A program made the translations under genes and the position numbers. The notes beneath the pieces were generated by a model. The model searched no databases and had not been told where the DNA came from. It saw only the letters and a program-made list of their open reading frames with translations. A DNA stretch of 64,000 nucleotides from Acidimicrobiia bacterium (GTDB taxonomy: Bacteria; Actinomycetota; Acidimicrobiia; Spongiisociales; Spongiisociaceae): NCBI GenBank assembly GCA_003229305.1, contig QIDH01000056.1, positions 3,777 to 67,776 of the forward strand, written 5' to 3'. Shown here one piece after another: positions 1-64,000 of this stretch; positions within the stretch are counted from its first letter, which is position 1, and each line of letters opens with the position of its first letter.

Positions 1-450
1 GACAAGATCACCAGTCACGCCGGAGCGATCCTGAAGACCGCCCGCTCGATCGAACGCACGATGGACACGACCGGAGGTCTGGCTTTCCAGCCGGCCATCG
101 ACGACATGGTCGATCAACTAGGCCGTCTCATCTACCCAGGCTTCCTCTCCGGCCTTGGCTCCGACCGCCTCCCCCACGTCGTCCGCTACGTCGAAGGGGT
201 CGCCCACCGGCTCGGCCGTCTGACCAACAACGTGGCGAGGGACCAGAACCTGACCGCCAGGATCCAGGATCTCGAAGCCACCCACGACGGACTCGTCGAC
301 GCCCACGGATTCACCCCCGACCTGCTCGAGATCACCTGGATGCTGCAAGAGCTGAGGGTGAGCCTGTTCGCCCAATCACTGGGAGTGCAAGGCTCGGTCA
401 GTGAAAAGCGGGTGCGGGTTGCCCTGGCCGCCGCCGAACGGAACGCGTAG
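1..450 (+). CDS. hrpA: ATP-dependent helicase HrpA, C-terminal fragment (gene begins upstream of window)
   Basis: Frame 1 is open from base 1 to TAG at 448-450. The tail ...PDLLEITWMLQELRVSLFAQSLGVQGSVSEKRV... matches the conserved HrpA C-terminal region as I remember it. Confidence 0.7.
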   Translation, partial: DKITSHAGAILKTARSIERTMDTTGGLAFQPAIDDMVDQLGRLIYPGFLSGLGSDRLPHVVRYVEGVAHRLGRLTNNVARDQNLTARIQDLEATHDGLVDAHGFTPDLLEITWMLQELRVSLFAQSLGVQGSVSEKRVRVALAAAERNA

Positions 451-509
451 CAGAAAGTCGGTGCGACGCACTCTAGATATACGCGGCGGTCGTCGTATAT
501 ACTGGTCGC

Positions 510-704
510 ATGAGCAAACATCTCGTGGACATCGATGAAGCGGCCCTGAGCGCGGCCCGCGCTGAGCTGGGTACGGTCACCATCAAAGACACAGTCAACC
601 AGGCCCTGCGCGCCTCCGCCGCCGACCTCAACCCTCGCGTCGTCAAGGCGCTGGATACTCTCGCCGGTGCTGACCTCATTGACCGAAGTGAGGCATGGCA
701 TTGA
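510..704 (+). CDS. type II antitoxin, VapB-like
   Basis: 64 aa, MSKHLVDIDEAALSAARAELGTVTIKDTVNQALR resembles VapB-type antitoxins. Its end overlaps the start of the downstream PIN gene by 10 nt. Confidence 0.6.
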   Translation: MSKHLVDIDEAALSAARAELGTVTIKDTVNQALRASAADLNPRVVKALDTLAGADLIDRSEAWH

Positions 705-1108
705 GCCACCTGCTGGACACCAGCGTATTGACTCGCCTCGGCGAACCCGCCGTCAGGGCAGTGGTCGAACCCCTCGCTTCGGTCGGACGCGCATCTCGGG
801 CGGGAATCAGTGATCTGGAAATCGGATACTCAGCTCGCAATGGCGCCGAATGGGACGAACTCGTCGCCGCGCTTGACGCGTTGAAGCTGGTCGAAACGAC
901 TGCCAGGCATCTGCAAAGGGCCCGCCAGGTCCAGCGGCTACTCGCCGTCGACAGCCAGCGGGGCCGCAAGATCCCTGATCTCTTGATCGCCGCGGCAGCC
1001 GAAGACAGCGACTACACCGTGCTCCACTATGACGCCGACTTCGACCTGATCGCTTCGGTGACCGGACAGCGTTGCCAATGGGTCGTACCCCCCGGCAGCG
1101 TTGATTAG
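695..1108 (+). CDS. vapC: PIN-domain ribonuclease toxin VapC
   Basis: 137 aa. N-terminal LLDTSVL (first acidic PIN residue) and C-terminal TVLHYDADFDLI motif; coupled to the upstream antitoxin. Confidence 0.75.
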   Translation: MALSHLLDTSVLTRLGEPAVRAVVEPLASVGRASRAGISDLEIGYSARNGAEWDELVAALDALKLVETTARHLQRARQVQRLLAVDSQRGRKIPDLLIAAAAEDSDYTVLHYDADFDLIASVTGQRCQWVVPPGSVD

Positions 1109-1252
1109 CAAGCTCCGACATTTGGGTCCACGTCTGGCCGTTTTTCATTTCTTCCACGATCCGTCTGGGTAGGGGGCTCGTTCGGCCAGGAAGGGTGGAG
1201 CATGGCGCCGGCAGATGCCCAGCGGAATGCGTAGACCTGGCAGAATTCGGCG

Positions 1253-1780
1253 ATGCGGAGAATCAGCGTCATGGGAGCAACCGGGTCGGGCAAGACGACG
1301 TTGGCAAAGTCAATAGCCGAGCGGCTCGATCTGCCATGCCTGGAGCTCGATTCGATCGCCCATCTGCCCGACTGGGAAGAGATCGTCACAGAACCGTTCC
1401 GCTCCGCCGTCGCTAGTTTCGCCCAACAGGACGGCTGGGTGATCGACGGCAACTATCCGAGGGTGCGTGACATCGTCTGGGCTCGAGCCGAAACTGTTGT
1501 GTTCACCGACCTTGCGCGCTGGAGAGTGATGAGTCGGCTGGTACCTCGCACCGTGCGCCGGGTTCTGACCAGGCAGAAACTATGGAACGACAACGTCGAA
1601 GGCTGGCGGAACCTGTTTTCCAGAAAAGAGAACCTCCTGCTGTGGAGCTGGAACACCCATCCAGAAATGCGTGCCCTCTACGACCAGGCCATTGCCGACC
1701 CGAATTTGCGACACCTGTCGTTCCATCGACTGGACTCCACCAAGGCGGTCGCCCAATTCATCGTAGATCTGCCGCGCTAG
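1253..1780 (+). CDS. P-loop NTPase, adenylate-kinase/FlaR-like
   Basis: Walker A motif VMGATGSGKTT at the N-terminus; 175 aa size fits small kinase-like AAA proteins. Confidence 0.55.
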   Translation: MRRISVMGATGSGKTTLAKSIAERLDLPCLELDSIAHLPDWEEIVTEPFRSAVASFAQQDGWVIDGNYPRVRDIVWARAETVVFTDLARWRVMSRLVPRTVRRVLTRQKLWNDNVEGWRNLFSRKENLLLWSWNTHPEMRALYDQAIADPNLRHLSFHRLDSTKAVAQFIVDLPR

Positions 1781-1889
1781 TTGCTCTCTTCGATCTACGG
1801 CACAGGCCGAAGAAGGTAGTAGCCGCGCCATACGACGAGCTCGGCCCAGGCAACCATGTCGAGCCTCGAAAGAGCGGTCTCTCGCGTTC

Positions 1890-3788
1890 CTACCGCGGGT
1901 ATCCAATCGTGGCCAGTGCCGTCGTGATCTCGTCGAAGATGGCGGGGTCGTCCACCGTGGCCGGCACGTCCCAGGGTTCGTCTGCGGCGATGCGGGCCAT
2001 CGTGCTGCGGAGGATCTTGCCGGATCTCGTTTTGGGAAGACGGTCGATGACGACGGCCGACTTGAACGCTGCCACCGGCCCGATCAGTTGGCGCACCGCC
2101 GCCACCACATCTCCGACGATCTCCTCGTTCTGGCCGTCAGCGCCTACCTTGAGCACCAGAAATCCCACGGGTAGTTGGCCTTTCAGCGAGTCGGCCACCC
2201 CGACAACGGCGCACTCGGCGACATCAGGGTGAGACATGAGGACTTCCTCGAGTGCTCCGGTCGAGAGACGATGGCCCGCAACGTTGATGATGTCGTCAGT
2301 CCTCGCCATCACATGGACGTGTCCGGCATCATCGATGAAGCCGGCATCGGCTGTCTCGTAGAACCCCGGGTATCTCGATAGGTAGGTCTCGACGAACCTC
2401 TCGTCGGCGTTCCAAAGTGTCGGCAGGGACGACGGTGGCATCGGAAGTCGGGCGCAGAGAGCACCGATCTCATTCGGGGGAAGTTCGGCTCCGTCTGGTC
2501 CGATCACCGCCAGATCCCACCCGGGAGCCGGGTGACCCTGCGATCCAGGGACGACTGGCAGCGCCTCGATGCCGAGGCAGGTGGCCGCGATCGCCCATCC
2601 GGTCTCGGTCTGCCACCAGTGATCGACCACCGGTACCCGCAATTGCCTCTCGGCCCAGCCAAGGGTGTCTGGGTCACATCGCTCCCCGGCCAGGAACAGA
2701 GATCGAAATCGGCTGAGATCGTATTTGGTGATTTCGAGGCCGTCCGGGTCGTGCTGGCGGATCGCTCGAAGTGCCGTGGGGGCGGTGAACATGCTTGCGA
2801 CTCCGTGGTCGGCGATCACCCTCCAGAACGCTCCGGCGTCTGGCGTCCCGACGGGCTTGCCCTCATAGAGAACGGTCGTGCAGCCATGCAATAGCGGCGC
2901 GTACACGATATATGAGTGGCCAACCACCCAACCCACGTCCGAGGCCGCCCAGTAGACCTCTCCTGGGCTCAGGTCGTAGATGTTCTGCATCGTCCACTTC
3001 AGTGCGACGGCGTGCCCTCCGTTGTCACGGATGATCCCCTTCGGCTGGCCGGTGGTCCCTGACGTGTAGAGGATGTAGAGCGGATCGGTGGCGGCCACTG
3101 GCACGCACTCATGCGGCGAGGCAGTCGCCATTTCGTCCATCCAATCGAGATCTCGCCCCGGCTGCATGGAGGCCGAGACCATATCGCGCTGGAATACGAC
3201 GCAATGGTCCGGTTTGTGGGCGGCAATCTCGATGGCGGCGTCGAGCAGCGGTTTGTACTCGATCACGCGGTTCACCTCGAGGCCACAAGAGGCCGAGACG
3301 ATCACTTTGGGCGTGCAGTCGTCGATTCGCACCGCAAGCTCGCGGGAGGCAAAACCTCCGAACACCACCGAGTGGACCGCCCCGAGCCGCGCACATGCCA
3401 GCATGGCGACGACCGCCTGGGGAATCATTGGCATGTAGATGATCACCCGGTCCCCGCGCTCCACCCCGCAGCGGCTGAGGACCCCGGCAAAGCGCCCAAC
3501 CTGATCGCGGAGCTCTCGATACGTATACGTCCGGGTTGTGCCGGTGACACCGCTGTCGAAGATCAGAGCCGCTTGCTCGCCTCGACCACCGTCGGCATGA
3601 CGATCGAGCGCGTTGTGACACGTGTTCAGCTCTCCACCCGTGAACCAGCGTGCGGCCGGGCGGGCGTCTTTGTCCAGGACCTTGTCCCAGGGTTTGGTCC
3701 ATTCGATGTCGCCGCCGGCCTCGGCCCAGAACTCTTCCGGATCGTCCATCGACCTGCGGTGCATTCGAGAGAAGGCCGAAGGGGTCAT
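1890..3788 (-). CDS. prpE: propionate--CoA ligase (acyl-CoA synthetase family)
   Basis: 632 aa. Motifs FWAEA..., NTCHNALDRH, YTSGTTGQPKG, ASDVGWVVGHSYIVYAPLL, RTDDIINVAGHRLSTG and LPKTRSGKILR are collinear with PrpE as remembered. Confidence 0.8.
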   Translation of the reverse strand: MTPSAFSRMHRRSMDDPEEFWAEAGGDIEWTKPWDKVLDKDARPAARWFTGGELNTCHNALDRHADGGRGEQAALIFDSGVTGTTRTYTYRELRDQVGRFAGVLSRCGVERGDRVIIYMPMIPQAVVAMLACARLGAVHSVVFGGFASRELAVRIDDCTPKVIVSASCGLEVNRVIEYKPLLDAAIEIAAHKPDHCVVFQRDMVSASMQPGRDLDWMDEMATASPHECVPVAATDPLYILYTSGTTGQPKGIIRDNGGHAVALKWTMQNIYDLSPGEVYWAASDVGWVVGHSYIVYAPLLHGCTTVLYEGKPVGTPDAGAFWRVIADHGVASMFTAPTALRAIRQHDPDGLEITKYDLSRFRSLFLAGERCDPDTLGWAERQLRVPVVDHWWQTETGWAIAATCLGIEALPVVPGSQGHPAPGWDLAVIGPDGAELPPNEIGALCARLPMPPSSLPTLWNADERFVETYLSRYPGFYETADAGFIDDAGHVHVMARTDDIINVAGHRLSTGALEEVLMSHPDVAECAVVGVADSLKGQLPVGFLVLKVGADGQNEEIVGDVVAAVRQLIGPVAAFKSAVVIDRLPKTRSGKILRSTMARIAADEPWDVPATVDDPAIFDEITTALATIGYPR

Positions 3789-4090
3789 ACATTCAATCTA
3801 ATGGTGGTTCACCTCGTGCGCCCGCCTCAGGGGTTGCGTTGCGACGCGGCACGGCAACCACCTGACAGTCGTGTTGAAAGGTGCGATGGATGACAGGATG
3901 TGGGCCGCCAGGCACGATCTAGGTCCACCCGCCGCTGCAGGCCACACCTGGGTGGTCGGAGACAACTCTCGTGACAGCATCCACAGCCGACGATGGGGCC
4001 AGATAGAATTGGCCTTGGCGTCTCACCGTGGTCCGATGCACTGCCGCGCTTTGAACCGCCGAACGTTTGACACCTCTAACCTCAGTGCCC

Positions 4091-5158
4091 ATGTCTGACC
4101 GCACCTACCGAATAGCCACGATTCCCGGTGACGGGGTCGGAATCGAAGTGACTGCCGAGGCCGTCAAGGTGCTGGAAGCGGCGGCCGGCCGCTTCGACTT
4201 CGACGTCGAGGTCCATGAATACGATCTCGGGGGTGGGCGGTACCTGAGGACCGGAGAAGTGCTGCCCGAATCCACCCAGGCCGAACTCGCCGAATTCGAC
4301 GCGATCCTGCTCGGGGCAGTCGGGACTCCCGACGTACCTCCAGGGGTGATCGAGCGGGGCCTGCTGCTCAAGCTGCGTTTTGATTTCGACCAGTACATCA
4401 ACCTGCGGCCGGTCAAGCTATACCCAGGAGTGCCAAGCCCGATCGCCGGACTCGCCCCAGAGCAGTGCGACATGGTGATCATCCGCGAAAACACCGAGGG
4501 CCTGTACGCGGGAATCGGCGGGAGCTTCAAGACGGGGACGCCCGATGAGGTCGCCACCCAGGATTCGATGAACACCCGCAAGGGGGTCGAGCGGGCCATC
4601 CGCTTCGCCTATGACCAGGCGATGGTCCGGGACAACCGGCTGACCGTCTGCCACAAGACCAACGTGCTGACCTACGCAGGCGATCTCTGGTGGAGGGCCG
4701 CCCAGGAGATCAACGCCGACTATCCGGACGTGGAACTCGACTACGTGCACGTGGACGCTGCATGCCTGTATCTCGTAAACGATCCTGGCCGCTTCGACGT
4801 GATCGTCACCGACAACCTGTTCGGCGACATCATCACCGACCTCGGTGCGGCGATCCAGGGTGGTCTGGGTCTGGCTGCGTCTGGCAATCTCGACCCGGAG
4901 AAGCGCTATCCGTCGATGTTCGAACCGGTGCACGGTTCTGCCCCTGACATTGCGGGCAACGGTTGGGCCAATCCGGTCGCCGCGGTCCTGTCAACGGCGC
5001 TGGCACTTTCGCATCTCGGCGAGACAGAGGCGGCTGCCGCAGTGGAACACGCAGCCGCGGCAGTGCTGCCAACCCTGGCAACCATGGGCGGCCCTGACAT
5101 GGGCGCGTCAACCTCCGAGATCGGTGACCGAATCACGGCGGCCATCAGCGAATCTTGA
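4091..5158 (+). CDS. leuB: 3-isopropylmalate dehydrogenase
   Basis: [57 protein letters not shown] and [10 protein letters not shown] are typical of actinobacterial LeuB. The ATG at 4091 is preferred over the ORF-track start at 4067. Confidence 0.75.
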
Positions 5159-5273
5159 ACCTGGGCAAGAAATCTCGCTGAGAGTAGTTTTTTCGCCACA
5201 CAGTGCGGCTTTATCGTGGCATACTCGAAGCGCGGGCCCCGGGGGGAACAAGTGATGAGAGAGGTGGTCCGCC

Positions 5274-5678
5274 ATGCAATGGCGTTGGAGTTTGCTCGCC
5301 TACACGGTCGGTCTGGCCGTTCTCGTATTGGTCAACCTCGTCGTCGACTCCTCAACGATCTGGATCGGCACCGCCGGCGTGGTGGGCCTGTCCGCGGTCG
5401 TCGGGTGGTGGGCAGGCGAATTGATCGACAATTCTCGCCCTCCCCTGGTTGTGCTGCTCGGTCTCGTATCGATCCTGGTGATTCTTGGTTTCGCGGCTCT
5501 GAACGCATGGACCATCCTCCCCCAGGCCCTCACCGGGGCGGGAGCCGGATTCCTGATCGAAAGATCGACTCTGTATCGACCCGCCAGCGCGCCTGATGGT
5601 CGCCGGTTCTCTAGCACAAACGAGGCAATCAGGCATACACCACAAGAAATCGGATTGGAACGCGTTCGCGCTTTGTGA
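5274..5678 (+). CDS. hypothetical membrane protein
   Basis: 134 aa with 3-4 hydrophobic helices. No recognised family. Confidence 0.35.
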   Translation: MQWRWSLLAYTVGLAVLVLVNLVVDSSTIWIGTAGVVGLSAVVGWWAGELIDNSRPPLVVLLGLVSILVILGFAALNAWTILPQALTGAGAGFLIERSTLYRPASAPDGRRFSSTNEAIRHTPQEIGLERVRAL

Positions 5679-5689
5679 GGTTGGTGGAT

Positions 5690-6487
5690 CTAACTGTCGA
5701 TGAGTCGACCAACCGCTCCGCCAGCCTCTGGGTCCTTGAGATAGGTGGGCCGCAGCTCGACCGGTTTGCTGCCCTTTCGCCTGGACTTCATGCGGAGGTT
5801 GAGCAGCTCAACGAAGATCGAAAAGCCCATCGCGAAGTAGATGTATGCCTTGTCGATCCCGGCTTCGAAAGCCTCCGCAACCAGCGAAACACCAATCAGC
5901 AGCAAGAAACTCAGGGCAAGCATCTTGACTGTCGGATGGTCGTTGACGAACTCCGAGATCGATTTGGCGGACAACACCATCACTCCGATCGCGATGATGA
6001 TCGCTGCGATCATCACCAGGATCTCATCCGCCATGCCGACCGCGGTGATGACCGAATCGAGGCTGAAGACGATGTCGAGCAGGCCGATCTGGACGATGGT
6101 GGCAGCGAAAGTGGCGGCCGCCTTGCCTGCCGTTTCGGACGCCTCCTCCCCTTCCAGTTTTTCGTGGATCTCGAATGTGGACTTCCAGATCAGGAAGAGT
6201 CCACCTCCGATGAGGATCATGTCTCGTCCCGAGATCTCGGCGCCCAGAACTTCGAAAAGGGTCCCGGTCAGGCCGATCACCCACGAAATGCTGAGCAGGA
6301 GAAGAATTCGCATCACCAGAGCGACCCCCAAACCGACATTCCTGGCCTTGGCCTGATCAGATTTAGGGAGTTTCGAAGCGAGGATCGAAATGAACACGAT
6401 GTTGTCGATCCCGAGCACGATTTCGAGCAGAGTCAACGTGAGCAGGGCAATCCAGGTATCAGGGTTGGTCAATAGATCCATGCTCAC
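5690..6487 (-). CDS. TerC-family integral membrane protein
   Basis: The N-terminus LLTLTLLEIVLGIDNIVFISILASKLP is the TerC signature; 265 aa, polytopic. Confidence 0.85.
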   Translation of the reverse strand: MSMDLLTNPDTWIALLTLTLLEIVLGIDNIVFISILASKLPKSDQAKARNVGLGVALVMRILLLLSISWVIGLTGTLFEVLGAEISGRDMILIGGGLFLIWKSTFEIHEKLEGEEASETAGKAAATFAATIVQIGLLDIVFSLDSVITAVGMADEILVMIAAIIIAIGVMVLSAKSISEFVNDHPTVKMLALSFLLLIGVSLVAEAFEAGIDKAYIYFAMGFSIFVELLNLRMKSRRKGSKPVELRPTYLKDPEAGGAVGRLIDS

Positions 6488-6528
6488 AGCCTATTGAGCG
6501 GCCATGGCTGCCAGGTGGATCGAATGGA

Positions 6529-9039
6529 TCACCCTCCGGCTTCACCGTCCGGCCAGTCATCGGTCCTCGGCTCAGGCTCTTGACCAGGCCCGGTCTTCGA
6601 AGGTTGCACGGGTCTGCGAGACGGACCCCGAACGCGGGCCTGGGGGACTCTCAGCGCCCTGAGTCTCGCCAGGCCGAAACGTGCCGAACGTACCTGTTCT
6701 TGAGTTACCCGCACGACATCTGGCATCTGCCTCATCCAGCCCGAAGCCCTCAGAGCCAACCACATCACTCCCCCGGCCAAGGCAACGACCCCGATCCCGG
6801 CCAGCAGCACAACGACTCTCGGCAACTTCAGATCAAAGAAGGCTCGCCCGCTTTCCGTGATCAGGATGTATCCGAACAACAAAGCCATCGCCCACAACAG
6901 GCCCCTCCGCAGACGATTGAGCGGGCGCATGCCGACGGCCAGCACAAAAAGACCAACCGCCACCAGAACGACTGTGGCCACAGTGCGGCTCTCGGTGAGA
7001 GTGGCGTCTTCCGCCTCGGACAGGCCGAACGCCCAGAACGTTGCCATGGCCGCCAACAGTCCGGTCGGAATCGAGAACCTGAAAACCCTCGACACGAAGC
7101 CAGGCTCCGACCGCCCTCCGGTCACCTCGAGAGCCAGCCAGAACGAAGGGATGCCGATCGTCAGCGACCCGACCAACGTCAGATGCCTTGGTAGGAACGG
7201 AAACTCGAAACCGGCCAGGCCGACCGCCACCACCAATGCGAACGCATAGATCGTCTTGGTTACGTATAGGTTGGCCACGCGCTCGATGTTGGCGATCACT
7301 CTGCGCCCCTCTGCCACAACCCTGGGCAGCGACGAAAAGTCGCCGTCTACCAACACGAGCTGACCGACCGCTCTGGTCGCGTCGCTTCCAGAACCCATGG
7401 CGACGCCGATATCGGCTTCTTTGAGCGCCAGTACGTCGTTTACGCCATCGCCGCTCATCGCCACGACGTGGCCCCTTAGCTTGAGCGCCCGGATCATCGC
7501 CCGTTTCTGCCGGGGCGAGATCCGCCCGAACACCGTTGCCCTCTCGACCACGTCCGCGAAAAGCACCGGGTCGGTTGGGAGGTCTCTTCCGTCCACCACC
7601 TCACCAGCGGCCGGCACTCCCGCCAGCTTGGCGATGGCACCAACGGTGGCAGGATGATCGCCGGAGATGACCTTGACGGCTACTCCTTGCTCCGCAAAAA
7701 ACGCCAGCGTGTCAGCAGCGTCAACCCTGACCTTGTCACCGAGAACCACCAGGGCCAGGGGCTCGATCTCGCCGAGCGGAGAGTCCGCGCGCGGAAGCTC
7801 AGCGATAGACGCGAGCAGCAGTACACGGTTGCCGACCGAGGCGTGTTTTTCCACCCTCGCCCTCAGATTCTTTGCCACGCCGAGCACATCAGGGGCACCG
7901 ATGACAAAGGCACCTTTGCCGACGAAGCTGACCGCGCTCCACTTGCGAGCAGATGAGAAGGGAACCGATCCGGCCTGGCGCCATCCGGGGCCGTTTGGGT
8001 AGGCGGGACGAAGAGCGGCGATCGTTGCGTTCGGGTTCGTTTCGGTTTCAACCAGCGCCGCCAGCACTGCGTCGACGTCTGCGACCGCCAGCGGCTCGGT
8101 GGCCAGATGCTCGAGCTTGCCCTCCGTCAGCGTTCCGGTCTTGTCGAAACACACAATGTCGACCCTGGCAAGGCCCTCAACCGCTGGCATCTCTTGGACC
8201 AAGACTCGACGCTGGGCGAGCCTCACCACTCCCACCGCGAACGCCACGGATGTCACGAGGACCAGACCTTGGGGGATCATCGCAACGGATCCAGCAACCG
8301 CATTGCGCAAAGCGGAGCGCACGCCGTCGGTCACCGAAAGCTGGCTCCAGACCAGAATCGCGACGGCGGGGAGCAGGGCCCAACTCACGGCGGCAAGGAT
8401 GAGATCGATACCCCTTCGCAGTTCGGAACGCACCAGGGTGAACTCCCTGGCCTCGTCAGCCAGTCTTGCCGCGTATGCGTCTGCCCCCACTGCGGTCGCT
8501 GTGTAGAGCCCGGTTCCGGCCACGACGAATGACCCAGAAAGCACCTGGTCGCCGACCGATTTGGTAACGGGGTCGGATTCGCCGGTTAGCAACGATTCGT
8601 CGACTTCGAGACCGTTGGCCTGTTCGACAACGCCGTCCACTGCAAGCTGGGCGCCTGCGGAAATGGAAACGAGATCGTCTTGCACGATCCGCGCGACAGG
8701 CAAACTCCATTTCTTTCGTTCTCTGATCACCTCTGCTGTGGGCGCCGTCACAACCGCGAGTTGTTCCAACTGGCGTTTCGCCCTGAGTTCTTGGACTATT
8801 CCGATGGCCGTGTTGGCCACCATGACCAGGCCGAATAGGGCATCTTGGATCGGCGCGACAAACAGGATCACCACGAGCAGGACTGCCAAGATGAGATTGA
8901 ATCTCGTCACGACGTTCGCCTTGATGATGTCGGCGGTCGAGCGGCTCACGGACTCCTGGGCCAGGTTGACGGCGCCGTCGCGAATTCGCTCATCGACTTC
9001 TGAGCGGAGTAGACCGGCGAGAGGATCACGTTCAGCCAT
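6529..9039 (-). CDS. cation-transporting P-type ATPase (HAD-IC family)
   Basis: 836 aa. Contains TGES, the CFDKTGTLT phosphorylation site, and the SGDGVNDVLALKEADIGVAMG hinge. Confidence 0.9.
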   Translation of the reverse strand: MAERDPLAGLLRSEVDERIRDGAVNLAQESVSRSTADIIKANVVTRFNLILAVLLVVILFVAPIQDALFGLVMVANTAIGIVQELRAKRQLEQLAVVTAPTAEVIRERKKWSLPVARIVQDDLVSISAGAQLAVDGVVEQANGLEVDESLLTGESDPVTKSVGDQVLSGSFVVAGTGLYTATAVGADAYAARLADEAREFTLVRSELRRGIDLILAAVSWALLPAVAILVWSQLSVTDGVRSALRNAVAGSVAMIPQGLVLVTSVAFAVGVVRLAQRRVLVQEMPAVEGLARVDIVCFDKTGTLTEGKLEHLATEPLAVADVDAVLAALVETETNPNATIAALRPAYPNGPGWRQAGSVPFSSARKWSAVSFVGKGAFVIGAPDVLGVAKNLRARVEKHASVGNRVLLLASIAELPRADSPLGEIEPLALVVLGDKVRVDAADTLAFFAEQGVAVKVISGDHPATVGAIAKLAGVPAAGEVVDGRDLPTDPVLFADVVERATVFGRISPRQKRAMIRALKLRGHVVAMSGDGVNDVLALKEADIGVAMGSGSDATRAVGQLVLVDGDFSSLPRVVAEGRRVIANIERVANLYVTKTIYAFALVVAVGLAGFEFPFLPRHLTLVGSLTIGIPSFWLALEVTGGRSEPGFVSRVFRFSIPTGLLAAMATFWAFGLSEAEDATLTESRTVATVVLVAVGLFVLAVGMRPLNRLRRGLLWAMALLFGYILITESGRAFFDLKLPRVVVLLAGIGVVALAGGVMWLALRASGWMRQMPDVVRVTQEQVRSARFGLARLRALRVPQARVRGPSRRPVQPSKTGPGQEPEPRTDDWPDGEAGG

Positions 9040-9210
9040 TTTCGTACCTGGTCACTTTTCGAGGACAGACAGGCGCGGCGCACCCCTGTGCGTCTGGTGT
9101 CGGTGGCTGCCGAATTCTCCTCCCGGCCTGCCTAAAACGTCTTCGATGATCGTGCCTCCAAGTGGGTGCAATGGTACGCCGCGAGGCTCCTCGCCCGATA
9201 CCGTGGCTGA

Positions 9211-9387
9211 GTGCTCGAATTCTTGCTCCCTAGATCCGACCTCGGAGTGCTGATACAGGCCGTCATCGCCGCCATCGCACTTGGTTTCGCCTGGTGGATG
9301 ACCAGGAATCGCCAGGAGTGGCGGCTGGTCACCATCGGCCTGACGTTGTTGAGTATCGGTTTCTTTGGAGTGAGGGCATTGCATTGA
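9211..9387 (+). CDS. candidate small two-helix membrane protein (below ORF-track cutoff)
   Basis: Hand translation from GTG 9211 (or GTG 9247) gives ...VLIQAVIAAIALGFAWWMTRNRQEWRLVTIGLTLLSIGFFGVRALH*. Third codon positions are mostly G/C. No homology assessed. Confidence 0.25.
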   Translation: MLEFLLPRSDLGVLIQAVIAAIALGFAWWMTRNRQEWRLVTIGLTLLSIGFFGVRALH

Positions 9388-9462
9388 CTCACCGTTATCC
9401 GCTATCGCCCGTACCAATCGTCGCCGGAGGAAGCAGGGCGGCCCACCGGTTCCGTCGGTTGG

Positions 9463-10392
9463 TCAGCGGAGGGCGGCCGGAGAGACTTTTCCGATGAGTT
9501 CGCCTGAATCGTTTATCACAGGCACCACATCAGTCCCGAGCTTGGCTGCTGCGTCTCCGACCTCGTGAAGACCGGCGGTCGCCCCGACCGCAACGATCTC
9601 GTTCATCACCGCCCCAACCGAAACGCCGGAACCCGCCATCGACAAATCGCTCCGATTTACCAGCCCGATCAGTCGCCGGTCCTCGACAACTGGCAGAACC
9701 GGGTCGTCACCTACTCCAAGGGCGTCTCCGGCGCCAAGCATCGGACTCACGTATTCGGGCGACTCCATCACCTGAAAGACTTTCGTCGGAACTGCCTTGA
9801 CGACGACCGCCCCTGCCTTCGCAACAGACGTCATTCGAGCTCCTGGACCGAAGAACATCCTTTGGATCCACGAACCGCCAGGAGCCCCGAGCACCAGCAG
9901 GCTGTCGCTTGCCAATGACTCGATCAGATCCTTGGCGGTCCTGGCCTCCACCACCCGACCGTGCATTTCTGCAACCGTTGCTTGCAAGGATTCGAGCACT
10001 TGTCCTGCCTGTTCCCGTTCCGGTGGGGCTCGGTACCCGCTGACCAACTCCGCGGAAACGTCGAGAGCCATCCCGAGTCTGGCGGCCACTTCTGTCGCCA
10101 ACGCGGAATGTGGCCCCCCACTGACCAAAGCAACGACTGACCCGATGGATTGCGGTTCGAACTCGAGAGGAGACGCGACAGAAACCAGAGGGGCGTTGGG
10201 GATCCGGCGAGCCACCAGCATCCCCGCTCGGTTGTCCAGGCAGGCTCCCTCGACGTCACCTGTTGCCCTGATTGAGTCACCGCCCGCGAGTGCTTCAGCC
10301 AGTTCTGAGCATCCTTTGCCCCTGGTCCACAGGACTCGAAGGGGACGGATGAGGTCGTCGTCGGCTGATCGCATCATGAGGGCCTCCGGCAC
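9463..10392 (-). CDS. CBS-domain protein with USP-like N-terminal region
   Basis: C-terminal CBS-pair-like segments (VLPVVEDRRLIGLVNRSDL, VVPVINDSGELIGKVS). Confidence 0.5.
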   Translation of the reverse strand: MPEALMMRSADDDLIRPLRVLWTRGKGCSELAEALAGGDSIRATGDVEGACLDNRAGMLVARRIPNAPLVSVASPLEFEPQSIGSVVALVSGGPHSALATEVAARLGMALDVSAELVSGYRAPPEREQAGQVLESLQATVAEMHGRVVEARTAKDLIESLASDSLLVLGAPGGSWIQRMFFGPGARMTSVAKAGAVVVKAVPTKVFQVMESPEYVSPMLGAGDALGVGDDPVLPVVEDRRLIGLVNRSDLSMAGSGVSVGAVMNEIVAVGATAGLHEVGDAAAKLGTDVVPVINDSGELIGKVSPAALR

Positions 10393-10533
10393 CCAATCTA
10401 TCGGATCGGCAGAATTGTGGGCGCTGAGTCCGGCAAACGAAGCCTTCCAGGCTGAGCAGAAACAGGCAAATGTTGTCGATCTGGGACGGAGTGGTCTTGG
10501 GATTCGCCACTCGCGCCTCTAGATTCGTCGCCG

Positions 10534-11658
10534 ATGAGGATTGGTGTCACAAAATCGAGGCGCAAGAACGACGGACGGGTCGGAATCACACCCGATATAG
10601 CGACGCGCCTCATCAAATCCGGCCACGGCATCACAGTCGAAGCGGGAGCGGGAGCGGGAGCAGGTTTCGCGGATGATGACTACACGGCTGTCGGAGCCGA
10701 GATCGGGAATGCGTTCGAAACCGACCTGATCGTCACCAACCATCCACCCTCGGATGATGTGATCGCCAAGCTGAACGCGAGTCTGACGATTCTCGGTCTG
10801 CTGGAACCGCTAGACGACCCAAAGAGCATCGCCGCGGTCGCCACCACTGGCGCCACGGCCATAGCTTTTGAGACGCTACCGCGAATCACGAGGGCTCAGT
10901 CGATGGATGCCCTTTCGTCGCAGGCCACGTTGGCGGGTTACCAAGCGGTGTTGGAGGGAGCCGTGTTGTTGCCCAAACTGCTCCCGATGATGACCACTGC
11001 GGCGGGCACCGTCAGACCCGCCAAGGTGATTGTGCTCGGTGCTGGCGTGGCAGGGCTCCAAGCGATCGCAACCGCCAAACGCCTCGGCGCGGTAGTGCAT
11101 GCATACGACGTGCGGGTCGCGGCGGCCGAACAGGTAGAGAGCCTCGGTGCGAAATTCATCGAACTGGACCTCGAGAGCCAAGATGAGACCCAGTCTGGCG
11201 GGTACGCCAGGGAGTTGGCAGAAGACGACCAGGCTCGGCAGTTGGCGGCGCTTGGCGAACACGTGGCTACCGGCGACCTGGTCGTCACCACGGCGGCCAT
11301 TCCGGGCCGAGACGCACCCTTGCTGGTAACCGAATCAATGGTCGAAGAGATGAAGCCGGGGTCTGTGATCGTGGACGGAGCCGCGGCGACCGGTGGGAAT
11401 TGCGAGCTAACGCAGGCCGACGAGACGGTCTCGGCCCACGGCGTCACGATCATCGGACCCACCAACCTGGCTGCTCGGCTGGCCACCAACGCTTCGCAGA
11501 TGTTGGCCCGAAACGCATTCGAGCTGATCACTCATTTGAGCGACGAGGAGGCAAACCTGTCTCTAGACCCACAAGACGAGATCTCGGCGGGAGTTGTTGT
11601 GGCTTCGGGTGGATCGGTCACCAATGTGCGTGTTCTCGAACTATTGGAAAACTCATGA
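10534..11658 (+). CDS. pntAA: NAD(P) transhydrogenase alpha subunit part 1
   Basis: 374 aa. N-terminus MRIGVTKSRRKNDGRVGITPD, Rossmann motif VIVLGAGVAGLQAIATAKRLGA. Confidence 0.9.
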   Translation: MRIGVTKSRRKNDGRVGITPDIATRLIKSGHGITVEAGAGAGAGFADDDYTAVGAEIGNAFETDLIVTNHPPSDDVIAKLNASLTILGLLEPLDDPKSIAAVATTGATAIAFETLPRITRAQSMDALSSQATLAGYQAVLEGAVLLPKLLPMMTTAAGTVRPAKVIVLGAGVAGLQAIATAKRLGAVVHAYDVRVAAAEQVESLGAKFIELDLESQDETQSGGYARELAEDDQARQLAALGEHVATGDLVVTTAAIPGRDAPLLVTESMVEEMKPGSVIVDGAAATGGNCELTQADETVSAHGVTIIGPTNLAARLATNASQMLARNAFELITHLSDEEANLSLDPQDEISAGVVVASGGSVTNVRVLELLENS

Positions 11659-11951
11659 CCCTCATCATCGGAATTACCGTCTTCGTGCTCGCCGCATTCA
11701 TCGGCTTTGAAGTTATCACCAAGGTTCCGCCCCAGCTTCATACGCCCCTGATGTCCGGCTCAAACGCCATCTCCGGCATAACCATCATCGGGGCCATCGT
11801 GGTCTCGGGCAGGGGCGGTGGCATCCTGGCCGCGGTGTTGGGTTTCCTGGCCGTTGCCTTCGCCACCATCAACGTGGTCGGTGGGTTCCTGGTAACCGAC
11901 CGGATGCTCGAGATGTTCAAAGGACGAGGCGGCCGTGGGGGCCAGACTTGA
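11655..11951 (+). CDS. pntAB: NAD(P) transhydrogenase alpha subunit part 2 (membrane)
   Basis: ATG at 11655 overlaps the pntAA stop (ATGA). Sequence MTLIIGITVFVLAAFIGFEVITKVPPQLHTPLMSGSNAISGI is typical. Confidence 0.85.
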   Translation: MTLIIGITVFVLAAFIGFEVITKVPPQLHTPLMSGSNAISGITIIGAIVVSGRGGGILAAVLGFLAVAFATINVVGGFLVTDRMLEMFKGRGGRGGQT

Positions 11952-13324
11952 ACCCTGAACTGGCGGCTGTCGCCTACCTGGTTGCGGCGTCGCTGTTCAT
12001 TGTCGGGCTGAAGCAACTCGGGTCCGCTCGGACGGCCAGGCGCGGCAACCAACTGTCCGCCCTCGGCATGCTGATCGCCATCGTCGTCACCCTGGCGGAC
12101 CGCAACGTCGTGTCATACGGCGTGATCCTGGCAGGTCTGGTAGTCGGCGGATCTCTTGGCGCAGTCCTAGCCCGCCGAATCGAAATGACCTCCATGCCTC
12201 AGCTGGTCGCTGCCTTCAATGGATTCGGAGGCGGGGCGTCCGCTCTTGTTGCGGCCGCCGAGTTTCTCAACGTCGTCGACCTTCCGCTCGAAACCGACGT
12301 CAGTATTTCGTTGTCGACGGCCATTGGCGCGGTCACGCTGACTGGCAGCTTCGTGGCGTTCGGCAAGCTGCAAGGCATCATCGCAGGCCGACCGGTGACC
12401 TATCCGGGCCAGCGGGTGATCGACATCGCAATTGCCCTCGGAGTCGTGGCGACCGGCGTGTGGACGGTCAGCGCTGGATCACCCCTGGCATTTTGGACCT
12501 TGGCCGCGACTGCATCGATCTTGGGCGTAACACGGACGTTGCCCATCGGCGGTGCTGACATGCCTGTTGTAGTCGCGTTCCTCAACTCGATGTCAGGCGT
12601 TGCTGCGTCCGCAGCCGGATTCGTGATCGGCTCAAACGCCCTCATCATCTCTGGGGCCCTCGTAGGGGCGTCTGGTCTGATCCTCACTTCGACGATGTCC
12701 AAAGGCATGAACCGCTCTTTGGCGAACGTGTTGTTCTCCGCTTTTGGAGCACAACCGACAGGTGGAAGTGCTGCCGGGCCGTCTGAGGACAAACCGGTAC
12801 GCAGCGTCACGGTCGACGATGTCGCCGTGACCCTCGCCTATGCGGATTCGGTGATCGTGGTTCCTGGATACGGACTCGCAGTCGCCCAGGCTCAACACGC
12901 GATGCGGGACCTGGCCGACCAACTCGAAGCCAGAGGCGTGCAGGTTCGTTACGCAATCCACCCCGTGGCCGGCCGCATGCCAGGCCACATGAACGTCCTG
13001 TTGGCTGAAGCCGACGTCCCATACGAGATGTTGCTGGACCTCGACGAAATCAACGACGACTTCGACCAGACAGACGTGGCCCTGGTCGTCGGGGCGAACG
13101 ACGTCGTGAACCCGACCGCCCGCGATGACGAGGGCTCTCCGATCTATGGCATGCCAATCCTCAATGTCGACAGGGCGAAAAACGCAGTTGTGATCAAACG
13201 CAGCCTGTCACCCGGTTTCGCAGGAATCGACAATCCGCTCTTCTACGAGGACGACACACTGATGTTGTTCGCAGATGCAAAAGACGCACTGGAAGACCTA
13301 TCCAAAGCAGTGCGCGAGGCCTGA
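11948..13324 (+). CDS. pntB: NAD(P) transhydrogenase beta subunit
   Basis: 458 aa. Polytopic N-terminal half plus C-terminal NADP(H) domain (VPGYGLAVAQAQH, HPVAGRMPGHMNVLLAEA). Confidence 0.9.
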   Translation: MNPELAAVAYLVAASLFIVGLKQLGSARTARRGNQLSALGMLIAIVVTLADRNVVSYGVILAGLVVGGSLGAVLARRIEMTSMPQLVAAFNGFGGGASALVAAAEFLNVVDLPLETDVSISLSTAIGAVTLTGSFVAFGKLQGIIAGRPVTYPGQRVIDIAIALGVVATGVWTVSAGSPLAFWTLAATASILGVTRTLPIGGADMPVVVAFLNSMSGVAASAAGFVIGSNALIISGALVGASGLILTSTMSKGMNRSLANVLFSAFGAQPTGGSAAGPSEDKPVRSVTVDDVAVTLAYADSVIVVPGYGLAVAQAQHAMRDLADQLEARGVQVRYAIHPVAGRMPGHMNVLLAEADVPYEMLLDLDEINDDFDQTDVALVVGANDVVNPTARDDEGSPIYGMPILNVDRAKNAVVIKRSLSPGFAGIDNPLFYEDDTLMLFADAKDALEDLSKAVREA

Positions 13325-13348
13325 CGGCAACCTTCCGAGGAGGCGAGA

Positions 13349-13705
13349 ATGGGCAGCTCCGAGAGATTGCGTAAGGGGGTCAGGGAGATCGGGATCGGAT
13401 TCGGATCGGTCGTGCTGATCGTTGTCCTGTTCCTGAGGGCCAGCGCGGCCCTGGTCGAGTTCGCAGTCTTCTTGATCGCTGTCGCGGCCCTCTACTGGAC
13501 TGCCAAAGTCCGCCAGACCTGGCTGCTGGGCTTTTCTGGGCGAATGGTATTCGGTGGCCTGATCGTCGGCCTCTTCCTCACAGCAGGCAGCATCGCGGTA
13601 CGAGCTTCCATCGGTCCCGTCGCCACCTTCCTGGTGCTGGTGGCCGCAACCATCACAGCCATCCTCCGCCGCCTCGCCAAACACGGCCAAAACCCGCTTC
13701 CTTAG
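13349..13705 (+). CDS. hypothetical membrane protein
   Basis: 118 aa with three hydrophobic segments. Confidence 0.35.
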   Translation: MGSSERLRKGVREIGIGFGSVVLIVVLFLRASAALVEFAVFLIAVAALYWTAKVRQTWLLGFSGRMVFGGLIVGLFLTAGSIAVRASIGPVATFLVLVAATITAILRRLAKHGQNPLP

Positions 13706-13810
13706 GCTCGGCCGCGGGTATAGCCGCGCTATAGCCGAAAGTACGCCCCTCGGCCCCGGTTTTCGCTTCGCCCGGATGGACGCATCAGGGTTGATTCAGC
13801 CATCCCGCGT

Positions 13811-14434
13811 ATGATCGGGACGGTGAATTTCAAGGATGTCATCGCCAAGCGACGCATGGTTCGCAACTACACAGATGAGTCCGTTGACGCAGATTCGCTC
13901 GCTCGGATCGTATGGGCAGGGCGCAAGGCCCCAAGCGCGGGGTTTTCGCAAGGCCAAGCCTTCGTCGTTATCACCAGCCAGGCCACCCGATCGGCAATCG
14001 CAGAGTTGGCAGGCGAGGCGGAGTATGTCGCTGACGGGCTCGACCCATGGATCAGCCGCGCACCAGTCCACGTCATCGTTTGTGTGAGCGAGAGCGCCTA
14101 CCACCGGCGTTACAACGAAGCCGACAAGCTGCATGACGGAAAGGAAACAGACTGGCCGATCCCATATTGGTGGGTCGACGCAGGCGCCTCACTCCAAAAT
14201 TTGCTGCTCGCAGCCGTAGACGAAGGCCTGGCTGCGGGGTTTCTTGGGCTACATGCCATCCCAGGAATAAGGGAGCTGCTCGGCATACCGGCGGAATACG
14301 AACCGATCGGCGTCGTTACCATCGGCCGCCCCGCTCCTGACGGTCGCAGCCGCTCCCTCAACCGCGGCTGGCGCGAAGAATCACACGTGGTTCATCTCGA
14401 ACGGTGGTCGGACGACTGGGCCCCGGATTTTTGA
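13811..14434 (+). CDS. nitroreductase-family protein
   Basis: 207 aa. KRRMVRNYTDESV and the PSAGFSQGQAFVVI pattern fit the nitroreductase fold. Confidence 0.65.
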   Translation: MIGTVNFKDVIAKRRMVRNYTDESVDADSLARIVWAGRKAPSAGFSQGQAFVVITSQATRSAIAELAGEAEYVADGLDPWISRAPVHVIVCVSESAYHRRYNEADKLHDGKETDWPIPYWWVDAGASLQNLLLAAVDEGLAAGFLGLHAIPGIRELLGIPAEYEPIGVVTIGRPAPDGRSRSLNRGWREESHVVHLERWSDDWAPDF

Positions 14435-14481
14435 CCAGGCAGGTGAGGACCCCGAAACAACCCTCTTATGATCGCCCACCT

Positions 14482-15273
14482 ATGAGCGAAGCTCTCTACA
14501 ACATCGACGGCGATGCCTTCGTGCCGACCGACCTGACCGCCAGCCCATGGGGTCGTGATAGCCAACACGCAGGACCACCCGCCGCATTGACGGTCAGGGC
14601 CATCGAAAATGCCGCACTCGAAATGAGCATCAACCGGATGACCGTAGAAGTCCTCGGTCCCATTCCGCTCCGACCGCTTCGAGTCGAAACGCAGGTCGTT
14701 CGTCCTGGCAGACGCATCCAACTCATCGAGGCCAGGCTGATTGATCTGGCCGGCGCACCCCTGATGCTCGGCAGGGGATGGATGGTCAGGCGCAGGACCG
14801 AGCCACTCGACTTCGACGAATCGCCAATAGCTCTTCCCCCTTCCCCTCCCGGCCCAGGACAATCCACCTCTTTCGAGCACGTCTTCCCTAACGTTGAATA
14901 CCGGGATTTTTTCGGTACGGCCCTCGAAACTCGGCTGGCAGAAGGCTCCGCCCACCGACCGGGGCCGGCCACTGTGTGGTTCAGGCACCGTCAGGCGATC
15001 GTCGAAGGCGAAAACTCGAGCGCAGCTCAGCGGATGATCGCGCTGGCCGACACGGCAAACGGCATCAGCTGGATGGTCCCACCCACTCAGACGCTTTTTG
15101 TCAACGTCGATCTCACGATGTACCTGTGGAGGGAACCCGTTGGCGAATGGTTCGCCACCAGGAGCGCGACCCACTGGTCACCGCTCGGTCGGGGAACCTC
15201 TGATTCGGAGTTGTTCGACGTCCAAGGCTGCGTTGGACGCTCGAACCAGGGGCTGTTCATCGAGCCGCGATGA
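14482..15273 (+). CDS. acyl-CoA thioesterase-like (double hotdog) protein
   Basis: The N-terminus MSEALYNIDGDAFVPTDLTASPWGRDSQHAGPPAAL resembles the thioesterase-like superfamily. The ATG at 14482 avoids a long overlap with the upstream gene. Confidence 0.5.
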   Translation: MSEALYNIDGDAFVPTDLTASPWGRDSQHAGPPAALTVRAIENAALEMSINRMTVEVLGPIPLRPLRVETQVVRPGRRIQLIEARLIDLAGAPLMLGRGWMVRRRTEPLDFDESPIALPPSPPGPGQSTSFEHVFPNVEYRDFFGTALETRLAEGSAHRPGPATVWFRHRQAIVEGENSSAAQRMIALADTANGISWMVPPTQTLFVNVDLTMYLWREPVGEWFATRSATHWSPLGRGTSDSELFDVQGCVGRSNQGLFIEPR

Positions 15274-16073
15274 GTATGGAACCGATCACCTCATTGCAGA
15301 ATCCGCGGATCAAGGATCTGGTTCGCCTGAGGAATCGACGGGATCGTGACCAGTCGAAGACGTTCCTGATCGAGGGGTTCCGCGAGTTGAGCAGGGCAGC
15401 AGACGCAGGTTTGGATTTCACCGACGTCTACTACTCGCCCGATCTCTATCTTGGCGAAAACGAGCCCGCTCTCGTCGAACGGCTGATTTCCCTAGGCGCC
15501 CGTGCAGCCGAGTTGGGCGACGATGCCTTCCGCAAGGTTGCGTACCGCGACAGACCAGAGGGGGTGTTGGCCGTCGCCAACCAATTCGACACATCTCTTG
15601 ACCGACTGACCCTCGGCGATCGTCCACTGCTGTTGGTGGTGGAATCCATCGAAAAGCCTGGCAACCTCGGCACCATGCTGAGGACCGCGGACGCGGCGGG
15701 TGTGTCAGCAGTGATCGTGTGCGACCAGACGACGGACCCTTTCAATCCGAACACCGTCAGAGCGTCGATCGGATCCCTGTTCTCGCTGCCGTTGGCGATC
15801 ACGGCGACCCGGCAGGCGATCGCCTTGATGAGCGAGCTGGGCGTAAAGACCGTCGCCACCAGCCCGGACTCCGACCTGGCTCACTGGCAGGTCTCATACG
15901 ACTGCGCGGTGGCGATCGTGATCGGATCGGAGCAGCAAGGGCTCTCGTCGGCCTGGTTGAGTGGATCGACAGAAACTGTGCGGATCCCGATGTCCGGCAC
16001 CGCAGATTCACTCAACGCGGCGGTCGCGGCCGGAGTCATGCTGTTCGAGGCAGTCAGACAACGCGCCCACTGA
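15270..16073 (+). CDS. TrmH/SpoU-family RNA 2'-O-methyltransferase
   Basis: NPRIKDLVRLRNRRDR, EKPGNLGTMLRTADAAG and IVIGSEQQGLS...SLNAAVAAGVMLFE motifs. Confidence 0.8.
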   Translation: MSMEPITSLQNPRIKDLVRLRNRRDRDQSKTFLIEGFRELSRAADAGLDFTDVYYSPDLYLGENEPALVERLISLGARAAELGDDAFRKVAYRDRPEGVLAVANQFDTSLDRLTLGDRPLLLVVESIEKPGNLGTMLRTADAAGVSAVIVCDQTTDPFNPNTVRASIGSLFSLPLAITATRQAIALMSELGVKTVATSPDSDLAHWQVSYDCAVAIVIGSEQQGLSSAWLSGSTETVRIPMSGTADSLNAAVAAGVMLFEAVRQRAH

Positions 16074-16104
16074 ATCGCCTCATCCCCGAACTGGCGCCTA
16101 GTGC

Positions 16105-17784
16105 TTGACTCGAACGTATGTTCGATGTAGTTTCGCATGCTCAACCATCGACGATCGACGTGGAGGGTCAGTGCAACGAAGCTTCGAAGACATGGGTACC
16201 CCGCTCTTCGATGTCCCGTTCTGCATCCTCGACCTGGAAACGACCGGCGGGTCGGCCAAAAGTTGTGAGATCACCGAAATCGGCGCGGTCCGCTATCGGG
16301 GTGGCGAGCTCGAAGGGCGATTTCAGACACTGGTCAACCCCGGCATGGCCATCCCGCCAACCATCACCATCCTTACCGGAATTACTCAGGCAATGGTGAT
16401 CGAGGCACCGCCGATCGCAGAGGCCCTCCCAGGATTCCTCGAATTCATCGGCGATGCAGTGGTGGTCGGTCACAACGTCCGGTTCGACTTGTCGTTCATC
16501 AACGCTGCGGCAGAACGCCATGGTTATGGGAGGCTACCGAATCGCTCCGTCGACACCCTGGCCCTGAGCAGGCGGTTGATCCGCAAAGAGGTCCGCAACC
16601 TAAAACTCGCAACGTTGGCGGCCCACTTCCGCTCACCGGTGAAGCCGACGCATCGGGCCCTAGACGATGCAGAGGCCACTGCATATGTGTTGTTCGCTCT
16701 GCTGGAGCGAGCAGGAACACTAGGAGTGACCGCCCTCGAGGACCTCCTGGCGCTCCCCACGGCGCGAGGCGGACCCCACTATCGCAAGATCGCCCTCGCA
16801 GACGAACTCCCTCGCCGACCGGGGGTCTACCTGTTCAAGGATCGGACCGGATCGGTGTTCTATGTCGGAAAAGCCAAGAACCTGCGCACGAGGGTGCGGT
16901 CGTATTTCTACGGAGACGGTCGCCGAAATACCGAGACGATGCTCGCAGAGATGTCGACGATCGACTACCGGGTCTGCCCAACCGAGATCGAGGCCTCCGT
17001 CACCGAACTGAGGCTCATCCAGGCGCATCGCCCACGCCACAACCGCCGATCGAAACCTCCCAAAGTCTCGCATTGGCTGACCCTCACCGACGAACGTTTC
17101 CCTCGACTGTCGATCACACGGACTCCGAAGCAAACGAGCTCAATGTGCCTTGGACCGTTCAGGCGACAAAAGACTGCGACAACGGTGCGAGAGGCGATCT
17201 GGGATGCGGTGGCGCTCCGCCGCTGCACAGGTCGTCCCGGCTTGCGTTCGGCTCCCTGTGCCTTCTCTCAACTCGGGGTCGCAGCATGTCCATGCGATGG
17301 AACGTTGTCAGAGGCGGACTACCGCCCCATCGTTCAGGCCGTCGTCGCCGGCATTAGCGTCGATCCGACCATCCTGCTGCTCCCTCTTCAAGAAAAGGTG
17401 GCCGAACTCGCCCGCGCCCAGCGGTTTGAGGAGGCCGCCTGGATTCGAGACCGATATGTCGCTCTGGCCAGGGCGATCGAACGACGCAGGACTTGGCAGG
17501 CCTTGGAAGCGGCCGGCCGGATCTTTGCATCAGGGCCGGATGGAATCGCCTGCATCGACAACGGCAGCCTGGTGACCACGTGGCACGATGGCAACAGACC
17601 GCCGCTGTTACCTCCCCACGTCGCACCTGAAAATACTCGTCATGTTGCTCCCTCAGTGGCAGCGGCCGAAGAGGCACAGCTTCTGTGGGCGTGGTTGACG
17701 AGCGGGAACACCCGCCTGGTGGAGATCGTCGGTCCGCTGGCCAGTCCTGCCAGCCCTGTGCCGCCCCTGACGATCGCCGCATGA
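16105..17784 (+). CDS. DEDD exonuclease (DnaQ-like) fused to GIY-YIG/UvrC-like domain
   Basis: ILDLETTG...HNVRFDL...HRALDDAEAT exonuclease motifs, followed by PGVYLFKDRTGSVFYVGKAKNLRTRVRSYF (GIY-YIG). Start codon uncertain. Confidence 0.75.
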   Translation: MTRTYVRCSFACSTIDDRRGGSVQRSFEDMGTPLFDVPFCILDLETTGGSAKSCEITEIGAVRYRGGELEGRFQTLVNPGMAIPPTITILTGITQAMVIEAPPIAEALPGFLEFIGDAVVVGHNVRFDLSFINAAAERHGYGRLPNRSVDTLALSRRLIRKEVRNLKLATLAAHFRSPVKPTHRALDDAEATAYVLFALLERAGTLGVTALEDLLALPTARGGPHYRKIALADELPRRPGVYLFKDRTGSVFYVGKAKNLRTRVRSYFYGDGRRNTETMLAEMSTIDYRVCPTEIEASVTELRLIQAHRPRHNRRSKPPKVSHWLTLTDERFPRLSITRTPKQTSSMCLGPFRRQKTATTVREAIWDAVALRRCTGRPGLRSAPCAFSQLGVAACPCDGTLSEADYRPIVQAVVAGISVDPTILLLPLQEKVAELARAQRFEEAAWIRDRYVALARAIERRRTWQALEAAGRIFASGPDGIACIDNGSLVTTWHDGNRPPLLPPHVAPENTRHVAPSVAAAEEAQLLWAWLTSGNTRLVEIVGPLASPASPVPPLTIAA

Positions 17785-17851
17785 AGACCAACCCCAGACG
17801 CGCTCAGACAGGACCCGCTAGATTCTGGGGCCATAGACCTGGAGGATCAAC

Positions 17852-18988
17852 TTGGCGATTCCTGAGCCGGCCTGGACGATCGGAATCGAAGAGGAATATC
17901 TGCTCGTCGACAGGCAGACCGGAGAGTTGGTAGTAGATCAGCCACCTGAGCTGATGGTCGAGGCGCAGTCACTGTTACAAAACCAGGTGAATACCGAATT
18001 CCTCCAGTCGCAGATAGAAATCGGGACCAGAGTTTGTTCGAATGTTGCGGAGGCCAGGACCGACCTGATCCGGCTCAGATCGGTTATCGCCGCCGCCGCC
18101 GATCGCCACGGCCTGGCCCCGATCGCCGCCTCCAGCCACCCGTTCGCTCGTTGGACCGATCAAAAGGTCACCGATGCCGAGCGATACAGAGCCCTGGCCA
18201 ACGACATGCAGGCCGTAATGCGCAGACTCATGATCTGCGGCATGCACGTGCATGTCGGCATCGAGGACCCTGAGCTACGGATCGACCTGATGAGCCAGGT
18301 CACATACTTCCTTCCCCACATCCTGGCCCTCAGCACCTCGTCACCCTTCTGGGGCGGACGTGACACGGGCCTGATGAGCTACCGCAAGACGGTGTTCAAG
18401 GCCGCTCCTCGCACCGGTCTTCCCGAACATTTTGATTCGTGGGGCGAATACGAGCGGCACATCAACGTCCTCATCGAGGCGGGCATCATCGAGGACGCCT
18501 CGAAGATCTGGTGGGACATTCGTCCCTCGGCCAGATACCCGACACTGGAGCTGAGAGCCCCGGATCTGCCCACTCGGCTCGACGACACGCTGGCGATCGC
18601 AGCATTGTATGTGAGCTTGCTTCGGTTCCTGTGGCGCCAGCGAATCAACAATCGGCGGTGGCGCTCATATTCGAACTTTCTCGTCGAGGAGAACATGTGG
18701 CGGGCCCAGCGATACGGTGTCCACGAGAGCCTCATCGACTACGGCAAGGGTCAGCTGGTTCCGTTCTCAGACCTCACTGAGGAACTCATCGAGCTCGTCC
18801 TCCCTGACGCCACCGCGCTCGGATGTGCGGCCGAGGTTGAGCACCTGGCGACGATCGTGGAACGTGGCACATCTGCTGACCTACAGCGCGAGGCATACGC
18901 CAAGGCCAAAGCTGCCGGGTACGACGGTGAGGAGGCTCTCCGACCGGTCGTGGCGGCCCTCATTGACGCGACTACTGACGGTCTGTGA
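17852..18988 (+). CDS. carboxylate-amine ligase, GCS2/YbdK family
   Basis: 378 aa. TIGIEEEYLLVD, EFLQSQIEIGT and CGMHVHVGI are typical of YbdK-type ligases. Confidence 0.8.
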   Translation: MAIPEPAWTIGIEEEYLLVDRQTGELVVDQPPELMVEAQSLLQNQVNTEFLQSQIEIGTRVCSNVAEARTDLIRLRSVIAAAADRHGLAPIAASSHPFARWTDQKVTDAERYRALANDMQAVMRRLMICGMHVHVGIEDPELRIDLMSQVTYFLPHILALSTSSPFWGGRDTGLMSYRKTVFKAAPRTGLPEHFDSWGEYERHINVLIEAGIIEDASKIWWDIRPSARYPTLELRAPDLPTRLDDTLAIAALYVSLLRFLWRQRINNRRWRSYSNFLVEENMWRAQRYGVHESLIDYGKGQLVPFSDLTEELIELVLPDATALGCAAEVEHLATIVERGTSADLQREAYAKAKAAGYDGEEALRPVVAALIDATTDGL

Positions 18989-19021
18989 GGCGAGAAGGGC
19001 TACAGGATCAGATAACCTGTA

Positions 19022-20224
19022 GTGGTGCCAGCCGAACCCGTGCGTGAACCAACCGACGATGCCGCGACGGCCGTATGTCTGGCCTGCGGCACAATCGGGC
19101 TCCAACCGCTCCACGAGCTCCACGACATCCCCGTCCAGAGCTGTGTGCTCGTCCCTACGGCCCAAGCCGCGGCTGCCTTCCCGACCGGGGACCTCCTCCT
19201 CGTACTCTGCGAGGCGTGTGGATTCATCCAGAACGAATGGTTCGAACCATCGCTGGTGGACTATTCCCAGGCGTATGAGGAGAGCCAGGCTCACTCGACG
19301 AGGTTCATGGAGTTCGCCACCGGGATAGCGGATGGCCTGATCCGAGATTTCGGCATTCGGAACAAGACGGTTCTCGATGTAGGTTGCGGTAAGGGCTCGT
19401 TCCTCTCGCTGATGGCCAAACGCGGCCAGAACCATTGCGTAGGCATCGATCCAACCGTCGCTCCCGAAAGGCTCGATCGGGAATCCGCGGAGCTGGTGGA
19501 GCTGATCAGCGGATACTTCGACGAATCGTCGACGCTCACGGCCGACCTCATCGCCTGTCGCCACACGCTTGAACACATCCCGGAAGCGGCGAGATTCGCA
19601 GCCTTGCTGACGGGAGCCGTGAAACGGACCGATGCGGCCACCCTTTTCGTCGAAGTGCCGGATGTCCTCAGGGTGTTGCGAGAGGGCGCCTTCTGGGACA
19701 TCTACTACGAGCATTGCAGCTATTTCACTCCCGGATCGCTCGGCAGACTCATCGAGAACGTAGGCCTACGTCCGACCGATCTCAAACTCGGATTCGACGA
19801 CCAGTACGTGCTGGCGTATGCCAAATCAGGAAGCGGAGAGATGGCGACGGTCGACGATCTCGACCAGACCATCGAGGCGGCGCAAGGATTCGCGACCAAT
19901 GTCACCAATACGATCCGAACGTGGAACGAATCGCTCCTGCAATGGGAGATGGACGGCAAGCGTGTAGTCGTTTGGGGAGCCAGCTCCAAGGCAGTCTCGT
20001 TCCTCACGACTCTCGATGCTGCGCGCCACGTCGTCGCGGCCGTCGATATCAACCCCTACAAGCAGAACCAGTACCTCGCCGGCACTCGACAGCAGGTCCT
20101 GGCACCGGATGCCCTCATCAAGATCCGACCTGACGTCGTGGTCATCATGAACCCGATCTACGAATCCGAGATCACCACCCAGATTTCCTCCATGGGCCTG
20201 CACCCTTCAATCCTCTGCCTTTAG
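19022..20224 (+). CDS. class I SAM-dependent (C-)methyltransferase with N-terminal Cys pair
   Basis: VLDVGCGKGSFL SAM motif; N-terminal CLACG...; C-terminal VVWGASSKAVSFL Rossmann-like domain as in sugar C-methyltransferases. Confidence 0.65.
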   Translation: MVPAEPVREPTDDAATAVCLACGTIGLQPLHELHDIPVQSCVLVPTAQAAAAFPTGDLLLVLCEACGFIQNEWFEPSLVDYSQAYEESQAHSTRFMEFATGIADGLIRDFGIRNKTVLDVGCGKGSFLSLMAKRGQNHCVGIDPTVAPERLDRESAELVELISGYFDESSTLTADLIACRHTLEHIPEAARFAALLTGAVKRTDAATLFVEVPDVLRVLREGAFWDIYYEHCSYFTPGSLGRLIENVGLRPTDLKLGFDDQYVLAYAKSGSGEMATVDDLDQTIEAAQGFATNVTNTIRTWNESLLQWEMDGKRVVVWGASSKAVSFLTTLDAARHVVAAVDINPYKQNQYLAGTRQQVLAPDALIKIRPDVVVIMNPIYESEITTQISSMGLHPSILCL

Positions 20225-20327
20225 AGCGAGCGCAGGGCTCAGCGACTGCTCATTCGTCAAGTACGCAGCGAGAACGCGGCGGGATTGCAGGTGCGTTCGT
20301 AGCAGCTCGACCCCCTAGCATCTGGCC

Positions 20328-22334
20328 ATGCGATTCATCGTCCGTGGAGGTCCAGATCCGGTAGCGGGCGCCGACCGAACGATGCTCGCCGCGATGGGCA
20401 TGCCGGCCGGCGGGGTGCTGAGGGTCGGCAGCACTGCTGTATTGGTTCGACCCCGCAAGACTGCCGAACCATCGGCCCTTCTGCTAGGGCCCGTTGCTCT
20501 GGCCAACGCCGGCGTCGGTGTCGGTGACTCGGTCGAGGCATCTCGGGCCATATTGGCTACAGCCGAACAGGTGATACTCATAGGCGAATCGCTGCCGCTC
20601 CCCGCCAGCCGGTTGGTCAAGGCGCTACAAGGCCGTCCGGTCTCGAGCGGCGACACCCTGATCGTCGACAGTCAACATGTTGAGGGTGACGGGCCGATCG
20701 AGCTCGACGTCGAATCGGTGAATCCAGCCTCATCAGGACTGATCGGACCTGGCACGGCTTTCATACCGAGCGCCGCTGCCAACTCATCCAAACCACCGGA
20801 TGAGGCGCCCGCTCAGCCAACCCCTTCTGACGCCACCGTCAAGGCACTGCTCACCGGACTCGAAAACGAACTCGACGTCCTGAGCGGATGGCTTTCACTT
20901 CTCACCTCCCCGAGCGATCTGCCCAAGACTTGGGGCCTACCGACCGTCGCAGGAATCATCCTCGAAGCACCTTCGGGTGTCGGCAAGCTCGAACTCGTCA
21001 GGACGGCCGCCGACAACGCCGGTGCGACGATGCGTGAGGTCGACCTCGATCTTGTATTCAAACCCGATCGCCTGCTCGACCTCTTGGAGAGGGCCGTCAA
21101 AGACACGGCTGCGCCTGGCGTTGTGTTCGTCGACCGCCTCGAAGCGGTGATGGGCGAAGAGGGCCTGGTCGCCTTCAAGAGCCAGGTAGGAGCAATCCTG
21201 CGATGGTTCATCGACGCGATATCAGAAAAGCCAGGCCTCGCTTGTGTGCTCGGTGTAGCGGCGACCCGTCACCTTGGGGGCGGTTTGGCGAAGTCGCCTC
21301 TCTTGCCGAGAACACTGAGGATCCCGCCCCCTGATCTGCAACGGCGAGAGCTCCTTTTTCAAACGGGTCTGCAAAGAGTCCCGACCGGCCGGGTCGACTA
21401 CGCCGGTCTGGCCGCCAGATCCGCAGGGTTCTCAGGAACCGACATCATGGCCGCAATAGTGCAAGCCTCGGCGATGGTTGCCAGGACAGGAAACGAGGTC
21501 ACCCATGAGCTCCTCCTGGATGCCATCGGGGACACCGAGCCTTCCCTCGGAACGGTGCCCATGGGTGAAATGCCCTCTTACGGTTTCGACAAAGTTGCCA
21601 ACCTGACCGACGTCAAACAACGGCTGACCGAGGCAGTCATCTGGCCGATGACCCAGCCGGAACGTTTCGAAACGATGGGAATCGATCCGCCCAAGGGCAT
21701 CCTGCTCTACGGACCGCCTGGGACCGGCAAGACGTTCGTCATCAGGGCTCTCGCAAATGAGTCAGGGGCAGCGTTCTTCCCTGTGAAGGGCGCAGAGCTG
21801 CTCGACAAGTACGTCGGCGAATCAGAACGGGGCGTCAGAGAGGTGTTCGAGCGCGCTAAGACCACTGCGCCGTCCATCATCTTCTTCGATGAGCTGGACG
21901 CACTCGCCCCCGTCAGAGGCTCTTCGACTACGTCCGTGACCGATTCGGTCGTCGCTGCGATGCTGACCGAGTTGGACGGTGTGGGGTCGAGGGGCAATGT
22001 TGTTGTCATCGGCGCCACAAACCGCCGCGACCTGATCGACCCCGCCCTCCTCAGAGCTGGCCGATTCGAGGTCCACATCAAGCTCGGCCTCCCAGGCCAG
22101 GACGGCAGACGGGCACTGCTCGGGATCACCGATGTTCCGTTCACGGATGAAGTGGACCTCGATGACCTGGCGGCGAAAACCGAAGGTTTCTCATTCGCAG
22201 ATCTCACCGGACTCCTGCGGGAGGCAGCGCTGGATGTTCTGCGATCAGGCACGGAGGACCTGGCCGTTGGTTGGCCTCAATTGGACGCGGCCATCGAGCG
22301 GTTCAGATCACAGAGTCTGGACCAGCGCAGCTAG
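20328..22334 (+). CDS. Cdc48-like double AAA+ ATPase (Cpa-like)
   Basis: 668 aa. N-domain-like start; degenerate first AAA (EAPSGVGKLEL); canonical second AAA (LLYGPPGTGKTF, IIFFDELDAL, second region of homology). Confidence 0.8.
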   Translation: MRFIVRGGPDPVAGADRTMLAAMGMPAGGVLRVGSTAVLVRPRKTAEPSALLLGPVALANAGVGVGDSVEASRAILATAEQVILIGESLPLPASRLVKALQGRPVSSGDTLIVDSQHVEGDGPIELDVESVNPASSGLIGPGTAFIPSAAANSSKPPDEAPAQPTPSDATVKALLTGLENELDVLSGWLSLLTSPSDLPKTWGLPTVAGIILEAPSGVGKLELVRTAADNAGATMREVDLDLVFKPDRLLDLLERAVKDTAAPGVVFVDRLEAVMGEEGLVAFKSQVGAILRWFIDAISEKPGLACVLGVAATRHLGGGLAKSPLLPRTLRIPPPDLQRRELLFQTGLQRVPTGRVDYAGLAARSAGFSGTDIMAAIVQASAMVARTGNEVTHELLLDAIGDTEPSLGTVPMGEMPSYGFDKVANLTDVKQRLTEAVIWPMTQPERFETMGIDPPKGILLYGPPGTGKTFVIRALANESGAAFFPVKGAELLDKYVGESERGVREVFERAKTTAPSIIFFDELDALAPVRGSSTTSVTDSVVAAMLTELDGVGSRGNVVVIGATNRRDLIDPALLRAGRFEVHIKLGLPGQDGRRALLGITDVPFTDEVDLDDLAAKTEGFSFADLTGLLREAALDVLRSGTEDLAVGWPQLDAAIERFRSQSLDQRS

Positions 22335-22377
22335 AACGCACTCCGGTTCCAGGCCTGCGATGCCGATACATACAGCC

Positions 22378-22821
22378 ATGCGAAGCCGGTCACGCCTCAT
22401 CGCCACCTTGCTAGCCGTCCTATCGGTGGTGGCCGGCGCGTGTGCGACTGCGGGCTCGGTAGAGGCTTCAGGCGAGGCCGCTCCTCCGGTCGTCGAGGCT
22501 CCAGGCCAGCCAGCCCCTTCCGTACCAACAACGGTCGGGGCGCTCCCGACGATCGAAGGTACGCCTGTGACGTTGGCCACGGTGAGGGTCGAGCCGGCAC
22601 CAGAAGATGAGATGCTCGTGGCTCTCGAGGCGCGCTGGCTCTGTGACGTTCAGCGCAGAGCATTCTCTGATCTATCAGACCTCGACGATGCCAGAAGCGC
22701 CCTCTTGGCCAACTCTGACGTTGACGCAGCGGACTACGAGGCGTTTCAGGTGCGTCTGGAATCCGAAATGGAGCTCAGGATGGCCGTGCTCACCACATTC
22801 CAAGCGGACTGCACCAGCTAA
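22378..22821 (+). CDS. hypothetical lipoprotein
   Basis: MRSRSRLIATLLAVLSVVAGAC lipobox signal peptide. Start at 22360 or 22378, inside the longer ORF 22132..22821. Confidence 0.5.
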   Translation: MRSRSRLIATLLAVLSVVAGACATAGSVEASGEAAPPVVEAPGQPAPSVPTTVGALPTIEGTPVTLATVRVEPAPEDEMLVALEARWLCDVQRRAFSDLSDLDDARSALLANSDVDAADYEAFQVRLESEMELRMAVLTTFQADCTS

Positions 22822-22899
22822 CCACGGTTCAAGCGAGGGCTTCCCCCTCTCATTTGTCCACCGCCCACGGTAGGATGAAGCCTGTAAGCTTGGGAAAAT

Positions 22900-23256
22900 A
22901 TGGGGGCAGTGATGCGACAGAGGCAAGTCGCAACAGTGCGGGTTCGCCGCGGCGAATCCGCTGCAAGAACAGACCTTTCTAACGACGCTTGGTACGCACG
23001 CTTAATGCGGAGCGACCTTGGTGCCAACCTGCTCGAGACTGCAATGGTGGTCCTTTTGATCGCGGTCGTGGCCATTGGAGCCATCACCTATTTCGGGCGA
23101 GGCACCGGCGACCTATGGGACCAGGTCCCTGCCGGTTTCGACGGCTCGACCACCAACGACACAGGTGCCGGAGGAGGCAACGGTGGCGGAGGCAACGGCG
23201 GCGGAGGAGGCGGAGGCAACGGCGGCGTGACGACCTCCAGCACCACGCTCCCCTGA
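22900..23256 (+). CDS. Flp/type IVb pilin-like protein with Gly/Asn-rich tail (start uncertain: 22900, 22912 or 23005)
   Basis: ...ARLMRSDLG|ANLLETAMVVLLIAVVAIGAITYFG fits the Flp prepilin pattern: Gly cleavage site, Glu at +5, hydrophobic helix. The tail is GAGGGNGGGGNGGGGGGGNGG-VTTSSTTLP. Confidence 0.5.
   Translation: MGAVMRQRQVATVRVRRGESAARTDLSNDAWYARLMRSDLGANLLETAMVVLLIAVVAIGAITYFGRGTGDLWDQVPAGFDGSTTNDTGAGGGNGGGGNGGGGGGGNGGVTTSSTTLP
23164..23226 (+). repeat. GGN simple-sequence tract (21 codons Gly/Asn/Ala)
   Basis: Directly visible: ggtgccggaggaggcaacggtggcggaggcaac...; produces a poly-Pro artefact ORF on the opposite strand. Confidence 0.85.
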
Positions 23257-23330
23257 CACCGACCCAGGTTGAGGCAGTAGCCGTTGCGGGGAGGCACACA
23301 ATCGCAAGCAGCAAGCTCGACTTCCGAGCA

Positions 23331-23996
23331 TTGGTCGGTTGGCGCCGCTTGCCGGCTGCCGACCGCAAGCTGATAGCGCGCCATGTGGCCACTGCCTCGC
23401 CATGTTTCGCATCGCTGGTAGATGCAGATCCCAAAGGCACGATTCTGGCCGAAGCCCCCCTCATTGACGTTCCCGGCCGCAATCACATGGACCAGTGTGG
23501 ACCTGGCGAACTCCTGGCGGCCAGAGTGGCGGCGTGCGCTCAGCTGAGGGCCTTGCCCTTGGATGACGATGGCCGAGTAGTTTCGCTCCGGCCGATCCGA
23601 CATTACCGAACGCACTTCGCAGCGATACGGATCATCGAGCTGACCGATCCATACACACTCGCATGGGACCACAACGACGTGCGCGCCCTTTTTTCGATAG
23701 CGGTCAACCCGAAGGGTGCTACCGCAGAACAGGCCAAGGCTCGGATCGATATCCCGGCGGACTTCCCGCCATATGCGGCTCAACGCATGATCGACCTGCT
23801 CTTGGCTCCGATCAGACTCGATCTCTTCTCGGTCGCAATCGCCGCCGCTGAACAGATGACCGAGTCGACGCCACCCCCTAGCCTTGCCAAAGCAATCGAA
23901 CGTGCGAGGCGGATCCTGGCCTCCAGCCATGGCCGCGACTTTGCCCACGAGGAGATGCTGGATCGGCTCGACGAACTTCTGGCCCAAGAGGGCTAG
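23331..23996 (+). CDS. hypothetical protein (start uncertain, TTG 23331 proposed)
   Basis: The distal part of ORF 22989..23996 reads protein-like (…IRIIELTDPYTLAWDHNDVRALFSIAVNPKG…LDELLAQEG). The Arg-rich N-terminal part is an alternate frame of the Gly tract. No family recognised. Confidence 0.3.
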   Translation: MVGWRRLPAADRKLIARHVATASPCFASLVDADPKGTILAEAPLIDVPGRNHMDQCGPGELLAARVAACAQLRALPLDDDGRVVSLRPIRHYRTHFAAIRIIELTDPYTLAWDHNDVRALFSIAVNPKGATAEQAKARIDIPADFPPYAAQRMIDLLLAPIRLDLFSVAIAAAEQMTESTPPPSLAKAIERARRILASSHGRDFAHEEMLDRLDELLAQEG

Positions 23997-24072
23997 GAAC
24001 GAATCCGAGAGGTGGGAAGGTTCTGACGCCGTTCCTGGTTCTTTGTTCGACGACCCAAACCGAGGAGAAGAC

Positions 24073-25494
24073 GTGACCACAAACCGCGACTACGACGTTC
24101 TGGTGATTGGCGCAGGGCCTGCAGGAGAAAACGCTGCGGACATTGCCGCCAGGGGCGACCTGAAGGTCGGAATCATCGAGCGGGAATTGGTCGGCGGTGA
24201 ATGTTCATATTTCGCATGCATGCCGTCCAAGGCCCTGCTCAGGCCTGGCGAGATCCTCGATTTGGTTGGCAGGGTGCCGGGAGCGGCTGAGGCGGTGACC
24301 GGGAGTATCGATATCGAGGCAGCACTGTCGAGGCGCGATGCCCTCGCCGGCAATTGGGACGACTCCGGTCAGGTGGATTGGCTCACATCGGTTGGCGTGG
24401 ACTTGATCAGGGGGCACGGCAGGCTCGCCGGGCCCAAGGTCATAGACGTCGAGGCCGAGGACGGATCGGTGATCCGCTACGAGGCCTCCACAGCCGTCGT
24501 GATCGGCACTGGAACCGCGGCTGTCATCCCGCCCATCGACGGCCTGCGAGATGTCCGGATTTGGGACAACCGTGATGTGACCACCGCAAAGGAGATCCCG
24601 AATCGCCTGCTGGTCCTCGGAGGCGGCGTCGTGGGCGTCGAGATGGCACAGGCCTGGAAGACGCTAGGGGCGCAAGAAGTAACAATCGTTGAGATGATGC
24701 CCAACCTCCTTCCCAGGGGGGAGCAGTTCGCAGGCGAGGAGCTGGCTACCGCGTTCGAACGAATCGGAATCGAGGTGCTGACCGGAGTCAAGTTGGTGAA
24801 GGTCGAGCGCGAGGCAGACGATGCCCCTGTGTTCGCGACTCTCGATGACGGAACCACGATCGAAGCAGACGAAATACTGGTGGCCGTCGGGCGCAGACCG
24901 CTGACCGGCGACATCGGGCTCGAAACCGTCGGCCTGGAATCGGGTCGCTACATCGATGTCGACGACCGCATGCGCGCAAGCGGCGTGGACGGCGAGTGGC
25001 TGTACGTCGTCGGAGACGCCAACGGGCGCTCGCTGGTCACCCACTCCGGCAAATACCAGGCGAGGATCGCAGGTGCGACGATCGCCGGCCATGACACGAT
25101 CGCCTATGGAGATCTCAAGGCCGAAGCGGGAATCGTATTCACCAACCCCCAGGTGGCTTCGGTCGGCTTGACCGAATCGGCCGCACGAGCCTCAGGGCTC
25201 GAGGTCCACACGGTCGAATACGGAACAGGCCACACGGCAGGCGCTGCCACGCTCGGCCGCGGGATCAAGGGGACGTCGAAGTTGGTCATCGACGCGAACG
25301 AGCAGGTGATCGTCGGGGCAACCTTTGTCGGTCCAGGGGTGGGCGAGATGCTGCATGCGGCAACGATCGCCATCATCGGCGAAGTAACACTCGCCAAACT
25401 CTGGCACGCAACCCCTGCCTTCCCGGCCATGAGCGAGATCTGGCTCCGCTTCCTGGAAACCTACCGAGACAAATACGACGTGAACTTCAAGTAA
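24073..25494 (+). CDS. FAD-dependent pyridine nucleotide-disulfide oxidoreductase (Lpd/Mtr-like)
   Basis: GTG 24073. DVLVIGAGPAGENAA FAD motif; redox disulfide GGECSYFACMPSKALL; second Rossmann LLVLGGGVVGVEMA. Confidence 0.8.
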   Translation: MTTNRDYDVLVIGAGPAGENAADIAARGDLKVGIIERELVGGECSYFACMPSKALLRPGEILDLVGRVPGAAEAVTGSIDIEAALSRRDALAGNWDDSGQVDWLTSVGVDLIRGHGRLAGPKVIDVEAEDGSVIRYEASTAVVIGTGTAAVIPPIDGLRDVRIWDNRDVTTAKEIPNRLLVLGGGVVGVEMAQAWKTLGAQEVTIVEMMPNLLPRGEQFAGEELATAFERIGIEVLTGVKLVKVEREADDAPVFATLDDGTTIEADEILVAVGRRPLTGDIGLETVGLESGRYIDVDDRMRASGVDGEWLYVVGDANGRSLVTHSGKYQARIAGATIAGHDTIAYGDLKAEAGIVFTNPQVASVGLTESAARASGLEVHTVEYGTGHTAGAATLGRGIKGTSKLVIDANEQVIVGATFVGPGVGEMLHAATIAIIGEVTLAKLWHATPAFPAMSEIWLRFLETYRDKYDVNFK

Positions 25495-25505
25495 CAGCGG
25501 GGCGG

Positions 25506-26747
25506 TCAGGCGAGGACCGCCCCTTTTCCCACTACGACTATGCCGTTCGGTGAAATCGTGAAACGTTCCTTGTCGGCTTCGGGATCAAGCCCGATCTCGA
25601 AGCCTTCGGGAATGTCGACGTTCTTGTCGACTATCGCGCGGTGGATGCGGGCACCTCTTCCGATCTCGACGCCATCGAAAATGACCGAGTCACTCACTTC
25701 TGCGAACGAGTTCACGCGGACTTGAGGTGAGACTACCGAGCGACGCACTGTGCCACCGGAGACCACCACCCCATTGGCGACAACACTGTCAATCGCCTGG
25801 CCCCGCCTTCCGTCAGTGTCGTGGACGAACTTGGTCGGAGGCTCGGATGCGCTCCATGTGAAAATCGGCCATTCGCGGTTGTAGAAGTTGAACACCGGAT
25901 CGAACGCCACCAGATCCATTGAGGCCTCGTAGTACGCGTCGATCGTCCCTACGTCTCGCCAGTAGCCGCGTTCTTGTTCGTCCTGGCCAGGAACGTCGTT
26001 GGTTGCAAAGTCGTAGACGAAGGCCTTGCCCTGATCGACAAGGGCGGGAATGATATTGGCGCCCATGTCGTGTTTCGATCCAGGCGATCCTGAATCGTCT
26101 CGAACCGAGGCCTCGAGCACATCGGCAGAAAAGATGTAATTACCCATCGAGGCCAAGGCCATCTCAGGGTTGCCTGGCATCGCGGGAGGATCGGCCGGTT
26201 TTTCCAAAAAACGGGTGATCCTCCCATCGGTTCCCGCGTCGATCACGCCGAATTCGTGGGCCTCGCCGATCGGAATGGGGATGGCCGCGACGGTGACCCC
26301 TGCGTCGCGTTCCAAATGGAAATCGAGCATTTGCCGTGGGTCCATTCGATAGATGTGGTCGGCACCAAACACGATCACATGGTCAGGTTGTTCGTCGCCG
26401 AGAAGATTCAGGTTCTGGAACACGGCATCGGCCGAACCTTCGTACCAGTGTGGCCCTCTTCGCATCTGAGCGGGTACAGGAGCGACGTAGCTGCCGAGCA
26501 GCGGCGACAGTCGCCAGGTCTGAGCCAAGTGCCGGTCGAGGCTGTGAGACTTGTACTGGGTGAGGACGACAATGCGCCGGAAGTGGGCGTTGACCAGGTT
26601 CGAGATCACGAAGTCGATCAGCCGATAGTGACCACCGAAAGGCACGGCCGGTTTAGCTCGATCCCTGGTGAGGGGGAAAAGACGTTTGCCCTCACCGCCG
26701 GCGAGGACCATCGACAAGACATGTGGGCGTGAACCTGCCATTGACAA
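25506..26747 (-). CDS. glgC: glucose-1-phosphate adenylyltransferase
   Basis: 413 aa. [36 protein letters not shown], plus a left-handed beta-helix C-terminus. Confidence 0.9.
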
Positions 26748-26794
26748 ACCTTAGAGGTCTGGCGCTGACAAGAGAAGGCTAGACGGGGTCTTGG

Positions 26795-27304
26795 ATGCTG
26801 CCCGCTGCTAGCGTCGAAGACGTGAGTGCCTTCACCTTTCGCAGGGCCATCGCCCTGATCGTAGTTCTCGCCGCGTGCGGAGGTTCTGCCGTGCCCTTGG
26901 CGCTCGGTGAAGAACTGCCGCCAACGTCGCCAGAGCAGATCCAAACCCTGATCGCCCAGACGGATACTCCGGTCGTTGTGAATGTTTGGGCGTCGTGGTG
27001 CATCCCATGCAGGTCAGAAGCCCCCCTGCTGGTGGCCGCCTATGAGTCTCTTGGCGACCAAATACGGTTCGTCGGGGTCGACGTCTCAGACTCGCAGCGT
27101 CCTGCCCTCGAGTTTCTGGCGGAATTCGGGATCGAATACGAAAACTACTTCGATCCCAATCGCAGCGTGCCGGCCTCACTGGGACGGCAAGGCGTACCGC
27201 TGACGTTTTTCTTCAAAACGAATGGCGAACTGAGCTACGCCCATCCAGGCGTGATCGATGAACGCACCCTGGCCCTCCGCATAGACGAACTGCTGGAGGG
27301 CTAG
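26795..27304 (+). CDS. TlpA/ResA-like thiol-disulfide oxidoreductase lipoprotein
   Basis: Lipobox VVLAAC; thioredoxin motif VVVNVWASWCIPCRSEAP. Confidence 0.75.
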   Translation: MLPAASVEDVSAFTFRRAIALIVVLAACGGSAVPLALGEELPPTSPEQIQTLIAQTDTPVVVNVWASWCIPCRSEAPLLVAAYESLGDQIRFVGVDVSDSQRPALEFLAEFGIEYENYFDPNRSVPASLGRQGVPLTFFFKTNGELSYAHPGVIDERTLALRIDELLEG

Positions 27305-28003
27305 GTGGAGTTCACACTGTTGTGGGCAGTACTGGTTGGCGTGGCCGCCCTGCTCGCGGTCTTGCGGTTCGCTCCGTTGCCAGACGCTCGCAAAGATTTA
27401 GGCGACATCGTCCTGACCGCCGCGATGATTGGTCTCCTGGTCGGCAGACTCGCTTCGATGATCGCCAACGGCGTGAACCCGATCGCCAGCCCGGGTGACA
27501 TCATCATTGTCCGCTCAGGAGTGGCCACCGGCTGGGCGACAGTCGCAGCGCTGGCATGGGCGATTTGGGCGTCGAGGCCTCGTTGGCGGCCCGCCCTCGA
27601 CAATGCGGCTCCCGCGGCCCTTATCGGACTGGCCGGCTGGCACTCTGGATGCCTTCTGAGGGAGGCTTGCCTCGGTCCCAAGACCGATCTGCCTTGGGCG
27701 ATGCGTCTGAATGGTTCGGTCGTAGGCCGCCATCCGACCGAGCTGTACGCAGCGGCACTGCTCCTGGTCACGGGAGGCCTGCTCTGGCTCCTGGTCAGAA
27801 GTCGACCCCATCTGGCTGGCACTGGACTGCCGGCCGGACTGGCCCTCGCCGCGGCAGGGGCTACACGACTGGTCACCGAGCCACTCCGCCCCTCCCTCGG
27901 CACAGGACCAGTCGCCTGGTATGCGCTAGCCATCGTGGTTGGCCTGGTCTATGGCGTCTCGCGCACGATTCGGCGCCGGACCGTCGAAACCGAAACAAGC
28001 TGA
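27305..28003 (+). CDS. Lgt-like (prolipoprotein diacylglyceryl transferase family) membrane protein
   Basis: 232 aa, polytopic. LPWAMRLNGSVVGRHPTELYAAALLL resembles the Lgt PW...HPTQLYE signature. Shorter than canonical Lgt. Confidence 0.45.
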   Translation: MEFTLLWAVLVGVAALLAVLRFAPLPDARKDLGDIVLTAAMIGLLVGRLASMIANGVNPIASPGDIIIVRSGVATGWATVAALAWAIWASRPRWRPALDNAAPAALIGLAGWHSGCLLREACLGPKTDLPWAMRLNGSVVGRHPTELYAAALLLVTGGLLWLLVRSRPHLAGTGLPAGLALAAAGATRLVTEPLRPSLGTGPVAWYALAIVVGLVYGVSRTIRRRTVETETS

Positions 28004-28030
28004 TCACCTTCCACTTCTACAATCGAACCC

Positions 28031-28684
28031 GTGCCACGCCGTAGCCCAGTAGAACTCGAGCGCGTCTCAGTGCGAAGGAATGGTTCTTTGATCCTCAAGG
28101 ATCTCGACCTCGTGGTGGAGGCGTCGGAGATCGTGGCAGTGCGAGGACCAAACGGATCCGGTAAAACCACGCTGCTTCGGCTGATATCCACGCTGCTGGC
28201 CCCGACCCGCGGATCGGCACATATCCTCGGGGTCGATGCTGCCGACCGTCAGGCAGTCCTCGGGTGCAGGCACCGCATCGCTCTGGTCGGCCATGTGCCT
28301 GCCCTCTGGCCGGAGCTGACGCTCGCAGAGAACATCTCCGTACTCCCCAACCTCCGACCCCTTGGGGCGGGGCCGATAGCCGAAGCCTTGAAAACCGTTG
28401 GGCTGGCCAAGGCAGCCGACAGGCGCGCAGACCGAGCTTCGCTCGGTATGCAGAGGCGCGTCGAGTTCGCTCGCATCCGCTTGAACCTTCCCGACGTGCT
28501 CCTGCTCGATGAAGCGCACGCCGGGCTGGATGCAGGGGCAGCCGCCCTGGTCGAGGACACCGCTCGTCTTGTGCAATCCAACGGCGGGAGCGTCATCGTG
28601 GTCTCCCACGAAGTCGCCAGGATGCAGGGGGCCTTGAGTCGCGTACTCGACCTCGTCGACGGACGGCTGGAGGCGGCGTCGTGA
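28031..28684 (+). CDS. ccmA: haem exporter ATP-binding protein CcmA
   Basis: GPNGSGKTTLLRLI Walker A, LGMQRRVEFAR signature, LLLDEAHAGLD; position at the head of ccmBCDE. Confidence 0.8.
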   Translation: MPRRSPVELERVSVRRNGSLILKDLDLVVEASEIVAVRGPNGSGKTTLLRLISTLLAPTRGSAHILGVDAADRQAVLGCRHRIALVGHVPALWPELTLAENISVLPNLRPLGAGPIAEALKTVGLAKAADRRADRASLGMQRRVEFARIRLNLPDVLLLDEAHAGLDAGAAALVEDTARLVQSNGGSVIVVSHEVARMQGALSRVLDLVDGRLEAAS

Positions 28685-29355
28685 GTGGGCTGCTGTGGGG
28701 TGCGATGAGCGTGATCCGCAAGGATCTGCTGGCGGAGGGGAGGGCAGGTGAGGTGCTGACCGTGACCATCCCCTTCGGCGCCCTGGCGTTGCTGTTCTTT
28801 CCGCTCTCTATCAACACCGACCTCGCAGTCATTCGCCAAATTGGTCCGGGGATCTTCTGGGCTGTCGTGCTGTTGTTTGGGATCCTCGTCACGTTGCGGG
28901 CTACCGCCGCCGACCCACCCCAATGCCGCGACCTCTTGCTGCTCAGCGGTGTAGAACCGGCCTCCATCTTCCTCGGTCGGACCGCGGCCGGCACCTTGCT
29001 GCTGCTCGTCTTCGAGCTGGTGTTGGCGCCGGTGATGGTGGTGTTCTACAGCCCTGAAGGGATCGCCGGCTGGCCATGGCTGTTTGTGGTCGCCGGGCTT
29101 GTGGCAATCGGCCTGGCGGCGCTGGGAACGTTGGCAGCGACCCTGTCGACCGGCTTGCCTTCGAGGTCCGCCATTGCCCCGCTGCTGGTCGCTCCCTTGG
29201 CGGCACCCATCCTCCTGGCGGCTACGGAGACGACGGATTTGTTGCGGACAGGTCAAGGTATCATTCGCTGGATACTTCTGTTGGTGGCGATGGACCTGGC
29301 CCTCATCATTGCCGGTATGCTGGTGGCGGGTCCCCTCGAGGAGTCCATGCAATGA
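28681..29355 (+). CDS. ccmB: haem exporter membrane protein CcmB
   Basis: 224 aa, six helices. Overlaps the ccmA stop; KDLLAEGRAGEVL start is typical of CcmB. Confidence 0.8.
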   Translation: MSGLLWGAMSVIRKDLLAEGRAGEVLTVTIPFGALALLFFPLSINTDLAVIRQIGPGIFWAVVLLFGILVTLRATAADPPQCRDLLLLSGVEPASIFLGRTAAGTLLLLVFELVLAPVMVVFYSPEGIAGWPWLFVVAGLVAIGLAALGTLAATLSTGLPSRSAIAPLLVAPLAAPILLAATETTDLLRTGQGIIRWILLLVAMDLALIIAGMLVAGPLEESMQ

Positions 29356-30077
29356 AGACACAGAGCGTGATCGGCGGCGCGGCCGTGGTGGTGATGGGTG
29401 TTGGGCTCTTCCTGGCGATCGAGGTCCCCCCTGAACAAGTCCAGGGCGATTTCGTCAAGATGCTGTTCATTCACGTCCCATCGGTGATGATCGCATACCT
29501 CGCATTCACGGTCGGATTGGTCGGATCCTTGGCGTACCTGGCCACCAAGAACACGTCTGCCGACCGTCTGGCGGCAGCTTCGATCGAAATCGGCGTGGTC
29601 TTTACAATGCTCACCCTGGCCACCGGGATGATCTGGGGACGCCCGACTTGGGGAGTCTGGTGGGATTGGGGAGACGCCAGGATGGTCAGCGCGCTCTTCA
29701 TGCTGTTCTTCTACCTCGGCTACCTGGCGTTGCGGCGGGGCGTGACAGACCCGAAGACGCGGGCTGGTCGCACAGCGGTGCTAGGAGTCGTCGCCTTTGT
29801 CCAGGTACCGATCGTCCACTTCTCCGTAACATGGTTCCGGACGCTGCATCAACCGGCAACCCTCTTTCGCCCTGACGTCGGGAACGCCCCGCTCGATTCG
29901 GTCTTCGTTCCGCCCCTGCTCACTGCGTTGGCGGCTTTTCTCCTCGTCTACCTCGCCTTCATCAGAGCCCGCTATCGGCTCGCTGACCGCCAGGACGAGT
30001 TGGCTGCCGCACAGATGACCAGCGAACTGGCCGGCTCGGCGGTAGCCGAGCCAATACTGGGAGGCGTCCATGAGTGA
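29352..30077 (+). CDS. ccmC: haem exporter protein CcmC
   Basis: ATG 29352 overlaps the ccmB stop (ATGA). LFIHVPSVMIAYLAF and the WWD motif WGRPTWGVWWDWGDARM. Confidence 0.85.
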   Translation: MKTQSVIGGAAVVVMGVGLFLAIEVPPEQVQGDFVKMLFIHVPSVMIAYLAFTVGLVGSLAYLATKNTSADRLAAASIEIGVVFTMLTLATGMIWGRPTWGVWWDWGDARMVSALFMLFFYLGYLALRRGVTDPKTRAGRTAVLGVVAFVQVPIVHFSVTWFRTLHQPATLFRPDVGNAPLDSVFVPPLLTALAAFLLVYLAFIRARYRLADRQDELAAAQMTSELAGSAVAEPILGGVHE

Positions 30078-30186
30078 TGGCTTTGTCGTGCTCGGCTACG
30101 TGGTCACCTACGGCAGCTTGGCCGCGTATGCAGCGTCGCTTTGGGTACGGGGCCGCCGGATCTCCTCAAAGACGGAGGACGGCTGA
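30070..30186 (+). CDS. ccmD: haem exporter protein CcmD (38 codons, not in ORF track)
   Basis: Hand translation: MSDGFVVLGYVVTYGSLAAYAASLWVRGRRISSKTEDG*. Single helix followed by a basic patch. Fills the ccmC-ccmE gap exactly (stop 30184-30186, ccmE ATG 30188). Confidence 0.55.
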   Translation: MSDGFVVLGYVVTYGSLAAYAASLWVRGRRISSKTEDG

Positions 30187-30187
30187 G

Positions 30188-30607
30188 ATGATCGATCGCA
30201 AAGTCCTCATCCCCGTAGCCGCCCTGCTCGCCCTGGTTGTCGGATACCTCGTCTGGGGAAACCTGAGCGGCAACCTCGTCTACTACCTGACGCCGTCCGA
30301 GGCCGTCAGTCAGCAGGACGAATTCGACAACGGCGAACGGTTCAGACTCGGTGGCCTGGTCCAGGAAGGCAGTGTCGTCGCCACCGACGAGGGCGTGCGC
30401 TTCGTCGTCGACGACGGGGCCACCCAAATCGCCGTCGTGCACAGCGGCGCCCCACCCCAGCTCTTCGCCGAAAACGTCGGCGTAGTCGTCGAGGGATCCT
30501 GGCAGGGCGACGAATTCCGCTCCGACCAGTTGCTGGTGAAACACGACGAGCAATACCGGTCGCCTGACGACGACGGCCGATACGTGCCTCCAGACGAAGA
30601 GAACTGA
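30188..30607 (+). CDS. ccmE: haem chaperone CcmE
   Basis: N-terminal anchor, OB-fold region RLGGLVQEGSV, and haem-binding His in LLVKHDEQY. Confidence 0.85.
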   Translation: MIDRKVLIPVAALLALVVGYLVWGNLSGNLVYYLTPSEAVSQQDEFDNGERFRLGGLVQEGSVVATDEGVRFVVDDGATQIAVVHSGAPPQLFAENVGVVVEGSWQGDEFRSDQLLVKHDEQYRSPDDDGRYVPPDEEN

Positions 30608-32628
30608 TGGCGTATCTGGGTCTCATTGGCGTCCTGGTGGCCTTCGCCGGATGTTTAGGCTTGATCATCACAGGATTTCCTGCGCTCATCGGCAGATCGG
30701 AAATCAAGTGGGAATCTTTGAAGCGATCGGCCGCGCTGCTGCTGGTCGGCTCCGTGGTCTCGATGGCTGCCCTCGAGCTCGCCCTGCTCACCGAAGATTT
30801 CTCGATCGCGTACGTTGCCAACAACTATGCGAGCGGGACCCCACTCATATTCACGATCGCTTCGGCTTGGGCAGCCCTAGAGGGATCGATAGTGCTTTGG
30901 GGTCTTGTGATCGCCGTCCTCACTTACCTCGTGTGGCGCAAAGTCAATCAGGATCGCAACGACTTGCTCGGAGTGGGGGCACTATCGATCATCGGCATGG
31001 TCGGGCTGTTCTTCTTCGGCTTGATGCTCACAGTTTCCAACCCGTTCGAGGTGTGCACCACCGCATCGACCGTCGGGTGCCTGGATTCGAGTGCGTTACC
31101 CTGGGCAGCCCTCGACGTTCCAGCGGGGGGCCGAGGCACCAATCCTCTTCTGCAAAACCACATCATGATGGCGATCCACCCACCCCTGCTGTATGTCGGC
31201 TATGTCGGCCTGACCATCCCCTTCGGGTTCGCCATGGCATCACTGCTCAACGCCAGAAGCGGCGCTGAATGGGTGGTCAGGACTCGCAGATGGACGCTCA
31301 CCTCGTGGGCCTTCCTCACGGCGGGCATCGTGATCGGCGGTTGGTGGAGCTACGAAGTGCTCGGCTGGGGCGGTTACTGGGCATGGGATCCCGTCGAAAA
31401 CGCGTCGTTCATTCCATGGCTCCTTGCTACCGCATTCATTCACTCGTCAATCGTTCAGGCAAGGAGGGGGGTCCTACAGTCGTGGAACTACGTGCTTGTG
31501 ATCGGGACTTTCGCGTCCACGATCCTCGGTACGTTCCTCACCAGGAGCGGGGTGGTCGCCTCTGTGCACGCCTTCAGCCAGTCCCCGATCGGCCCGGCCA
31601 TCTTTGGGTTCCTGATCCTGGTTGTTGTGGCATCCTTGGCGGTGTTTGCGACCAGGGTCCACCTCGTGGCCTCGACGCCTCGACTCGACTCTTTGGTGAG
31701 CCGCGAAGGCGTTTTCCTGCTCAACAATCTCTTGCTGACGGTCTTCGCATTCGTGGTGCTGGCCGGCACCCTGTTCCCCCTGCTGGTCGAGGCCTTCCAG
31801 GGTTCGACCGTGAGCGTCGGCCCACCGTTTTTTGACCGCTGGGCCATACCGCTGTCCTTTGCCCTTCTACTGGCGATGGGCATCGGACCTGTGACCCCAT
31901 ACCGGGTCGCCGACCCCGGCATCGTGTGGAACAGGATCAAGACGCCGCTGACCGTCGCCCTTGGCGTCGGAGCTGCCACGGTGCTGTTCGTGAGCAGGAT
32001 CGGCTACGTCGTCCTGGTCCCAAGCCTGGCAACCTTCGTGATAGCGATCATCGTTCGTCACCTTTGGGACCTCTCGAGCAAACGCGCAGCCAAATCCGGG
32101 ACCTCGATCCCTGCCGCGGCCGGCGCGCTGGTACTGCGCGAGCCCGGCTATTGGGGAGGCCAGCTGAGCCATGTCGGAGTCGCTGTACTGGCGGCGGGAA
32201 TCGCCATCTCTGCCAATCTCGTCATCAAGGACGAGCTGACCCTTCCCCTTGGCGAGACCGTTCCCTTTGCCGGTTTCGAACTGACATATGAGAGCCCATT
32301 CCTGCGCAACGAACCCACCAGGCGAGTAATCGGGGCAAGAGTCGAAGTCAGCCGAAACGGAACGTTCCTGGAGGTTCTCGAGCCACGGATCAACGAATAT
32401 GTTGGCTCGCTGCAAGGTATCCAGACCCCGGCGGTTCGCACCACACTGGCAGGCGATATCTACCTCTCCCCTACCAGCCTCGACGCAGAAAGCGTTTCTC
32501 TCAAAGCCTGGCGATACCCACTCCAGTGGCTGGTTTGGGCCGGCGGAATGTTGATGGCGCTTGGGGCAGTACTCAGCCTCGGAGAGGCAAGGGTCCGTCG
32601 CCGAGAAAGCGCGCAGGTCGATGCCTGA
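30607..32628 (+). CDS. ccmF: cytochrome c haem lyase subunit CcmF (copy 1)
   Basis: 673 aa. WWD motif GWGGYWAWDPVENASFIPWL and conserved His residues. Confidence 0.9.
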   Translation: MAYLGLIGVLVAFAGCLGLIITGFPALIGRSEIKWESLKRSAALLLVGSVVSMAALELALLTEDFSIAYVANNYASGTPLIFTIASAWAALEGSIVLWGLVIAVLTYLVWRKVNQDRNDLLGVGALSIIGMVGLFFFGLMLTVSNPFEVCTTASTVGCLDSSALPWAALDVPAGGRGTNPLLQNHIMMAIHPPLLYVGYVGLTIPFGFAMASLLNARSGAEWVVRTRRWTLTSWAFLTAGIVIGGWWSYEVLGWGGYWAWDPVENASFIPWLLATAFIHSSIVQARRGVLQSWNYVLVIGTFASTILGTFLTRSGVVASVHAFSQSPIGPAIFGFLILVVVASLAVFATRVHLVASTPRLDSLVSREGVFLLNNLLLTVFAFVVLAGTLFPLLVEAFQGSTVSVGPPFFDRWAIPLSFALLLAMGIGPVTPYRVADPGIVWNRIKTPLTVALGVGAATVLFVSRIGYVVLVPSLATFVIAIIVRHLWDLSSKRAAKSGTSIPAAAGALVLREPGYWGGQLSHVGVAVLAAGIAISANLVIKDELTLPLGETVPFAGFELTYESPFLRNEPTRRVIGARVEVSRNGTFLEVLEPRINEYVGSLQGIQTPAVRTTLAGDIYLSPTSLDAESVSLKAWRYPLQWLVWAGGMLMALGAVLSLGEARVRRRESAQVDA

Positions 32629-33043
32629 GCACCTGAAGCGGTTCGCTGCCACGATGCTCTCGGTCCTCTTCATCGGGATCATCGGTTGGGGCCTGATCGT
32701 GGCTGATCCTCCTTCTGCCTACGGCGACAGGGCGGAGGCAATCGGTTCGAGAGTCAAGTGCCCGGTGTGCCAGGGTGAATCGGTCACCAGTTCGCCTTCC
32801 GGATACGCCAGAGACATCCTCGCTTACATCGAAGCCAGGGTGGATGAGGGTTGGAGCGACGAGGGCATAATCCTGAGACTGGAAGAACGTTTTCCCGGAA
32901 TCCGGCTCGATCCGGAGTTTTCCGGATTGACGGCCGTTCTCTGGCTTCTTCCCGCAGCGGCGGTGATTGCCGGGATAGTGGCGGCCCGCAAACAGATCAG
33001 GGGCGGGGCCGATCGGATAGAGCACGAGAGCATCGAATCGTGA
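32621..33043 (+). CDS. ccmH: cytochrome c biogenesis protein CcmH (copy 1)
   Basis: ATG 32621 overlaps the ccmF stop. VKCPVCQGESV CxxC motif and C-terminal helix. Confidence 0.8.
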   Translation: MPEHLKRFAATMLSVLFIGIIGWGLIVADPPSAYGDRAEAIGSRVKCPVCQGESVTSSPSGYARDILAYIEARVDEGWSDEGIILRLEERFPGIRLDPEFSGLTAVLWLLPAAAVIAGIVAARKQIRGGADRIEHESIES

Positions 33044-33840
33044 CCAAACCTGGCACCGCACAAGCCGACAGACTCTTTCGTCTAGAGGCCCAGCTGATCC
33101 AAGTGAACACAGACCTCGACGACCTTGCCGACCAGGTCGCCAGCGGTGACATCGATCCGAGCACGGCCGGACAACTACGAGCAAAGTATCAGGATGAGTC
33201 GGACTCGGTATCTGCAGAAATAGTGGCGATGGCCGACATCGGCCCGAGCCCGACCAGAAAATTCAGCTCGAGGCGATTTGTCGGTGTGGCCATCCTGATC
33301 GGCGCCTTCGTGGCTGTCATCGTCGTCGCAGCCGGTGCCATCAAGCCACGCGTCGGCGGATTCGTCACCGGTGGAGGGGCGGGTCAGGGCATCAACCTCG
33401 ACGAAGTGACCAACGATCAGATCGAAGCTGTGATCGCAGCCAACCCTGACAACCCAGAGATCGCCGGAATGCGGGTGGCCCTGGCCAACCGCTACTTCGA
33501 GGAGGGAAATTTCTCCGAAGCGCTCAGCAACTACCTTGCCGGCCTCGACGGAGCGTTGGTCGCTCAGCGAAGGGCGCAAGCGCTTGGCAGGGTCGCGTGG
33601 ATGACTTTTCTTTCGGGCGAGACTCAGGTGGCCGAGTTGTACCTCCAACAGTCACTCGAAACCGACCCGGACTACGCCGAGGGCAAATTTTTCTACGGTC
33701 TGCTTCTGATGGACGGATTGGCAAGGCCGTGCGACGCCATCGTCTATCTGGAGGCGTTGTCCGATGTCGATGACATTCCGACAGACGTAACGGCAGAGCT
33801 CGATCTGGCGATTGCGAGAGCCAGGAGCGATTGCGGATGA
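33040..33840 (+). CDS. CcmI/CycH-like TPR protein (copy 1)
   Basis: GTG 33040 overlaps the ccmH stop. Coiled-coil N-terminus, one TM helix, TPR-like C-terminus (ALANRYFEEGNFSEALSNY...). Confidence 0.55.
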   Translation: MTKPGTAQADRLFRLEAQLIQVNTDLDDLADQVASGDIDPSTAGQLRAKYQDESDSVSAEIVAMADIGPSPTRKFSSRRFVGVAILIGAFVAVIVVAAGAIKPRVGGFVTGGGAGQGINLDEVTNDQIEAVIAANPDNPEIAGMRVALANRYFEEGNFSEALSNYLAGLDGALVAQRRAQALGRVAWMTFLSGETQVAELYLQQSLETDPDYAEGKFFYGLLLMDGLARPCDAIVYLEALSDVDDIPTDVTAELDLAIARARSDCG

Positions 33841-34433
33841 CCAAGACGGTTCGTTACGGCGTCATCGGATTCGTGGCCATAGCGGTCGCAATCCTGATCG
33901 CCGTGGTGGACAGCCGATTCGGAGTCGATCCGACCAGGTTCGGGTCGCAGTTGATGGGACGAGAAACCCCTGACGTCGAACTGGTGCTGCTTGGATCGGA
34001 CGAAACCGTTTCATTGCTGGACATCGGTGACGCGAACGACGTGACCGTCATCAACTTCTTCGCTTCATGGTGCATCCAGTGCCGCTTCGAACACCCAGAC
34101 CTGCTCGCCACGTCCGACATCTACGCAGACCGGGGTGTGCAATTCGTCGGGATCTCCTTTCAAGACCAGGAGTCCGCTTCGATCGCCTTCCTCGACGAGC
34201 TCGGCTGGGGAGAAGAATTCATTTACACCAGGGACCCTGGATCGATCGCGGCAATCGAATTCGGCGTATTCGGAATCCCTGAGACATTCTTCATCCGAGA
34301 TGGCCAAATCGTCGGACGCCAGATCGGCCAAACGACGGCGCTGAGACTTTCCGAGGCCATCGAGTCCATATTGGATGGTGACGAAATCGGTGCCGAGGTA
34401 GTCGGCGACCAAACTCAACAGCAGGGCCAATAG
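33837..34433 (+). CDS. ccmG: thiol:disulfide interchange protein CcmG/DsbE (copy 1)
   Basis: ATG 33837 forms an ATGA overlap with the upstream gene. TM anchor; VTVINFFASWCIQCRFEHP; GVFGIPETFFI. Confidence 0.8.
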   Translation: MTKTVRYGVIGFVAIAVAILIAVVDSRFGVDPTRFGSQLMGRETPDVELVLLGSDETVSLLDIGDANDVTVINFFASWCIQCRFEHPDLLATSDIYADRGVQFVGISFQDQESASIAFLDELGWGEEFIYTRDPGSIAAIEFGVFGIPETFFIRDGQIVGRQIGQTTALRLSEAIESILDGDEIGAEVVGDQTQQQGQ

Positions 34434-34450
34434 GCCGCCAGGCGAGCCCG

Positions 34451-35515
34451 TCAGCTCTCTGCCAACTCCTGACTCCTGGCAATCACGCTGTCCAAGACAT
34501 TGCTGGCCGCTCCTGAGTCGATGGCCTTGGCCGCAATCGTGGCTGCCTCGGCGAACTCGTTCGCAATTCCCGCCGAGACCAGGCCGAGTGCGGCGTTGAT
34601 GACCGAAATGTCCCTCCTCGGCCCAGGATCGCCTGCCAGAACCGACCTGAGGATTGCGACGTTTTCGTCAGGCGTGCCACCCAATATCGAATCCAGCGGC
34701 GCCCTCGGGACGCCGAAGTCTTCAGGCGTGACCTCGGCCTGGCTCAGCTCACCGTCATCATGCAGACGCCAGATCGACGTTGTCCCGCTGATACTCAGTT
34801 CGTCCAGCCCGTCGTGCCCATGGAACACAAATGCCCTTCTGGCCCCCAAGTCGGCGAGCACGCTCATCATGCGGCCGGCCATCGATCCGTCGGATACGCC
34901 GACGGCCAAATTAAGCGCTCCAGCAGGGTTACACAACGGTCCGAGAAAGTTGAACACGGTGCGGATCCCGAGCTGACGCCGGACCGGACCTGCATGGCGC
35001 ATGGCGGGGTGGTAGACCGGCGCAAGAAAGAAGGCGTACCCGGTCTTCCTGAATATCTCGGCGGTCTTGTCTGCTGGGAGATCGACAACGACCCCGGCCG
35101 CCTCGAGGACATCGGCAGATCCACACAGCGACGAGGCCGACCGGTTGCCGTGTTTGGCGACCTTGGCTCCAGCTCCTGCCGCGATCAGCGAAGCGGTCGT
35201 GGAAATGTTGAAGGTTCCAGACCTGTCTCCTCCGGTTCCAACTATGTCGACGAGGTTTGGCGTGTCGAGGTCAACGGCCACGGCAGCAGAGCGCATCGCT
35301 TCGACCAGCCCGGTCATCTCTTCGACTGTCTCCCCCTTGATCCGAAGTGAGACAATCAATGCGGCGATTTGAGCCTCGGTGGCCATTCCGTCCATGATCT
35401 CGGTCATAGCCGCCCTGGCGTGGGGCCGGGTCAGCGACTCGCCGGCACTCAAGGCGGCCAGTGTGTCGGCCCAGGCGAAGCTAGACATGGGAAGGGAGGC
35501 TAGTCGCGTTAGCAT
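34451..35515 (-). CDS. trpD: anthranilate phosphoribosyltransferase
   Basis: 354 aa. VDIVGTGGDRSGTFNISTTA, KHGNRSASSLCGSADVLEA, NFLGPLCNPA. Confidence 0.9.
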   Translation of the reverse strand: MLTRLASLPMSSFAWADTLAALSAGESLTRPHARAAMTEIMDGMATEAQIAALIVSLRIKGETVEEMTGLVEAMRSAAVAVDLDTPNLVDIVGTGGDRSGTFNISTTASLIAAGAGAKVAKHGNRSASSLCGSADVLEAAGVVVDLPADKTAEIFRKTGYAFFLAPVYHPAMRHAGPVRRQLGIRTVFNFLGPLCNPAGALNLAVGVSDGSMAGRMMSVLADLGARRAFVFHGHDGLDELSISGTTSIWRLHDDGELSQAEVTPEDFGVPRAPLDSILGGTPDENVAILRSVLAGDPGPRRDISVINAALGLVSAGIANEFAEAATIAAKAIDSGAASNVLDSVIARSQELAES

Positions 35516-35544
35516 TCGAGGCCGACCAGAGGACTCTTCGCCAA

Positions 35545-36009
35545 GTGACCCGACCTCTCTACTTCGCCTACACGGCGCACATTTCGCCGAAGCGCCTGAC
35601 TGAACTCGTTCCGAACGCAGAATTTCAGTTCATCGCCCACCTTCCAGAGACTCGGATGTCGTTTCCGATCGAGGATTCGACGTGGGAAGGAGGCCTTCCT
35701 TCAGTCCACCCGGAGGAGGGCAGCACGGTATGGGGGGCAGTGTTCTCGATCGCCCCAGCCGACCTCGACAGGCTCAACGAAGCCGAAGCTCTGGAGGGTC
35801 GAGCACCGATCGAGACCTTCAAGGCGGTCGACCGGGAAGGTCACAGCCATGAGATCATCACCCACGCAGACGCTCGCGCGCGGAACGGTGGAGATCACGC
35901 TCCGTCCCGTGCATACATGGAAATGGTCGTGGATGGCGCAAAACACTGGGGCCTGCCAACCGGGTGGGTGGCCGGGCTAGAGGAATATCTGGAGGATCCG
36001 CTCTTTTAG
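35545..36009 (+). CDS. gamma-glutamylcyclotransferase-like (AIG2/GGACT fold) protein
   Basis: LYFAYTAHISPKRL start and the ...GSTVWGAVFSI... pattern. Confidence 0.55.
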   Translation: MTRPLYFAYTAHISPKRLTELVPNAEFQFIAHLPETRMSFPIEDSTWEGGLPSVHPEEGSTVWGAVFSIAPADLDRLNEAEALEGRAPIETFKAVDREGHSHEIITHADARARNGGDHAPSRAYMEMVVDGAKHWGLPTGWVAGLEEYLEDPLF

Positions 36010-36099
36010 TCGCATCGTTGAAATGAGAGCATCTTTGAAACACAGAGGCCGGGCTGAAACGCCCGGCCTCTGTGTTTGTTGTTTGTTCTAGCCGATCCT

Positions 36100-36738
36100 C
36101 TATGCGGGCGCGTCTTCTGTGTGGAAGAGCCGGAATAAGCCCCAGGCTATGGCGGCGCCGATGAACGGGGCGGTCAGGTACACCCACAGATCGGTACCTC
36201 TTGCACCCACGATCGCCGGGCCGAGCGTTCTGGCCGGGTTCACCGAGGCCCCCGAGATTGCGATCCCACCAAGGTGTACCGCAACCAATGTGAGCGATAT
36301 CGCCATCGCAGCAACCTTGGGAGCCCTCACCGTGCTGACCAGGATCACCAGCACAAAGATGGCAGTGAGCACGATCTCGAGAAAGAACGCAGTGGACGTA
36401 TCTCCGCCTGGAACGGTGGCCGTACTGGCGACCACGTCCTGGTTGGCCGCAACCAAGATGCCGAGCGAACCGAGCAAGGCACCGACCAGCTGACCGATCC
36501 AATAGCCGATGAGGTCGGTGGTGTCCGTGCGCTTATCAAGCCACATCGCCAACGTCACAGCCGGATTGAAGTGGCCGCCTGAGATATCACCAACGGCGAA
36601 AATCGCCGCCATCAGGGCCAGACCGAAACCGAACGCAATCTGAACTGTGTCCCCTCCTGACGTCACAATCGAAAGCGAACCGACAAAGACCAGAATGAAG
36701 GTCCCGATCAGCTCGGCCAGATACTTGTTGATCACCAT
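36100..36738 (-). CDS. aquaporin (MIP family)
   Basis: Two NPA boxes (HFNPAVTLAMW, SVNPARTLGPAI). ATG 36738 is preceded by a GGGAGGGAG Shine-Dalgarno; the ORF-track start at 36879 is rejected. Confidence 0.85.
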   Translation of the reverse strand: MVINKYLAELIGTFILVFVGSLSIVTSGGDTVQIAFGFGLALMAAIFAVGDISGGHFNPAVTLAMWLDKRTDTTDLIGYWIGQLVGALLGSLGILVAANQDVVASTATVPGGDTSTAFFLEIVLTAIFVLVILVSTVRAPKVAAMAISLTLVAVHLGGIAISGASVNPARTLGPAIVGARGTDLWVYLTAPFIGAAIAWGLFRLFHTEDAPA

Positions 36739-36866
36739 GTGTGGTGTCTCCCTCCCTAGGGTTACCGATCCTTTTGACCAGTCGACATTGCAAAGAGTTT
36801 CGCAACATCGGCCTTCAGATTGGCGGATATCCGAGCGCCTACCATGCCTCCAATGAGGCGACCCCA

Positions 36867-37295
36867 TTGAATGATTCACGAGACGGCACGTCCGGGCTGC
36901 GCAATGCCCGCTGGTGGGCTGTCCTGATCGGTGCCGTCGCCGGCCTCTTTTTCAACTTCTTGATGGCACTGCTCGTATTTCTGGGCGCATTGTTGATGCA
37001 GGTCGCACAGACCGACCTCGTCCCCCTGGCCATTCTGGCGCTTTCGCTTTTCGCCGGGTTGGCTTTCGCCGGATACGTCGCCGGTCGACTCACGTCCGAC
37101 CACAATCCGGGGTTCCACGGCAACCTGGCCGGCATGGCGCTGTACGCGATTGTGGCAGTCCTCGGAATCTTCGCCGGAAGCCCTGTGAACCCCTTCACCT
37201 TGACCATTTTCTCCTTGGTAGCCGCCATCATCGGATTCGCAGGAGGGGTCCTCGGCGGCCGCCCGCGCTCCGAACCGCAGCGGCGGAGCGGATAG
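36867..37295 (+). CDS. hypothetical four-helix membrane protein (TTG 36867 proposed)
   Basis: Hydrophobic helices WWAVLIGAVAGLFFNFLMALLVFLGALL... The ORF-track start at 36741 would overlap the aquaporin start. Confidence 0.35.
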   Translation: MNDSRDGTSGLRNARWWAVLIGAVAGLFFNFLMALLVFLGALLMQVAQTDLVPLAILALSLFAGLAFAGYVAGRLTSDHNPGFHGNLAGMALYAIVAVLGIFAGSPVNPFTLTIFSLVAAIIGFAGGVLGGRPRSEPQRRSG

Positions 37296-37372
37296 CCTGC
37301 CGAGCTTGGCCGCCCGCCCCAACCCTCAAGGGTCGCTTGACGTGCTCGGCGTCCACGCGGACCTCAAAGGTT

Positions 37373-37388
37373 TGTGAACAGAATCACA
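37373..37388. promoter_or_regulatory. perfect CRP-type palindrome TGTGA-N6-TCACA
   Basis: TGTGAACAGAATCACA is read directly. It lies 184-199 nt upstream of the tetrahaem cytochrome ATG, in a lower-GC spacer. Confidence 0.4.
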
Positions 37389-37571
37389 ATGTGACCTTCG
37401 ACCCTAGCTACAGCGGCCCGTCAAGCAAAGGATTTGCATAGACCGTAGTTTGGAAAACGGACCGGAGATAGGCCAATCGGACCGGTTCTAGATGGGCCGA
37501 TCCTAAGTTTGGCGTCCCAACCAAGAGCTTGCCAAAAGGGGACCAAATACCTCTGAAGGGGTGAGAGAAGG

Positions 37572-38072
37572 ATGGAGCGAGTACGGGCATTGGTGAGAGC
37601 AATAAAGCGCCGTCGGCTTTCCGTTGTGCTGGTGATCGGACTTCTTACATTAGGAGTCGTCGGAGGCGGCTACGCCATACAAGAGAACGCTGGGTTCAGT
37701 GGCCAGACTGCAGTCGGGGACCACGACTGGTGGCAGGATATCGGAACGAACGCGTTCTGTGAAAACTGCCATACAGGTGTCGCAGGAGATATCGCTGCTG
37801 GTCCGCACGTAAGCACAGGTTTGTCGACTTGTAGCGTTTGTCACACACCAGGTGGTTCCGACCATGCTGCGGCTTCGGCAGAGTGCACGGATTGCCATGG
37901 ATCTGAAGGCGATGAGATCGCCTCGCAGACCGAGGCGCACACTGGAATACTGGCAGATCTAGGCGAAACTGCCACGGCCGCCAGTCAGACGTGCCAGTCG
38001 TGCCATACTCACGTCGAAGTCAATATTACCGCCACGGCACAGCCTCCAATCGAACTGATAATGGGCAACTAG
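37572..38072 (+). CDS. membrane-anchored tetrahaem c-type cytochrome
   Basis: 166 aa. N-terminal helix LSVVLVIGLLTLGVVGGG; four CXXCH motifs (CENCH, CSVCH, CTDCH, CQSCH). GAGAAGGA Shine-Dalgarno before the ATG. Confidence 0.8.
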   Translation: MERVRALVRAIKRRRLSVVLVIGLLTLGVVGGGYAIQENAGFSGQTAVGDHDWWQDIGTNAFCENCHTGVAGDIAAGPHVSTGLSTCSVCHTPGGSDHAAASAECTDCHGSEGDEIASQTEAHTGILADLGETATAASQTCQSCHTHVEVNITATAQPPIELIMGN

Positions 38073-38269
38073 CGTCCATGCTCGGTTGGTGCATGCATTA
38101 GAGGGGGCGTCGTGGAAACGGCCCTTGTGGCGAGTCTTTGGTTCTTCGGTGCGGTGTTACGACACACCGAACGAGTCGCAATGGCGACTATTGAGGGCGC
38201 ACCCGCTGAGCGGCAACGAACAGGGAAGGGCACAAGGTCACCCGCTCGCCGGGTGGCCTTTCCACGCAT

Positions 38270-39406
38270 ATGCGCCTAGCCTTGGTTCAACGAGTTGTCC
38301 GAAGATCAGGCTGGAATCGTGCACGATCCCAGCCTGATCGAGAAAGCTTGAGAGCCTCGGTGTCATCATCTGAAACGGACCTTCCCAACAGCGAAGTCGG
38401 CCCAGACAATGGCCGTTCCTCCAGGGCTCGATGGGTCGACGTTTCGATTGTTGGGGTAGCGGTTCTGGTGGCGGCGGCTTGGTTCCTCTTCATTCGGGAC
38501 GGCGAGCCCGCTGGACCGCTTGCACCTGTTTTGGAGGCGGTGATCGAAGAGCCGATCTCTGGCACCGTGGTCGCTACCGATTGGTCTTCGCCCGCCGCCG
38601 TCGCCGTTGACGGAGACACCATTTACGTTCTCGACACCGGCAACAACAGGATCCTATCGATGGACCGTGACGGGGTTGTAGATGGCATCGTTTGCGAAAC
38701 TGACGCGTGCGCCCTGCTACTCGACACTCCCCAGGACATGGAGATCCATGAGGGTCTGTTCTACGTGGCGAATACCGAGAGAGGGCAGGTGAACGTTGTC
38801 GATCGCGCCGGAACCGTATTACGCACATACGAGCTTCCGGCCGGACAAGGCGACGCACCCCGTGCGACTGGTGTTCACGTGGCGCCGAATGGCGTTGTGT
38901 ACGTGTCAGACGGTACCTCAGGGAGAGTCGCGATATTCGAGCCAGACGGTGAGTTCAGCCAGTATTTCGGCAACGACACCGTCGGGATCTTCGAGTTCAC
39001 CGATCCGACGGGCCTGACGCTCGATGAGGACGGCAACCTGTACGTTGCTGAGTTCTCGCTCGGTATGGTTCGAAAGATCTCGCCTGTTGGACGCGAGCTC
39101 GCCATCTTCTCGATGATGGGTGGCGTAACCAGGGCGTCCGAGGCGTCGGATCTCGTCATCGATGACAACGGCTCCCTGTATCTGGCCGACTACAAACGGT
39201 CTGTTGTGCACGTGTTTTCGAGAGCAGCCCGCTACCTCGGCATCGTAGGCCTGGTCGACGCCTCCCGACCGGACTCACCGATTGCCCTGCTTCGCCCCGA
39301 GGGGCTGGCGGCGGACGGCAACGAGATCATCGTCATCGACTCGAGACGCGGCCTACAGATCTATACCATCGATCCGGACTATTTCGTGTTCAAACGAGCG
39401 GAGTAG
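38270..39406 (+). CDS. NHL-repeat beta-propeller protein with N-terminal TM helix
   Basis: Six repeats of the type IYVLDTGNNRILSMDRDG / VYVSDGTSGRVAIFEPDG / LYVAEFSLGMVRKISPVG. TM segment VSIVGVAVLVAAAWFLFI. Start codon uncertain. Confidence 0.75.
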   Translation: MRLALVQRVVRRSGWNRARSQPDRESLRASVSSSETDLPNSEVGPDNGRSSRARWVDVSIVGVAVLVAAAWFLFIRDGEPAGPLAPVLEAVIEEPISGTVVATDWSSPAAVAVDGDTIYVLDTGNNRILSMDRDGVVDGIVCETDACALLLDTPQDMEIHEGLFYVANTERGQVNVVDRAGTVLRTYELPAGQGDAPRATGVHVAPNGVVYVSDGTSGRVAIFEPDGEFSQYFGNDTVGIFEFTDPTGLTLDEDGNLYVAEFSLGMVRKISPVGRELAIFSMMGGVTRASEASDLVIDDNGSLYLADYKRSVVHVFSRAARYLGIVGLVDASRPDSPIALLRPEGLAADGNEIIVIDSRRGLQIYTIDPDYFVFKRAE

Positions 39407-39474
39407 TCCCAACCACCCGAGATTCTGAACGAAGGGTCGATCAGGGCTCAGGCCGGGACCGTTGGAACGGCCGA

Positions 39475-40956
39475 TCACATACCGTCCAGTTCCGCATGGC
39501 AGCTCGCGCAGGATCGCTCCCGCCATTTCAGGACATCGTATGGATGCTCGAATTCCAGGCCACTGCCCTCGAGGTCGAGTAGCACTCCATTTGTGCCGAG
39601 GCCCTGTCCGATGATGAGGTGACACAAATTGCATTCGTTGGAGATCACCTCACCGTCCTGATCGGCTTTCTCACCATCGTGGCATCTGAAGCACCCCTCC
39701 CATGAAAGGTGCCCAATGTTGTATTGCCTGACCCGGTAGTCGGTCTTCATCTCTGGGAAGAAGTTGACGTCATAGATGTCGATCAACACTCGAGCTGCTT
39801 GCTCGATCTCCGCTGGATACCTATCGGTGGCGTCCGGGTACTCGGCCTCGTAGAAATCATCGAGTCCGTCCGGGATCCCCTGATGGGCGGCATCACGATC
39901 CTCGTAGCTGTCGAGAAGGACCTGCATGGCGATGTCCTTGATCTCGGGGAGCACATCCGGGATCCGTCCGTCGGCTAGAGCATTGTTGATCGACCGGGCA
40001 GCGGGCTCCAGCGGGTGGGCGGGCCGGTTGTGACAGTCGAGACAGTCGAAACGCCGGATTTCGGTGTCTGGGTCGTTCAGCCGAGGGATGTAGTCACCCG
40101 GAGTTGTGTAGATGCGCTCAATCCCGTCCTCGTCGATCACCCGCACCCAAGGGATGTCCTGGAGCTCGTGATCCGTGGCTATGTACTCGACGACCGTGCC
40201 GCCGCTGGTATGCCAGTGCACGCCACTGGGTGCATCTGACGCGGATCCAGCACCACCGAGATCGAAAAGGAAGTTCACCGTCCACGGGCTACTCGCATCG
40301 TCCAGGCTGTAGTACGTGGTGGTCCGTAGCTTCGTCCCCCACAAATTGTCCCTCCAGTGACACTCCTCGCACACCTGAGCTGCGGATCTCATCTCGATCG
40401 GTGTCTGCACTGGGCGATCGTACGAGTCCATCAGCACGCCCCAGAGCTGTTTCATCCCATTCACCTTGGCCTGGAGATACGCCTCGGTCCCCTGACCGAT
40501 GTGGCACTCGACGCACTTCACTCTTGCATGAGCCGACTCTTGCAGAGCCACCGCCTCAGGCTCCATTGGCGTGTGGCAGGCGTCGCCGCAGAACGACGTA
40601 GAGTCGGTTGCTTCATACGCCTTGAACCCGATGAACCCGACCACGGCCACACCGACCACGCTCAGAGAGAGGAAGAGCCATAGGCTGCGCATGTATTGCG
40701 GATCGGTCGGCTCTACTCGAAGCGTGAATCGTACCTTGTGTCCTCGCTTGCGTGCTGATACGACCTGGATGCGAATGGCAAGCAGAAAGAGGATCACACC
40801 TAGGCCGATCACCGCTGGCAGAGCGATGAACGTGATCAACGACCGGTAGGGGTTTTCTGTCTCCGCTGTGAAGTCCTGGACGACCAGGAAGACGAAGGCC
40901 ATGACGCCGGCCACGACGGTTGCGGCACCGACTGCTGCGAGCGGGTGTCGGTGCAA
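39475..40956 (-). CDS. multihaem c-type cytochrome with three N-terminal TM helices (NapC/NirT-like), 7 haem motifs
   Basis: 493 aa. CGDACH (CX3CH), CVECH, CEECH, CLDCH, CFRCH, CNLCH, CASCH. First region FCGDACHTPMEPEAVALQESAHARVKCVECHIG resembles NapC/NrfH-type quinol dehydrogenases. TTG start. Confidence 0.85.
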   Translation of the reverse strand: MHRHPLAAVGAATVVAGVMAFVFLVVQDFTAETENPYRSLITFIALPAVIGLGVILFLLAIRIQVVSARKRGHKVRFTLRVEPTDPQYMRSLWLFLSLSVVGVAVVGFIGFKAYEATDSTSFCGDACHTPMEPEAVALQESAHARVKCVECHIGQGTEAYLQAKVNGMKQLWGVLMDSYDRPVQTPIEMRSAAQVCEECHWRDNLWGTKLRTTTYYSLDDASSPWTVNFLFDLGGAGSASDAPSGVHWHTSGGTVVEYIATDHELQDIPWVRVIDEDGIERIYTTPGDYIPRLNDPDTEIRRFDCLDCHNRPAHPLEPAARSINNALADGRIPDVLPEIKDIAMQVLLDSYEDRDAAHQGIPDGLDDFYEAEYPDATDRYPAEIEQAARVLIDIYDVNFFPEMKTDYRVRQYNIGHLSWEGCFRCHDGEKADQDGEVISNECNLCHLIIGQGLGTNGVLLDLEGSGLEFEHPYDVLKWRERSCASCHAELDGM

Positions 40957-41289
40957 GGAGATGACGGGGCGAGAGGCCTCGTCATCCGGCGGATCTACAG
41001 GGTTCCGATCGTCGATGATGTGTTCCTTCCCTCGTCCGTCATGAGGTGTTTCTGGGTCGACTCAATTTGCTTTGGCGAGCAACTCCCTACGTGTTCGCCT
41101 CCTAGCCTCTCCACAATTCAATAGTACGACTGATACCTACTGATTGTACTACGTCGCCTAGCAAGCCATTTACGGTAACCATGGAGCTATTTGATGCGGA
41201 GTTCGCCCCGGTAGCTCTCCTACCAACAGGAGAACGTGGCACCAATGTTTGACAACGCGAGAGATTCATATGCTGCATTGCGGACGAGT

Positions 41290-41784
41290 TCATCGACCAT
41301 CCTGGGGGCGGGCTCTGGCTTTGCGTACCCGACGTACCTCTGAGAGCGCCAGGAGGCCAAGTATTGCCATCGTTCCAAGTGCGAGCCTGAGTTGGGTGCC
41401 AGGTTCAAGAGGCACGGAACTTCTCTCCGTGTCGAACTCGACATACCTGCTTGGCTGGATAGCCACGATGTACTCGTCACTTGATGGAGGAATGGTCGTC
41501 TTGGGCGCCGACAGTTCGGCGAGTGCATGCACGTACTCGGCAAGAACCACTACTTGGTCCTGGTTGAGCGCGGTGGTGAACCCTGGCATGTCTCCGATAC
41601 CCAGCCGGATGATCTCCACGAGCTGGTCGTTGGCGAACGGCACGTTGATTGGCATTGCCGAGGCACCTTCACCAGGAGCACCGTGGCAGGCGGCGCAGCT
41701 CGCGGCATCGTCAGGGTTGTTGACGAACGTCTCGGTACAGCGCGGATGACGCGAGAGATCCTCAACAAGGTCTTGCCTGATCAC
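41290..41784 (-). CDS. monohaem class I cytochrome c with C-terminal TM anchor, no N-terminal signal (possibly a truncated QcrC-like remnant)
   Basis: CAACHG plus distal GDMPGF. C-terminal helix LALGTMAILGLLAL followed by RRVRKARAR. A stop lies two codons upstream of the GTG start; no export signal. Confidence 0.5.
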   Translation of the reverse strand: MIRQDLVEDLSRHPRCTETFVNNPDDAASCAACHGAPGEGASAMPINVPFANDQLVEIIRLGIGDMPGFTTALNQDQVVVLAEYVHALAELSAPKTTIPPSSDEYIVAIQPSRYVEFDTERSSVPLEPGTQLRLALGTMAILGLLALSEVRRVRKARARPQDGR

Positions 41785-41834
41785 TGGTCATTCCTGCTCA
41801 GGGAGGTGATCCTCTACTGCTTCATCATCCTGGG
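41745..41834 (+). pseudogene. 5' fragment of a cytochrome b (QcrB-type) gene
   Basis: MTREILNKVLPDHWSFLLREVILYCFIILG matches the actinobacterial QcrB N-terminus (…[24 protein letters not shown]…, from memory) in about 16 of 24 positions. Similarity then ends, and no continuation exists in any frame. Confidence 0.5.
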
Positions 41835-42187
41835 CGAAGGCGTCTTCGGCCCAGCCATAGGGGCGGGTACGGATTCTGAACAGATGTCAGACACGTGGTC
41901 CAAGCAGTGGTGTTCGCCGGCATCGGCAAGATGCCATCAATGCCGGGTGTCCTCACCGAGATACAGGTCTAGGAAGTCATCGACTATATCCGGCGGGTCC
42001 AGGGAATCGGCTGGCGAAGGCAGCAAGCAGGCGCCGGTCAGGGCGACGCGAACTCGTGTCCATCGAGAGTTCTGGCGGACAGGCTCCGGGCGAATCCACC
42101 CCCAAATGTTCTACTCCCCGTGATATGATTCGCGTCACGACTCCTACGATGTCGGGCGTGCTCGATGAGGGGGTGACGGTTGTGAAA

Positions 42188-42664
42188 ATGGGTACATGGC
42201 TGGTCCTTTCTCTGCTTCTGTTCGGTGTCACAGCGTGTTCCGATGGCTCGGCCACCGCCAACTCCCTCGCGGCTACAGACAGTGACCTGGAAGGGGTCGA
42301 GTTCATCGTGCACCAGGTACCTGGGTGAGGATGCTGCCATGGGTGGGTCGGGTACCTGCAAGAACGTGGAGCCATCATCAATCTCTCCGATGATCCGCAG
42401 TTGGATGCTTTCAAAGCGGAGCACGGCGTCCCTGAAGGCGCCGAATCCTGCCACACTGCGCTGGTCGATGGATATGTTGTCGAAGGGCACGTTCCGGCCG
42501 AGGCGATCACAAAGCTTTTGAACGAGCGTCCCGACGCCGTTGGACTCGTCCTACCTGGAATGCCTGAGGATGCGCCTGGGATGGGGGGGGACCAGGAGAC
42601 GTGGGACGCTCAACCGGTCCTGTTGATCCAGAACGACGGACAGATGGTGCCCTTCGACTTCTGA
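42188..42664 (+). CDS. CopG/DUF411-family lipoprotein with one in-frame TGA (42326-42328) at the first Cys of CxCC: selenoprotein candidate or pseudogene
   Basis: ORFs 42056..42328 and 42401..42664 share one frame. The joined product MGTWLVLSLLLFGVTAC...IVHQVPG*GCCHGWVGYL...SCHTALVDGYVVEGHVPA...LPGMPEDAPGMGG is collinear with DUF411. Confidence 0.6.
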
Positions 42665-42716
42665 TCACCGACTCTCGGCATCCCGAGACAGGCTCCCCTA
42701 GAACCGGCCGCGCCGG

Positions 42717-43178
42717 TCAAGGCGCAGTCGTCGTCGTACCAGGAGGCAGGACCGTCGTGGTCGACGAAACGGGCGCAGTCGTTGTCGTACCAGGAGGCAG
42801 GACCGTCGTGGTCGACGAAACGGGCGCAGTCGTCGTCGTACCAGGAGGCAGGACCGTCGTGGTCGACGAAACGTCGGCTTGGACGTCGTGGCAGTCGATG
42901 CACGAGGCCGGACGGGCGGCATGCTCCCCGGGTTTCGGGGCGTGGCAATCCGAGCAGGTGTTGAGGTCCGCGTGCTCGTTGTGCGAGGGAAAGTGGCACT
43001 GTGCGCAGGCTGCATCGCCCTGCGTGACGAGATCGCGGTATTCGTGGGCGCCCGGTGCCGTCGAACCTTGCTGGGGATCCGAAACCGCCATGCCGACGAC
43101 GACCGTCAGCAAAAGAAAGAGGAGAGTGCCTCCGAAGACCATACCTGCCCTCGCCCAGCGTCGTGCTTCACCCCGCAC
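42717..43178 (-). CDS. membrane-anchored trihaem c-type cytochrome with Thr/Pro-rich repeat tail
   Basis: N-terminal helix MVFGGTLLFLLLTVVVGMAV; CAQCH, CSDCH, CIDCH; C-terminus is 3 x VSSTTTVLPPGTTTTAP. Confidence 0.8.
   Translation of the reverse strand: MRGEARRWARAGMVFGGTLLFLLLTVVVGMAVSDPQQGSTAPGAHEYRDLVTQGDAACAQCHFPSHNEHADLNTCSDCHAPKPGEHAARPASCIDCHDVQADVSSTTTVLPPGTTTTAPVSSTTTVLPPGTTTTAPVSSTTTVLPPGTTTTAP
42721..42873. repeat. 3 x 51-bp tandem repeat (one mismatch, at 42782)
   Basis: ggcgcagtcgtcgtcgtaccaggaggcaggaccgtcgtggtcgacgaaacg repeated head-to-tail at 42721, 42772 and 42823. Confidence 0.95.
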
Positions 43179-43714
43179 AACTCGGCCTCGGGTCGAGTGA
43201 CGCCCCGCAATGTCCGGCGTTTTGCAGAATCCGGTCTCCTAATGGCGGCGAACGGTGCAATGGACGAACCTCCCGCTCCAACGGTGTCTTGCAATGCGTA
43301 TGACACCATGGTCACACGCCTTCGATGACGACCAGGGTCGAACGGCACGATTCAGGATGGCCACTTCCGCCTCGTTGAAGACACGATCCAAGGTGATGTC
43401 GACAAGACCCGGCCCAGCGTTGAGCTAGCGCTGGACCCACCCAGGTGGACCCACGATTCGCGGGCAGAGCCTTCTGAGGCCACGTCACAACGGTTGTCGG
43501 ACAGCCGCAAGTGGGCATTGTGGCCCTACGGAAGTGTCGAGTTCTACTTCAGTATTTGAGAGTGAACACGAACCGTGGTGCAGGCAGCCTCTAGGCAGGT
43601 TGCGAGAGGTCGTATGGCCTCGGGGCAGAATCGAAGGATTCACACCGTGACACACATGGAAAGCCGATTGACGGAACCGGGGCGGCCGGTTCTTCAGGGC
43701 CCTGAGGAAACGGG

Positions 43715-45751
43715 ATGACCGCAATTATCGGTGCGGGCGCCGTTCTTGCTGCGTTCCTCGGATGCCTGGTTCTGGCGGTCAGAGGACTCACCGGCCTCTA
43801 CCGACCTCACACTGCGACACCAGGTCGGCTGCGGGCTCCGGTTCTTGTCATTTTGGCGGGTTCAGTCGTGTCCATGGGAGCACTGCAGGCTGCGCTCCTC
43901 GCTGACGATTTCTCGATTGCATATGTGGCCGATCACTCGGCATCCACGACGCCAACTCTCTTCAAGGTGGCATCGGCCTGGGGAGCACTTGCCGGAAGCA
44001 TCGTCCTCTGGGGCTTGGTGCTGGCGTTGTTCATCTGGACTGTATGGCGCAGTTTTCGATCTCGTGATGAAGACAACCAACTGTGGGCAGGAGCACTCGG
44101 GGTCATGGGGATCGTCAGCCTCTTCTTCTTCGGGCTGATGCTGAGTGTCTCCAATCCGTTTCAGGTGTGCACCGCACCCGCCACAGTTGGTTGCCTGCAA
44201 TCAACCGGAGCCGTGTGGACGCCGGCACAGGCCGCGCTGGAGGGTCTTGGCCCCAACCCGTTACTCCAGAACCATTTCTTGATGGCTCTCCATCCCCCAC
44301 TTCTCTACGTGGGATATGTCGGACTCACGGTCCCATTTGCCTTTGCCATGGCGGCGCTCCTGATTGGCAAGGGTGGGGCAGCCTGGCTCGAGGCGTCGCG
44401 CTCGTGGACGCTCGTGGCCTGGAGCTTCCTCGGCCTGGGGATAGTGCTCGGCGGGCTCTGGTCATACGAAGTGCTCGGCTGGGGCGGCTATTGGGCATGG
44501 GATCCGGTGGAGAATGCATCGTTCATCCCCTGGCTCGTAGCAACCGCCTTCATCCACTCCTCCGTAGTCCAGAGAAGGAGAGGCATGCTGCAAGCATGGA
44601 ACTTCGTTCTGGTGATCCTGGCTTTCGCAGCGACCATCCTGGGAACCTTCCTCACCCGCTCTGGCATCGTCAACTCGGTACACAGCTTCTCCCAATCAGC
44701 CATCGGTCCTGTGTTGCTCTGGTTCCTTGCCTTCGTCCTGGTGGTCTCGTTCAGCGTTTTCGCCGCCCGCATCAACGAGGTGTCGTCTTCGCCGCGGCTC
44801 GATTCCATGTTGAGCCGGGAGGGGTTCTTCCTTCTCAACAACCTCGCCCTGACCGTGTTCGCCTTCGTCGTAGTTCTGGGAACCCTATATCCCCTGTTTC
44901 TCGAGGCGGCCACGGGCGCCAAGGCAGGTGTCGGGGCCCCATTCTTCAATCGGTTTGCCATACCGATATCTCTGGCGCTGCTACTGACGATGGCATTCGG
45001 AACCATCGCTCCATGGAGGGCGGCGTCCCCTGCGCTGCTTTGGGAGCGGATCCGTGCTCCGATCGTCATCTCCCTGGCGGCGGGAGCACTTGCGGTTCTA
45101 ATGCGCTATCGCGATGGATACCTCGTCCTCGGCGTTGTCGCAGGCGTCCTTGTGATCACAACCGCGGTGCACAGGCTGTTCGAGACCGCCCGTCGCCGAT
45201 CTGTCAAGACCGACGAGAACATAGCCGTCGCTGCGGTCATGGTCCTTCGTGGCGATCGGCACTATTGGAGCGGACAGCTCTCTCACATCGGTGTAGCCAT
45301 CCTCGCGCTCGGCATCGCGCTTTCCTCGAACCTGGTTGTCAGCGGGACCTTCACAGTGAGGCAGTTCGAGTCTGTGGCCTTCGCCAGCATGGAACTCACA
45401 TACTTCGAGCCCGTGATCCGCCAAGAACCGAACAGAGAGATCCGTGGCGCGAGGATCGTGGTTTCTCGAGACGGGAAGATGGTCGGGGTACTCGAACCGG
45501 GGATCAACGACTACTTCATGCAAGACCAGACGATCGGCACGCCTGCGGTCGCGACTTCGTTCGGTGGCGACCTCTACTTGACCCTCGAACGGTTCGATAC
45601 GGACAGTGTCATATTCAAGGCCATCTGGTTCCCATATGTCTGGCTCGTTTGGGCGGGAGGTTTGCTGATCGGACTGGCTCCGGCGTGGGCTTGGTTGGCA
45701 CGCCGACCCTTCCGGGTCTTGAAACAAGTCGATGAGTCGGCAAGACAATGA
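43715..45751 (+). CDS. ccmF: cytochrome c haem lyase subunit CcmF (copy 2, NrfE-like paralogue)
   Basis: 678 aa, collinear with copy 1. Identical WWD block [20 protein letters not shown]. Confidence 0.9.
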   Translation: [678 protein letters not shown]

Positions 45752-46146
45752 AAAATCGGCTCTACCTCGTCTTGATCGGTGTGTTCTCGTTCATCGTCGT
45801 CATCGGCGTTTTCGCCGGTGATCCTTCCCCTCAGGACCGGGCTCAGGCCATAGGGTCGCGGATCATGTGTCCGGTCTGTCAGGGATCGGCGATTGCTGAC
45901 TCACCGTCGGAGACGGCAAGGACGATGATGGCCAAGGTCGAGGAGCTGGTCACCGACGGGTGGACGGACGACCAAGTACTCGTCTACTTTCGCGATAGAT
46001 ACGGCGAGAACATCATCCTCGACCCTGTCTTCGGTGGCAAGACCCTGCTCGTCTGGCTACTTCCGTTCGCAGCATTCGGTGTGGGTGCGTGGATGATTGT
46101 GCGCCGCAAGCGGACGATGCCATCGATCGTCAAGGACCCATCATGA
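45748..46146 (+). CDS. ccmH: CcmH (copy 2)
   Basis: ATGA overlap with ccmF2. IMCPVCQGSAI CxxC motif and C-terminal helix. Confidence 0.8.
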   Translation: MKNRLYLVLIGVFSFIVVIGVFAGDPSPQDRAQAIGSRIMCPVCQGSAIADSPSETARTMMAKVEELVTDGWTDDQVLVYFRDRYGENIILDPVFGGKTLLVWLLPFAAFGVGAWMIVRRKRTMPSIVKDPS

Positions 46147-46958
46147 GCGAGAAGCGGGCCAGAGAACGTCTCGAATACAAGCGAAGACAAGTCGCTCGGG
46201 ATATGGACGAGCTGGACGGTCAGGTTGAAGACGACCAGGTTGAGTCCGATACGGCAGAACGGCTTCGCTGGGTCTACGAAGAGGAACTGACCGACATCGA
46301 CGAAGCTCTTTCGACCATCGTCGACCCTCCGGTGAGAGAGGTGGCGCATCCGGAGGACAGCCAGCCTGTGCGGGGGTTCTCGTTTGCCCAGGTGGCAAGG
46401 GCAGGTGCCATGCTCGCGGTATTGACCGGACTCATCATCTGGGCCGGCACAGGTTCGGGAACGGACCCATCTGGCAGCGAGGACTCTTCACCTCTGGCGA
46501 CCGTGGAGGCGGGCGCGATCGACATTGGTTCGATGTCGGACGCGGAACTCGAGGACGCTCTCGCCAGTTTCCCCGAGTCCGCAGTGGTGCGTCTGGCTCT
46601 GGCCGACCGCCATCTTGCTCAGGGTGACCAACAAAGGGCTCTAGAACACTACCTGGTTGTCGTCACCGGAGAGGCATCGCCACAAGACAAGAGCCGGGCT
46701 CTTGCGAGAGTTGGCTACCTGTCATACGCCACGGGCCAGCATAAGTCGGCGAGGGAAACTCTGCTGGAGAGCCTCTATCTGGACGAGGACAACACCGAGG
46801 CAATGCTCTACCTGGGATATGTCCTCTTGAACGGTTTTGGGGATGAGGCTGCAGCCATCCCCTACTTCGAGAGAGTCATAGCTGATCCGTCCATGCCTCC
46901 CGAGGTGGTGGAGGCGGTATCCGCTGTCGTGGCCAATGCTCGAGGAGGACAGGGATGA
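46143..46958 (+). CDS. CcmI/CycH-like TPR protein (copy 2)
   Basis: ATG 46143 overlaps the ccmH2 stop. Same coiled-coil / TM / TPR layout as copy 1. Confidence 0.55.
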   Translation: MSEKRARERLEYKRRQVARDMDELDGQVEDDQVESDTAERLRWVYEEELTDIDEALSTIVDPPVREVAHPEDSQPVRGFSFAQVARAGAMLAVLTGLIIWAGTGSGTDPSGSEDSSPLATVEAGAIDIGSMSDAELEDALASFPESAVVRLALADRHLAQGDQQRALEHYLVVVTGEASPQDKSRALARVGYLSYATGQHKSARETLLESLYLDEDNTEAMLYLGYVLLNGFGDEAAAIPYFERVIADPSMPPEVVEAVSAVVANARGGQG

Positions 46959-47530
46959 TCAAGCGTTCATCTGATCTACAGCCAAGACGTGGCAGGCTTC
47001 GCACCTGGATCGCCATCGGCCTCATTGCCGGTGTGGTTGGGACAATGGTCATCGTATTCGCCGGCCGCTTCGGGATGGACGTGAGACTCGTTGCCTCTCC
47101 GTTGGTTGGCCGTCAGGCTCCTTCCCTCGAGTTCGACTATCTGGACCGACCCGGAACGCTCGACACCGACGACCTCAACGGTCAGGTGGTCGTCATGAAC
47201 TTCTGGGCGTCATGGTGCCTTGCCTGTCGCGTCGAACATCCCATTCTGATGGCGGCCTCTGAGAAGTACGCCGACCAAGGGGTCCGATTCATAGGTGTGC
47301 AGCATCAAGACCTGGTCAACTCGGGAAAGGCCTTCCTCGATGAGCTCGGATGGGGCGTGAACTTCGACTATGTGATCGGAGACGGTTCAGGAGCCGCGAT
47401 TGAGTACGGCATATACGGCATCCCTGAGACGTTCGTCATCGACGCCAACGGGACAATCACAATGAAGATCACCGGGCCAGTGACAACCAAGTCGCTCGGT
47501 ACGGCCATTGAGGCCGCTCTCGTCGGGTAA
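46955..47530 (+). CDS. ccmG: CcmG/DsbE thiol:disulfide interchange protein (copy 2)
   Basis: ATGA overlap; VVVMNFWASWCLACRVEHP; GIYGIPETFVI. Confidence 0.8.
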   Translation: MIKRSSDLQPRRGRLRTWIAIGLIAGVVGTMVIVFAGRFGMDVRLVASPLVGRQAPSLEFDYLDRPGTLDTDDLNGQVVVMNFWASWCLACRVEHPILMAASEKYADQGVRFIGVQHQDLVNSGKAFLDELGWGVNFDYVIGDGSGAAIEYGIYGIPETFVIDANGTITMKITGPVTTKSLGTAIEAALVG

Positions 47531-47584
47531 TCGAAACAGGCTGCGCCGGCCTCGTCGGAGAGGAACACGGCTACGATGAAGATT

Positions 47585-47951
47585 GACGAGTTCACTGGGC
47601 GACCGCGGCTGGTTTCAGTCGAGGAAAGTCCGGACTCCCAAGGGCATGGAGCTGGGTAACACCCAGGCGGGGCGACCCGACGGAAAGTGCCACAGAAACC
47701 AGACCGCCGATGGCCTTCGGGCACAGGCAAGGGTGAAACGGTGGTGTAAGAGACCACCAGCATCTCGGGTGACCGATGTGGCTGGTAAACCCCTCCAGGA
47801 GCAAGGCCAAACAGGGACATCGGCGGCCCGCCGATCAAGTCCCGGGTAGGCCGCACCGAGGTCGAGCGGCAACGCCGGCCCCAGATGGATGGTCGCTGCC
47901 TGTCGAGCATCGCTCGGCAGGTACAGAATCCGGCTTACAGGTGAACTCGTC
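47585..47951 (+). ncRNA. rnpB: RNase P RNA, bacterial type A
   Basis: Universal blocks GAGGAAAGTCCGG, ACAGAAACCAGACCGCC, AGGGTGAAACGGTG, GTAAGAG.CACCAG, CCGGGTAGGC and ACAGAATCCGGCTTA. The 5' end GACGAGTTCAC pairs with the 3' end GTGAACTCGTC (P1). Confidence 0.92.
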
Positions 47952-47964
47952 GCGCCTGTCAGGA

Positions 47965-48411
47965 ATGACTTTCGGGCCACCCTGGTTGCTTCTTGGAGCG
48001 ACGATCGGAGCTCCGTTGGCTGCCAACACCACCAATACCGAAACAAGCGTCACTGCGATCCACAGCAGGGCTGTCCGCTACACCATCGGCTTTACCGCCC
48101 TTTGGTTGGGACTGGCGGTCTGGAGAGACGGCTTGACCTATCACCTGGCCCCGATCCTGATTCCGCTCATCCCGGCATTCGTCTTTCGGGGCGCAGGCAC
48201 AGACGCACGTCTCCCAAGTGCGGCCATCCCGATCGCTTTGGGCGGGTCGATGGCCTTCGGAGGAAGCCTGGCGCTCTCCGCGCTCGATCGGATGAACGGG
48301 CCTTCTCTCCTTCCGTTTGGCGATGCCCTGGTCGAGTCTCTCATTTTCGCCGCCGTTGCTTTTCTGGCCGCCCTGATCGTCGGTCGCCATTGGTTGGGTG
48401 GGCGAGGATGA
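47965..48411 (+). CDS. hypothetical membrane protein
   Basis: The ATG at 47965 lies just after rnpB; the upstream part of ORF 47776..48411 is inside the RNA gene. Four hydrophobic helices. Confidence 0.35.
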   Translation: MTFGPPWLLLGATIGAPLAANTTNTETSVTAIHSRAVRYTIGFTALWLGLAVWRDGLTYHLAPILIPLIPAFVFRGAGTDARLPSAAIPIALGGSMAFGGSLALSALDRMNGPSLLPFGDALVESLIFAAVAFLAALIVGRHWLGGRG

Positions 48412-48485
48412 CCCGGCCCGTCCTGGCCACCAGCCTGTCGGCCGGAATTATCTTGGAATGACCAGGCCGCGACCACGGTTGAACG

Positions 48486-48501
48486 TGTCAAGTAGTTGAC
48501 A
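48486..48501. promoter_or_regulatory. 16-bp palindrome TGTCA-N6-TGACA
   Basis: TGTCAAGTAGTTGACA is read directly. It lies 59-74 nt upstream of the redoxin ATG at 48560. Confidence 0.3.
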
Positions 48502-48559
48502 GATCGCGTCACCGACCGGCCGGAAGCGTGCATCGCCATCCCTGACGAAGGTCGGAGTT

Positions 48560-49117
48560 ATGACGACAGATAACGAAACATTGCCCAGGCGCAACACCAC
48601 GCTGATCAAGCTGGGACTGGCAGCGGGAACCCTTGGTCTGATCGGGCTTGTCGCCCTGATCGGCTTCGGCGGCTCCAGTGGACAATCTGCCACCAACGCA
48701 AGCGGTGATCCGGCTCCAGCAATTACGCTGAACTACATCGACGGTACTCAGAGCGCGCTGTCTGACTTGACGGGCACGCCGGTCATGCTGAATTTCTTTG
48801 CCGACTGGTGCCCGGCCTGCGTCGCCGAGATGCCTGATCTCGAGATAATCAACCAGGAATTTGGCAATAACCTGAGGATCATCGGCCTCGACCAGAGCAC
48901 CAACGACGCTGGCATGCGAGAGCTCCTGGTCGACACGGGAATCACATACGACGTAGCTCTGGACCGCGACGGACAGATTTACGCGGCGTTCGGAGGGTTG
49001 AGCATGCCGACATCCGTGTTCCTGTACCCGGACGGCACAGTAGCGAGGGTTCACTCTGGGGTGACTTTCGAAAACCAGCTCCGCGACATACTGAACGAGC
49101 TCTTCTTCACGGGCTAG
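48560..49117 (+). CDS. TlpA/ResA-like thiol-disulfide oxidoreductase, membrane-anchored
   Basis: TM helix LIKLGLAAGTLGLIGLVALIGF; PVMLNFFADWCPACVAEMP thioredoxin motif. Confidence 0.75.
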   Translation: MTTDNETLPRRNTTLIKLGLAAGTLGLIGLVALIGFGGSSGQSATNASGDPAPAITLNYIDGTQSALSDLTGTPVMLNFFADWCPACVAEMPDLEIINQEFGNNLRIIGLDQSTNDAGMRELLVDTGITYDVALDRDGQIYAAFGGLSMPTSVFLYPDGTVARVHSGVTFENQLRDILNELFFTG

Positions 49118-49147
49118 GCACACCACGATCGGGAGGCGGATCCAACC

Positions 49148-49855
49148 GTGACCACTACCAACAACAATCTTCTCGTAGCAGACCAACAACACCTCGCCTG
49201 GCTGGCGAGAAGCTTCGGACGTCCGGACTATCTGCCCTTGAGCAGGCGAGATCTGGATCTGCTGATGGACGCCAGCGAGGTCGTGAAGCGCTACCCAGGC
49301 ACTCACCTCTTCAAAGAAGGAGAAACGGCCACTGCTGCGTTTTTGATCGAGGAAGGAAAGGTCGACCTTTATAGGGGAAAGGGAGGCCAGCGCAGGGTGG
49401 TGGCCAGGGTCGGTCCTGGGTCGGTCATCGGGGACATCGCCATGTTCGCGGACACACCATATATTTCGTCCGCCAAGGCAATCGGCCCTGTGGTGGCCCT
49501 GCGCTTCGAACGCGACCGTCTCATCCCCAGACTGGCCCAGCATCCGGCCATCTGCCTGAGATGGCTCGTTGCCGGACTGCGTCAATTGGAAGATACCCAG
49601 AGGCGAGTCATTCATCTCATGCACAAAACCGTCAAAGCCCAGGTGGCCGATCTCCTGTCAGAAGAGGTGGACGGCCAGCAGGAGGTCAGACTCTCGCAGG
49701 CATCGATGGCCACGCTCCTAGGAGCCAGCCGCCAATCGGTCAACGAGGCGCTTGGCGAGTTGAGATCGGTTGGGGCGATAGAGACCGGTTATCGCATCGT
49801 GCGAATCATCGATCGAGCGGCGTTGCTCAAAGCCGCTGCCAGCGACAGCCGGTGA
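49148..49855 (+). CDS. Crp/Fnr-family transcriptional regulator
   Basis: cNMP-binding beta-roll (FKEGETATAAFLIEEGKVDLY...GPGSVIGDIAMF) and C-terminal HTH (SQASMATLLGASRQSVNEALGELRSVGAIE). No FNR-type N-terminal Cys cluster. Confidence 0.8.
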   Translation: MTTTNNNLLVADQQHLAWLARSFGRPDYLPLSRRDLDLLMDASEVVKRYPGTHLFKEGETATAAFLIEEGKVDLYRGKGGQRRVVARVGPGSVIGDIAMFADTPYISSAKAIGPVVALRFERDRLIPRLAQHPAICLRWLVAGLRQLEDTQRRVIHLMHKTVKAQVADLLSEEVDGQQEVRLSQASMATLLGASRQSVNEALGELRSVGAIETGYRIVRIIDRAALLKAAASDSR

Positions 49856-49869
49856 GACCGATGACTAGT

Positions 49870-49885
49870 TGTCGTTCGGCCGACA
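49870..49885. promoter_or_regulatory. palindrome TGTCG-N6-CGACA (operator or terminator hairpin)
   Basis: TTGTCGttcggcCGACAA (49869-49886) lies between the crp stop (49855) and the ccdA ATG (49929). Confidence 0.25.
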
Positions 49886-49928
49886 AAGCCGGCCGATCGG
49901 CACACATCGGATCGTTTAACCAAGTGAC

Positions 49929-50831
49929 ATGATCAGTACAGCCGCTCTCGCCCTGGCCTACACAGCCGGATTGGTCGCCACGATCAATCCATGCGGATTC
50001 GCCATGCTGCCGGTCTACCTCGGGTTCTTCATGGAGGCGGACGATGGCGAGGCCACCGACCGCGCCGCATCCCTCGCACGTGCTCTCAAAGTGGGCACCG
50101 CGGTTTCAGCAGGCTTCATCGTAGTTTTCGGAGTCGCCGGTCTCCTTCTCAACATCGGCCTGCAGGCGGCAGTCTTCCGCACTGTGCTGCCATGGCTGGC
50201 CATGGCCATCGGGGTCGGTGTCCTGGTTCTCGGGGTCGCGATGCTGCGCGGCTACTCGATGAACGTGAGGCTGCCAGGTGTTCGTGGAGGCAAGAAGGAG
50301 CGCACCCTTCGATCAATGTTCGGTTTTGGCATTACATACGCCATCGCATCTCTGTCCTGCACCCTTCCAGTGTTCCTCTCTCTGGTCACCGCCAATTTTG
50401 CCCAGCAGTCCGTGACGGCCGGCACACTGACGTTCATCGTGTATGGCCTTGGCATGGCCACGGTGCTGCTCTACCTCAGCGTCGCAATGGCATTCGGACG
50501 CGACTCGATCATCAAGCGGATGCGGAGCGCAGCCCGGCACCTGAACACCGTATCCGGAGTGATCCTTATCACGGCCGGCCTGTTCATCATCTGGTACTGG
50601 TCGACGATCCTCATCCAGGGAGCGGTGGTAGCGGGCCAATCCGGCGTCGTGCGGTGGGTAGATCGCACTTCGGCCGGCCTCACCAACTATGTCGGCGACA
50701 ACCGCAGGCTGGTCATCGCAGTCACCATCGGAACCATCGGGGCGACGGTTCTCTACATCATCGCCAAGACGACGCTTGGCCAGCAGAGCGATCCAGATCG
50801 TGACGCGGTCGCGCCTCGTCAAGGCCGCTGA
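49929..50831 (+). CDS. ccdA: cytochrome c biogenesis thiol-reductant transporter CcdA (DsbD family)
   Basis: LVATINPCGFAMLPVYLGFF, with the second conserved Cys in IASLSCTLPVFL; polytopic. Confidence 0.8.
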   Translation: MISTAALALAYTAGLVATINPCGFAMLPVYLGFFMEADDGEATDRAASLARALKVGTAVSAGFIVVFGVAGLLLNIGLQAAVFRTVLPWLAMAIGVGVLVLGVAMLRGYSMNVRLPGVRGGKKERTLRSMFGFGITYAIASLSCTLPVFLSLVTANFAQQSVTAGTLTFIVYGLGMATVLLYLSVAMAFGRDSIIKRMRSAARHLNTVSGVILITAGLFIIWYWSTILIQGAVVAGQSGVVRWVDRTSAGLTNYVGDNRRLVIAVTIGTIGATVLYIIAKTTLGQQSDPDRDAVAPRQGR

Positions 50832-50896
50832 AGGCCACGGCAGCGCCCCTTCCAACCGGATACGCACGTCGCCGAGACCACGGTTAGCCTCGGCTC

Positions 50897-51580
50897 ATGT
50901 GTGGACGTTATGTCATCTCGTCCGATCCGGCGGCATTCGCGGAATACTTTGGAGTCGAGGAGATCAAAACCGAAGAACTCGCGCCCAGCTACAACGTGGC
51001 ACCCACCGACCAGGTGTACGGAATCGCGCAACACGGCGGCGAGAGACAGCTCGGCAGTTTCCGCTGGGGTTTGATTCCCCATTGGTCCAAAAATCGTAAG
51101 GGTCCTCTGAACATCAACGCCCGGGCAGAATCCGTCGCCAGCAAGCCCACATTTCGCGACTCGTTCCGCATGAGGCGTTGCATCCTTCCGGCAGACGGGT
51201 TTTTCGAGTGGGAACCAAAGGAGCGACACATGCCTCCCCACTACGTCACGATGAGCCAGGGCCGGCCGATGGGGTTTGCGGGAGTGTGGGCATCTTGGAA
51301 GGATCCCGAGACCGACTCGTGGCTGCGGAGCTGTGCCATCATCACCACCACTGCCAATCCCGTCCTCGCACCGATCCACACCCGCATGCCTGTCATCCTT
51401 CTGCCTGACAGGTGGGATCAATGGTTGGAGCGAGACAACCACGACACTGCTTCACTGGAAAAGTTGTTGATCCCGATTCCGAAGGATCAGGTCGCGGAAC
51501 ACACAGTTTCCACCCTGGTAAACCGGGTAGCGAACAACTTGCCGGAAAACATCCTCCCGCTCGGAGACCGGCCTTCCTGA
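50897..51580 (+). CDS. SOS response-associated peptidase (SRAP/YedK family)
   Basis: MCGRY N-terminus, SYNVAPT, GLIPHW and CILPADGFFEW motifs. Confidence 0.85.
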   Translation: MCGRYVISSDPAAFAEYFGVEEIKTEELAPSYNVAPTDQVYGIAQHGGERQLGSFRWGLIPHWSKNRKGPLNINARAESVASKPTFRDSFRMRRCILPADGFFEWEPKERHMPPHYVTMSQGRPMGFAGVWASWKDPETDSWLRSCAIITTTANPVLAPIHTRMPVILLPDRWDQWLERDNHDTASLEKLLIPIPKDQVAEHTVSTLVNRVANNLPENILPLGDRPS

Positions 51581-51636
51581 TCAGGCAAGACCGAGCCGTT
51601 TCCGGTACCCGGTCATTCCGGTATCCTCGCCAGCCG

Positions 51637-52242
51637 ATGGCACGCATACTCCTCATCCGACATGCTCCGACACCAGAGACCGGCTCGAGGCTCACCGGCA
51701 GGCAGAGCGGTGTCTCACTCGGCTCCAAGGGCGAGGCCGTCGCCGTACGAACTGCCGAACTCCTCACGAAGGTCAGATTCGCGGCTGTATACACATCCCC
51801 AATCGAACGGACCCTGGAGACGGCCGAGATAATCGCGAATCAGCACGGGTTGGCGCCGACAATCGAAAAGGGCGTCATCGAGATCGATTTCGGTCGGTGG
51901 GCTGGTCGGACGTTGAAATCGCTGCGCCAAACCCGCCTCTGGACCGAAGTGCAGTCGGTCCCGTCAAGGGTCACGTTTCCTGGCGGGGAATCGTTCACCG
52001 ACGCCCAGTATCGGGCGGTGGCTGCGGTCGCTCGCATCGGCGAGCAGACCGGAAAGGGAACGGCCGCGATCGTCAGTCACTCTGACGTGATCAAGCTCGT
52101 GATCAGCCACTACCTTGGGCAGCCGCTCGACCTCTTTCAACGATTGTCGATTTCACCCGCATCAATCACCATCCTCCACCTCCCGACCAAGGGGCAACCG
52201 ATGATCAGCGCCATGAACTCGTTCTCCGAAGTGTGCAAATGA
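51637..52242 (+). CDS. histidine phosphatase family protein (putative phosphomutase)
   Basis: MARILLIRHAPT (RHG-type motif) and IVSHSDVIK. ATG 51637 lies inside the longer ORF. Confidence 0.7.
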   Translation: MARILLIRHAPTPETGSRLTGRQSGVSLGSKGEAVAVRTAELLTKVRFAAVYTSPIERTLETAEIIANQHGLAPTIEKGVIEIDFGRWAGRTLKSLRQTRLWTEVQSVPSRVTFPGGESFTDAQYRAVAAVARIGEQTGKGTAAIVSHSDVIKLVISHYLGQPLDLFQRLSISPASITILHLPTKGQPMISAMNSFSEVCK

Positions 52243-52751
52243 CCGACCTGGGTCCAGCAGAGAGGTTCATGGCAGGTGCCATCGGAGAACCGGGCGCGAG
52301 GACCTTCTACATCTACATCGAATGCGCAGGTCAGCCGAGCTGGTTTCTGCTCGAAAAGGGACAGGTCGAGGCTCTCGCCAGACAAAGCCTCGAAACAATC
52401 GAACGAGCGGGCCTTGCCGTGGACGAGGCAGCAGTCAAACATCTTGTCGAGGGCCCAACAGAATTGCCTTGGCCGACCGATCCTGATGCCGTTGCGTTCC
52501 GGGTTGGGGCAATGGCGCTGCGTATGGACGAAGGGGGCTCCTTGATCGTGGTCATCCTCCAGGACTCCGAAGCTGAGGACGAGTTGGATCAGACCACTTT
52601 TCAGGTTGCCCCTGAACAATTGAGGGCCATGTCGATCCAGGCCCTCGATGAGGTTCATGCCGGCAGACCGATCTGCCCAAAATGCCGGCTGCCAGAGGAT
52701 CCAGAAGGTCACCGCTGCCCATCGTCCAACGGGCATCACCCCGCAAGATGA
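52233..52751 (+). CDS. DUF3090-family protein
   Basis: FMAGAIGEPGARTFYIYIE...; C-terminal CPKCRLP...GHRCP zinc-ribbon-like pairs. Conserved neighbour of the next gene in actinobacteria (from memory). Confidence 0.7.
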   Translation: MQMTDLGPAERFMAGAIGEPGARTFYIYIECAGQPSWFLLEKGQVEALARQSLETIERAGLAVDEAAVKHLVEGPTELPWPTDPDAVAFRVGAMALRMDEGGSLIVVILQDSEAEDELDQTTFQVAPEQLRAMSIQALDEVHAGRPICPKCRLPEDPEGHRCPSSNGHHPAR

Positions 52752-53428
52752 ACGAGTGGCGGGTCGCCGAGGTGGTTGGCCAGCTCCAAGGGGCTTCGAA
52801 CGCCACCCTGCTCGGTCGGCTCGCCGACGGCACGCTCGTCGTATACAAACCGAGTAGAGGCGAACAGCCATTGTGGGATTTCGAGTTCGGCACGCTGGCC
52901 GTTCGGGAGGCTCTCACCTACGAGGTTTCCGAAGCACTCGGCTTCGGGCTGGTCCCTGAAACTGTGCTCGGGGACGGGCCATTCGGGACAGGCTCAATTC
53001 AGCGGTTCATCGAAGAGGATCCCGAGTTCAATCCGGCCCCACTGATCAACGAGGCGGACCCCAGCCTATGGCCCGTCGCGGTACTCGACCTCCTCATCAA
53101 CAATGCCGACCGCAAAGCGGGCCATCTGATCGCAGGCGCGCATGATGGTCGCCTCTGGTGCATCGACCACGGCGTCAGCCTCCATGAAGACCCCAAGCTC
53201 AGGACGGTGCTGTGGAACTTCTCAGGCGAAGCACTGCCGGACGAGATGGTCTCGGCGGTGGAGGGGTTTGGGGAGGCGCTCGATACAGGATTGCGTGAGC
53301 GCGTTGCGGACCTGCTGAGCGACCGCGAGGCCGCCGCCCTGCTCACCAGGACAAAGGCTCTCCTCGCGACGCCGCTACATCCAGATCCTCCTGCCGACCG
53401 GCCCGCGCTTCCATGGCCAGTCTGGTGA
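52748..53428 (+). CDS. SCO1664-family (PI3/4-kinase-like) protein
   Basis: ATGA overlap with the DUF3090 gene. GASNATLLGRLADGTLVVYKPSRGEQPLWDF and LINNADRKAGHL...IDHG kinase-like motifs. Confidence 0.7.
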   Translation: MNEWRVAEVVGQLQGASNATLLGRLADGTLVVYKPSRGEQPLWDFEFGTLAVREALTYEVSEALGFGLVPETVLGDGPFGTGSIQRFIEEDPEFNPAPLINEADPSLWPVAVLDLLINNADRKAGHLIAGAHDGRLWCIDHGVSLHEDPKLRTVLWNFSGEALPDEMVSAVEGFGEALDTGLRERVADLLSDREAAALLTRTKALLATPLHPDPPADRPALPWPVW

Positions 53429-53521
53429 CGGTGAGGGGGAACTGGCATCGGAACAGGCAGGCGTTCTTGACAGATGGTGGCGGCCTGCCTTGACTAGCGG
53501 CCGGTTGGACGGGGGTTTTGT

Positions 53522-53890
53522 TTGCCGGAATGGGCAGCTGCAAAGTGGATGAGTGATCGTCGTGTTTGGGGCGGCGTCGCCGCCGTCGTTCTCGTCGGCG
53601 TCGTCGGCTTGGCCGTTTTCGGCGGTTCGAACGGAGACGAGACCGACACGACGCTGATCGAAGACCCCCTGGCCTCGACCACAACGGTATTCGACACTTC
53701 GATTCCCAAGCAGGCGACCACCAGGGCGAGCGTTGTGGCCGACCAGACCTCCCGCACCACTACAGCCATTGCGACATCTTCCACGACTGCGGCTTCACAG
53801 GCGGAAACTTCGACCTCCACAACTGCGCCTGCGGTCACCGATTCGTCCGCGCCAACCTCCATCGTATCCACGGATGGGTCCGTACCGTGA
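53522..53890 (+). CDS. membrane-anchored Ser/Thr-rich protein
   Basis: TM helix VWGGVAAVVLVGVVGLAVFGG followed by a low-complexity S/T/A region. Confidence 0.4.
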   Translation: MPEWAAAKWMSDRRVWGGVAAVVLVGVVGLAVFGGSNGDETDTTLIEDPLASTTTVFDTSIPKQATTRASVVADQTSRTTTAIATSSTTAASQAETSTSTTAPAVTDSSAPTSIVSTDGSVP

Positions 53891-53966
53891 TCGCAGATCT
53901 GCGGAAGACTCCGCTGGTGGAGTAGACGTTGTAGACATACTCTCGGAGACGCTGTAGACTCTGCTC

Positions 53967-54512
53967 ATGGTCGTCTCCTTGTCACAAGCCCTGCGAATCC
54001 TCCAAACCCGAGCGGCGGGTGACATGGCCCTGGCCGAAACGGTTCTCTATCTGGCAGAGGATGCCGAGTCCGTGCAAGATCCGTTCGAACAGGTCACCGA
54101 TCCGGTCAGCTCTGCGGCTCGCCAGATCAACGAGAGACGCCTGGCGGGGCGAAGTCATCGTCAATTGGCCCGCACCATCGATACTGCCGGCGTGGTTGAG
54201 CTGCTCAACTCGATCAACAGCCGCAAGGGCGTGGATCGCAGACGACGCCGAGGTCAACTGATCGGATGGCGAAACGGACGCCAAACCATGCATCCAACCT
54301 GGCAATTCGACGAAAGCGCCGGCAATACGTGGCCCGGCCTCGACAGGGTCGTCGACGCCTTGTCTGACGCAGCCGCCAGCCCGCAGGCCGCGGACGCATT
54401 GATGACCGCGTGGCGCAGCGATCTAGGGGGAAGAAACCTCGCCGATCTACTGGCCGCCGGAAAGATCGACACACTCATCCGCCTCATCGGCGAGTCCCAG
54501 GATCAGTCCTGA
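53967..54512 (+). CDS. Xre/MbcA/ParS-like antitoxin (C-terminal toxin-binding domain)
   Basis: The C-terminus ...ADALMTAWRSDLGGRNLADLLAAGKIDTLIRLI resembles the DUF2384 pattern. Sits directly upstream of a RES-domain gene. Confidence 0.55.
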   Translation: MVVSLSQALRILQTRAAGDMALAETVLYLAEDAESVQDPFEQVTDPVSSAARQINERRLAGRSHRQLARTIDTAGVVELLNSINSRKGVDRRRRRGQLIGWRNGRQTMHPTWQFDESAGNTWPGLDRVVDALSDAAASPQAADALMTAWRSDLGGRNLADLLAAGKIDTLIRLIGESQDQS

Positions 54513-55111
54513 GCAGACACCCCACGGATCGCCCACCCGGCCTCCGGCTCCGGCCCATTCCGTGGCCGGCCTGGCGGATCGAAGCCAAGGCCCCTCCAGA
54601 TTGGGACTGGAATCCGTTCTCGGCCGCCCGCAACCGCTTCGACCCGCCCAGCGGTCGGTTCCGGATTCGATATGCGGCAAGTCTGCCCGTCGTGGCCGCC
54701 CGTGAGCGGTTCGTCGACCGGCGCATCAGCGAACAGCACGGAGATTTGTGGCTCATCCGCCTCGACGGGTTACCCAGCGGTCTACACCTCACTCACCAGC
54801 CGAACCTCGACGCGCTTGGCATTGACGACCGCGTGAGTACCGGCCGCATCGACGTGGACCGCGTGGACGATCCTGATCCGCTGCTCGACGCCGCCGGGCT
54901 GTTGATGGATTCGATCTTCGATTGGTGGGAGGGTGAACCACCCCCAATCGTGTACCGGTCGAGAATGTCACCTGACCATCGCAACATCGCTTTCGGCGAG
55001 TTCAATGCCTTCACCGTCGGCGTGGCCAGGCCGCTGCGGGAGGCGATCGCCCTCCACACTCACCTGGTGCTACACGCGGGATTCACCGTACCCTCCCGTT
55101 GGTTCGGTTGA
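54410..55111 (+). CDS. RES-domain toxin (start uncertain)
   Basis: AWRI...NRFDPPSGRFRIRYAA (Arg), AARERF (Glu), IVYRSRMSP (Ser) in RES-domain order. The only canonical start gives a 103-nt overlap with the antitoxin. Confidence 0.6.
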   Translation: MAQRSRGKKPRRSTGRRKDRHTHPPHRRVPGSVLSRHPTDRPPGLRLRPIPWPAWRIEAKAPPDWDWNPFSAARNRFDPPSGRFRIRYAASLPVVAARERFVDRRISEQHGDLWLIRLDGLPSGLHLTHQPNLDALGIDDRVSTGRIDVDRVDDPDPLLDAAGLLMDSIFDWWEGEPPPIVYRSRMSPDHRNIAFGEFNAFTVGVARPLREAIALHTHLVLHAGFTVPSRWFG

Positions 55112-55123
55112 ATTCAGTCTCGT

Positions 55124-57061
55124 TCAACGCCGGCGCATATAGTCGCGGACCACCATTTCGCCGATGTCTGATGAGGCTTGAACAGCAAAAACTCTCCCCT
55201 TGACGACTCTGGCCAGCTTGTCGACGAAATCCGACAGACTGGGATTCTGTTCGAGCATGAAGATGTTCATGGTCACTCCGGATCTGGCAAGGCGCAAGGC
55301 TTCCCTGAGAGTCTTCTCGATCGTTTCCCAGGCCGGTGGCCATTGAAAGAACACCTGGTCGCCGACCAGATGGGCAGTCGGCTCGCCATCGGTCACCAGG
55401 AGCACCTGCTTGGTAGCATCCCGATGTTTCGCCAGCATCCGGCCGGCCAGGTTGAAGGCGTGCTCCATGTTTGTCCCGTAGACGGGTTCCCAGTCGATCT
55501 CTCCAAGGGCGGCGGGAGTCATGGGTCTGGCGTAGTCACTGAATCCGACGATTTCGAGTTTGTCTTCCGGGTACTGCATCGAAATCAGCGAGTGAAGAGC
55601 CAGGGCCATCCTCTTGGCCGGCAGCCAGTGACCTCGCAATGGCATCGATCGGCTCATGTCGAGGAGTAGGACGGTCGCCACCGAAGTGCGTTGTTCTGCC
55701 TCGGCGATCTCGAAGTCCTCTGGCTTGAGTTTCACACGACCTTGTGTACGGCCCTCACGCAGTACCGCGTTGTGTACGGTCCGGCGCAGGTCGAGTCTGA
55801 ACGCATCTCCGTGCCTCCACGCCCTGGTCGATCCTGTCAGGTCTCCATCTCCCCCACCGACGAACACGTCATGGGATCCGGGCTGGTCATGGGTGAGGTC
55901 TTCAAAAACCCTCGAAAGGGCTCGCTCACCGAGCTTGCGCACTCCGCGCGGTGTGAGCTCCACCTTGCCGCCTGAGCGCGAGATCACACCTGCCTCCTGA
56001 AGGGCCCTTTCGATCTGGCGCAGCTTGTCGAGGTCTCTGGCGACGTCCTCGCCGAGAAGCCGACCGATCAGATCTGGGTCGATGTCTTCGATCGAAGCTC
56101 CTGGATAGTCTTGTTTGAGCAGGCGATCCAGCTCATCCATATCCGAGGCCTGCTCGATGGCTGCCAGGCTCTGCGCCAGCCCTGACCCTTCACCCCGAGC
56201 CTCAGACGGCACATCCCAAGCCTGACCTGGAGCCAACGCCCGAAGGGATCGCCCAAGCTGGTCCATTTGGAACTGCAGATCCAAGTCATCGAGGACAGCC
56301 GAGGACATGGCCGCTAGCTCCCGCTGCTGGTTTGGAGGAAGCGATGCCACGAAACGACTGAACGCAGCCGCCCTCGTCGCAAGGACCTCCAGGAGCTCCT
56401 CGATGTTCTGCGGATTCTCGGGGAAGAATTCGCCGTGCTTGTCAATGAAGTCTTCGAAGGCTTCTGGCGATGGACCTATCCCGGCCCGGTACTCGTCCAA
56501 CATCACGTTCAGGTCGGCCAGCATGTCCTTGACTTTGAACAGATCCTCTTGAGTAACCGAGCCAAGCGCCTCCGAGATGTTGGCGAACTGCTGCTCGAGC
56601 ATCTGGGCCCTCAGCTCGTCAACCAGCTCCCTGAAATCCTGGCCGGCGGGCCGCGAGGCAAAATCATATTGGCCGAGCTCGGCGATCTGGCGGGCGACAC
56701 CGGCGGGGAGCGCGTCGAGGGCTACCTCCTTGAACCGGGCGGCCTCGCCATCGTCCAATGACAGTTCCAACCGTTCCATCTCGACGATGTGGTCCAAACG
56801 CTCGCGAATGTCGGAAAGAATGTCTTCTCCCTTCGGCTGGGCCCGCCCGGCCTCGCGCAGGTGGTCCAGCCGGTCTCGCATGGATCGGAGCCCGCCGAAT
56901 CGGCTCTGCACGCCCTCGTCGAGGAGCCTGCGAATAGACCCTTGCGCTCCCCACCCCGCCAGGAGATCTTCGGAGAATTCCGCGACAATCTCGTCGATCG
57001 GGATGTCGCTCGACCACGGGTTCTGAGTGCCGTCCCACTCCGAGTAGTTGTGTCTACTCAT
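55124..57061 (-). CDS. von Willebrand factor A domain protein
   Basis: 645 aa. C-terminal VWA with MIDAS-like LLLDMSRSM ... VLLVTDGEPTAH. One-nt overlap with the upstream ATPase gene. Confidence 0.8.
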   Translation of the reverse strand: MSRHNYSEWDGTQNPWSSDIPIDEIVAEFSEDLLAGWGAQGSIRRLLDEGVQSRFGGLRSMRDRLDHLREAGRAQPKGEDILSDIRERLDHIVEMERLELSLDDGEAARFKEVALDALPAGVARQIAELGQYDFASRPAGQDFRELVDELRAQMLEQQFANISEALGSVTQEDLFKVKDMLADLNVMLDEYRAGIGPSPEAFEDFIDKHGEFFPENPQNIEELLEVLATRAAAFSRFVASLPPNQQRELAAMSSAVLDDLDLQFQMDQLGRSLRALAPGQAWDVPSEARGEGSGLAQSLAAIEQASDMDELDRLLKQDYPGASIEDIDPDLIGRLLGEDVARDLDKLRQIERALQEAGVISRSGGKVELTPRGVRKLGERALSRVFEDLTHDQPGSHDVFVGGGDGDLTGSTRAWRHGDAFRLDLRRTVHNAVLREGRTQGRVKLKPEDFEIAEAEQRTSVATVLLLDMSRSMPLRGHWLPAKRMALALHSLISMQYPEDKLEIVGFSDYARPMTPAALGEIDWEPVYGTNMEHAFNLAGRMLAKHRDATKQVLLVTDGEPTAHLVGDQVFFQWPPAWETIEKTLREALRLARSGVTMNIFMLEQNPSLSDFVDKLARVVKGRVFAVQASSDIGEMVVRDYMRRR

Positions 57062-58515
57062 CAGAGCCCGTACACGGTGGCTTCGGTCGAACCAGTTTTG
57101 TTGAGTCGACGGGTCAGATGTAGCCCTTCAAGCACGAACTCGAGCGCCGAGGCGGCGTGAGCGGGCGACTCTTGGGCCAGGTCCAGCCTGAGCGCCAGAC
57201 TGTTGAAATCCGGCAGATCAATCTGGCCGAGCAGGTCGGTCGGCGCTACCAGGTCGCCGGTCTCAACGGTCGCGCCCGATTCGAACATGTCGATGACCGG
57301 GGCAAAGTCGAATCCGGCCAGATGGTCGCGGAACGTCACGACCACCGCGGCGCCGAGAAGACGCCTGAGGATCTCGATCTCGCGTCCTTCTTCAAACACT
57401 TCGAATTCGACGCGTCCCATTGACGATTGCGTGACGGCAGCCAGGTCGCTGATCCTTGGAACAGCAGGTCCCTGGCCGGTCCTCAGCACCCTTCGCACGG
57501 CAGAGGCGACCACCGATTCCAGGTTGGCGATCGAAAAACGCACAGAGACGCCCGAGCGCTGGTTTATGTGGTCTGACGCCCGCACCGCGTGCGTGAATTG
57601 GGCGATGATCTCTTGCATGAACTCTGGGACGTCGACGTCGACGAGGTCGACCGGGCTCGAGGCCTCCATTTCCATGATCTCGATCTCGTCGCCGACCGAA
57701 GCTGGATAATGGGTCCTGACCTCGGAACCGAACCGATCCTTGAGGGGTGTGATGATCCGACCACGGTTGGTGTAGTCCTCTGGGTTGGCCGACGCAATCA
57801 TGAACATATCCAATGGCAGCTGGATCGTATAGCCCCGGATCTGAATATCACGTTCCTCGAGCACGTTGAGCAGCGACACCTGGATACGGGTGGGCAGGTC
57901 CGGCAGCTCGTTGATGCTGAAAATGCCACGGTTCGTCCTTGGAACCAGTCCGAAGTGAATTGTCTCCTCATCGGACAGATACCTCCCCTCTGCCACTTTG
58001 ATCGGGTCGACGTCTCCGATGAGATCCGCCACGGCCGTATCTGGCGTCGCCAGTTTTTCGGCGTAACGGGCCTCTCGATGTACCCACGAAATCGGGGCGG
58101 CCTGGCCGAGTTCTTCGACCAGATTCTTGCCGCCAACCGAAATCGGCGCGAAGGGGTGATCGTTGACCTCCGAACCGGCCAGGATCGGCATCCATTCGTC
58201 GAGAAGGTCGACCAACCGTCTGATCAGACGGGTCTTGGCCTGGCCCCGCTCACCCAGCAGTATGACATCGTGGCCGGCCAGAATGGCCCGTTCGAGGGCT
58301 GGGATGACCGTATCATCGAAGCCTACGATCCCAGGGAAGATCTGTGCGCCTGAACGAAGGCGGGAGGCCAAATTTTCTCGCAGCTCGTCCTTGACCGATC
58401 GAGATGCCCACCCAGATTCCCTCAGCTCACCGACCGTCGAGGGACGTTGCGCACCAGACCATGCGAGATTCATGGGCAGACCATAGGGCCATCGGACTGC
58501 AATCGGGTCGGCCAT
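57061..58515 (-). CDS. AAA+ ATPase, Mg-chelatase ChlI/MoxR-like (start 58473, 58515 or 58578)
   Basis: FPGIVGFDDTVIPALERAILAGHDVILLGERGQAKTRLIRRL and INELPDL Walker B-like motif; paired with the VWA gene. Confidence 0.75.
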   Translation of the reverse strand: MADPIAVRWPYGLPMNLAWSGAQRPSTVGELRESGWASRSVKDELRENLASRLRSGAQIFPGIVGFDDTVIPALERAILAGHDVILLGERGQAKTRLIRRLVDLLDEWMPILAGSEVNDHPFAPISVGGKNLVEELGQAAPISWVHREARYAEKLATPDTAVADLIGDVDPIKVAEGRYLSDEETIHFGLVPRTNRGIFSINELPDLPTRIQVSLLNVLEERDIQIRGYTIQLPLDMFMIASANPEDYTNRGRIITPLKDRFGSEVRTHYPASVGDEIEIMEMEASSPVDLVDVDVPEFMQEIIAQFTHAVRASDHINQRSGVSVRFSIANLESVVASAVRRVLRTGQGPAVPRISDLAAVTQSSMGRVEFEVFEEGREIEILRRLLGAAVVVTFRDHLAGFDFAPVIDMFESGATVETGDLVAPTDLLGQIDLPDFNSLALRLDLAQESPAHAASALEFVLEGLHLTRRLNKTGSTEATVYGL

Positions 58516-58576
58516 CGCACAGCCTCTGACGCCTCTAAGGTGCGAGGACCAACCTTCGTCTGTCAGGACTGTCACC

Positions 58577-59584
58577 ATGACTCAGTTTGCCTATTTCTGC
58601 GGCCACGAACAATGGCACCCGGAAGAACTCGTTCGCCACGCGCAGCTCGCCGAGGCCGCAGGATTCGACATGCTGGTCGTATCCGAACACTTCCATCCGT
58701 GGGTAGACGACGTATCGGCAGCCGGATTCGCGTTCTCGACCATCGGCGCGATGGCCCAGGCAACCGAGCGAGTCTCGTTCGCCACTGGTGTGACCACTCC
58801 GCTCTGGCGGTTTCATCCTGCGGTGATTGCCCAGGCTTCGGCCACACTCGATCGTCTCAGCGGGGGCCGGTTCAATCTTGGTGTTGGAACGGGAGAAAAT
58901 ATCAACGAGGGCCCTCTCGGGTTCAGCTTCCCTGCCTATGCCGAACGGGCGGCTCGGATGACGGAGGCCCTCGAGATCATGCGCGCGCTTCTCGACGGCG
59001 AAAAACTCACCTACGACGGCGACCACTACACGACCGACCGAGCAAAGCTGTACTCGCCCCCTGTAGGGCCCGTCCCGATCTACCTCGCGGCCGGTGGACC
59101 GAAATCCGCCGCCCTGGCTGCTCGCAAGGCCGAGGGAATCGTCACATCGGTGAAGGATCCAGCCGTCACATCGGAACGAGTGGTCGAACCGGCCAAGGCG
59201 GCCGCGGCCGACGCCGGACGACCTGCCCCGAAAATCCTGGCGACACGTTGGTCGATCATGGCGAACAACGATGAGGAGGCTTGGGAGGTCCTGATGCCAT
59301 GGCGGGGACTCCGGGCTCCAGGCCGCCTCGAGGCCGTCGATCCGAAGACCTTGCGAGAAAGGGCTGACGAACTACCTCGATCCGAGATCCTCGATCGATA
59401 TTCGAAGGTAACCAATGCGGACGAGATCGTTGCCACCTATCGACCGCTCGTCGAGGAACTCGATGCGGATATCGTGACCTTCCAGATGGCGTCGCTCGAT
59501 CAGGAAGCCCTGATTGAGCTGCTCGGGGCAGAGGTTCTGCCCCAGATGCGCCAGATCGCAGCGGACAGGAGCTCACACCACTAG
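58577..59584 (+). CDS. LLM-class F420-dependent oxidoreductase (G6PD-like family)
   Basis: GHEQWHPEELVRHAQLAEAAGFDMLVVSEHFHPW, HPAVIAQASATL and LGVGTGENINE are collinear with Fgd-type enzymes as remembered. Confidence 0.7.
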   Translation: MTQFAYFCGHEQWHPEELVRHAQLAEAAGFDMLVVSEHFHPWVDDVSAAGFAFSTIGAMAQATERVSFATGVTTPLWRFHPAVIAQASATLDRLSGGRFNLGVGTGENINEGPLGFSFPAYAERAARMTEALEIMRALLDGEKLTYDGDHYTTDRAKLYSPPVGPVPIYLAAGGPKSAALAARKAEGIVTSVKDPAVTSERVVEPAKAAAADAGRPAPKILATRWSIMANNDEEAWEVLMPWRGLRAPGRLEAVDPKTLRERADELPRSEILDRYSKVTNADEIVATYRPLVEELDADIVTFQMASLDQEALIELLGAEVLPQMRQIAADRSSHH

Positions 59585-60264
59585 CGATTCTCGAGTTCTT
59601 GCAGAGCATCGATGGCGACCTCCGGCAGGCGGTCCTCGCCCAACTGACGAGCCACGGCGAACGATGCCCGATTGTCGGCGACTTCATTGAACACAGCCGA
59701 TCTGGCTTCTCCTTCTGGCAAGGATTCGGTCCAGTCCCACAAGTTCGGGGCCAGCACTCCCCCGAAAGTCGCCAATAGGTCGACCTTCCATCCCTCGGCG
59801 GTAGAGCGGATCACCCACGGCGAGACCCGTCCGCTTGCCCCGATGGTGGTTTCGACCAGGACGAATTCGCCATCGTCACCAAGAGGTTTCGGTTCGCCCA
59901 CCTCGAGACGGCCGATCGACTGACCAGACAGGTCGGCGACCGACGCGGAGAAGGCGCCCCAGAACGAAACCAGAACATCGCCTGGGACGCCGCCCTGGAC
60001 CATTTCGGCTACTCGTTCCGGCCGGGTCCCGTCGACAAATGTCAGCAGCGCGAGCTGATCGTCGTCCACGTACCGCCCGGTCCCGGCGAAATCACCAGCC
60101 TCGAGGGCGTCGACCAGCGCCTGGAGCACGCCGGCCGGTTCGAGCGGATCGGCCACGTTCGTCGAGACAGCGGGTTCGTTCGCCGGCGTCGATCCGCAGG
60201 CAGCAATCAGGATGGCCGCGCCCAGAAATGTCGCCATCATCGTCGAACGACCGGAGGTCCTCAC
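59581..60264 (-). CDS. hypothetical lipoprotein
   Basis: Signal MMATFLGAAILIAACGS with lipobox. Confidence 0.45.
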   Translation of the reverse strand: MRTSGRSTMMATFLGAAILIAACGSTPANEPAVSTNVADPLEPAGVLQALVDALEAGDFAGTGRYVDDDQLALLTFVDGTRPERVAEMVQGGVPGDVLVSFWGAFSASVADLSGQSIGRLEVGEPKPLGDDGEFVLVETTIGASGRVSPWVIRSTAEGWKVDLLATFGGVLAPNLWDWTESLPEGEARSAVFNEVADNRASFAVARQLGEDRLPEVAIDALQELENR

Positions 60265-60821
60265 TCGACTGGCTCCTCGATGACGATCCGCCCCTCGGTG
60301 TACAGGCGTCTACGCGCCGAGGGCCGGGAAAGGCCGGCTCCTACCCACATCGAGAGGAGGTAGACGAAACCGGCAACCTCCTGAACGATGGTGAGGGGAC
60401 TAGAGAAGATCCGACCCAGAAACCCGCCCCAATAGTTGCCGACGAATCGTGAGAACTCTGTCCCGAACAGTGGCCAGAACAAGGTTTCTGGCATGGCCCA
60501 CATGCCATCCAACAACAAGTGAAATAGGACTCCAACGGATAGGGTGATGATCTTGTGGCGAGCGGTGGTTCCCCTCGAAGTCGCCAGCATCCCGACGGTC
60601 ATCAACGCAACAGCGAAGCCGAGGCTGTGAGCGAAGACGCGGGCGGTGCCGAAAGTACCTGGAAACAAGATGAGACCGATCGGTTTATCGATCAGATCAG
60701 AAAGCAGGCCGCCGAGGGCGACAAATCGAAGGTCGGCGTCGGGATCGCGAAAGATCCAGCGGAACAAGAAGACCGACCCGGCGACATGCCAGAGGATCAT
60801 GGGACGAGGATGGCTCCGCAA
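60261..60821 (-). CDS. membrane-bound metal-dependent hydrolase (YdjM/DUF457-like)
   Basis: LGGLLSDLIDKPIG and a histidine-rich helix pattern (HSLGF, HLLLDG). Confidence 0.55.
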   Translation of the reverse strand: MRSHPRPMILWHVAGSVFLFRWIFRDPDADLRFVALGGLLSDLIDKPIGLILFPGTFGTARVFAHSLGFAVALMTVGMLATSRGTTARHKIITLSVGVLFHLLLDGMWAMPETLFWPLFGTEFSRFVGNYWGGFLGRIFSSPLTIVQEVAGFVYLLSMWVGAGLSRPSARRRLYTEGRIVIEEPVE

Positions 60822-61522
60822 TGTACGCAGCGAGGTGGCTTGCCTTGGAGCGCTTCATGATGCTCGGCGGCCGACAGTTCGAGGTGGCAGGCTCCACACG
60901 TGCTGTGCTCCAGTGCCCCGACCACCACCCCACCCCTGCGATTCCGCAGGTCCGTGTACAAGTCGAGCAGATCTGAGGCGATCAGAGGAATGATCTCGGC
61001 CTTTCTGACCTCTTTGCGGGCGATCATGGCGTCGATCGACTTCCAGGCGTCAGCGATCATTTCTTCGAGGTGGCGCTCTTCGTCAGCCGCAGCATCAAGG
61101 GCTTTGCCAGCGGAGGAGAGCTGGATCTCGGCAGTCTCGCTGATGTCGAGCAATTCGAGCACCCGATCTTCCATGTTCGACTTGGAGATACGAAGTGATG
61201 CGACGTCTAGACGCATGTTCTCGGTTTCCTTGGCATTCATACCGCCGGCAAACAGGCGGCGCTCCTGCAGGTTCAGCTTGACCTCGGCAATCTCCAGCTC
61301 GCCTGAGAGCTTGTCTGCGTCAAGCGAAACGGCCTTGCTGTGATCCTCAGCGGCCTTTGCGGAGGCCTGTTTTGCGACAGCTTCGGCGTGGGCCGTCTTG
61401 TATTTCTCGAGTGCCGGAAGGTTCTGTCGATCGTCGAGGAGCTTGTCGATCGCCGAGTCGACCTCCTGAAGGTCGAGCAGGTCGGCGAGACTCCGCAACT
61501 CTTCCATCAACCGGTCTCCCAA
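60797..61522 (-). CDS. coiled-coil C4 zinc-ribbon protein (COG1579-like)
   Basis: Long coiled coil, then CGACHLEL...PRCVHCGAILVP. Confidence 0.7.
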   Translation of the reverse strand: MGDRLMEELRSLADLLDLQEVDSAIDKLLDDRQNLPALEKYKTAHAEAVAKQASAKAAEDHSKAVSLDADKLSGELEIAEVKLNLQERRLFAGGMNAKETENMRLDVASLRISKSNMEDRVLELLDISETAEIQLSSAGKALDAAADEERHLEEMIADAWKSIDAMIARKEVRKAEIIPLIASDLLDLYTDLRNRRGGVVVGALEHSTCGACHLELSAAEHHEALQGKPPRCVHCGAILVP

Positions 61523-62334
61523 GGACTGTCGTCGATTCCCGTAAGGTCGACCGCGCCACCGACGACCGACTCGACGAAAGAGTACAACGCTTTTACACCT
61601 GGCCGTTCGGTCGGCGCATGGCCAGGATCGATGACTGCCATTCCCAGCTCGTTGGCTTCTCGAGCCCGGTGATGGGAGACATCGCCAGTGACGAGCACGT
61701 CGGCTCCCGAGGATACCGCGTCGTCGATGAAGTCTGCTCCCGAACCTGGCACCACGGCCACCCTGGCGATCGGCCCGCAGAGATCTCCGGCGAGCCTTGC
61801 TCTCGAACCGAGCACCCTCTCGACGACGTTTGCCAGGGCGCGCAGCGACAGTGTCGAGACCGACCCAACCCTGCCGATCTTCGCCTCATTCCCGGCGGCA
61901 CCCGAGATGTCGAACTCAGAACGCTGATGCGGGTGGGCCACTTCGATTGTGCCAAATGCGCTGAGATCAACCAACCCAAGCGATGAGGCCAGCGAATCCG
62001 CTGTTCCGCCTTCTGCGGCATCGAAGTTGGTGTGCATGGTGAGTACTGCAACGCCCGCCTCGGCCAGCCGCAGAGCCCGCCCGGCCGCGTTCGGTCCGGC
62101 CGTCAACGACTCGAGCGGTCGAAAGATCAAGGGATGGTAGGTCACCACCAGACCTGGCCCGATCGCCAGGATCTTCTCCAATACGATTTCGGTGATTTCG
62201 TGACACACCACTACGCTGCGTGGTTCTCTGTTCGGGTTACCGAGCTGTAGGCCTACCGGGTCCCAGTCGGCAGCCGTTCCAAATGGGGCGATTCGATCAA
62301 GGGCGTCGATTACTTCGGCGATCGAACGTGGCAT
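61507..62334 (-). CDS. Nif3-like dinuclear metal centre protein
   Basis: DWDPVGLQLG, VVVCHEIT, LVVTYHPLIF and TGDVSHHRARE motifs. Confidence 0.8.
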   Translation of the reverse strand: MPRSIAEVIDALDRIAPFGTAADWDPVGLQLGNPNREPRSVVVCHEITEIVLEKILAIGPGLVVTYHPLIFRPLESLTAGPNAAGRALRLAEAGVAVLTMHTNFDAAEGGTADSLASSLGLVDLSAFGTIEVAHPHQRSEFDISGAAGNEAKIGRVGSVSTLSLRALANVVERVLGSRARLAGDLCGPIARVAVVPGSGADFIDDAVSSGADVLVTGDVSHHRAREANELGMAVIDPGHAPTERPGVKALYSFVESVVGGAVDLTGIDDSPWETG

Positions 62335-62531
62335 TAGGCGGACGATGGTACTCAGCCAAGTCTGAGTACGGCACGGTGGGTAGGCGTCTTGGGCGGATGC
62401 TCGTGTCGAGTGAAGAAAAAATCGAGGATCCGATAAACCTCGCCTACACGTTGAGGCGAGACTTCATTGGACCCCGAAGAAATCACCGCCATGTGAGGGC
62501 AGCACGTCGGCGACGAGGAGGATTGCTGGCG

Positions 62532-63545
62532 ATGAAAGCCCCTGGCGGACGAGTATCCGTTTTTTCAATGCTGTTCGTGATGATTGGCGCAGTGCTGGCA
62601 ACGGTCGGTCCGACTGCCCAACCTGCGTTGGCGGCCTCCGATGTCGAACAATGTTTCATCGACAGCATCAACGAGGCTAGGGCTGCCGAGGGAATCGCCG
62701 CTCTTGAATGGGTCGAGGACCTCGTCGACTACACCAGGGATCACTCGGCCGACATGGCGGCGAGCGGCGGACTGTTTCACTCGACTTCGGCCGAGTTGTC
62801 AGCAGTGTTGCCATCCGGTTGGACGTCGTGGGCCGAAAATATCGGCTGGCAGTCCAACCCGTCGCTGCCAGACTGCTCGACGATGTTCGATTCGTTCATG
62901 AACTCGACGGGACATCGGGACAATCTCATGAACCCGGCGTTTCAATTCGCCACCACCGGCGTCTACGTAGATGGGGCGGGCCAGCTTTGGACAACCCACG
63001 TCTTCTTTTCCAACCCGGACTATTCACCGACCTTCGAAGGAACCTTCGCAGACGATGACGGCTCTCCGTTTCAGGCGGACATCGAGAAGATCGCTGCTGC
63101 CGGTATCACCGGTGGATGTACGCCAGACCGGTTTTGCCCGAACCAATCCGTGACCAGAGCTCAGATGGCCGCGTTCTTGAACCGAGCCCTGAACCTTCCA
63201 GCCGCAGAAGATTTCGGGTTCGTCGACGTCGCCGGCATGTTCTCGGACGACATCAACCGGGTCGCGGCAGCAGGAATAACCACTGGCTGTAGCGCAGACC
63301 GATATTGCCCTTCCGACCTCATAACCCGAGCCCAGATGGCCGCATTCATGACGAGGGCTCTCGACTTGCCTCCCTCACCTCCTGCCGGTTTCAGCGACAC
63401 GGTCGGACACACGTTTGCCGATGAGATTGATCGACTTTCGGCTGCAGGAGTGACTCTGGGTTGCGGTGGAGACCAATTCTGCCCGAATGAACCCGTGACC
63501 AGAGGCCAGATGGCGGCGTTCCTCGTGCGAGGGCTAGATCTCTAG
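62532..63545 (+). CDS. secreted CAP/SCP-domain protein with three SLH-like Cys-containing repeats
   Basis: Signal MKAPGGRVSVFSMLFVMIGAVLATVGPTAQPALA. CAP motifs (INEARAAEGI, GHRDNLMNP). 3 x F.D....F..DI..L/IAAAGIT.GC..D.FCP...VTR.QMAAFL.RAL.LP. Confidence 0.7.
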   Translation: MKAPGGRVSVFSMLFVMIGAVLATVGPTAQPALAASDVEQCFIDSINEARAAEGIAALEWVEDLVDYTRDHSADMAASGGLFHSTSAELSAVLPSGWTSWAENIGWQSNPSLPDCSTMFDSFMNSTGHRDNLMNPAFQFATTGVYVDGAGQLWTTHVFFSNPDYSPTFEGTFADDDGSPFQADIEKIAAAGITGGCTPDRFCPNQSVTRAQMAAFLNRALNLPAAEDFGFVDVAGMFSDDINRVAAAGITTGCSADRYCPSDLITRAQMAAFMTRALDLPPSPPAGFSDTVGHTFADEIDRLSAAGVTLGCGGDQFCPNEPVTRGQMAAFLVRGLDL

Positions 63546-64000
63546 AGTCGCCCGCGAGCCAGGCACGCCCCCACTCTGGCCTGTTGATTCGCCCGCCTCC
63601 AGGATCGGATGCCACTTCGCCTTTGTGAACCGCACCCGCCAGGCAACCCCCAACAGCAGGGCCATCACTCCACCCGTCAACCAAGCAGAGCCGACCGTCG
63701 CATAAAGAGCCGGAGCCGCGACAGCTCCCATACCCGCCGCCAAGAGTCCGATGGCCTGGATCAGACCTTGCGCTTCGGCGAGCTGACCTGGCGGGCTCAC
63801 CCTCGCCATCGAAACCTCTGCCGGCGTATTGATGAAAGGAAACACCAACGCCTGGAGGATCGCCACGACGATGAGAAGGCTCAGGCTCCCGGCCGCTCCC
63901 AAGGCCCCTATCAAAGGAGCCTCCACGACCAGGGCGATCATGGCGATCATGAGCGGATTTCGGCGATCGGCCAACCTGCCGGCGAGCGGAGTGAGCATGA
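63534..64000 (-). CDS. MFS transporter, C-terminal part (gene continues beyond window end)
   Basis: LTPLAGRLADRRNPLMIAMIAL... and several helices. Far too short for a full MFS, so the frame probably stays open past base 64000. Confidence 0.5.
   Translation of the reverse strand, partial: MLTPLAGRLADRRNPLMIAMIALVVEAPLIGALGAAGSLSLLIVVAILQALVFPFINTPAEVSMARVSPPGQLAEAQGLIQAIGLLAAGMGAVAAPALYATVGSAWLTGGVMALLLGVAWRVRFTKAKWHPILEAGESTGQSGGVPGSRATLEI

What the first reader, a model, noticed from the sequence alone, without database searches (positions are those of the whole stretch)
37296..43178. Island of N-terminally anchored multihaem cytochromes plus NHL propeller: candidate monoderm electron conduit
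Six kb encode four c-type cytochromes and two associated proteins. (1) A tetrahaem cytochrome with one TM helix. (2) A six-blade NHL beta-propeller with one TM helix. (3) A 493-aa protein with three TM helices and 7 haem motifs, whose first haem region looks like NapC/NirT/NrfH-type quinol dehydrogenases. (4) A monohaem cytochrome c. (5) A CopG-like lipoprotein. (6) A trihaem cytochrome whose C-terminus is a Thr/Pro-rich repeat tail that could reach into the cell wall. That makes 15 haem motifs in total. All are tethered to the cytoplasmic membrane and no outer-membrane porin is present, which fits a monoderm cell. The island is bracketed by two haem-lyase sets, four thioredoxin-like reductases, CcdA and a Crp regulator. 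The logic (quinol oxidase, then small multihaem relays, then a wall-spanning tail) resembles extracellular electron transfer or metal oxidation chains. I know of no characterised actinobacterial equivalent.
Basis: partly seen in the sequence, partly recalled or inferred. Interest (0 to 1): 0.85.

Follow-up and report, generated by a model that had tools for sequence, protein, structure and literature searches.

The report
Acidimicrobiia ImcH and nanowire-type cytochrome island
This gene island from an uncultured Gram-positive marine actinobacterium pairs a known type of membrane quinol-oxidising cytochrome (ImcH) with small cytochromes related to an archaeal "cytochrome nanowire" subunit, so it is a plausible but untested route for exporting respiratory electrons through a thick cell wall.

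Summary
Window 37572-43178 encodes a tetrahaem, an NHL six-blade propeller, a 3-TM heptahaem, a monohaem, a DUF411/CopG-like lipoprotein and a trihaem with a Thr/Pro repeat tail (15 haem motifs). Two CcmF/CcmH sets, four thioredoxin-like proteins, Crp and CcdA flank it.

The 493-aa protein is an ImcH-family quinol oxidase: 3 TM, CX3CH plus six CXXCH, and the published ImcH residues at identical spacing.

The tetrahaem is a minimal homologue of AvECN (PDB 8E5G), the Archaeoglobus tetrahaem nanowire subunit (hhalign 99.4%, E 6e-22, all four haem motifs and four distal His aligned). The trihaem is its truncated paralogue.

Tetrahaem, NHL, imcH and the second ccmFH-TPR-dsbE set stay linked in every related Acidimicrobiia contig long enough to show them, in several gene orders, under purifying selection (dN/dS 0.12-0.29).

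Most likely this is an ImcH-fed extracellular electron-transfer module of a monoderm. Filament formation is inferred, not shown. The Thr/Pro tail has no haems, so it is an anchor or spacer, not a conduit.

The DUF411 gene has an in-frame TGA, a neighbouring cytochrome c gene is decayed, and the monohaem lacks a signal peptide.

Verdict: new variant of known kinds, moderately high interest.

The parts
37572..38072 (+). Tetrahaem cytochrome c (166 aa), a minimal member of the AvECN (PDB 8E5G) nanowire-subunit superfamily. It has an N-terminal hydrophobic segment (signal peptide or anchor), 4 CXXCH, 5 further invariant His, and an invariant C-terminal P-x-x-L-x-M-G-G/N.
   Evidence: alignment A1; 8e5g_A E 1.8e-6; hhalign 99.4%, E 6e-22, 138 columns; H51/H79/H98/H123 at least 90% conserved in 94 sequences; dN/dS 0.12
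38270..39406 (+). Membrane-anchored six-blade NHL beta-propeller (378-aa ORF; the JGI gene call is 348 aa, starting at 38360). It is always adjacent to the tetrahaem gene in relatives.
   Evidence: NHL 5.8e-23; TM 53-78; six-blade NHL structures; adjacency in the seven related loci that carry NHL; L001 ends before the tetrahaem gene; dN/dS 0.16-0.17
39475..40956 (-). ImcH-family heptahaem inner-membrane quinol oxidase (493 aa): 3 TM helices, CX3CH haem 1, and six CXXCH.
   Evidence: PMC6295460; bioRxiv 10.1101/2023.05.03.539133; dN/dS 0.12-0.16
41290..41784 (-). Class-I monohaem cytochrome c (164 aa), co-directional with and upstream of imcH. It has no N-terminal signal peptide and has a C-terminal hydrophobic segment followed by a basic stretch. 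Its functional status is uncertain.
   Evidence: a monohaem cytochrome c also sits directly upstream of imcH in the Verrucomicrobiota loci L010, L012, L014 and L016 (tblastn hits to cyt1 in L010 and L012 only)
41800..42130 (+). Decayed class-I cytochrome c gene (frameshift, internal stop, CXXCH lost). It is orthologous to an intact gene next to the DUF411 remnant in L002. Boundaries are approximate.
42188..42664 (+). DUF411/CopG-like lipoprotein gene, interrupted by an in-frame TGA (42326-42328) at the first Cys of the CxCC motif. It is either a recent pseudogene or, less likely, a selenocysteine codon.
   Evidence: DUF411 1.9e-24; called as two genes; ortholog degraded in L002; no convincing SECIS
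42717..43178 (-). Trihaem cytochrome c (153 aa), a truncated paralogue of the tetrahaem/AvECN family (first three haems), followed by a Thr/Pro-rich tail made of a 51-bp x 3 tandem repeat (42721-42873).
   Evidence: S/T/P tails in orthologs; 98.4%, E 5e-15 against A1; 97.1% against A2; dN/dS 0.19-0.29
43715..47530 (+). Second, island-linked haem-lyase module: ccmF2 (43715-45751), ccmH2 (45748-46146), TPR CcmI/NrfG-like (46089-46958), and DsbE/ResA-like thiol reductase (46955-47530).
   Evidence: linked to the tetrahaem-NHL-imcH block in L002, L003, L005 and L006; only the dsbE end is visible in L020
28031..34433 (+). Primary System I cytochrome c maturation operon (ccmA, B, C, E, F1, H1, TPR, TlpA-like). 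This is context, not part of the conserved island core.
48560..50831 (+). Thioredoxin-like protein (48560-49117), Crp-family regulator (49148-49855) and CcdA/DsbD_TM (49929-50831). These are candidate regulation and reductant supply for haem attachment. Their linkage to the island was not tested in relatives.

Best explanation
The island is an ImcH-centred extracytoplasmic electron-transfer module of a monoderm Acidimicrobiia bacterium.

Shown:
- The 493-aa protein has every sequence feature published for the ImcH family of menaquinol-oxidising heptahaem cytochromes.
- The tetrahaem and trihaem proteins belong to the superfamily of AvECN, a structurally solved polymerising tetrahaem "nanowire" subunit.
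- These genes, an anchored NHL propeller and a second CcmF-CcmH-TPR-DsbE haem-lyase set stay linked through several rearrangements in related genomes, under purifying selection.

Inferred mechanism:
- ImcH oxidises menaquinol at the outer face of the cytoplasmic membrane, releasing protons outside, as shown for Geobacter ImcH.
- It hands electrons to the small AvECN-type cytochromes outside the membrane, and these carry them to extracellular, high-potential acceptors such as Fe(III)/Mn(IV) oxides, humics or partner cells.
- The tetrahaem may do this as a homopolymer that threads the cell wall. In AvECN, three of four distal His ligands come from a neighbouring subunit, and all four distal His are conserved here.
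- The trihaem paralogue with its haem-free Thr/Pro tail would act as a wall-embedded anchor, spacer or filament end.
- The NHL propeller would act as a scaffold or assembly factor, like the beta-propeller lipoproteins that mark OmcE nanowire clusters.
- The second lyase set would serve the island's cytochromes, possibly the CX3CH site of ImcH.
For: ImcH identity:
- 493 aa with 3 hydrophobic helices, CGDACH next to TM3, and six CXXCH. PMC6295460 defines ImcH homologues this way (495-519 aa in the Geobacter group, 3 TM, atypical CX3CH, six CX2CH).
- D118, H128, K164, Q170 and Y179 reproduce E127, H137, K173, Q179 and Y188 of G. sulfurreducens ImcH at a constant offset of 9. They are conserved across 13 homologues from several phyla.
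- NapC/NirT domain 4.1e-10 and NrfH structure 2e-4.
- Homologues at 33-38% identity occur in Verrucomicrobiota, Ignavibacteriota, Bacteroidota and Acidobacteriota. This matches the 31.5-49% inter-phylum identity reported for ImcH.

AvECN relationship:
- The profile of 19 orthologs hits 8e5g_A best in the whole PDB (E 1.8e-6), ahead of every other multihaem structure.
- An exhaustive HMM search of 1.84e9 proteins gives only 149 hits. Of the 133 distant ones, 42 are AvECN relatives at E<=1e-10.
- hhalign A1 against A2 gives 99.4%, E 6e-22, 138 columns. Unrelated multihaem controls give only 14-65 columns at about 95%.
- The 4 CXXCH are invariant and the 4 distal His are at least 90% conserved over 94 sequences.
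- In AvECN, three distal His come from another subunit (PMC12203936).

Module coherence:
- The tetrahaem, NHL and imcH genes co-occur in L002, L003, L005, L006, L007 and L020 (L001 ends after NHL). The ccmF2 set is linked to them in L002, L003, L005 and L006, and the gene order differs among the loci.
- dN/dS is 0.12-0.29.
- An AvECN-like locus also carries a NapC/NirT-type cytochrome.
- OmcE nanowire clusters are recognised by a beta-propeller lipoprotein and sit next to resB/ccsB.
- The Uet cluster combines tetrahaem, trihaems, NHL proteins and its own CcsAB/NrfG.
- The next-closest NHL family is also translationally coupled to a multihaem cytochrome beside cytochrome b quinol modules.
- Relative L007 adds a 15-haem cytochrome and a CbcL-like cytochrome b.
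Against: - There are no experimental data for any protein of this lineage. The direction of electron flow and the acceptor are unknown.
- Filament formation is inferred from homology only. The protein is a minimal version of AvECN (166 vs 262 aa). It lacks the insertion between haem 3 and the fourth distal His, and it lacks the C-terminal beta-rich region. Either could be needed for subunit contacts.
- Foldseek of a confident AF2 monomer model (pLDDT 85) found no PDB match at all, 8E5G included.
- Outside ImcH the island offers only 8 haems, in three small proteins.
- The accessory part of the island is decaying: TGA in DUF411, a cytochrome c pseudogene, and a monohaem without a signal peptide.
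- The G. sulfurreducens ImcH sequence itself was not available for direct alignment.
- The role assigned to the second CcmFH set is analogy only. No CXXCK or long-spacer motif is present.
Confidence: 0.6

Rival explanations
1. The chain is the same (ImcH to small cytochromes), but there is no filament. The tetra- and trihaem proteins would be membrane-tethered or wall-resident monomeric relays, functional analogues of PpcA/c7. They would reduce diffusible acceptors that reach the membrane surface through the porous wall, such as chelated Fe(III), humics, flavins or polysulfide.
For: - Both proteins have N-terminal hydrophobic segments that could be uncleaved anchors.
- They are small: about 130 and 115 aa after the hydrophobic segment.
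- Geobacter ImcH donates to the small trihaem PpcA family.
- There are weak Pfam c7/c3 hits.
- Foldseek gave no match to filament structures.
- A family member is fused to a class-I cytochrome c domain through a PT linker, which looks more like a relay than a polymer.
Against: - Their closest relatives anywhere are the AvECN nanowire family, with all four distal His conserved.
- In AvECN most distal ligands are intermolecular.
- The Pfam c7 score is below its cut-off (23.4 vs 24.8 bits).
- The conserved adjacency to a beta-propeller mirrors nanowire clusters.
Confidence: 0.25
2. The module runs in reverse. It takes up electrons from extracellular Fe(II), a cathodic mineral or a partner cell, and delivers them to the quinone pool or to an oxidase.
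For: - Multihaem chains are intrinsically bidirectional.
- The similar Uet parts list (tetrahaem, trihaems, NHL, own maturation genes) belongs to an electron-uptake organism.
- A class-I monohaem cytochrome of the cbb3/c550 type lies next to imcH.
Against: - ImcH homologues have so far been found only in Fe(III) reducers and are proposed to be quinol oxidases only (PMC6295460).
- Geobacter ImcH is redox-active at -350 to -150 mV, which is poorly suited to accepting electrons from Fe(II).
- There is no cupredoxin, Cyc2-like or oxidase gene in the island.
Confidence: 0.08
3. ImcH acts here as a generic CymA/NrfH-like quinol dehydrogenase. It would feed a conventional extracytoplasmic reductase encoded elsewhere (nitrite, sulfur, arsenate or DMSO type). 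The small cytochromes would be its adaptors, and no extracellular electron transfer would be involved.
For: - The N-terminal haem region is NrfH/NapC-like.
- CymA-type proteins serve many reductases.
- Only 64 kb of the genome is visible.
Against: - No catalytic subunit lies in the island, in its flanks, or in any of the related loci.
- NrfH, NapC and TorC NCBIfam scores are far below their cut-offs (39.9 vs 134 bits and so on).
- The genes that stay linked are multihaem cytochromes, NHL and maturation genes. L007 adds a 15-haem cytochrome and a CbcL-like cytochrome b, both typical of extracellular electron transfer.
Confidence: 0.07

Closest known systems
ImcH (GSU3259) of Geobacter sulfurreducens and its homologues in 12 phyla (PMC6295460; bioRxiv 10.1101/2023.05.03.539133)
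   Same: - Length of about 500 aa, with three N-terminal TM helices.
- Atypical CX3CH haem 1 next to TM3 and six CXXCH.
- An acidic residue in TM3, and the Lys, Gln (haem 1 distal ligand) and Tyr at identical spacing.
- An NrfH-like first four haems.
- Neighbouring c-type cytochrome genes and no MtrAB nearby.
   Different: - The host is a monoderm actinobacterium. The only actinobacterial homologue catalogued earlier (Intrasporangium calvum) has a single TM.
- The likely partners are AvECN-type tetra- and trihaem proteins rather than periplasmic PpcA.
- It is linked to an NHL propeller and its own CcmFH-TPR-DsbE set.
AvECN (F2KMU8, PDB 8E5G), the extracellular tetrahaem cytochrome nanowire of Archaeoglobus veneficus
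   Same: - Four CXXCH in the same order, and four distal His at equivalent positions (GxHxW[WY], GPH, xHAA, AH).
- The CHT[HY]V motif after haem 4, and an N-terminal hydrophobic leader with an F-x-G-Q motif.
- Profile-profile probability of 99.4% over 138 columns.
- An AvECN-like locus also contains a NapC/NirT-type membrane cytochrome.
   Different: - It is bacterial, and about 100 aa shorter.
- It lacks the insertion between haem 3 and the fourth distal His, and it lacks the C-terminal extension. Compact 140-180-aa AvECN-family members do exist, though.
- It has a fifth invariant His and an invariant C-terminal PxxLxMGG.
- No structural match was found by Foldseek, and polymerisation is untested.
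OmcE nanowire gene clusters of Desulfuromonadia (bioRxiv 10.1101/2025.10.22.684050)
   Same: The parts list matches: a tetrahaem subunit, further multihaem cytochromes and a beta-propeller protein in one cluster, sitting next to cytochrome c maturation genes.
   Different: - The tetrahaem here shows no detectable sequence similarity to OmcE (7TFS is absent from the PDB hits at E<=10).
- The propeller has a TM anchor rather than a lipobox.
- There is no large outer-membrane beta-barrel, as expected for a monoderm.
- The maturation system is System I, not ResB/CcsB.
Uet (undecahaem electron transfer) cluster of Ca. Tenderia electrophaga and Gallionella (bioRxiv 10.1101/2022.05.06.490989; PMC10734462)
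   Same: It contains a tetrahaem (UetA), trihaem cytochromes (UetD/E/G), NHL-repeat proteins (UetH/I) and a dedicated cytochrome c maturation set with an NrfG-like TPR protein, all in one conserved block.
   Different: - It is a Gram-negative electron-uptake system with a porin (UetC) and an undecahaem (UetJ).
- It has no ImcH.
- Its maturation genes are System II.
- Homology of the individual cytochromes to those here was not tested.
NrfH/NapC/CymA tetrahaem quinol dehydrogenases and the NrfEFG dedicated haem lyase (E. coli nrf operon; from general knowledge)
   Same: - There is an NrfH-like quinol-binding haem domain.
- A second CcmF/CcmH/TPR set sits next to the cytochromes it may serve.
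   Different: - The protein here has 3 TM and 7 haems rather than 1 TM and 4 haems, and no NrfA-type partner.
- Scores are far below the family cut-offs.
- No CXXCK motif that would call for an NrfEFG-type lyase is present.

Membership tests
ImcH family (inner-membrane heptahaem quinol oxidase) | About 495-519 aa with three N-terminal transmembrane helices (PMC6295460) | tested here: met
   493 aa with hydrophobic segments at 4-32, 37-69 and 88-114. Orthologs align from residue 1.
ImcH family (inner-membrane heptahaem quinol oxidase) | [quoted passage not shown] | tested here: met
   CGDACH at residue 123, and CXXCH at 148, 196, 305, 422, 442 and 483. The first six haem motifs are invariant in all 13 homologues from several phyla; the seventh is invariant in 10 and gapped in three Acidobacteriota loci.
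ImcH family (inner-membrane heptahaem quinol oxidase) | Conserved quinol-site residues of G. sulfurreducens ImcH: E127, H137, K173, Q179 (distal ligand of haem 1) and Y188 | tested here: met
   D118, H128, K164, Q170 and Y179 lie at a constant offset of 9. The columns are D/E, H, K, Q and Y/F in all 13 aligned homologues.
ImcH family (inner-membrane heptahaem quinol oxidase) | Direct sequence similarity to, or phylogenetic grouping with, GSU3259 | not tested
   The GSU3259 sequence was not obtainable with the tools. This rests on homologues in the same phyla and in the same identity range as reported for ImcH.
ImcH family (inner-membrane heptahaem quinol oxidase) | Menaquinol oxidation and a requirement for reduction of high-potential extracellular acceptors | not testable with these tools
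   Needs biochemistry or genetics.
AvECN-type extracellular cytochrome nanowire subunit (PDB 8E5G) | Significant sequence or profile similarity to the solved subunit across the whole haem domain | tested here: met
   8e5g_A is the top PDB hit, at E 4e-4 with a single sequence and 1.8e-6 with a profile. hhalign A1 against the AvECN-like alignment A2 gives 99.4%, E 6e-22, 138 columns. Controls with other multihaem cytochromes align only 14-65 columns.
AvECN-type extracellular cytochrome nanowire subunit (PDB 8E5G) | Four CXXCH plus four distal His in a conserved order (bis-His haems) | tested here: met
   C63/H67, C87/H91, C105/H109 and C141/H145 are invariant. H51, H79, H98 and H123 are at least 90% conserved in 94 superfamily sequences.
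AvECN-type extracellular cytochrome nanowire subunit (PDB 8E5G) | Similar three-dimensional fold | tested here: inconclusive
   The AF2 model with the deep alignment has pLDDT 85.3, but Foldseek against the PDB returned nothing better than E=6. Loop-rich, haem-less monomer models are poor Foldseek queries.
AvECN-type extracellular cytochrome nanowire subunit (PDB 8E5G) | Assembly into extracellular homopolymeric filaments with intersubunit His ligation | not testable with these tools
   No multimer or haem-aware prediction was available. Needs cryo-EM or AF3 with haems.
OmcE-type nanowire cluster | Tetrahaem subunit homologous to OmcE | tested here: not met
   OmcE (7TFS) does not appear among the PDB hits even at E<=10.
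OmcE-type nanowire cluster | Beta-propeller lipoprotein and a large outer-membrane beta-barrel in the cluster | tested here: not met
   A beta-propeller is present, but with a TM anchor and no lipobox. No beta-barrel candidate was seen among the island ORFs.
NapC/NirT/NrfH/CymA tetrahaem quinol dehydrogenases | Single TM, four haems, a score above the family cut-off, and a cognate reductase partner | tested here: not met
   The protein has 3 TM and 7 haems. NCBIfam scores are NrfH 39.9 vs 134.2, NapC/NirT 21.8 vs 310.6 and TorC 27 vs 478 bits. No reductase gene is nearby. Only the Pfam N-terminal domain PF03264 is met (40.1 vs 24.1 bits).
Cytochrome c7 / PpcA family | Pfam Cytochrome_C7 at or above the gathering score, in a trihaem protein of about 70 aa | tested here: not met
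   The tetrahaem scores 23.4 bits against a cut-off of 24.8. The trihaem has no c7 hit. 3h4n (c7) reaches only E=1.2.
NHL-repeat six-blade beta-propeller | NHL repeats forming a six-blade propeller of about 270-280 aa | tested here: met
   Pfam NHL 80.2 bits vs a cut-off of 20. Six-blade NHL structures (TRIM2/TRIM71, PknD, Pizza6) hit at 1e-10 to 1e-18. Six repeats are visible in the sequence.
System I haem lyase, second copy (NrfEFG-like) | CcmF and CcmH homologues plus a TPR protein, dedicated to a non-canonical haem motif (CXXCK in Nrf) | tested here: inconclusive
   CcmF_C scores 2.1e-55, CcmH 9.3e-28, and TPR and DsbE are present. The set is syntenic with the island. No CXXCK is present, and the only unusual motif is the CX3CH of ImcH. 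Specificity is untested.
DUF411 / CopG copper-binding lipoprotein | An intact ORF with the DUF411 domain and the N-terminal Cys-rich motif | tested here: not met
   The domain is present (85.6 bits), but the ORF is interrupted by TGA at the first Cys of CxCC. The SECIS-like structure is unconvincing.

The most novel reading that the evidence does not exclude
Uncultured marine Acidimicrobiia build a wall-crossing cytochrome filament from a minimal AvECN-type tetrahaem subunit of about 130 aa, fed directly by an ImcH quinol oxidase in the cytoplasmic membrane. The trihaem paralogue with its glycosylatable Thr/Pro tail would be the wall-embedded base or cap. The anchored NHL propeller would be the assembly factor. 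A private CcmFH-TPR-DsbE lyase would supply the haem proteins. To my knowledge, this would be the first cytochrome nanowire system of a Gram-positive bacterium, and the simplest complete quinol-to-outside conduit known.
Probability: 0.25. Interest if true: 0.85.

Novelty: new variant of a known kind. Interest (0 to 1): 0.62.

Why it matters
How Gram-positive bacteria move respiratory electrons across a thick wall is known mechanistically for only a few Firmicutes. No multihaem pathway of this kind has been characterised for Actinomycetota. Acidimicrobiia are abundant in marine sediments, where Fe and Mn cycling matters.

This island gives a compact, testable candidate of six or seven genes. 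It links two well-studied but so far separate components, ImcH and an AvECN-type nanowire subunit, in one conserved locus. If the tetrahaem polymerises, it would be a minimal nanowire subunit suited to structural and synthetic work. If it does not, the locus still extends the ImcH pathway to a monoderm phylum. It also shows that a multihaem cytochrome gene followed by an NHL propeller gene recurs as a pair across lineages.

Tried and rejected
- AF2 of the tetrahaem with only its 19 close orthologs gave pLDDT 51, which is unusable. With 94 superfamily sequences it rose to 85.
- Foldseek against the PDB then found nothing (best E=6), so structure could neither confirm nor refute the AvECN relationship.
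- I tested whether the cytochromes upstream of the sister NHL family (L029, L030) are also AvECN-type. They gave only motif-level hits, so I rejected that idea and used them as controls.
- I considered selenocysteine for the TGA in DUF411. The downstream fold is weaker than shuffled sequence (z +1.45), there is no tRNA in the window, and the L002 ortholog is degraded. A pseudogene is favoured, but this is not settled.
- I looked for an upstream start or a frameshifted signal peptide for the monohaem and found none.
- Gene-context look-ups for distant tetrahaem relatives (P0149, P0151, P0155, P0171, P0267) returned contigs of 1-2 kb, which are uninformative.
- Literature searches for ImcH or multihaem extracellular electron transfer in Acidimicrobiia/Actinobacteriota found no description of this cluster.
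- The Cell 2023 AvECN paper is not held, so I could not check whether its homologue lists already include Actinomycetota.
- I rejected a NrfH/NapC/TorC reductase system (and no partner gene) and a c7/PpcA assignment (below cut-off).

Full report
**Origin and observation**

The window is a chromosomal segment of an uncultured Acidimicrobiia (Actinomycetota) bacterium. GC is about 61%. The closest loci in species-representative genomes are MAGs labelled Acidimicrobiaceae, Acidimicrobiia or Actinomycetes, and the same sequence is in a JGI metagenome. The surrounding genes are housekeeping: acetyl-CoA synthetase, pntAB, trpD, an aquaporin and RNase P RNA.

- The tetrahaem (37572-38072) has 4 CXXCH.
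- The 493-aa protein (39475-40956, minus strand) has one CX3CH and six CXXCH.
- The monohaem (41290-41784, minus strand) has one.
- The trihaem (42717-43178, minus strand) has three.

That makes 15. Elsewhere in all six frames of the 64 kb, only three frames of at least 60 codons contain a single CXXCH. The NHL protein (38270-39406) has one TM helix and six recognisable blades. The trihaem's tail is a 51-bp unit repeated 3.0 times at 98% identity. The flanks are also as described: a complete System I ccm operon, a second ccmF-ccmH-TPR-dsbE set, four thioredoxin-like genes, Crp and CcdA.

**The 493-aa protein is an ImcH-family quinol oxidase**

Pfam sees only the NapC/NirT N-terminal domain (4.1e-10), and the only PDB relative by sequence is NrfH (2e-4). 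Scores against the NrfH, NapC/NirT and TorC NCBIfam models are far below their cut-offs.

The published definition of ImcH homologues is 495-519 aa in the Geobacter group, three N-terminal TM helices, an atypical CX3CH next to the TM domain, and six CX2CH (PMC6295460). The protein meets it: 493 aa, helices at 4-32, 37-69 and 88-114, and CGDACH at residue 123.

The biochemical study of G. sulfurreducens ImcH names E127 in TM3, H137 (haem 1), K173, Q179 (the unusual distal ligand of haem 1) and Y188 as conserved. The window protein has D118, H128, K164, Q170 and Y179, a constant offset of 9. In an alignment with 12 homologues, these columns are D/E, H, K, Q and Y/F throughout; the homologues come from Acidimicrobiia, Verrucomicrobiota, Ignavibacteriota, Bacteroidota, Acidobacteriota and others.

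Inter-phylum identities of 33-38% match the 31.5-49% reported for ImcH. I could not obtain GSU3259 itself, so direct alignment remains undone. More than 1,500 homologues exist in metagenomes.

**The tetrahaem belongs to the AvECN nanowire-subunit superfamily**

Word-based searching found only 19 homologues among 5.8e9 proteins. An exhaustive HMM search of 1.84e9 representatives found 149 at E<=1e-3, and only 10 below 1e-30. It is a small lineage-specific family.

Its best PDB match is 8e5g_A, at E 4e-4 with the single sequence and 1.8e-6 with the profile. That is ahead of MtrA, NrfH and all c3/c7 structures. 8E5G is F2KMU8/AvECN, the tetrahaem extracellular cytochrome nanowire of Archaeoglobus veneficus.

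Using the AvECN segments shown as a probe, 42 of the 133 distant hits of the tetrahaem profile are AvECN relatives at E<=1e-10. Intermediates such as P0160 and P0155 score well with both.

Profile-profile comparison of the 19 orthologs (A1) with 16 AvECN-like proteins (A2) gives 99.4% probability, E 6e-22, over 138 columns, running from the N-terminal leader to the C-terminal strand. As a control, two unrelated multihaem cytochromes gave about 95% but aligned only 14 and 65 columns.

Across 94 superfamily sequences the four CXXCH are invariant. H51, H79, H98, H123 and T146 are at least 90% conserved.

The window protein is a minimal version. It lacks the insertion between haem 3 and the fourth distal His, and it lacks the C-terminal extension. 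Compact 140-180-aa members also occur in the AvECN branch.

A review states that in AvECN three of the four haems receive their distal His from another subunit (PMC12203936). Conservation of those His here is therefore the main argument that this protein may polymerise too.

Structure did not help. AF2 reached pLDDT 85 only with the deep alignment, and Foldseek then found no PDB match.

**The trihaem is a truncated paralogue**

It aligns with the tetrahaem family over the leader and the first three haems (98.4%, E 5e-15). It aligns with the AvECN-like set at 97.1%, and tblastn cross-hits occur in several loci.

Orthologs in L002, L006 and L007 all carry S/T/P-rich tails of different length and sequence. 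In L007 the protein has five haems, and the tail links to a PKD domain. The tail contains no haem motif, so it can be a spacer or a wall anchor but not an electron path.

**Conservation of the island**

The tetrahaem, NHL and imcH genes co-occur in L002, L003, L005, L006, L007 and L020. L001 shows imcH and NHL before the contig ends. ImcH identity in these loci ranges from 81% down to 55%. The ccmF2-ccmH2-TPR-dsbE set is linked to the block in L002, L003, L005 and L006, and L020 begins with the 3' end of dsbE.

Gene order varies:
- co-directional dsbE, tetrahaem, NHL, imcH in L003, L005 and L020;
- convergent imcH in L002 and in the window;
- ccmF2 on the other side in L006;
- the two blocks swapped in the window relative to L002.

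Linkage that survives rearrangement argues for functional coupling. dN/dS against L002 and L006 is 0.12-0.16 for imcH, 0.16-0.17 for NHL, 0.12 for the tetrahaem and 0.19-0.29 for the trihaem.

L007 additionally has a 15-haem cytochrome, a cytochrome b561 fused to a cytochrome c domain (CbcL-like) and an M23 peptidase.

In other phyla imcH lies beside other cytochromes but never beside NHL or this tetrahaem. The next-closest NHL family (30-35% identity) is itself translationally coupled to a multihaem cytochrome. It sits beside multihaem plus cytochrome b pairs and a two-component system.

**Decaying accessory genes**

- The DUF411/CopG-like lipoprotein gene has an in-frame TGA at the first Cys of its CxCC motif. 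The downstream RNA fold is weaker than shuffles, and the L002 ortholog is degraded. I favour a recent nonsense mutation over selenocysteine.
- Between it and the monohaem lies a decayed class-I cytochrome c gene, whose intact ortholog is in L002.
- The monohaem itself has an intact haem motif but no signal peptide. In Verrucomicrobiota a signal-peptide-bearing monohaem sits directly upstream of imcH.

**Mechanism**

Shown: the identities of the parts, their linkage, and purifying selection.

Inferred from Geobacter ImcH: menaquinol is oxidised at the outer face of the membrane, with electrons and protons released to the same side, and electrons are handed to small multihaem cytochromes.

Inferred from AvECN homology and from the OmcE and Uet cluster precedents:
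- the tetrahaem may form a filament through the wall;
- the NHL propeller may scaffold or assemble it;
- the second lyase set matures the island's cytochromes.

Rivals are monomeric relays to diffusible acceptors, electron uptake, and service to a distant conventional reductase.

**Novelty**

ImcH homologues across phyla, AvECN-type nanowires, and clusters combining cytochromes, NHL proteins and maturation genes are all known. I found no description of their combination in a monoderm actinobacterial lineage. I could not read the original AvECN paper to see whether its homologue survey covers Actinomycetota. I therefore rate it a new variant of known kinds.

Noticed in passing
window 42326-42328 (within 42188-42664, + strand): There is an in-frame TGA at the first Cys of the CxCC motif of the DUF411/CopG-like lipoprotein (..VHQVPG*GCCHGW..). 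The ORF is otherwise intact in one frame. It is either a recent pseudogene or a Cys-to-Sec site. The downstream hairpin is weak, and the L002 ortholog is degraded.
   Followed up: partly
window ~41800-42130 (+): This is a remnant of a class-I cytochrome c gene, with a frameshift, an internal stop and a lost CXXCH. The intact ortholog lies next to the DUF411 remnant in L002 (~9400-9800, - strand).
   Followed up: partly
window 47587-47953 (+): A bacterial RNase P RNA (RF00010, 286 bits) lies immediately downstream of dsbE2. The overlapping ORF 47776-48411 has no family hit and is probably spurious.
   Followed up: yes
window 41290-41784 (-): The monohaem cytochrome c has no N-terminal signal peptide, and a stop codon lies directly upstream. 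It has a C-terminal hydrophobic segment followed by RRVRKARAR. How its haem domain would reach the outside is unclear.
   Followed up: partly
L007 11723-20012: A more distant Acidimicrobiaceae relative has an expanded island: imcH; a 5-haem AvECN-like protein with a TP linker and a PKD domain; a TPR protein; a 15-haem cytochrome; a cytochrome b561 fused to a cytochrome c domain (CbcL-like); NHL; the tetrahaem; and an M23 peptidoglycan peptidase.
   Followed up: partly
protein P0149 (locus L026 406-1248): A tetrahaem of the same family is fused, through a Pro/Thr linker, to a class-I cytochrome c (PF13442) domain. That is the same domain family as the separate monohaem gene next to imcH in the window.
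   Followed up: no
L029 6306-8041 and L030 6006-8035: The nearest NHL family outside the lineage (~344 aa) is also translationally coupled downstream of a multihaem cytochrome. It lies beside two multihaem plus cytochrome b pairs and a histidine kinase/response regulator pair. This suggests a recurrent gene pair: a multihaem cytochrome followed by an NHL propeller.
   Followed up: partly
L025 3304-12077: An AvECN-like subunit gene sits in a cluster with a 1527-aa multihaem cytochrome, two further small cytochromes and a 385-aa NapC/NirT-type membrane cytochrome. A nanowire-type subunit and a quinol dehydrogenase therefore occur together there too.
   Followed up: no
window 55124-58578 (-): A MoxR-type AAA ATPase and a VWA-domain protein form a pair. 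It appears unrelated to the island.
   Followed up: no
window 37572-38072, C-terminus: The C-terminal motif P-[IL]-x-L-x-M-G-[GN] is invariant, and there is a fifth invariant non-motif His (H147) in all 19 orthologs. The role of either is unknown; possibilities include an extra ligand, a subunit contact or a processing signal.
   Followed up: no

Follow-up and report, generated by a model that had tools for sequence, protein, structure and literature searches.

A TGA codon at positions 42326-42328 interrupts what otherwise reads as a single gene in the 64-kb window, i.e., the whole stretch of DNA analyzed here, which comes from a 68-kb metagenome contig, and the question is whether this codon ends translation or is decoded as selenocysteine (Sec). 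The original prediction held that the ORFs 42056-42328 and 42401-42664 share one frame, that reading through the TGA yields a 158-residue DUF411/CopG lipoprotein, and that the gene is either a selenoprotein gene or a recent pseudogene. As outlined below, comparison with relatives makes it very probable that the product of this gene is a CopG (DUF411) lipoprotein with a selenocysteine. The first half of the original choice is supported by conservation of the TGA and of a hairpin behind it, and the pseudogene half is rejected.

A lipoprotein gene with an in-frame TGA

An ORF check established that the two ORFs are in the same frame. Translation of 42188-42664 on the plus strand, on which all features described here are located, gives 158 codons and the terminal TGA at 42662-42664, and the TGA at 42326-42328 is the sole internal stop in this interval (context ...EFIVHQVPG, the stop, and GCCHGWVGYLQERG...). 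Elsewhere in the window TGA serves as an ordinary stop, and it also terminates this gene itself; there is therefore no genome-wide recoding of this codon. The product would be 158 aa long when translation starts at the ATG at 42188, and 160 aa when it starts at the GTG at 42182. A putative Shine-Dalgarno-like GAGGGGG, read from the sequence at 42167-42173, is located 8 nt from the GTG and 14 nt from the ATG. A start at the GTG would generate MKMGTW..., with a positive n-region typical of signal peptides. No promoter-like or terminator-like sites were seen within 41700-42900.

The sequence predicts export, as positions 42188-42238 encode a putative lipoprotein signal peptide, MGTWLVLSLLLFGVTAC, with a lipobox VTA-C and the lipobox cysteine, Cys17, at codon 42236-42238. 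Related genes with a TGA at the same site, hereafter Sec forms, likewise contain lipobox or twin-arginine (Tat) signal peptides, in frame and 5' of the TGA.

Relation to the copper protein CopG

When the stop was replaced by Cys, the read-through protein matched Pfam PF04214 (DUF411) with an E-value of 1.9e-24 and 85.6 bits (gathering cutoff 27), and Pseudomonas aeruginosa CopG (PDB 6WIS/6WJE) with an E-value of 6.7e-23 (phmmer) over residues 39-152, so that translation and database matches agree with the predicted 158-residue family member. CopG is a thioredoxin-like protein of copper resistance that resides in the periplasm and contains a tetranuclear Cu cluster bridged by cysteine (Hausrath et al. 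2020, as summarized in PMC7558416). The same review states that CopG holds this Cu4 cluster by its CxCC motif together with a pair of adjacent Met residues. Alignment to the PDB entries places the stop opposite the first C of the N-C-G-C-C sequence of CopG, exactly where it had been expected. The UGA thus takes the first position, residue 47, of a U-G-C-C (CxCC) motif at 42326-42337, and both CopG and 55 homologues have a Cys at the aligned position. The other two Cys of the motif (C49 and C50) are present, and CxCC would be complete provided that the UGA specifies either Sec or Cys.

The other ligand-type residues are all intact in the window protein, every family-invariant residue is present, and the gene is complete over 42188-42664. 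In our alignment of homologues (A1), the S-C-H-T motif at 42446-42457, with C88 (codon 42449-42451) and H89, and the E-G-H-V-P motif at 42482-42496, with H101 (codon 42488-42490), are invariant, and so are the two Met residues, M125 (42560-42562) and M132 (42581-42583), of the P-G-M-P-x-D-x-P-G-M-G-G segment at 42554-42589. The fold was assessed on an AlphaFold model of P0001, a Cys form that is 65% identical to the window protein (pLDDT 84). The best PDB matches of this model were 6WIS/6WJE (target-normalised TM 0.80-0.83, with TM 0.83 and rmsd 2.3 A for CopG 6WIS), followed by thioredoxins and glutaredoxins, and its first Cys sits between beta1 and alpha1. Judged on P0001, the window protein is therefore predicted to have a thioredoxin-like fold that can be superposed on CopG.

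With P. aeruginosa CopG, the window protein shares the CxCC, SCHT, EGHVP and PGMPxxxPGM motifs, predicted export and, from the P0001 model, the fold. It differs in that the first Cys of CxCC is UGA-encoded, putatively as Sec, and in being a predicted lipoprotein from a probable member of the Acidimicrobiia, whereas CopG is a soluble periplasmic protein of a Gram-negative bacterium. Moreover, the gene lies outside any cop/cus/cue operon, and its relatives occur in unrelated contexts.

TGA and Cys codons across relatives

The original prediction had proposed to align orthologous genes and to look for conservation of the TGA and the hairpin or replacement by TGC/TGT. We compared 80 related genome loci, picked by protein similarity. 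A stop is present at the same codon in 24 of these, or 25 with the window included, and it is TGA in every case and never TAA or TAG, which is far beyond chance. The remaining 55 sites carry a Cys codon (42 TGC and 13 TGT), giving the Sec/Cys pairing at one codon that is expected of a selenoprotein family. The TGA forms come from metagenome-assembled genomes of Acidimicrobiia, Vicinamibacterales and Rokubacteria, i.e., three phyla. In a neighbor-joining tree, 22 Sec forms of Acidimicrobiia form a clade in which two Cys forms (L002 and L017, both TGT) are nested, while the Vicinamibacterales Sec clade and the Rokubacteria Sec form L032 are nested separately among Cys forms. Sequences with the TGA form include the Vicinamibacterales chromosome OY760734.1, CBDBMZ010000003.1, CBDEVO010000003.1, ERZ25039524:contig_1805, Microthrixaceae JAWKIF01 and Acidimicrobiia GCA_029863625.1, while the Cys forms L002 and L017 belong to JASJXX01 and JBDSDH01. 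In addition, a DNA pattern designed for the Sec form was matched by at least 120 contigs from metagenomes; 80 of these were inspected, and each contains an in-frame signal peptide, the U position, GCC and the DUF411 domain.

A SECIS-like hairpin behind the TGA

The original prediction had named two structures around the TGA. The first, an 11-bp inverted repeat (42314-42324 with 42348-42358), is indeed present in the minimum free energy (MFE) fold, but it is specific to the window: in the 25 Sec forms, 55% of its cells can pair, which equals the shuffle mean, and covariation was not found, so that we discarded it as a SECIS. The second, a 6-pair hairpin starting 15 nt past the TGA, turned out to be the conserved structure. 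Its stem is formed by GUGGGU and ACCUGC (42343-42348 with 42354-42359) and its loop by CGGGU (42349-42353). The distance from UGA to loop is 20 nt in the window and 17-21 nt across the 25 Sec forms. The register of the hairpin is identical in all Acidimicrobiia Sec forms, with lineage-specific versions in Vicinamibacterales and Rokubacteria, and there are compensatory changes, in which G-C becomes C-G (columns 30/46) or A-U (columns 30/42). Synonymous divergence is also reduced directly 3' of the TGA (pS 0.45 versus 0.63).

The published bSECIS model (PMC13188914) requires a loop of 3-9 nt, a stem of 4-16 bp, a G in the first two loop positions, a spacing of 16-37 nt and an MFE of at most -7.5 kcal/mol. 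All 25 Sec forms agree with this model, which is loose, as such a hairpin is also found in 10 of the 47 Cys forms; for the window the values are 6 bp, 20 nt and a constrained MFE of -17.6 kcal/mol over the 69 nt past the UGA. Thus, judged by sequence, a bSECIS stem-loop is probably present. Hairpins of -4 kcal/mol or lower occur in 23 of the 25 Sec forms versus 10 of the 47 Cys forms (Fisher p 4.6e-9, phylogeny ignored), and the MFE is lower in Sec than in Cys forms (Mann-Whitney p 0.002), although the compared sequences are related and these statistics overstate their independence.

The window hairpin itself is weak. The mini-stem alone has an energy of -4.1 kcal/mol, and a 33-nt segment folds at -5.8 kcal/mol with a z-score of +0.8. 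Since folds of the window region were no more stable than those of shuffled sequences when folded singly, the case for a SECIS rests on the comparative data. The hairpin also overlaps the conserved codons W-V-x-Y/H-L, and part of its conservation will therefore reflect protein constraint. A scan of the window against Rfam at the gathering thresholds returned RNase P RNA only and no SECIS family.

Like the E. coli fdhF and fdnG SECIS elements and the bSECISearch consensus, the window element is a stem-loop that lies within the coding sequence just 3' of the UGA, with G in the first two loop positions within CGGGU and a spacing in the 17-21 nt range. The E. coli fdhF SECIS has a GGUC loop, which the hairpin loop GGUCUYR of the Vicinamibacterales resembles. 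Compared to the E. coli elements, the window hairpin is far shorter and weaker (6 bp, -4 kcal/mol), and we consider it a candidate SelB site.

Selenocysteine machinery and decoding of the TGA

In line with the original prediction, selA, selB, selD and tRNA-Sec were not found in the 64-kb window. Nor were they found in approximately 1.9 Mb of flanking DNA around related loci, with one exception: ARAGORN, when run on the window, the 24 Sec-form loci and all 204 loci, detected a tRNA-Sec solely in L035, where it adjoins a Cys form. Scans of six-frame translations for the SelA (GDKLLGGPQ), SelD (G[C/U]GCK) and SelB (GHVDHGK) motifs gave nothing real. In the class Acidimicrobiia, selA, selB, selC and selD are encoded in 84 of 84 complete Actinomarina genomes (bioRxiv 10.64898/2026.04.03.716425), suggesting, at the level of the class, that Acidimicrobiia can use Sec. 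A second selenoprotein gene was not found in the window; a GC3-based screen for in-frame TGAs with nearby Cys residues, covering the window and all loci, returned antisense shadows and the DUF411 sites only. The same-frame ORF pairs 27305-28003/28004-28684 and 11711-13324/13325-13705 were considered as well and are merely adjacent genes.

The lack of Sec genes in the window and flanks would also fit decoding of the UGA as another amino acid, either Cys, carried by a tRNA(Sec)-like tRNA and delivered via SelB, or Trp, by low-level near-cognate read-through, giving a normal Cys-CopG or a W47 variant, respectively. There is reportedly a precedent for the former, as Mukai et al. are said to have described natural UGA-to-Cys recoding by allo-tRNAs in 2017. 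Yet the combination of a SECIS-type hairpin, a strict TGA and the distribution of Sec and Cys forms is the standard signature of a selenoprotein, and a Trp at the position of a metal-ligand Cys would wreck the site. Moreover, the repeated TGA to TGT reversions in L002 and L017 indicate that these genes can readily switch to an ordinary Cys codon, and retention of the TGA therefore implies a benefit beyond that of Cys. We therefore regard non-Sec decoding as unlikely, and insertion of Sec as by far the better reading.

Gene calls, selection and gene neighborhood

Gene-calling programs suggest another possibility, namely that the TGA terminates translation, which then resumes further on, for example at the TTG at 42401. 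The products would be a short N-terminal peptide that is secreted and a C-terminal DUF411 fragment that stays in the cytoplasm. Such a split corresponds to the existing annotation: in most relatives the callers give C-terminal ORFs of 87-104 aa, in L082 an upstream ORF of 59 aa is called separately, and 100 of the 120 best-matching database protein clusters are truncated gene calls of 87-123 aa that begin just past the motif. Two such truncated calls, L081 and L082, were inspected at the DNA level, and both have the TGA. However, the internal 'start' is nothing but the nearest NTG past the stop, and it varies between relatives, giving products of 87, 93, 95, 102 and 104 aa. The fragment would have neither a signal peptide nor CxCC, the motif by which the copper site is defined. 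Conservation at the protein level covers the GCC residues and the sequence from the TGA up to these starts. A split gene is thus very improbable.

A recent pseudogene, in which one substitution of TGC or TGT to TGA inactivated the CopG gene of this organism, is more improbable still. Such a change needs only a single step, and within the window alone, where sel genes were not found, a Sec codon and a pseudogene look the same. However, the same TGA recurs in 24 further genomes, which span three phyla, and in the metagenome contigs mentioned above, and this conservation refutes the pseudogene. Although synonymous sites are near saturation among the compared genes, pN/pS is 0.44 for the 13 codons 5' of the TGA, and 0.48 and 0.34 3' of it, indicating that purifying selection acts on the upstream codons much as it does on the downstream ones. 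The TGA-form genes contain no frameshifts or further stops. Coding conservation on both sides of a conserved UGA is what a Sec codon would be expected to leave. Finally, a sequencing or assembly error at 42326-42328, for which nothing speaks beyond the metagenomic origin of the assembly, is next to negligible. The identical feature recurs in assemblies made independently, in many projects and with many technologies.

The original prediction had also seen gene decay in the adjacent DNA, which was mistaken, as the neighboring genes are intact. The window gene is located among c-type cytochrome and Ccm genes. The neighborhoods of four Sec forms (L081, L082, L029 and L032) contained neither a conserved context nor copper genes, and the loci examined showed no consistent association with cop/cus/cue genes.

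DISCUSSION

The sequence comparisons described above suggest that the window gene is almost certainly an uncatalogued, widespread selenoprotein version of CopG. PF04214/DUF411/CopG is absent from the 2026 inventory of 119 prokaryotic selenoprotein families (Table 1, PMC13188914), and from deep-Sep, BSepDB, the GOS paper and full-text literature searches. A search of NCBIfam release 20.0, selenoprotein models such as NF041383 ('VPGUxxT thioredoxin-like') included, gave no family at E <= 0.01. Because the family is missing from both the 2026 inventory and NCBIfam, its members are consistently mislabeled in annotation as a truncated 'DUF411 domain-containing protein'.

Two groups of selenoproteins are comparable. 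The thioredoxin-fold UxxC selenoproteins comprise Sec-thioredoxin, glutaredoxin, DsbA-like, TlpA 'UGC' and Prx-like thiol:disulfide oxidoreductases (Table 1, PMC13188914). As in these, the putative Sec occupies the N-terminal CxxC-equivalent position (U-G-C-C) between beta1 and alpha1 of a thioredoxin-like fold, Cys homologues are widespread, and the bSECIS follows immediately downstream. Unlike them, the window motif would be part of a metal-cluster ligand set (CxCC plus Cys, His and Met) and not a simple dithiol redox pair. The predicted metal-handling selenoproteins include a P-type cation ATPase (UxxC), a CopZ-family (2Fe-2S)-binding protein, the SO_0444 Cu/Zn efflux protein (UxC) and MerT/HgcA/Sao, and Sec may serve as a metal ligand (PMC13188914). 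The window protein resembles these in having a putative Sec in place of a metal-ligand Cys in an extracytoplasmic or metal-trafficking protein, whereas the folds and families are unrelated and none has a CopG-type multinuclear copper cluster.

We propose that when the ribosome meets the UGA at 42326-42328, the hairpin at 42343-42359 would act as a bacterial SECIS and recruit SelB-GTP-Sec-tRNA(Sec), so that Sec is inserted and translation continues to the stop at 42662-42664. The pre-protein would be exported by means of its N-terminal signal peptide and lipidated at Cys17, which would leave the mature thioredoxin-like domain on the outer face of the cytoplasmic membrane. The copper site would then consist of U47-G-C49-C50 together with C88/H89, H101 and M125/M132, the counterpart of the site that holds the cysteine-bridged Cu4 cluster in P. 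aeruginosa CopG. U47 would take the place of the N-terminal (attacking) Cys of the thioredoxin CxxC motif, in the loop that joins strand beta1 to helix alpha1, where a selenolate would be a softer, more nucleophilic ligand or redox center with a lower pKa. We infer that it may serve either Cu(I)/Cu(II) interconversion or copper hand-over. More tentatively, and with slightly more doubt than confidence, we suggest that the selenolate of Sec47 might directly coordinate a multinuclear copper cluster of the CopG type. This would be a natural Cu-Se metallocluster at the cell surface, selected independently in at least three bacterial phyla and each time at the same residue, and it would mark the first Cys of CxCC as decisive for the chemistry of CopG.

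The mechanism of CopG is unsettled, as the protein may be a copper oxidoreductase or a chaperone. The putative Sec is found repeatedly at the first CxCC position, and only there, which points to this as the reactive residue, and the family would provide a ready-made Sec/Cys pair for CopG biochemistry. Should the protein assemble the same kind of cluster as its P. aeruginosa counterpart, the result would be a copper-selenolate cluster of natural origin, relevant to bioinorganic chemistry. The finding would add a widespread family to the prokaryotic selenoproteome and would indirectly flag lineages of the Acidimicrobiia, Vicinamibacterales and Rokubacteria as users of Sec. In these abundant and little-studied inhabitants of soil, freshwater and the sea, the use of selenium would be tied to the handling of copper.

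An in-frame TGA at the first cysteine of a DUF411/CopG gene

Translation of the gene at 42188-42664 (+) gave a single open frame of 158 codons that ends at TGA 42662-42664 and has TGA 42326-42328 as its sole internal stop, flanked by the residues ...LEGVEFIVHQVPG-*-GCCHGWVGYLQERG...; as originally predicted, ORFs 42056-42328 and 42401-42664 share this frame. With the stop replaced with Cys, the protein matched Pfam PF04214 (DUF411) at E 1.9e-24 and P. aeruginosa CopG (PDB 6WIS/6WJE), the only DUF411 member with a solved structure, at E 6.7e-23, and the stop aligned with the first Cys of N-C-G-C-C in the latter. CopG is thioredoxin-like and binds a tetranuclear copper cluster via CxCC and two Met residues (PMC7558416). 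All of these residues are present in the window protein, the first Cys position being UGA. The AlphaFold model (pLDDT 84) of a Cys form, a homologue with TGC or TGT at this codon, that is 65% identical to the window protein superposes on 6WIS with a target-normalised TM of 0.83, and its first Cys is located in the beta1-alpha1 loop; therefore, U-G-C-C counts as UxxC, an arrangement typical of selenoproteins with a thioredoxin fold. Its profile match, motifs and fold make the window protein a DUF411/CopG member, and reading, translation and profile match agree with the predicted position of the TGA at the first Cys of CxCC. The N-terminus MGTWLVLSLLLFGVTAC contains a lipobox, and GTG 42182, 8 nt 3' of GAGGGGG, may be the real start.

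Conservation of the TGA

A search of a 5.8-billion-protein database showed that only 20 of the best 120 clusters have full length, at 149-205 aa, and that every one of these contains C-G-C-C; the other 100, including the window's own 87-aa ORF, are 87-123 aa long and begin at whichever NTG comes after the motif. The record for that ORF is from a 68-kb JGI contig, which makes the window metagenomic. Related loci (80) were picked from a one-genome-per-species collection for protein similarity to motifs conserved at the C-terminus, and were translated upstream of the SCHT...EGHVP anchor. In 24 of them, as in the window, the frame extends over a conserved strand (e.g. GVxFxVHRDPG or VYKSPT) and on into a signal peptide, and the only interruption in those 24 is a stop at the first-Cys position. 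This stop is TGA in all 25 sequences (Sec forms), and 55 of the other loci carry TGC (42) or TGT (13). The 24 TGA loci come from Acidimicrobiia/Actinomycetota MAGs (16), Vicinamibacterales (Acidobacteriota; 7) and a Rokubacteria genome (1), and TGA was also present in two more truncated database proteins checked at the DNA level (L081 and L082). At least 120 metagenome contigs match the Sec-form DNA pattern CCNNNNTGARGNTGYTGYNNNNNNTGGGTNNNNNANCT, and all 80 examined encode signal peptide, U, GCC and DUF411 in frame, many with a twin-arginine signal. Most non-actinobacterial Sec forms among these contigs (L084-L163) have Tat signal peptides and not lipoboxes (e.g. L088, L092, L094 and L117). 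The predicted export signals of Sec forms are thus of both lipobox and Tat type.

In a neighbour-joining tree, the Acidimicrobiia clade holds 22 Sec forms, and a Sec clade of Vicinamibacterales and the Sec form from Rokubacteria are placed separately among Cys forms. This separate nesting indicates at least three Sec lineages, which would have arisen through independent conversion or transfer. Since they are nested in the Acidimicrobiia Sec clade, two TGT Cys forms, L002 (JASJXX010000058.1) and L017 (JBDSDH010000249.1), look like recent Sec-to-Cys reversions, in which case they are natural controls; L002 retains five of the six hairpin pairs described below. The same clade contains a Sec-DUF411 61% identical to the window protein from a MAG labelled Gemmatimonadales (L001, CAXMRC010000136.1), a placement that points to misbinning or horizontal transfer.

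A conserved hairpin downstream of the UGA

Both RNA structures named in the original prediction, an 11-bp inverted repeat (42314-42324 with 42348-42358) and an alternative 6-pair hairpin (42343-42348 with 42354-42359, +), are present in the window. The inverted repeat is not conserved, as 55% of cells pair, which equals the shuffle mean, and there is no covariation. The hairpin occurs at the same place in the MFE folds of nearly all TGA forms. Comparative folding gave an Acidimicrobiia type, to which the window copy belongs (stem GUGGGU/ACCYRC, loop CGKGU, 20 nt 3' of the UGA), a Vicinamibacterales type (7 bp, loop GGUCUYR, 17 nt 3' of the UGA), and a Rokubacteria type (10 bp, loop GGG). On the alignment of the 25 Sec forms, either register pairs 74-77% of cells versus 30-60% for slid controls, and compensatory changes were found in columns 30/46 (G-C to C-G) and 30/42 (G-C to A-U). 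The hairpin coincides with conserved W-V-x-Y/H-L codons, and some of its conservation is therefore due to the protein. The published model of the bacterial SECIS, the hairpin 3' of the UGA that directs Sec insertion, specifies a loop of 3-9 nt, a stem of 4-16 bp, G in the first two loop positions, a UGA spacing of 16-37 nt, and an MFE no higher than -7.5 kcal/mol (PMC13188914); coded as a test, these constraints were passed by 25/25 Sec forms. Hairpins at least as stable as -4 kcal/mol were present in 23/25 Sec forms versus 10/47 distinct Cys forms (Fisher p 4.6e-9, uncorrected for relatedness), and the segment MFE was lower in Sec than in Cys forms (Mann-Whitney p 0.002). The window hairpin is among the weakest copies, and folding the window sequence alone was uninformative (z -0.4 and +1.1). 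Most non-actinobacterial Sec forms among contigs L084-L163 have a hairpin of 7-10 bp with a 3-nt loop, and because the search pattern fixes four core pairs, these contigs are not independent evidence for the stem.

Selection and alternative explanations

Nei-Gojobori counts on 17 Acidimicrobiia Sec forms gave a pN/pS of 0.44 over the 13 codons upstream of the TGA, and 0.48 and 0.34 downstream, with pS (~0.63) near saturation. Over the 13 codons that follow the UGA (42329-42367 in the window, and 16 relatives) pS was 0.45 versus 0.63 upstream or further downstream, which is consistent with an RNA-structure constraint laid over the coding sequence. We consider it very likely that the hairpin at 42343-42359 directs SelB-dependent selenocysteine insertion at UGA 42326-42328, and that the read-through product would be a full-length exported lipoprotein. 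That the UGA is decoded, but not as Sec, is improbable. TGA is the usual terminator of most window genes, the Sec-CopG gene included, which rules out genome-wide reassignment. The purifying selection that acts both before and after a TGA conserved in old, diverged genes leaves very little room for a split gene, still less for the recent pseudogene considered originally, and least for a sequencing or assembly error, and on these grounds we regard all three as ruled out.

tRNA-Sec, selA, selB and selD were absent from the window and from ~1.9 Mb of fetched flanks, bar one tRNA-Sec (anticodon TCA; 10797-10890, -) ~5.5 kb from the Cys-form DUF411 gene of a Chloroflexota MAG (L035, JBCDFA010000056.1). 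A search of the window and fetched loci found no second selenoprotein candidate. In Acidimicrobiia, selA/B/C/D are encoded in 84/84 complete Actinomarina genomes (2026 preprint, bioRxiv 10.64898/2026.04.03.716425).

Genomic surroundings

The gene decay initially suspected in the adjacent DNA was not found. On the minus strand, the intact neighbours encode a multihaem cytochrome of NapC/NirT type (39475-40956), a cytochrome c (41290-41784), and a small lipoprotein of 153 aa with three CxxCH haem motifs and no Pfam match (42717-43178); the genes for CcmF (43715-45751), CcmH (45745-46146) and a redoxin resembling TlpA (46955-47530) are intact as well. The impression of decay probably came from a 51-nt unit repeated three times in tandem (42721-42873; copies 98% identical), which encodes the Thr/Pro-rich linker (TTTVLPPGTTTTAPVSS x3) of the small lipoprotein. 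System I cytochrome c maturation genes at 26783-28684 and 43715-47530 (CcmF, CcmH, two TlpA/ResA-like redoxins, and a CcmA-like ABC ATPase) enclose several c-type cytochrome genes, and the genome looks Acidimicrobiia. A full-length bacterial class A RNase P RNA is located at 47587-47953 (+; 286 bits). The Sec-CopG gene lies in the middle of the cytochrome c maturation cluster, a linkage not observed among relatives: other Sec forms neighbour P450, helicase, acyltransferase or NUDIX genes, so context is not conserved, and no adjoining cop/cus genes were found in the neighbourhoods examined.

A probable selenocysteine variant of CopG

By every sequence-based criterion, the window gene qualifies as a predicted bacterial selenoprotein. 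The window protein had no match in NCBIfam release 20.0, whose curated selenoprotein models include the VPGUxxT family (NF041383). PF04214, DUF411 and CopG are absent from a 2026 inventory (PMC13188914) that lists 119 selenoprotein families of prokaryotes and through which Haft 2023 and 2025 were covered, and from the GOS, deep-Sep and BSepDB papers. Full-text literature searches that paired DUF411 with selenoprotein and CopG with selenocysteine returned nothing relevant. Sec CopG is therefore outside all catalogued selenoprotein families. It very probably represents a new selenocysteine version of an established copper protein, and its decoding mechanism would be one already known; to selenoprotein specialists it is no conceptual surprise. 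The role proposed for CopG is the oxidation of Cu(I) to Cu(II) or the handing of copper to cuproproteins (PMC7558416). Sec47, the residue at the UGA, would be the reactive or ligating residue, whose selenolate may aid copper redox chemistry or withstand over-oxidation. Sec CopG is widespread, systematically mis-annotated (NCBI lists Sec forms as a truncated 'DUF411 domain-containing protein'), and informative on CopG chemistry.

Follow-up and report, generated by a model that had tools for sequence, protein, structure and literature searches.

A second CcmF-H-I-G haem lyase set inserted together with multihaem cytochrome genes in an Acidimicrobiia genome

The window analysed here, a stretch of 64,000 nucleotides, contains two sets of the genes ccmF, ccmH, ccmI, and ccmG that are true, ancient paralogues. 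The second set (43715-47530) is intact, keeps all of its catalytic residues, and arrived together with cytochrome genes in an island inserted just upstream of rnpB, and its linkage to those cytochromes is conserved in other genomes. It is read here, with a probability of about 0.55, as a functional accessory System I lyase belonging to a portable cytochrome cassette, which comprises an ImcH-type protein, a tetrahaem cytochrome, an NHL propeller, a trihaem cytochrome, and the set itself. The substrates most likely served are the membrane cytochromes of the same inserted block. The resident ccm genes (set 1), the second set (set 2), and the associated backbone genes were located as follows.

28031-28684, +, ccmA (Pfam ABC_tran)
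28681-29355, +, ccmB (Pfam CcmB)
29352-30077, +, ccmC (Pfam Cytochrom_C_asm)
30070-30186, +, ccmD, 38 aa, from translation; a small ORF occupies the equivalent place in relatives
~30188-30607, +, ccmE (Pfam CcmE), haem-binding histidine context VKHDEQY
30607-32628, +, ccmF1, resident lyase of set 1 (Pfam)
32621-33043, +, ccmH1, set 1 (Pfam)
33040-33840, +, ccmI1, set 1 (Pfam)
33837-34433, +, ccmG1, set 1 (Pfam)
43715-45751, +, ccmF2, haem lyase subunit (Pfam Cytochrom_C_asm and CcmF_C)
45748-46146, +, ccmH2, thiol-redox motif CPVCQG (Pfam CcmH, PF03918, E 9e-28)
46143-46958, +, ccmI2, predicted TPR apocytochrome chaperone (TPR matches)
46955-47530, +, ccmG2, DsbE/ResA-like thioredoxin with WCLAC (Pfam Redoxin)
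48560-49117, +, TlpA-like thioredoxin, backbone (Pfam)
49148-49855, +, Crp/FNR regulator, backbone (Pfam)
49929-50831, +, CcdA/DsbD_TM, backbone (Pfam)

The open reading frames of both sets were found exactly at the coordinates given in the initial annotation, and its description of set 2 (43715-47530) as a gene-for-gene repeat of set 1 (30607-34433) held: the order F-H-I-G is the same, and start and stop codons overlap in both, as ATGCCTGA, GTGA, and ATGA in set 1 and as ATGA at all three junctions of set 2. Pairwise blastp, a comparison named beforehand, gave protein identities of 56% across 653 aa for CcmF1-CcmF2 (E = 0), 41% for CcmH (E 3e-28), 47% for CcmG (E 3e-48), and 27% for CcmI (E 4e-23), the most divergent component, and indicated an old divergence. 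Every motif quoted in that annotation is present in the translations; the 20-letter WWD block is identical in CcmF1 and CcmF2, both CcmH copies contain CPVCQG, and the CcmG copies contain WCIQCRFEHP and WCLACRVEHP. A recent segmental duplication or assembly artefact would account for the identical gene order and for nothing else. Near-identical DNA was not seen, the two sets being alignable in three patches only, at 66-67% identity, and they belong to different clades, both well supported and both with orthologues in further assemblies; this explanation is refuted by the DNA and protein identities and can be dismissed.

Domain assignments were made with Pfam. CcmF1 and CcmF2 each matched Cytochrom_C_asm and CcmF_C with E-values of 1e-29 to 1e-59, those of CcmF2 (2e-55 and 3e-29) placing it in the CcmF/NrfE superfamily, and the other pairs were recognised as CcmH, TPR, and thioredoxin-like (Redoxin/AhpC-TSA) proteins. 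CcmH2 belongs to CcmH by both its domain and its CXXC motif. CcmI2, with TPR_16 and other TPR matches at residues 150-265, a hydrophobic segment ahead of them, and a gene ATGA-coupled to both ccmH2 and ccmG2, has the features of a predicted CcmI. CcmG2 matched Redoxin and AhpC-TSA (E 1e-17) and has the WCLAC motif; against NCBIfam dsbE TIGR00385 it reached 105 bits, short of the 123-bit cut-off. The four conserved histidines (P-His1/2 and TM-His1/2, equivalents of H173, H261, H303, and H491) are present in CcmF2 and 10 other members of its clade, which is marked by only five clade-specific substitutions, all of them outside the WWD block and the histidines.

As had been noted earlier, set 2 lacks a ccmABCDE complement, and no ccmA-E remnants were found in or near it. 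Within the window, the haem-export and haem-chaperone functions of System I are encoded only by the ccmABCDE genes at 28031-30607; because set 2 has none there, it must presumably use holo-CcmE from the set 1 operon, and it would also need reductant from the backbone CcdA, which belongs to the thiol-reduction genes at 48560-50831 that would serve both sets. The genes around set 2 are listed below.

37296-47586, inserted island, ~10.3 kb, containing set 2 and the cytochromes, flanked by a DUF3792-like gene and rnpB
37373-37388, CRP/GlxR-type palindrome TGTGA-N6-TCACA, ~185 nt upstream of cyt4
37572-38072, +, cyt4, membrane-anchored tetrahaem cytochrome c with four CXXCH
38270-39406, +, NHL-repeat beta-propeller with N-terminal anchor (Pfam NHL, E 6e-23)
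39475-40956, -, ImcH-type seven-haem quinol dehydrogenase (Pfam Cytochrom_NNT, NapC/NirT-like), homology extending to 41061
41290-42011, decayed remnants, from tblastn of intact L168 genes against the window
42401-42664, +, small DUF411-like gene, 80% identical to the L170 DUF411 gene
42717-43178, -, cyt3, anchored trihaem cytochrome c with a Thr/Pro-rich tail, divergent from ccmF2
47587-47953, +, rnpB (RNase P RNA; Rfam RF00010, 286 bits), right island edge

Relatives share a backbone of ccmA-G, trpD, AIG2, MIP, a small gene, rnpB, TlpA, Crp, and CcdA without the region 37.3-47.6 kb, and therefore the cytochromes and set 2 came in together. Locus L174 is collinear with the window from 24.1 to 37.0 kb and then resumes at 47587; the small gene is followed directly by rnpB in L174, L175, and L011, in which the island is absent, and L174 and L175 also keep the TlpA, Crp, and CcdA genes in the order seen in the window. 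A local duplication was rejected as the origin of set 2, which came with the cytochromes in the ~10.3-kb insertion. The island showed neither flanking repeats nor an integrase, and its GC3 is not distinct. The decayed remnants consist of a segment at 41386-41706 (-), whose match to a 454-aa PKD-cytochrome c covers only residues 312-418, and a segment at 41701-42011 (+), which matches a 563-aa cytochrome b/c fusion at residues 3-46 and 505-563; no Rieske gene is left. The Rieske/cytochrome b unit has decayed in the island, while the FHIG genes and four partner genes are intact.

In the trees, CcmF2 belongs to a clade of 11 sequences with 100% bootstrap, lineage-specific to Acidimicrobiia and separate from the CcmF1 clade (97%), the members of which are always collinear with ccmABCDE; the corresponding CcmI2 clade received 99%. 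CcmF2 orthologues are 64-79% identical, and CcmH2 shares 62-70% identity with its counterparts in other islands and 41% with CcmH1. FHIG lies directly beside the trio of cyt4, NHL, and ImcH genes in six of the eight independent CcmF2-clade loci (L001, L163, L165/166, L168/169, L171, and the window). L001, L163, L168, and L171 have the trio downstream of FHIG, L165 and the window have it upstream, the ImcH gene may be on either strand, and the outer neighbours differ (hydrogenase, thiamine transport, arginine genes, a Rieske/cytochrome b cluster, or rnpB). Orthologues of cyt4 adjoin the sets in L001, L163, L165, L168, and L171, the NHL gene is conserved in the other cytochrome islands, and every CcmF2-clade locus with flanking DNA adjoins at least one multihaem cytochrome gene. 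Linkage without ccmABCDE, a mark of a dedicated lyase, was found across genomes (the window, L001, L163, L165, L168, and L171), and no ccmA-E genes were found within 10 kb of the CcmF2-type set in L163, L165, or L167. The suggestion in the initial annotation that set 2 is tied to its neighbouring cytochromes, and the co-occurrence check that accompanied it, are borne out by this recurrence of the same FHIG clade beside the same cytochromes on at least six further independent contigs.

It is possible, though we consider it the less likely explanation, that FHIG is a xenologue that served its donor as the ordinary primary lyase, was carried along, and now works without preference, duplicating set 1. 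In L170, inside the CcmF2 clade (78% to CcmF2), and in L026, in its sister group, ccmABC(E) is divergently adjacent to FHIG, and therefore the CcmF2-type lineage is probably also able to act as a general lyase; this arrangement and the lack of catalytic divergence in CcmF2 both count against the accessory-lyase reading. A redundant generalist would also agree with the wider clade that adds L026, L002, P0013, P0017, and P0029 at 91% support, and with the occurrence of ccm genes beside multihaem cytochromes in many phyla with a single complete operon (L036, L042, L054, L076, L080, and L130). However, decay would be the expected fate of a redundant copy, whereas the four lyase genes are intact in an island where other genes have decayed, and six genomes have kept the set linked to this trio despite rearrangement. 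The drop in identity from CcmF (56%) to CcmI (27%) between the two sets exceeds that between orthologues (I/F 51/73 and 45/59), and L179, a more distant ImcH-cyt4-NHL cluster, retains an orphan CcmI-like TPR gene (31% to CcmI2, E 1e-30). No CcmF, CcmH, or CcmG gene was found in the L179 cluster, so that a trio exists without an adjacent lyase, an observation unfavourable to the accessory-lyase reading.

The main likely substrate of set 2 as an accessory lyase is the ImcH-type protein, which has three transmembrane helices, a CX3CH site (CGDACH, with Cys123 and Cys127), and then six CXXCH sites, its N-terminal part being NrfH-like. Two of the three helices were identified in a hydropathy scan of the shorter database version, and the first in the translation of the 493-aa ORF. 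ImcH proteins are defined by a length of ~500 aa, a CX3CH site beside the membrane domain, and ~six CXXCH sites, the CX3CH being a family trait, and occur in 12 phyla (PMC6295460). The island protein was assigned to this family by its three N-terminal helices, the CX3CH at the membrane domain, the six CXXCH, and NapC/NirT homology. It resembles Geobacter ImcH in these features and in its NapC/NirT/NrfH-like core and ~500-aa length, but occurs in an actinobacterium, where its companions are an NHL protein and anchored cytochromes with three and four haems, and its function is predicted from sequence.

All cysteines of the island cytochromes sit in CXXCH, save those of the one CX3CH. No CXXCK or long-spaced haem motif was found in the neighbouring cytochromes. 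That set 2 might exist for the ImcH CX3CH site, as one that set 1 cannot handle, is improbable. All ImcH homologues in the islands retain the site, and lyases dedicated to unusual motifs do exist, but it is equally present in all of the best 120 ImcH homologues (from several phyla, including Zixibacteria and Acidobacteria), and in L179 the gene for the CX3CH protein has no ccmF next to it. Sites of the CX3CH and CX4CH types are matured by the Ccm system of E. coli, and Geobacter, one of the hosts of the ImcH family, uses System II. The family's presence in 12 phyla (PMC6295460) argues against a motif-specific lyase, as does recombinant Geobacter ImcH, which held ~6.6 haems when made in aerobic Shewanella (bioRxiv 10.1101/2023.05.03.539133). 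Because CX3CH is family-wide and matured by generic systems, a motif-specific lyase is not required; a non-CXXCH site unserved by the general lyase, the other mark of a dedicated lyase, was not found.

In E. coli, the CXXCK haem of NrfA is attached by NrfEFG, an accessory lyase of System I. The initial annotation had invoked the same logic, and the analogy stands insofar as both are sets of CcmF-like, CcmH-like, and TPR-chaperone proteins encoded beside a cytochrome substrate without ccmABCDE and reliant on core holo-CcmE; kinship does not, by either model scores or trees. CcmF2 scored 383 bits against TIGR03145 (NrfE; cut-off 927) and 288 bits against NF007691 (NrfE; cut-off 394), with CcmF1 at 371 and 272, and E. 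coli NrfE branches outside all Acidimicrobiia CcmF sequences. Set 2 was thus rejected as an NrfE orthologue, its scores being below the cut-offs like those of CcmF1 and NrfE far outside the clade; it further differs in having no CXXCK substrate and in carrying its own CcmG, which NrfEFG lacks.

An accessory lyase set beside its cytochromes is an arrangement already known in other bacteria, NrfEFG and SirEFGH being examples. In Shewanella oneidensis, SirEFG and SirH form the lyase for the CX12NKGCH haem of the sulfite reductase SirA (PMC6976685). Set 2 has the same four parts (CcmF-like, CcmH-like, CcmI-like chaperone, and TlpA/DsbE-like thioredoxin) and likewise lies among the genes of its predicted substrates, and the Sir system, too, involves a CRP-type regulator; unlike SirEFGH, it has predicted substrates without a long-spaced motif, arose independently inside the Acidimicrobiia CcmF radiation, and resides in a monoderm actinobacterium. 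ANME archaea encode a CcmF2 paralogue beside the giant S-layer multihaem cytochrome MHC-B, for which the nature of the substrate, rather than the motif alone, was proposed as the reason (PMC9012536). Both are lineage-specific CcmF paralogues linked to particular multihaem cytochromes, invariably so in ANME, where the link concerns extracellular electron transfer; there, however, CcmF alone is duplicated and most lack CcmH, whereas here duplication extends to all of F-H-I-G and the predicted substrates are small or medium anchored cytochromes. Compared with CcmFHI and CcmG of Rhodobacter/Pseudomonas-type System I, set 2 has the same domains, WWD motif, four histidines, CcmH CXXC, TPR CcmI, and thioredoxin CcmG, but is detached from ccmABCDE on an inserted island. 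The order F-H-I-G is typical of Acidimicrobiia operons.

For set 2 as an accessory lyase, the following route may be proposed. The single CcmABCD of the host would load haem onto CcmE, and holo-CcmE would supply the resident CcmF1H1I1 or, alternatively, CcmF2H2I2, while backbone CcdA would keep CcmG1 and CcmG2 reduced. CcmI2 and CcmH2 would present the anchored apocytochromes of the cassette, with 14 haem sites in total, to the WWD site of CcmF2. Since the sole atypical motif, CX3CH, is family-wide and generically matured, specialisation is likelier to come from co-inheritance and CcmI: substrate preference probably reflects co-inheritance, possibly co-expression, and the diverged CcmI2, not a motif or altered chemistry. 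A more far-reaching version, doubtful but worth stating, is that the block is a self-contained, mobile electron-export cassette of monoderm Acidimicrobiia with FHIG as its maturation half, in which the lyase, above all CcmI, must travel with the cytochromes since the recipient's lyase matures them poorly, ccmABCDE being dispensable after transfer and lost or never carried. If this were true, multihaem respiratory pathways would be held back from spreading laterally by apocytochrome recognition, not by the haem motif.

Accessory haem lyases have been understood almost solely through odd haem motifs (CXXCK and CX15CH), and a full second CcmF-H-I-G set kept beside cytochromes with ordinary motifs suggests recognition by CcmI and CcmH as a second reason for duplication. 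The two sets and three small substrates in one genome form a concrete pair for swap experiments. The island also draws attention to a cassette for electron transfer, possibly extracellular, that is based on ImcH and occurs in marine Acidimicrobiia; in this Gram-positive lineage such pathways are little known, and the insertion shows the cassette to be mobile.

The CRP/GlxR-type palindrome is the sole perfect match in the 64 kb, and perfect or one-mismatch CRP-like sites were found 126-135 nt upstream of the cyt4 orthologues in L001, L163, and L168/L169. The operator is located upstream of cyt4, with none upstream of ccmF2, so that co-regulation is no more than possible, a point against the accessory-lyase reading. 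Three tandem copies of a 51-bp repeat (42721-42873) encode the tail of cyt3, and cyt3 homologues occur upstream of ccmF2 orthologues in L163, L165, and L168.

Two cytochrome c maturation lyase sets of the gene order ccmF-H-I-G (FHIG) were located by an ORF check at exactly the positions given in the initial annotation, and all of the motifs quoted there were found in the translations. Proteins of the two sets are designated F1/F2, H1/H2, I1/I2, and G1/G2, and the genes are as follows.

30607-32628, ccmF1, set 1
32621-33043, ccmH1, set 1
33040-33840, ccmI1, set 1
33837-34433, ccmG1, set 1
43715-45751, ccmF2, set 2
45748-46146, ccmH2, set 2
46143-46958, ccmI2, set 2
46955-47530, ccmG2, set 2

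Upstream of set 1 lie ccmA, ccmB, ccmC, a 38-aa ccmD (30070-30186), and ccmE. Pfam searches identified Cytochrom_C_asm and CcmF_C in both F1 and F2, a CcmH domain in H1 and H2, TPR repeats in I1 and I2, and thioredoxin/Redoxin-like domains in G1 and G2. The gene junctions overlap at ATGCCTGA, GTGA, and ATGA in set 1 and at ATGA in all three cases in set 2, so that the genes inside each set are translationally coupled. Protein identity between the sets was 56% for CcmF, 41% for CcmH, 27% for CcmI, and 47% for CcmG, and the DNA could be aligned in three patches only, at 66-67%; by this divergence, the copies are old. A recent duplication or assembly artefact, which the initial annotation had associated with near-identical DNA, was ruled out by the patchy 66% identity. 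Four thioredoxin-like paralogues of the CcmG/TlpA type lie within 23 kb, one ahead of ccmA (26795-27304), one in each lyase set (33837-34433 and 46955-47530), and one beside the Crp and CcdA genes (48560-49117); the gene for an LGT-like membrane protein (27305-28003) separates the first paralogue from ccmA.

In System I, CcmAB and CcmCD place haem on CcmE, holo-CcmE delivers it at the CcmF WWD site, CcmI presents the apocytochrome, and the apocytochrome cysteines are kept reduced by CcmH and CcmG with electrons from CcdA. The window encodes one ccmABCDE and one ccdA for two FHIG sets, from which we infer that set 2 must depend on the shared core for both haem and reductant; the earlier suggestion that it draws on the haem delivery of the first operon is thus in keeping with the single ccmABCDE.

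When 81 CcmF sequences were placed in a neighbour-joining tree, F2 grouped with that of L001 (L-numbers denote loci fetched from other genomes), next to L002 and L026, all within the Acidimicrobiia radiation of F-H-I-G order, and E. coli NrfE was placed far outside. A protein search with F2 recovered an orthologue group (matches P0002-P0012) at 64-79% identity, the next matches being at 61% or less. With 200 bootstraps, support was 100% for the F2 clade (11 sequences), 91% for a wider clade including L002, L026, P0013, P0017, and P0029, and 97% for the F1 clade. F1 and F2 were equally far from E. coli CcmF and NrfE (34-35%), and NrfE-specific models gave like scores for both, far under the cut-off. 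Orthology of F2 with NrfE, and with it membership of the NrfE subfamily, was ruled out by the HMM scores and trees, which together indicate a lineage-specific paralogue or xenologue. A metagenome scan with F2 returned no close relatives (best 52-53%), and none of the closest F1 orthologues looked up came from the same samples as other F2-carrying assemblies. System II is usual in the actinobacterial phylum; complete ccmABCEFHIG operons of F-H-I-G order were also found outside Acidimicrobiia at L017, L020, L023, and L027, whose hosts are cultured or named actinobacteria (Tersicoccus, Haloechinothrix, Amycolatopsis, Pseudonocardia).

The surroundings of set 2 comprise the following features.

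34451-35515, minus, trpD
35545-36009, plus, AIG2-like gene
36100-36879, minus, MIP channel
36741-37295, plus, DUF3792-like gene
37572-38072, plus, anchored tetrahaem cytochrome (cyt4)
38270-39406, plus, NHL propeller
39475-40956, minus, seven-haem NapC/NirT-like cytochrome
42717-43178, minus, anchored trihaem cytochrome (cyt3) with 51-bp x 3 repeat tail
43715-47530, plus, set 2
47587-47953, plus, rnpB
48560-49117, plus, TlpA-like thioredoxin
49148-49855, plus, Crp/FNR regulator
49929-50831, plus, CcdA

A backbone of Trx, LGT, ccmABCDEFHIG, trpD, AIG2, MIP, a small gene, and rnpB is common to the window and the F1-orthologue loci of other Acidimicrobiia, and continues after rnpB with TlpA-like, Crp, CcdA, and SRAP genes. 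In L174, L175, and L011 the small gene is followed by rnpB (identified by Rfam) with nothing between them, and blastn showed L174 to be collinear with the window over 24.1-37.0 kb and then to jump to 47587. It follows that the ~10.3 kb at 37.3-47.6 kb were inserted directly ahead of rnpB, the RNase P RNA gene, which belongs to the conserved backbone and starts 56 nt past ccmG2. No remnants of ccmA-E were found in this island or near set 2; its borders held no direct or inverted repeats of at least 11 nt, no integrase, and no tRNA, and no difference in composition from the surroundings was detected.

Part of the island is decayed. What is left at 41290-42011 derives from a Rieske/cytochrome b-type unit; L168 has this unit whole, and L167 and L002 have similar ones. 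The window keeps residues 312-418 of the 454-aa PKD-cytochrome c of L168, as a C-terminal fragment without signal peptide (ORF 41290-41784), and residues 3-46 and 505-563 of the 563-aa cytochrome b/c fusion, ~460 internal codons being gone; the Rieske gene of the L168 cluster is absent. Amid this decay ccmF2H2I2G2, cyt3, cyt4, the NHL gene, and the seven-haem gene are intact. A DUF411-like gene (42401-42664) is 80% identical to a gene of L170 (2266-2529) that sits between ccmA and an F2-type ccmF, and the homology extends over ~230 bp of intergenic DNA upstream, which hints that the island ancestor may once have lain next to ccmABC. Translated, the cyt3 repeat (42721-42873, 3.0 copies, 98% identical) gives a C-terminal tail rich in Thr and Pro, VSSTTTVLPPGTTTTAP x 3, perhaps a linker that spans the wall or is glycosylated.

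Every F2-clade locus that has flanking DNA was compared with the window.

L001: FHIG, cyt4, NHL, ImcH-like
L163 (152-kb contig): hydrogenase genes, cyt3-like, FHIG, cyt4, NHL, ImcH-like, gltBD
L165/L166: cyt3, ImcH-like, NHL, cyt4 (NHL and cyt4 on opposite strand), then FHIG
L168/L169: PKD-cyt c, cyt c, Rieske, cyt b/c, cyt3, FHIG, cyt4, NHL, ImcH-like, TatA
L171: arginine genes, FHIG, cyt4, NHL, ImcH-like
L167 (64% to F2): Mo-oxidoreductase, Rieske, cyt b, cyt b/multihaem fusion, FHIG
L170 (78% to F2): ccmC, B, A (opposite strand), DUF411, FHIG, 326-aa multihaem protein

A multihaem cytochrome adjoins FHIG at all eight independent F2-clade loci, and the trio of cyt4, NHL propeller, and ImcH-type protein is present at six of the eight, window included, which bears out the tie between set 2 and cytochromes proposed initially. 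No ccmA-E genes were found within 10 kb of the set in L163, L165, or L167. At other CcmF loci (approximately 160), ccmABCE lies directly upstream in almost all, and ImcH homologues occur beside L002 and L130 only; taken with the trio linkage, this comparison argues against a wide occurrence of the set without linked cytochromes. In L163, a NiFe hydrogenase with cytochrome b subunit and hyp maturation genes (479-9139) directly adjoin the FHIG/cytochrome cassette, a hint that hydrogen may drive electron flow into the ImcH pathway.

The seven-haem protein has three N-terminal TM helices, a CGDACH (CX3CH) site, six CXXCH motifs, and an NrfH-like core. This layout fits the published description of the ImcH family, with three TM motifs, an atypical CX3CH beside the membrane domain, and six CX2CH (PMC6295460), and the main linked cytochrome is accordingly an ImcH homologue. 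Of the 120 best database homologues, which come from Acidimicrobiia, Zixibacteria, Acidobacteria, and other groups, every one has CX3CH as its first motif and all but one have six CXXCH. Geobacter ImcH produced in Shewanella oneidensis carried ~6.6 haems (bioRxiv 10.1101/2023.05.03.539133). The initial annotation had likened set 2 to NrfEFG, which is dedicated to a non-standard CXXCK haem; no such motif occurs here: the island cytochromes contain no CXXCK or long-spaced sites, the family-wide CX3CH being the only atypical one. Together, these observations make a motif-driven special lyase unlikely.

Neither the WWD block nor any of the four histidines is lost in F2, and a search for clade-specific residues marking altered specificity yielded five substitutions only, none near these elements. 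The most diverged component is the TPR chaperone (I1 and I2 27% identical, CcmF 56%), and the drop in identity from CcmF to CcmI is steeper between the two sets than between orthologues. At L179, where a more distantly related ImcH-cyt4-NHL cluster is found, CcmF, H, and G are all missing within 10 kb, so the trio is not strictly dependent on an adjacent lyase. The cluster carries an orphan CcmI-like TPR gene (12899-13699; 31% identical to I2, E 1e-30) among ImcH, 5-haem PKD, 15-haem, cytochrome b-like, NHL, and tetrahaem genes; its product could be placed no more closely than in a broad I2-type group, with 61% support, in a tree in which some distances are saturated. This orphan suggests that apocytochrome recognition is the function linked to these substrates.

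We propose that set 2 is dedicated to the cassette cytochromes, where it would serve 14 haem sites on three proteins through co-inheritance and recognition by CcmI2/CcmH2 and not through new chemistry. The main rival, that set 2 was the ordinary lyase of a donor lineage, carried along and now redundant, is favoured by L170 and L026, where this FHIG type sits beside ccmABC(E). Dedication is favoured by the lyase genes that stayed intact while other island genes decayed, by the cytochrome linkage that was kept through rearrangement, and by the orphan CcmI of L179. By analogy, a dedicated set 2 would work like E. coli NrfEFG, which it resembles in logic while lying outside the NrfE subfamily, like Shewanella SirEFG with SirH (PMC6976685), whose four-part composition is nearer to it than NrfEFG, and like the ANME CcmF2 paralogue, which always adjoins MHC-B (PMC9012536) and resembles it in linkage. 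Its origin within Acidimicrobiia is independent of theirs, it has no atypical-motif substrate, and it is carried on a mobile ImcH cassette in a monoderm host.

A perfect CRP/GlxR-type palindrome, TGTGA-N6-TCACA, the sole one in the 64-kb window, was found at 37373-37388, ~185 nt upstream of the cyt4 gene. Perfect or one-mismatch CRP-like sites lie 126-135 nt upstream of the cyt4 orthologue in three other islands (L001, 3922; L163, 13937; L168/L169, 9742/4585), and the only other perfect palindromes in 2.3 Mb of fetched loci are the CENCH codons inside the cyt4 gene. The same window contains the Crp/FNR regulator gene (49148-49855). Upstream of ccmF2, no CRP-like operator was found. The ccmF2 start is preceded, at a distance of 55-70 nt, by a motif CGTGACACA-NN-TG-N-A (43646-43660), which is conserved ahead of ccmF in L170 and L171, with a degenerate version in L165, and may be a promoter or operator.
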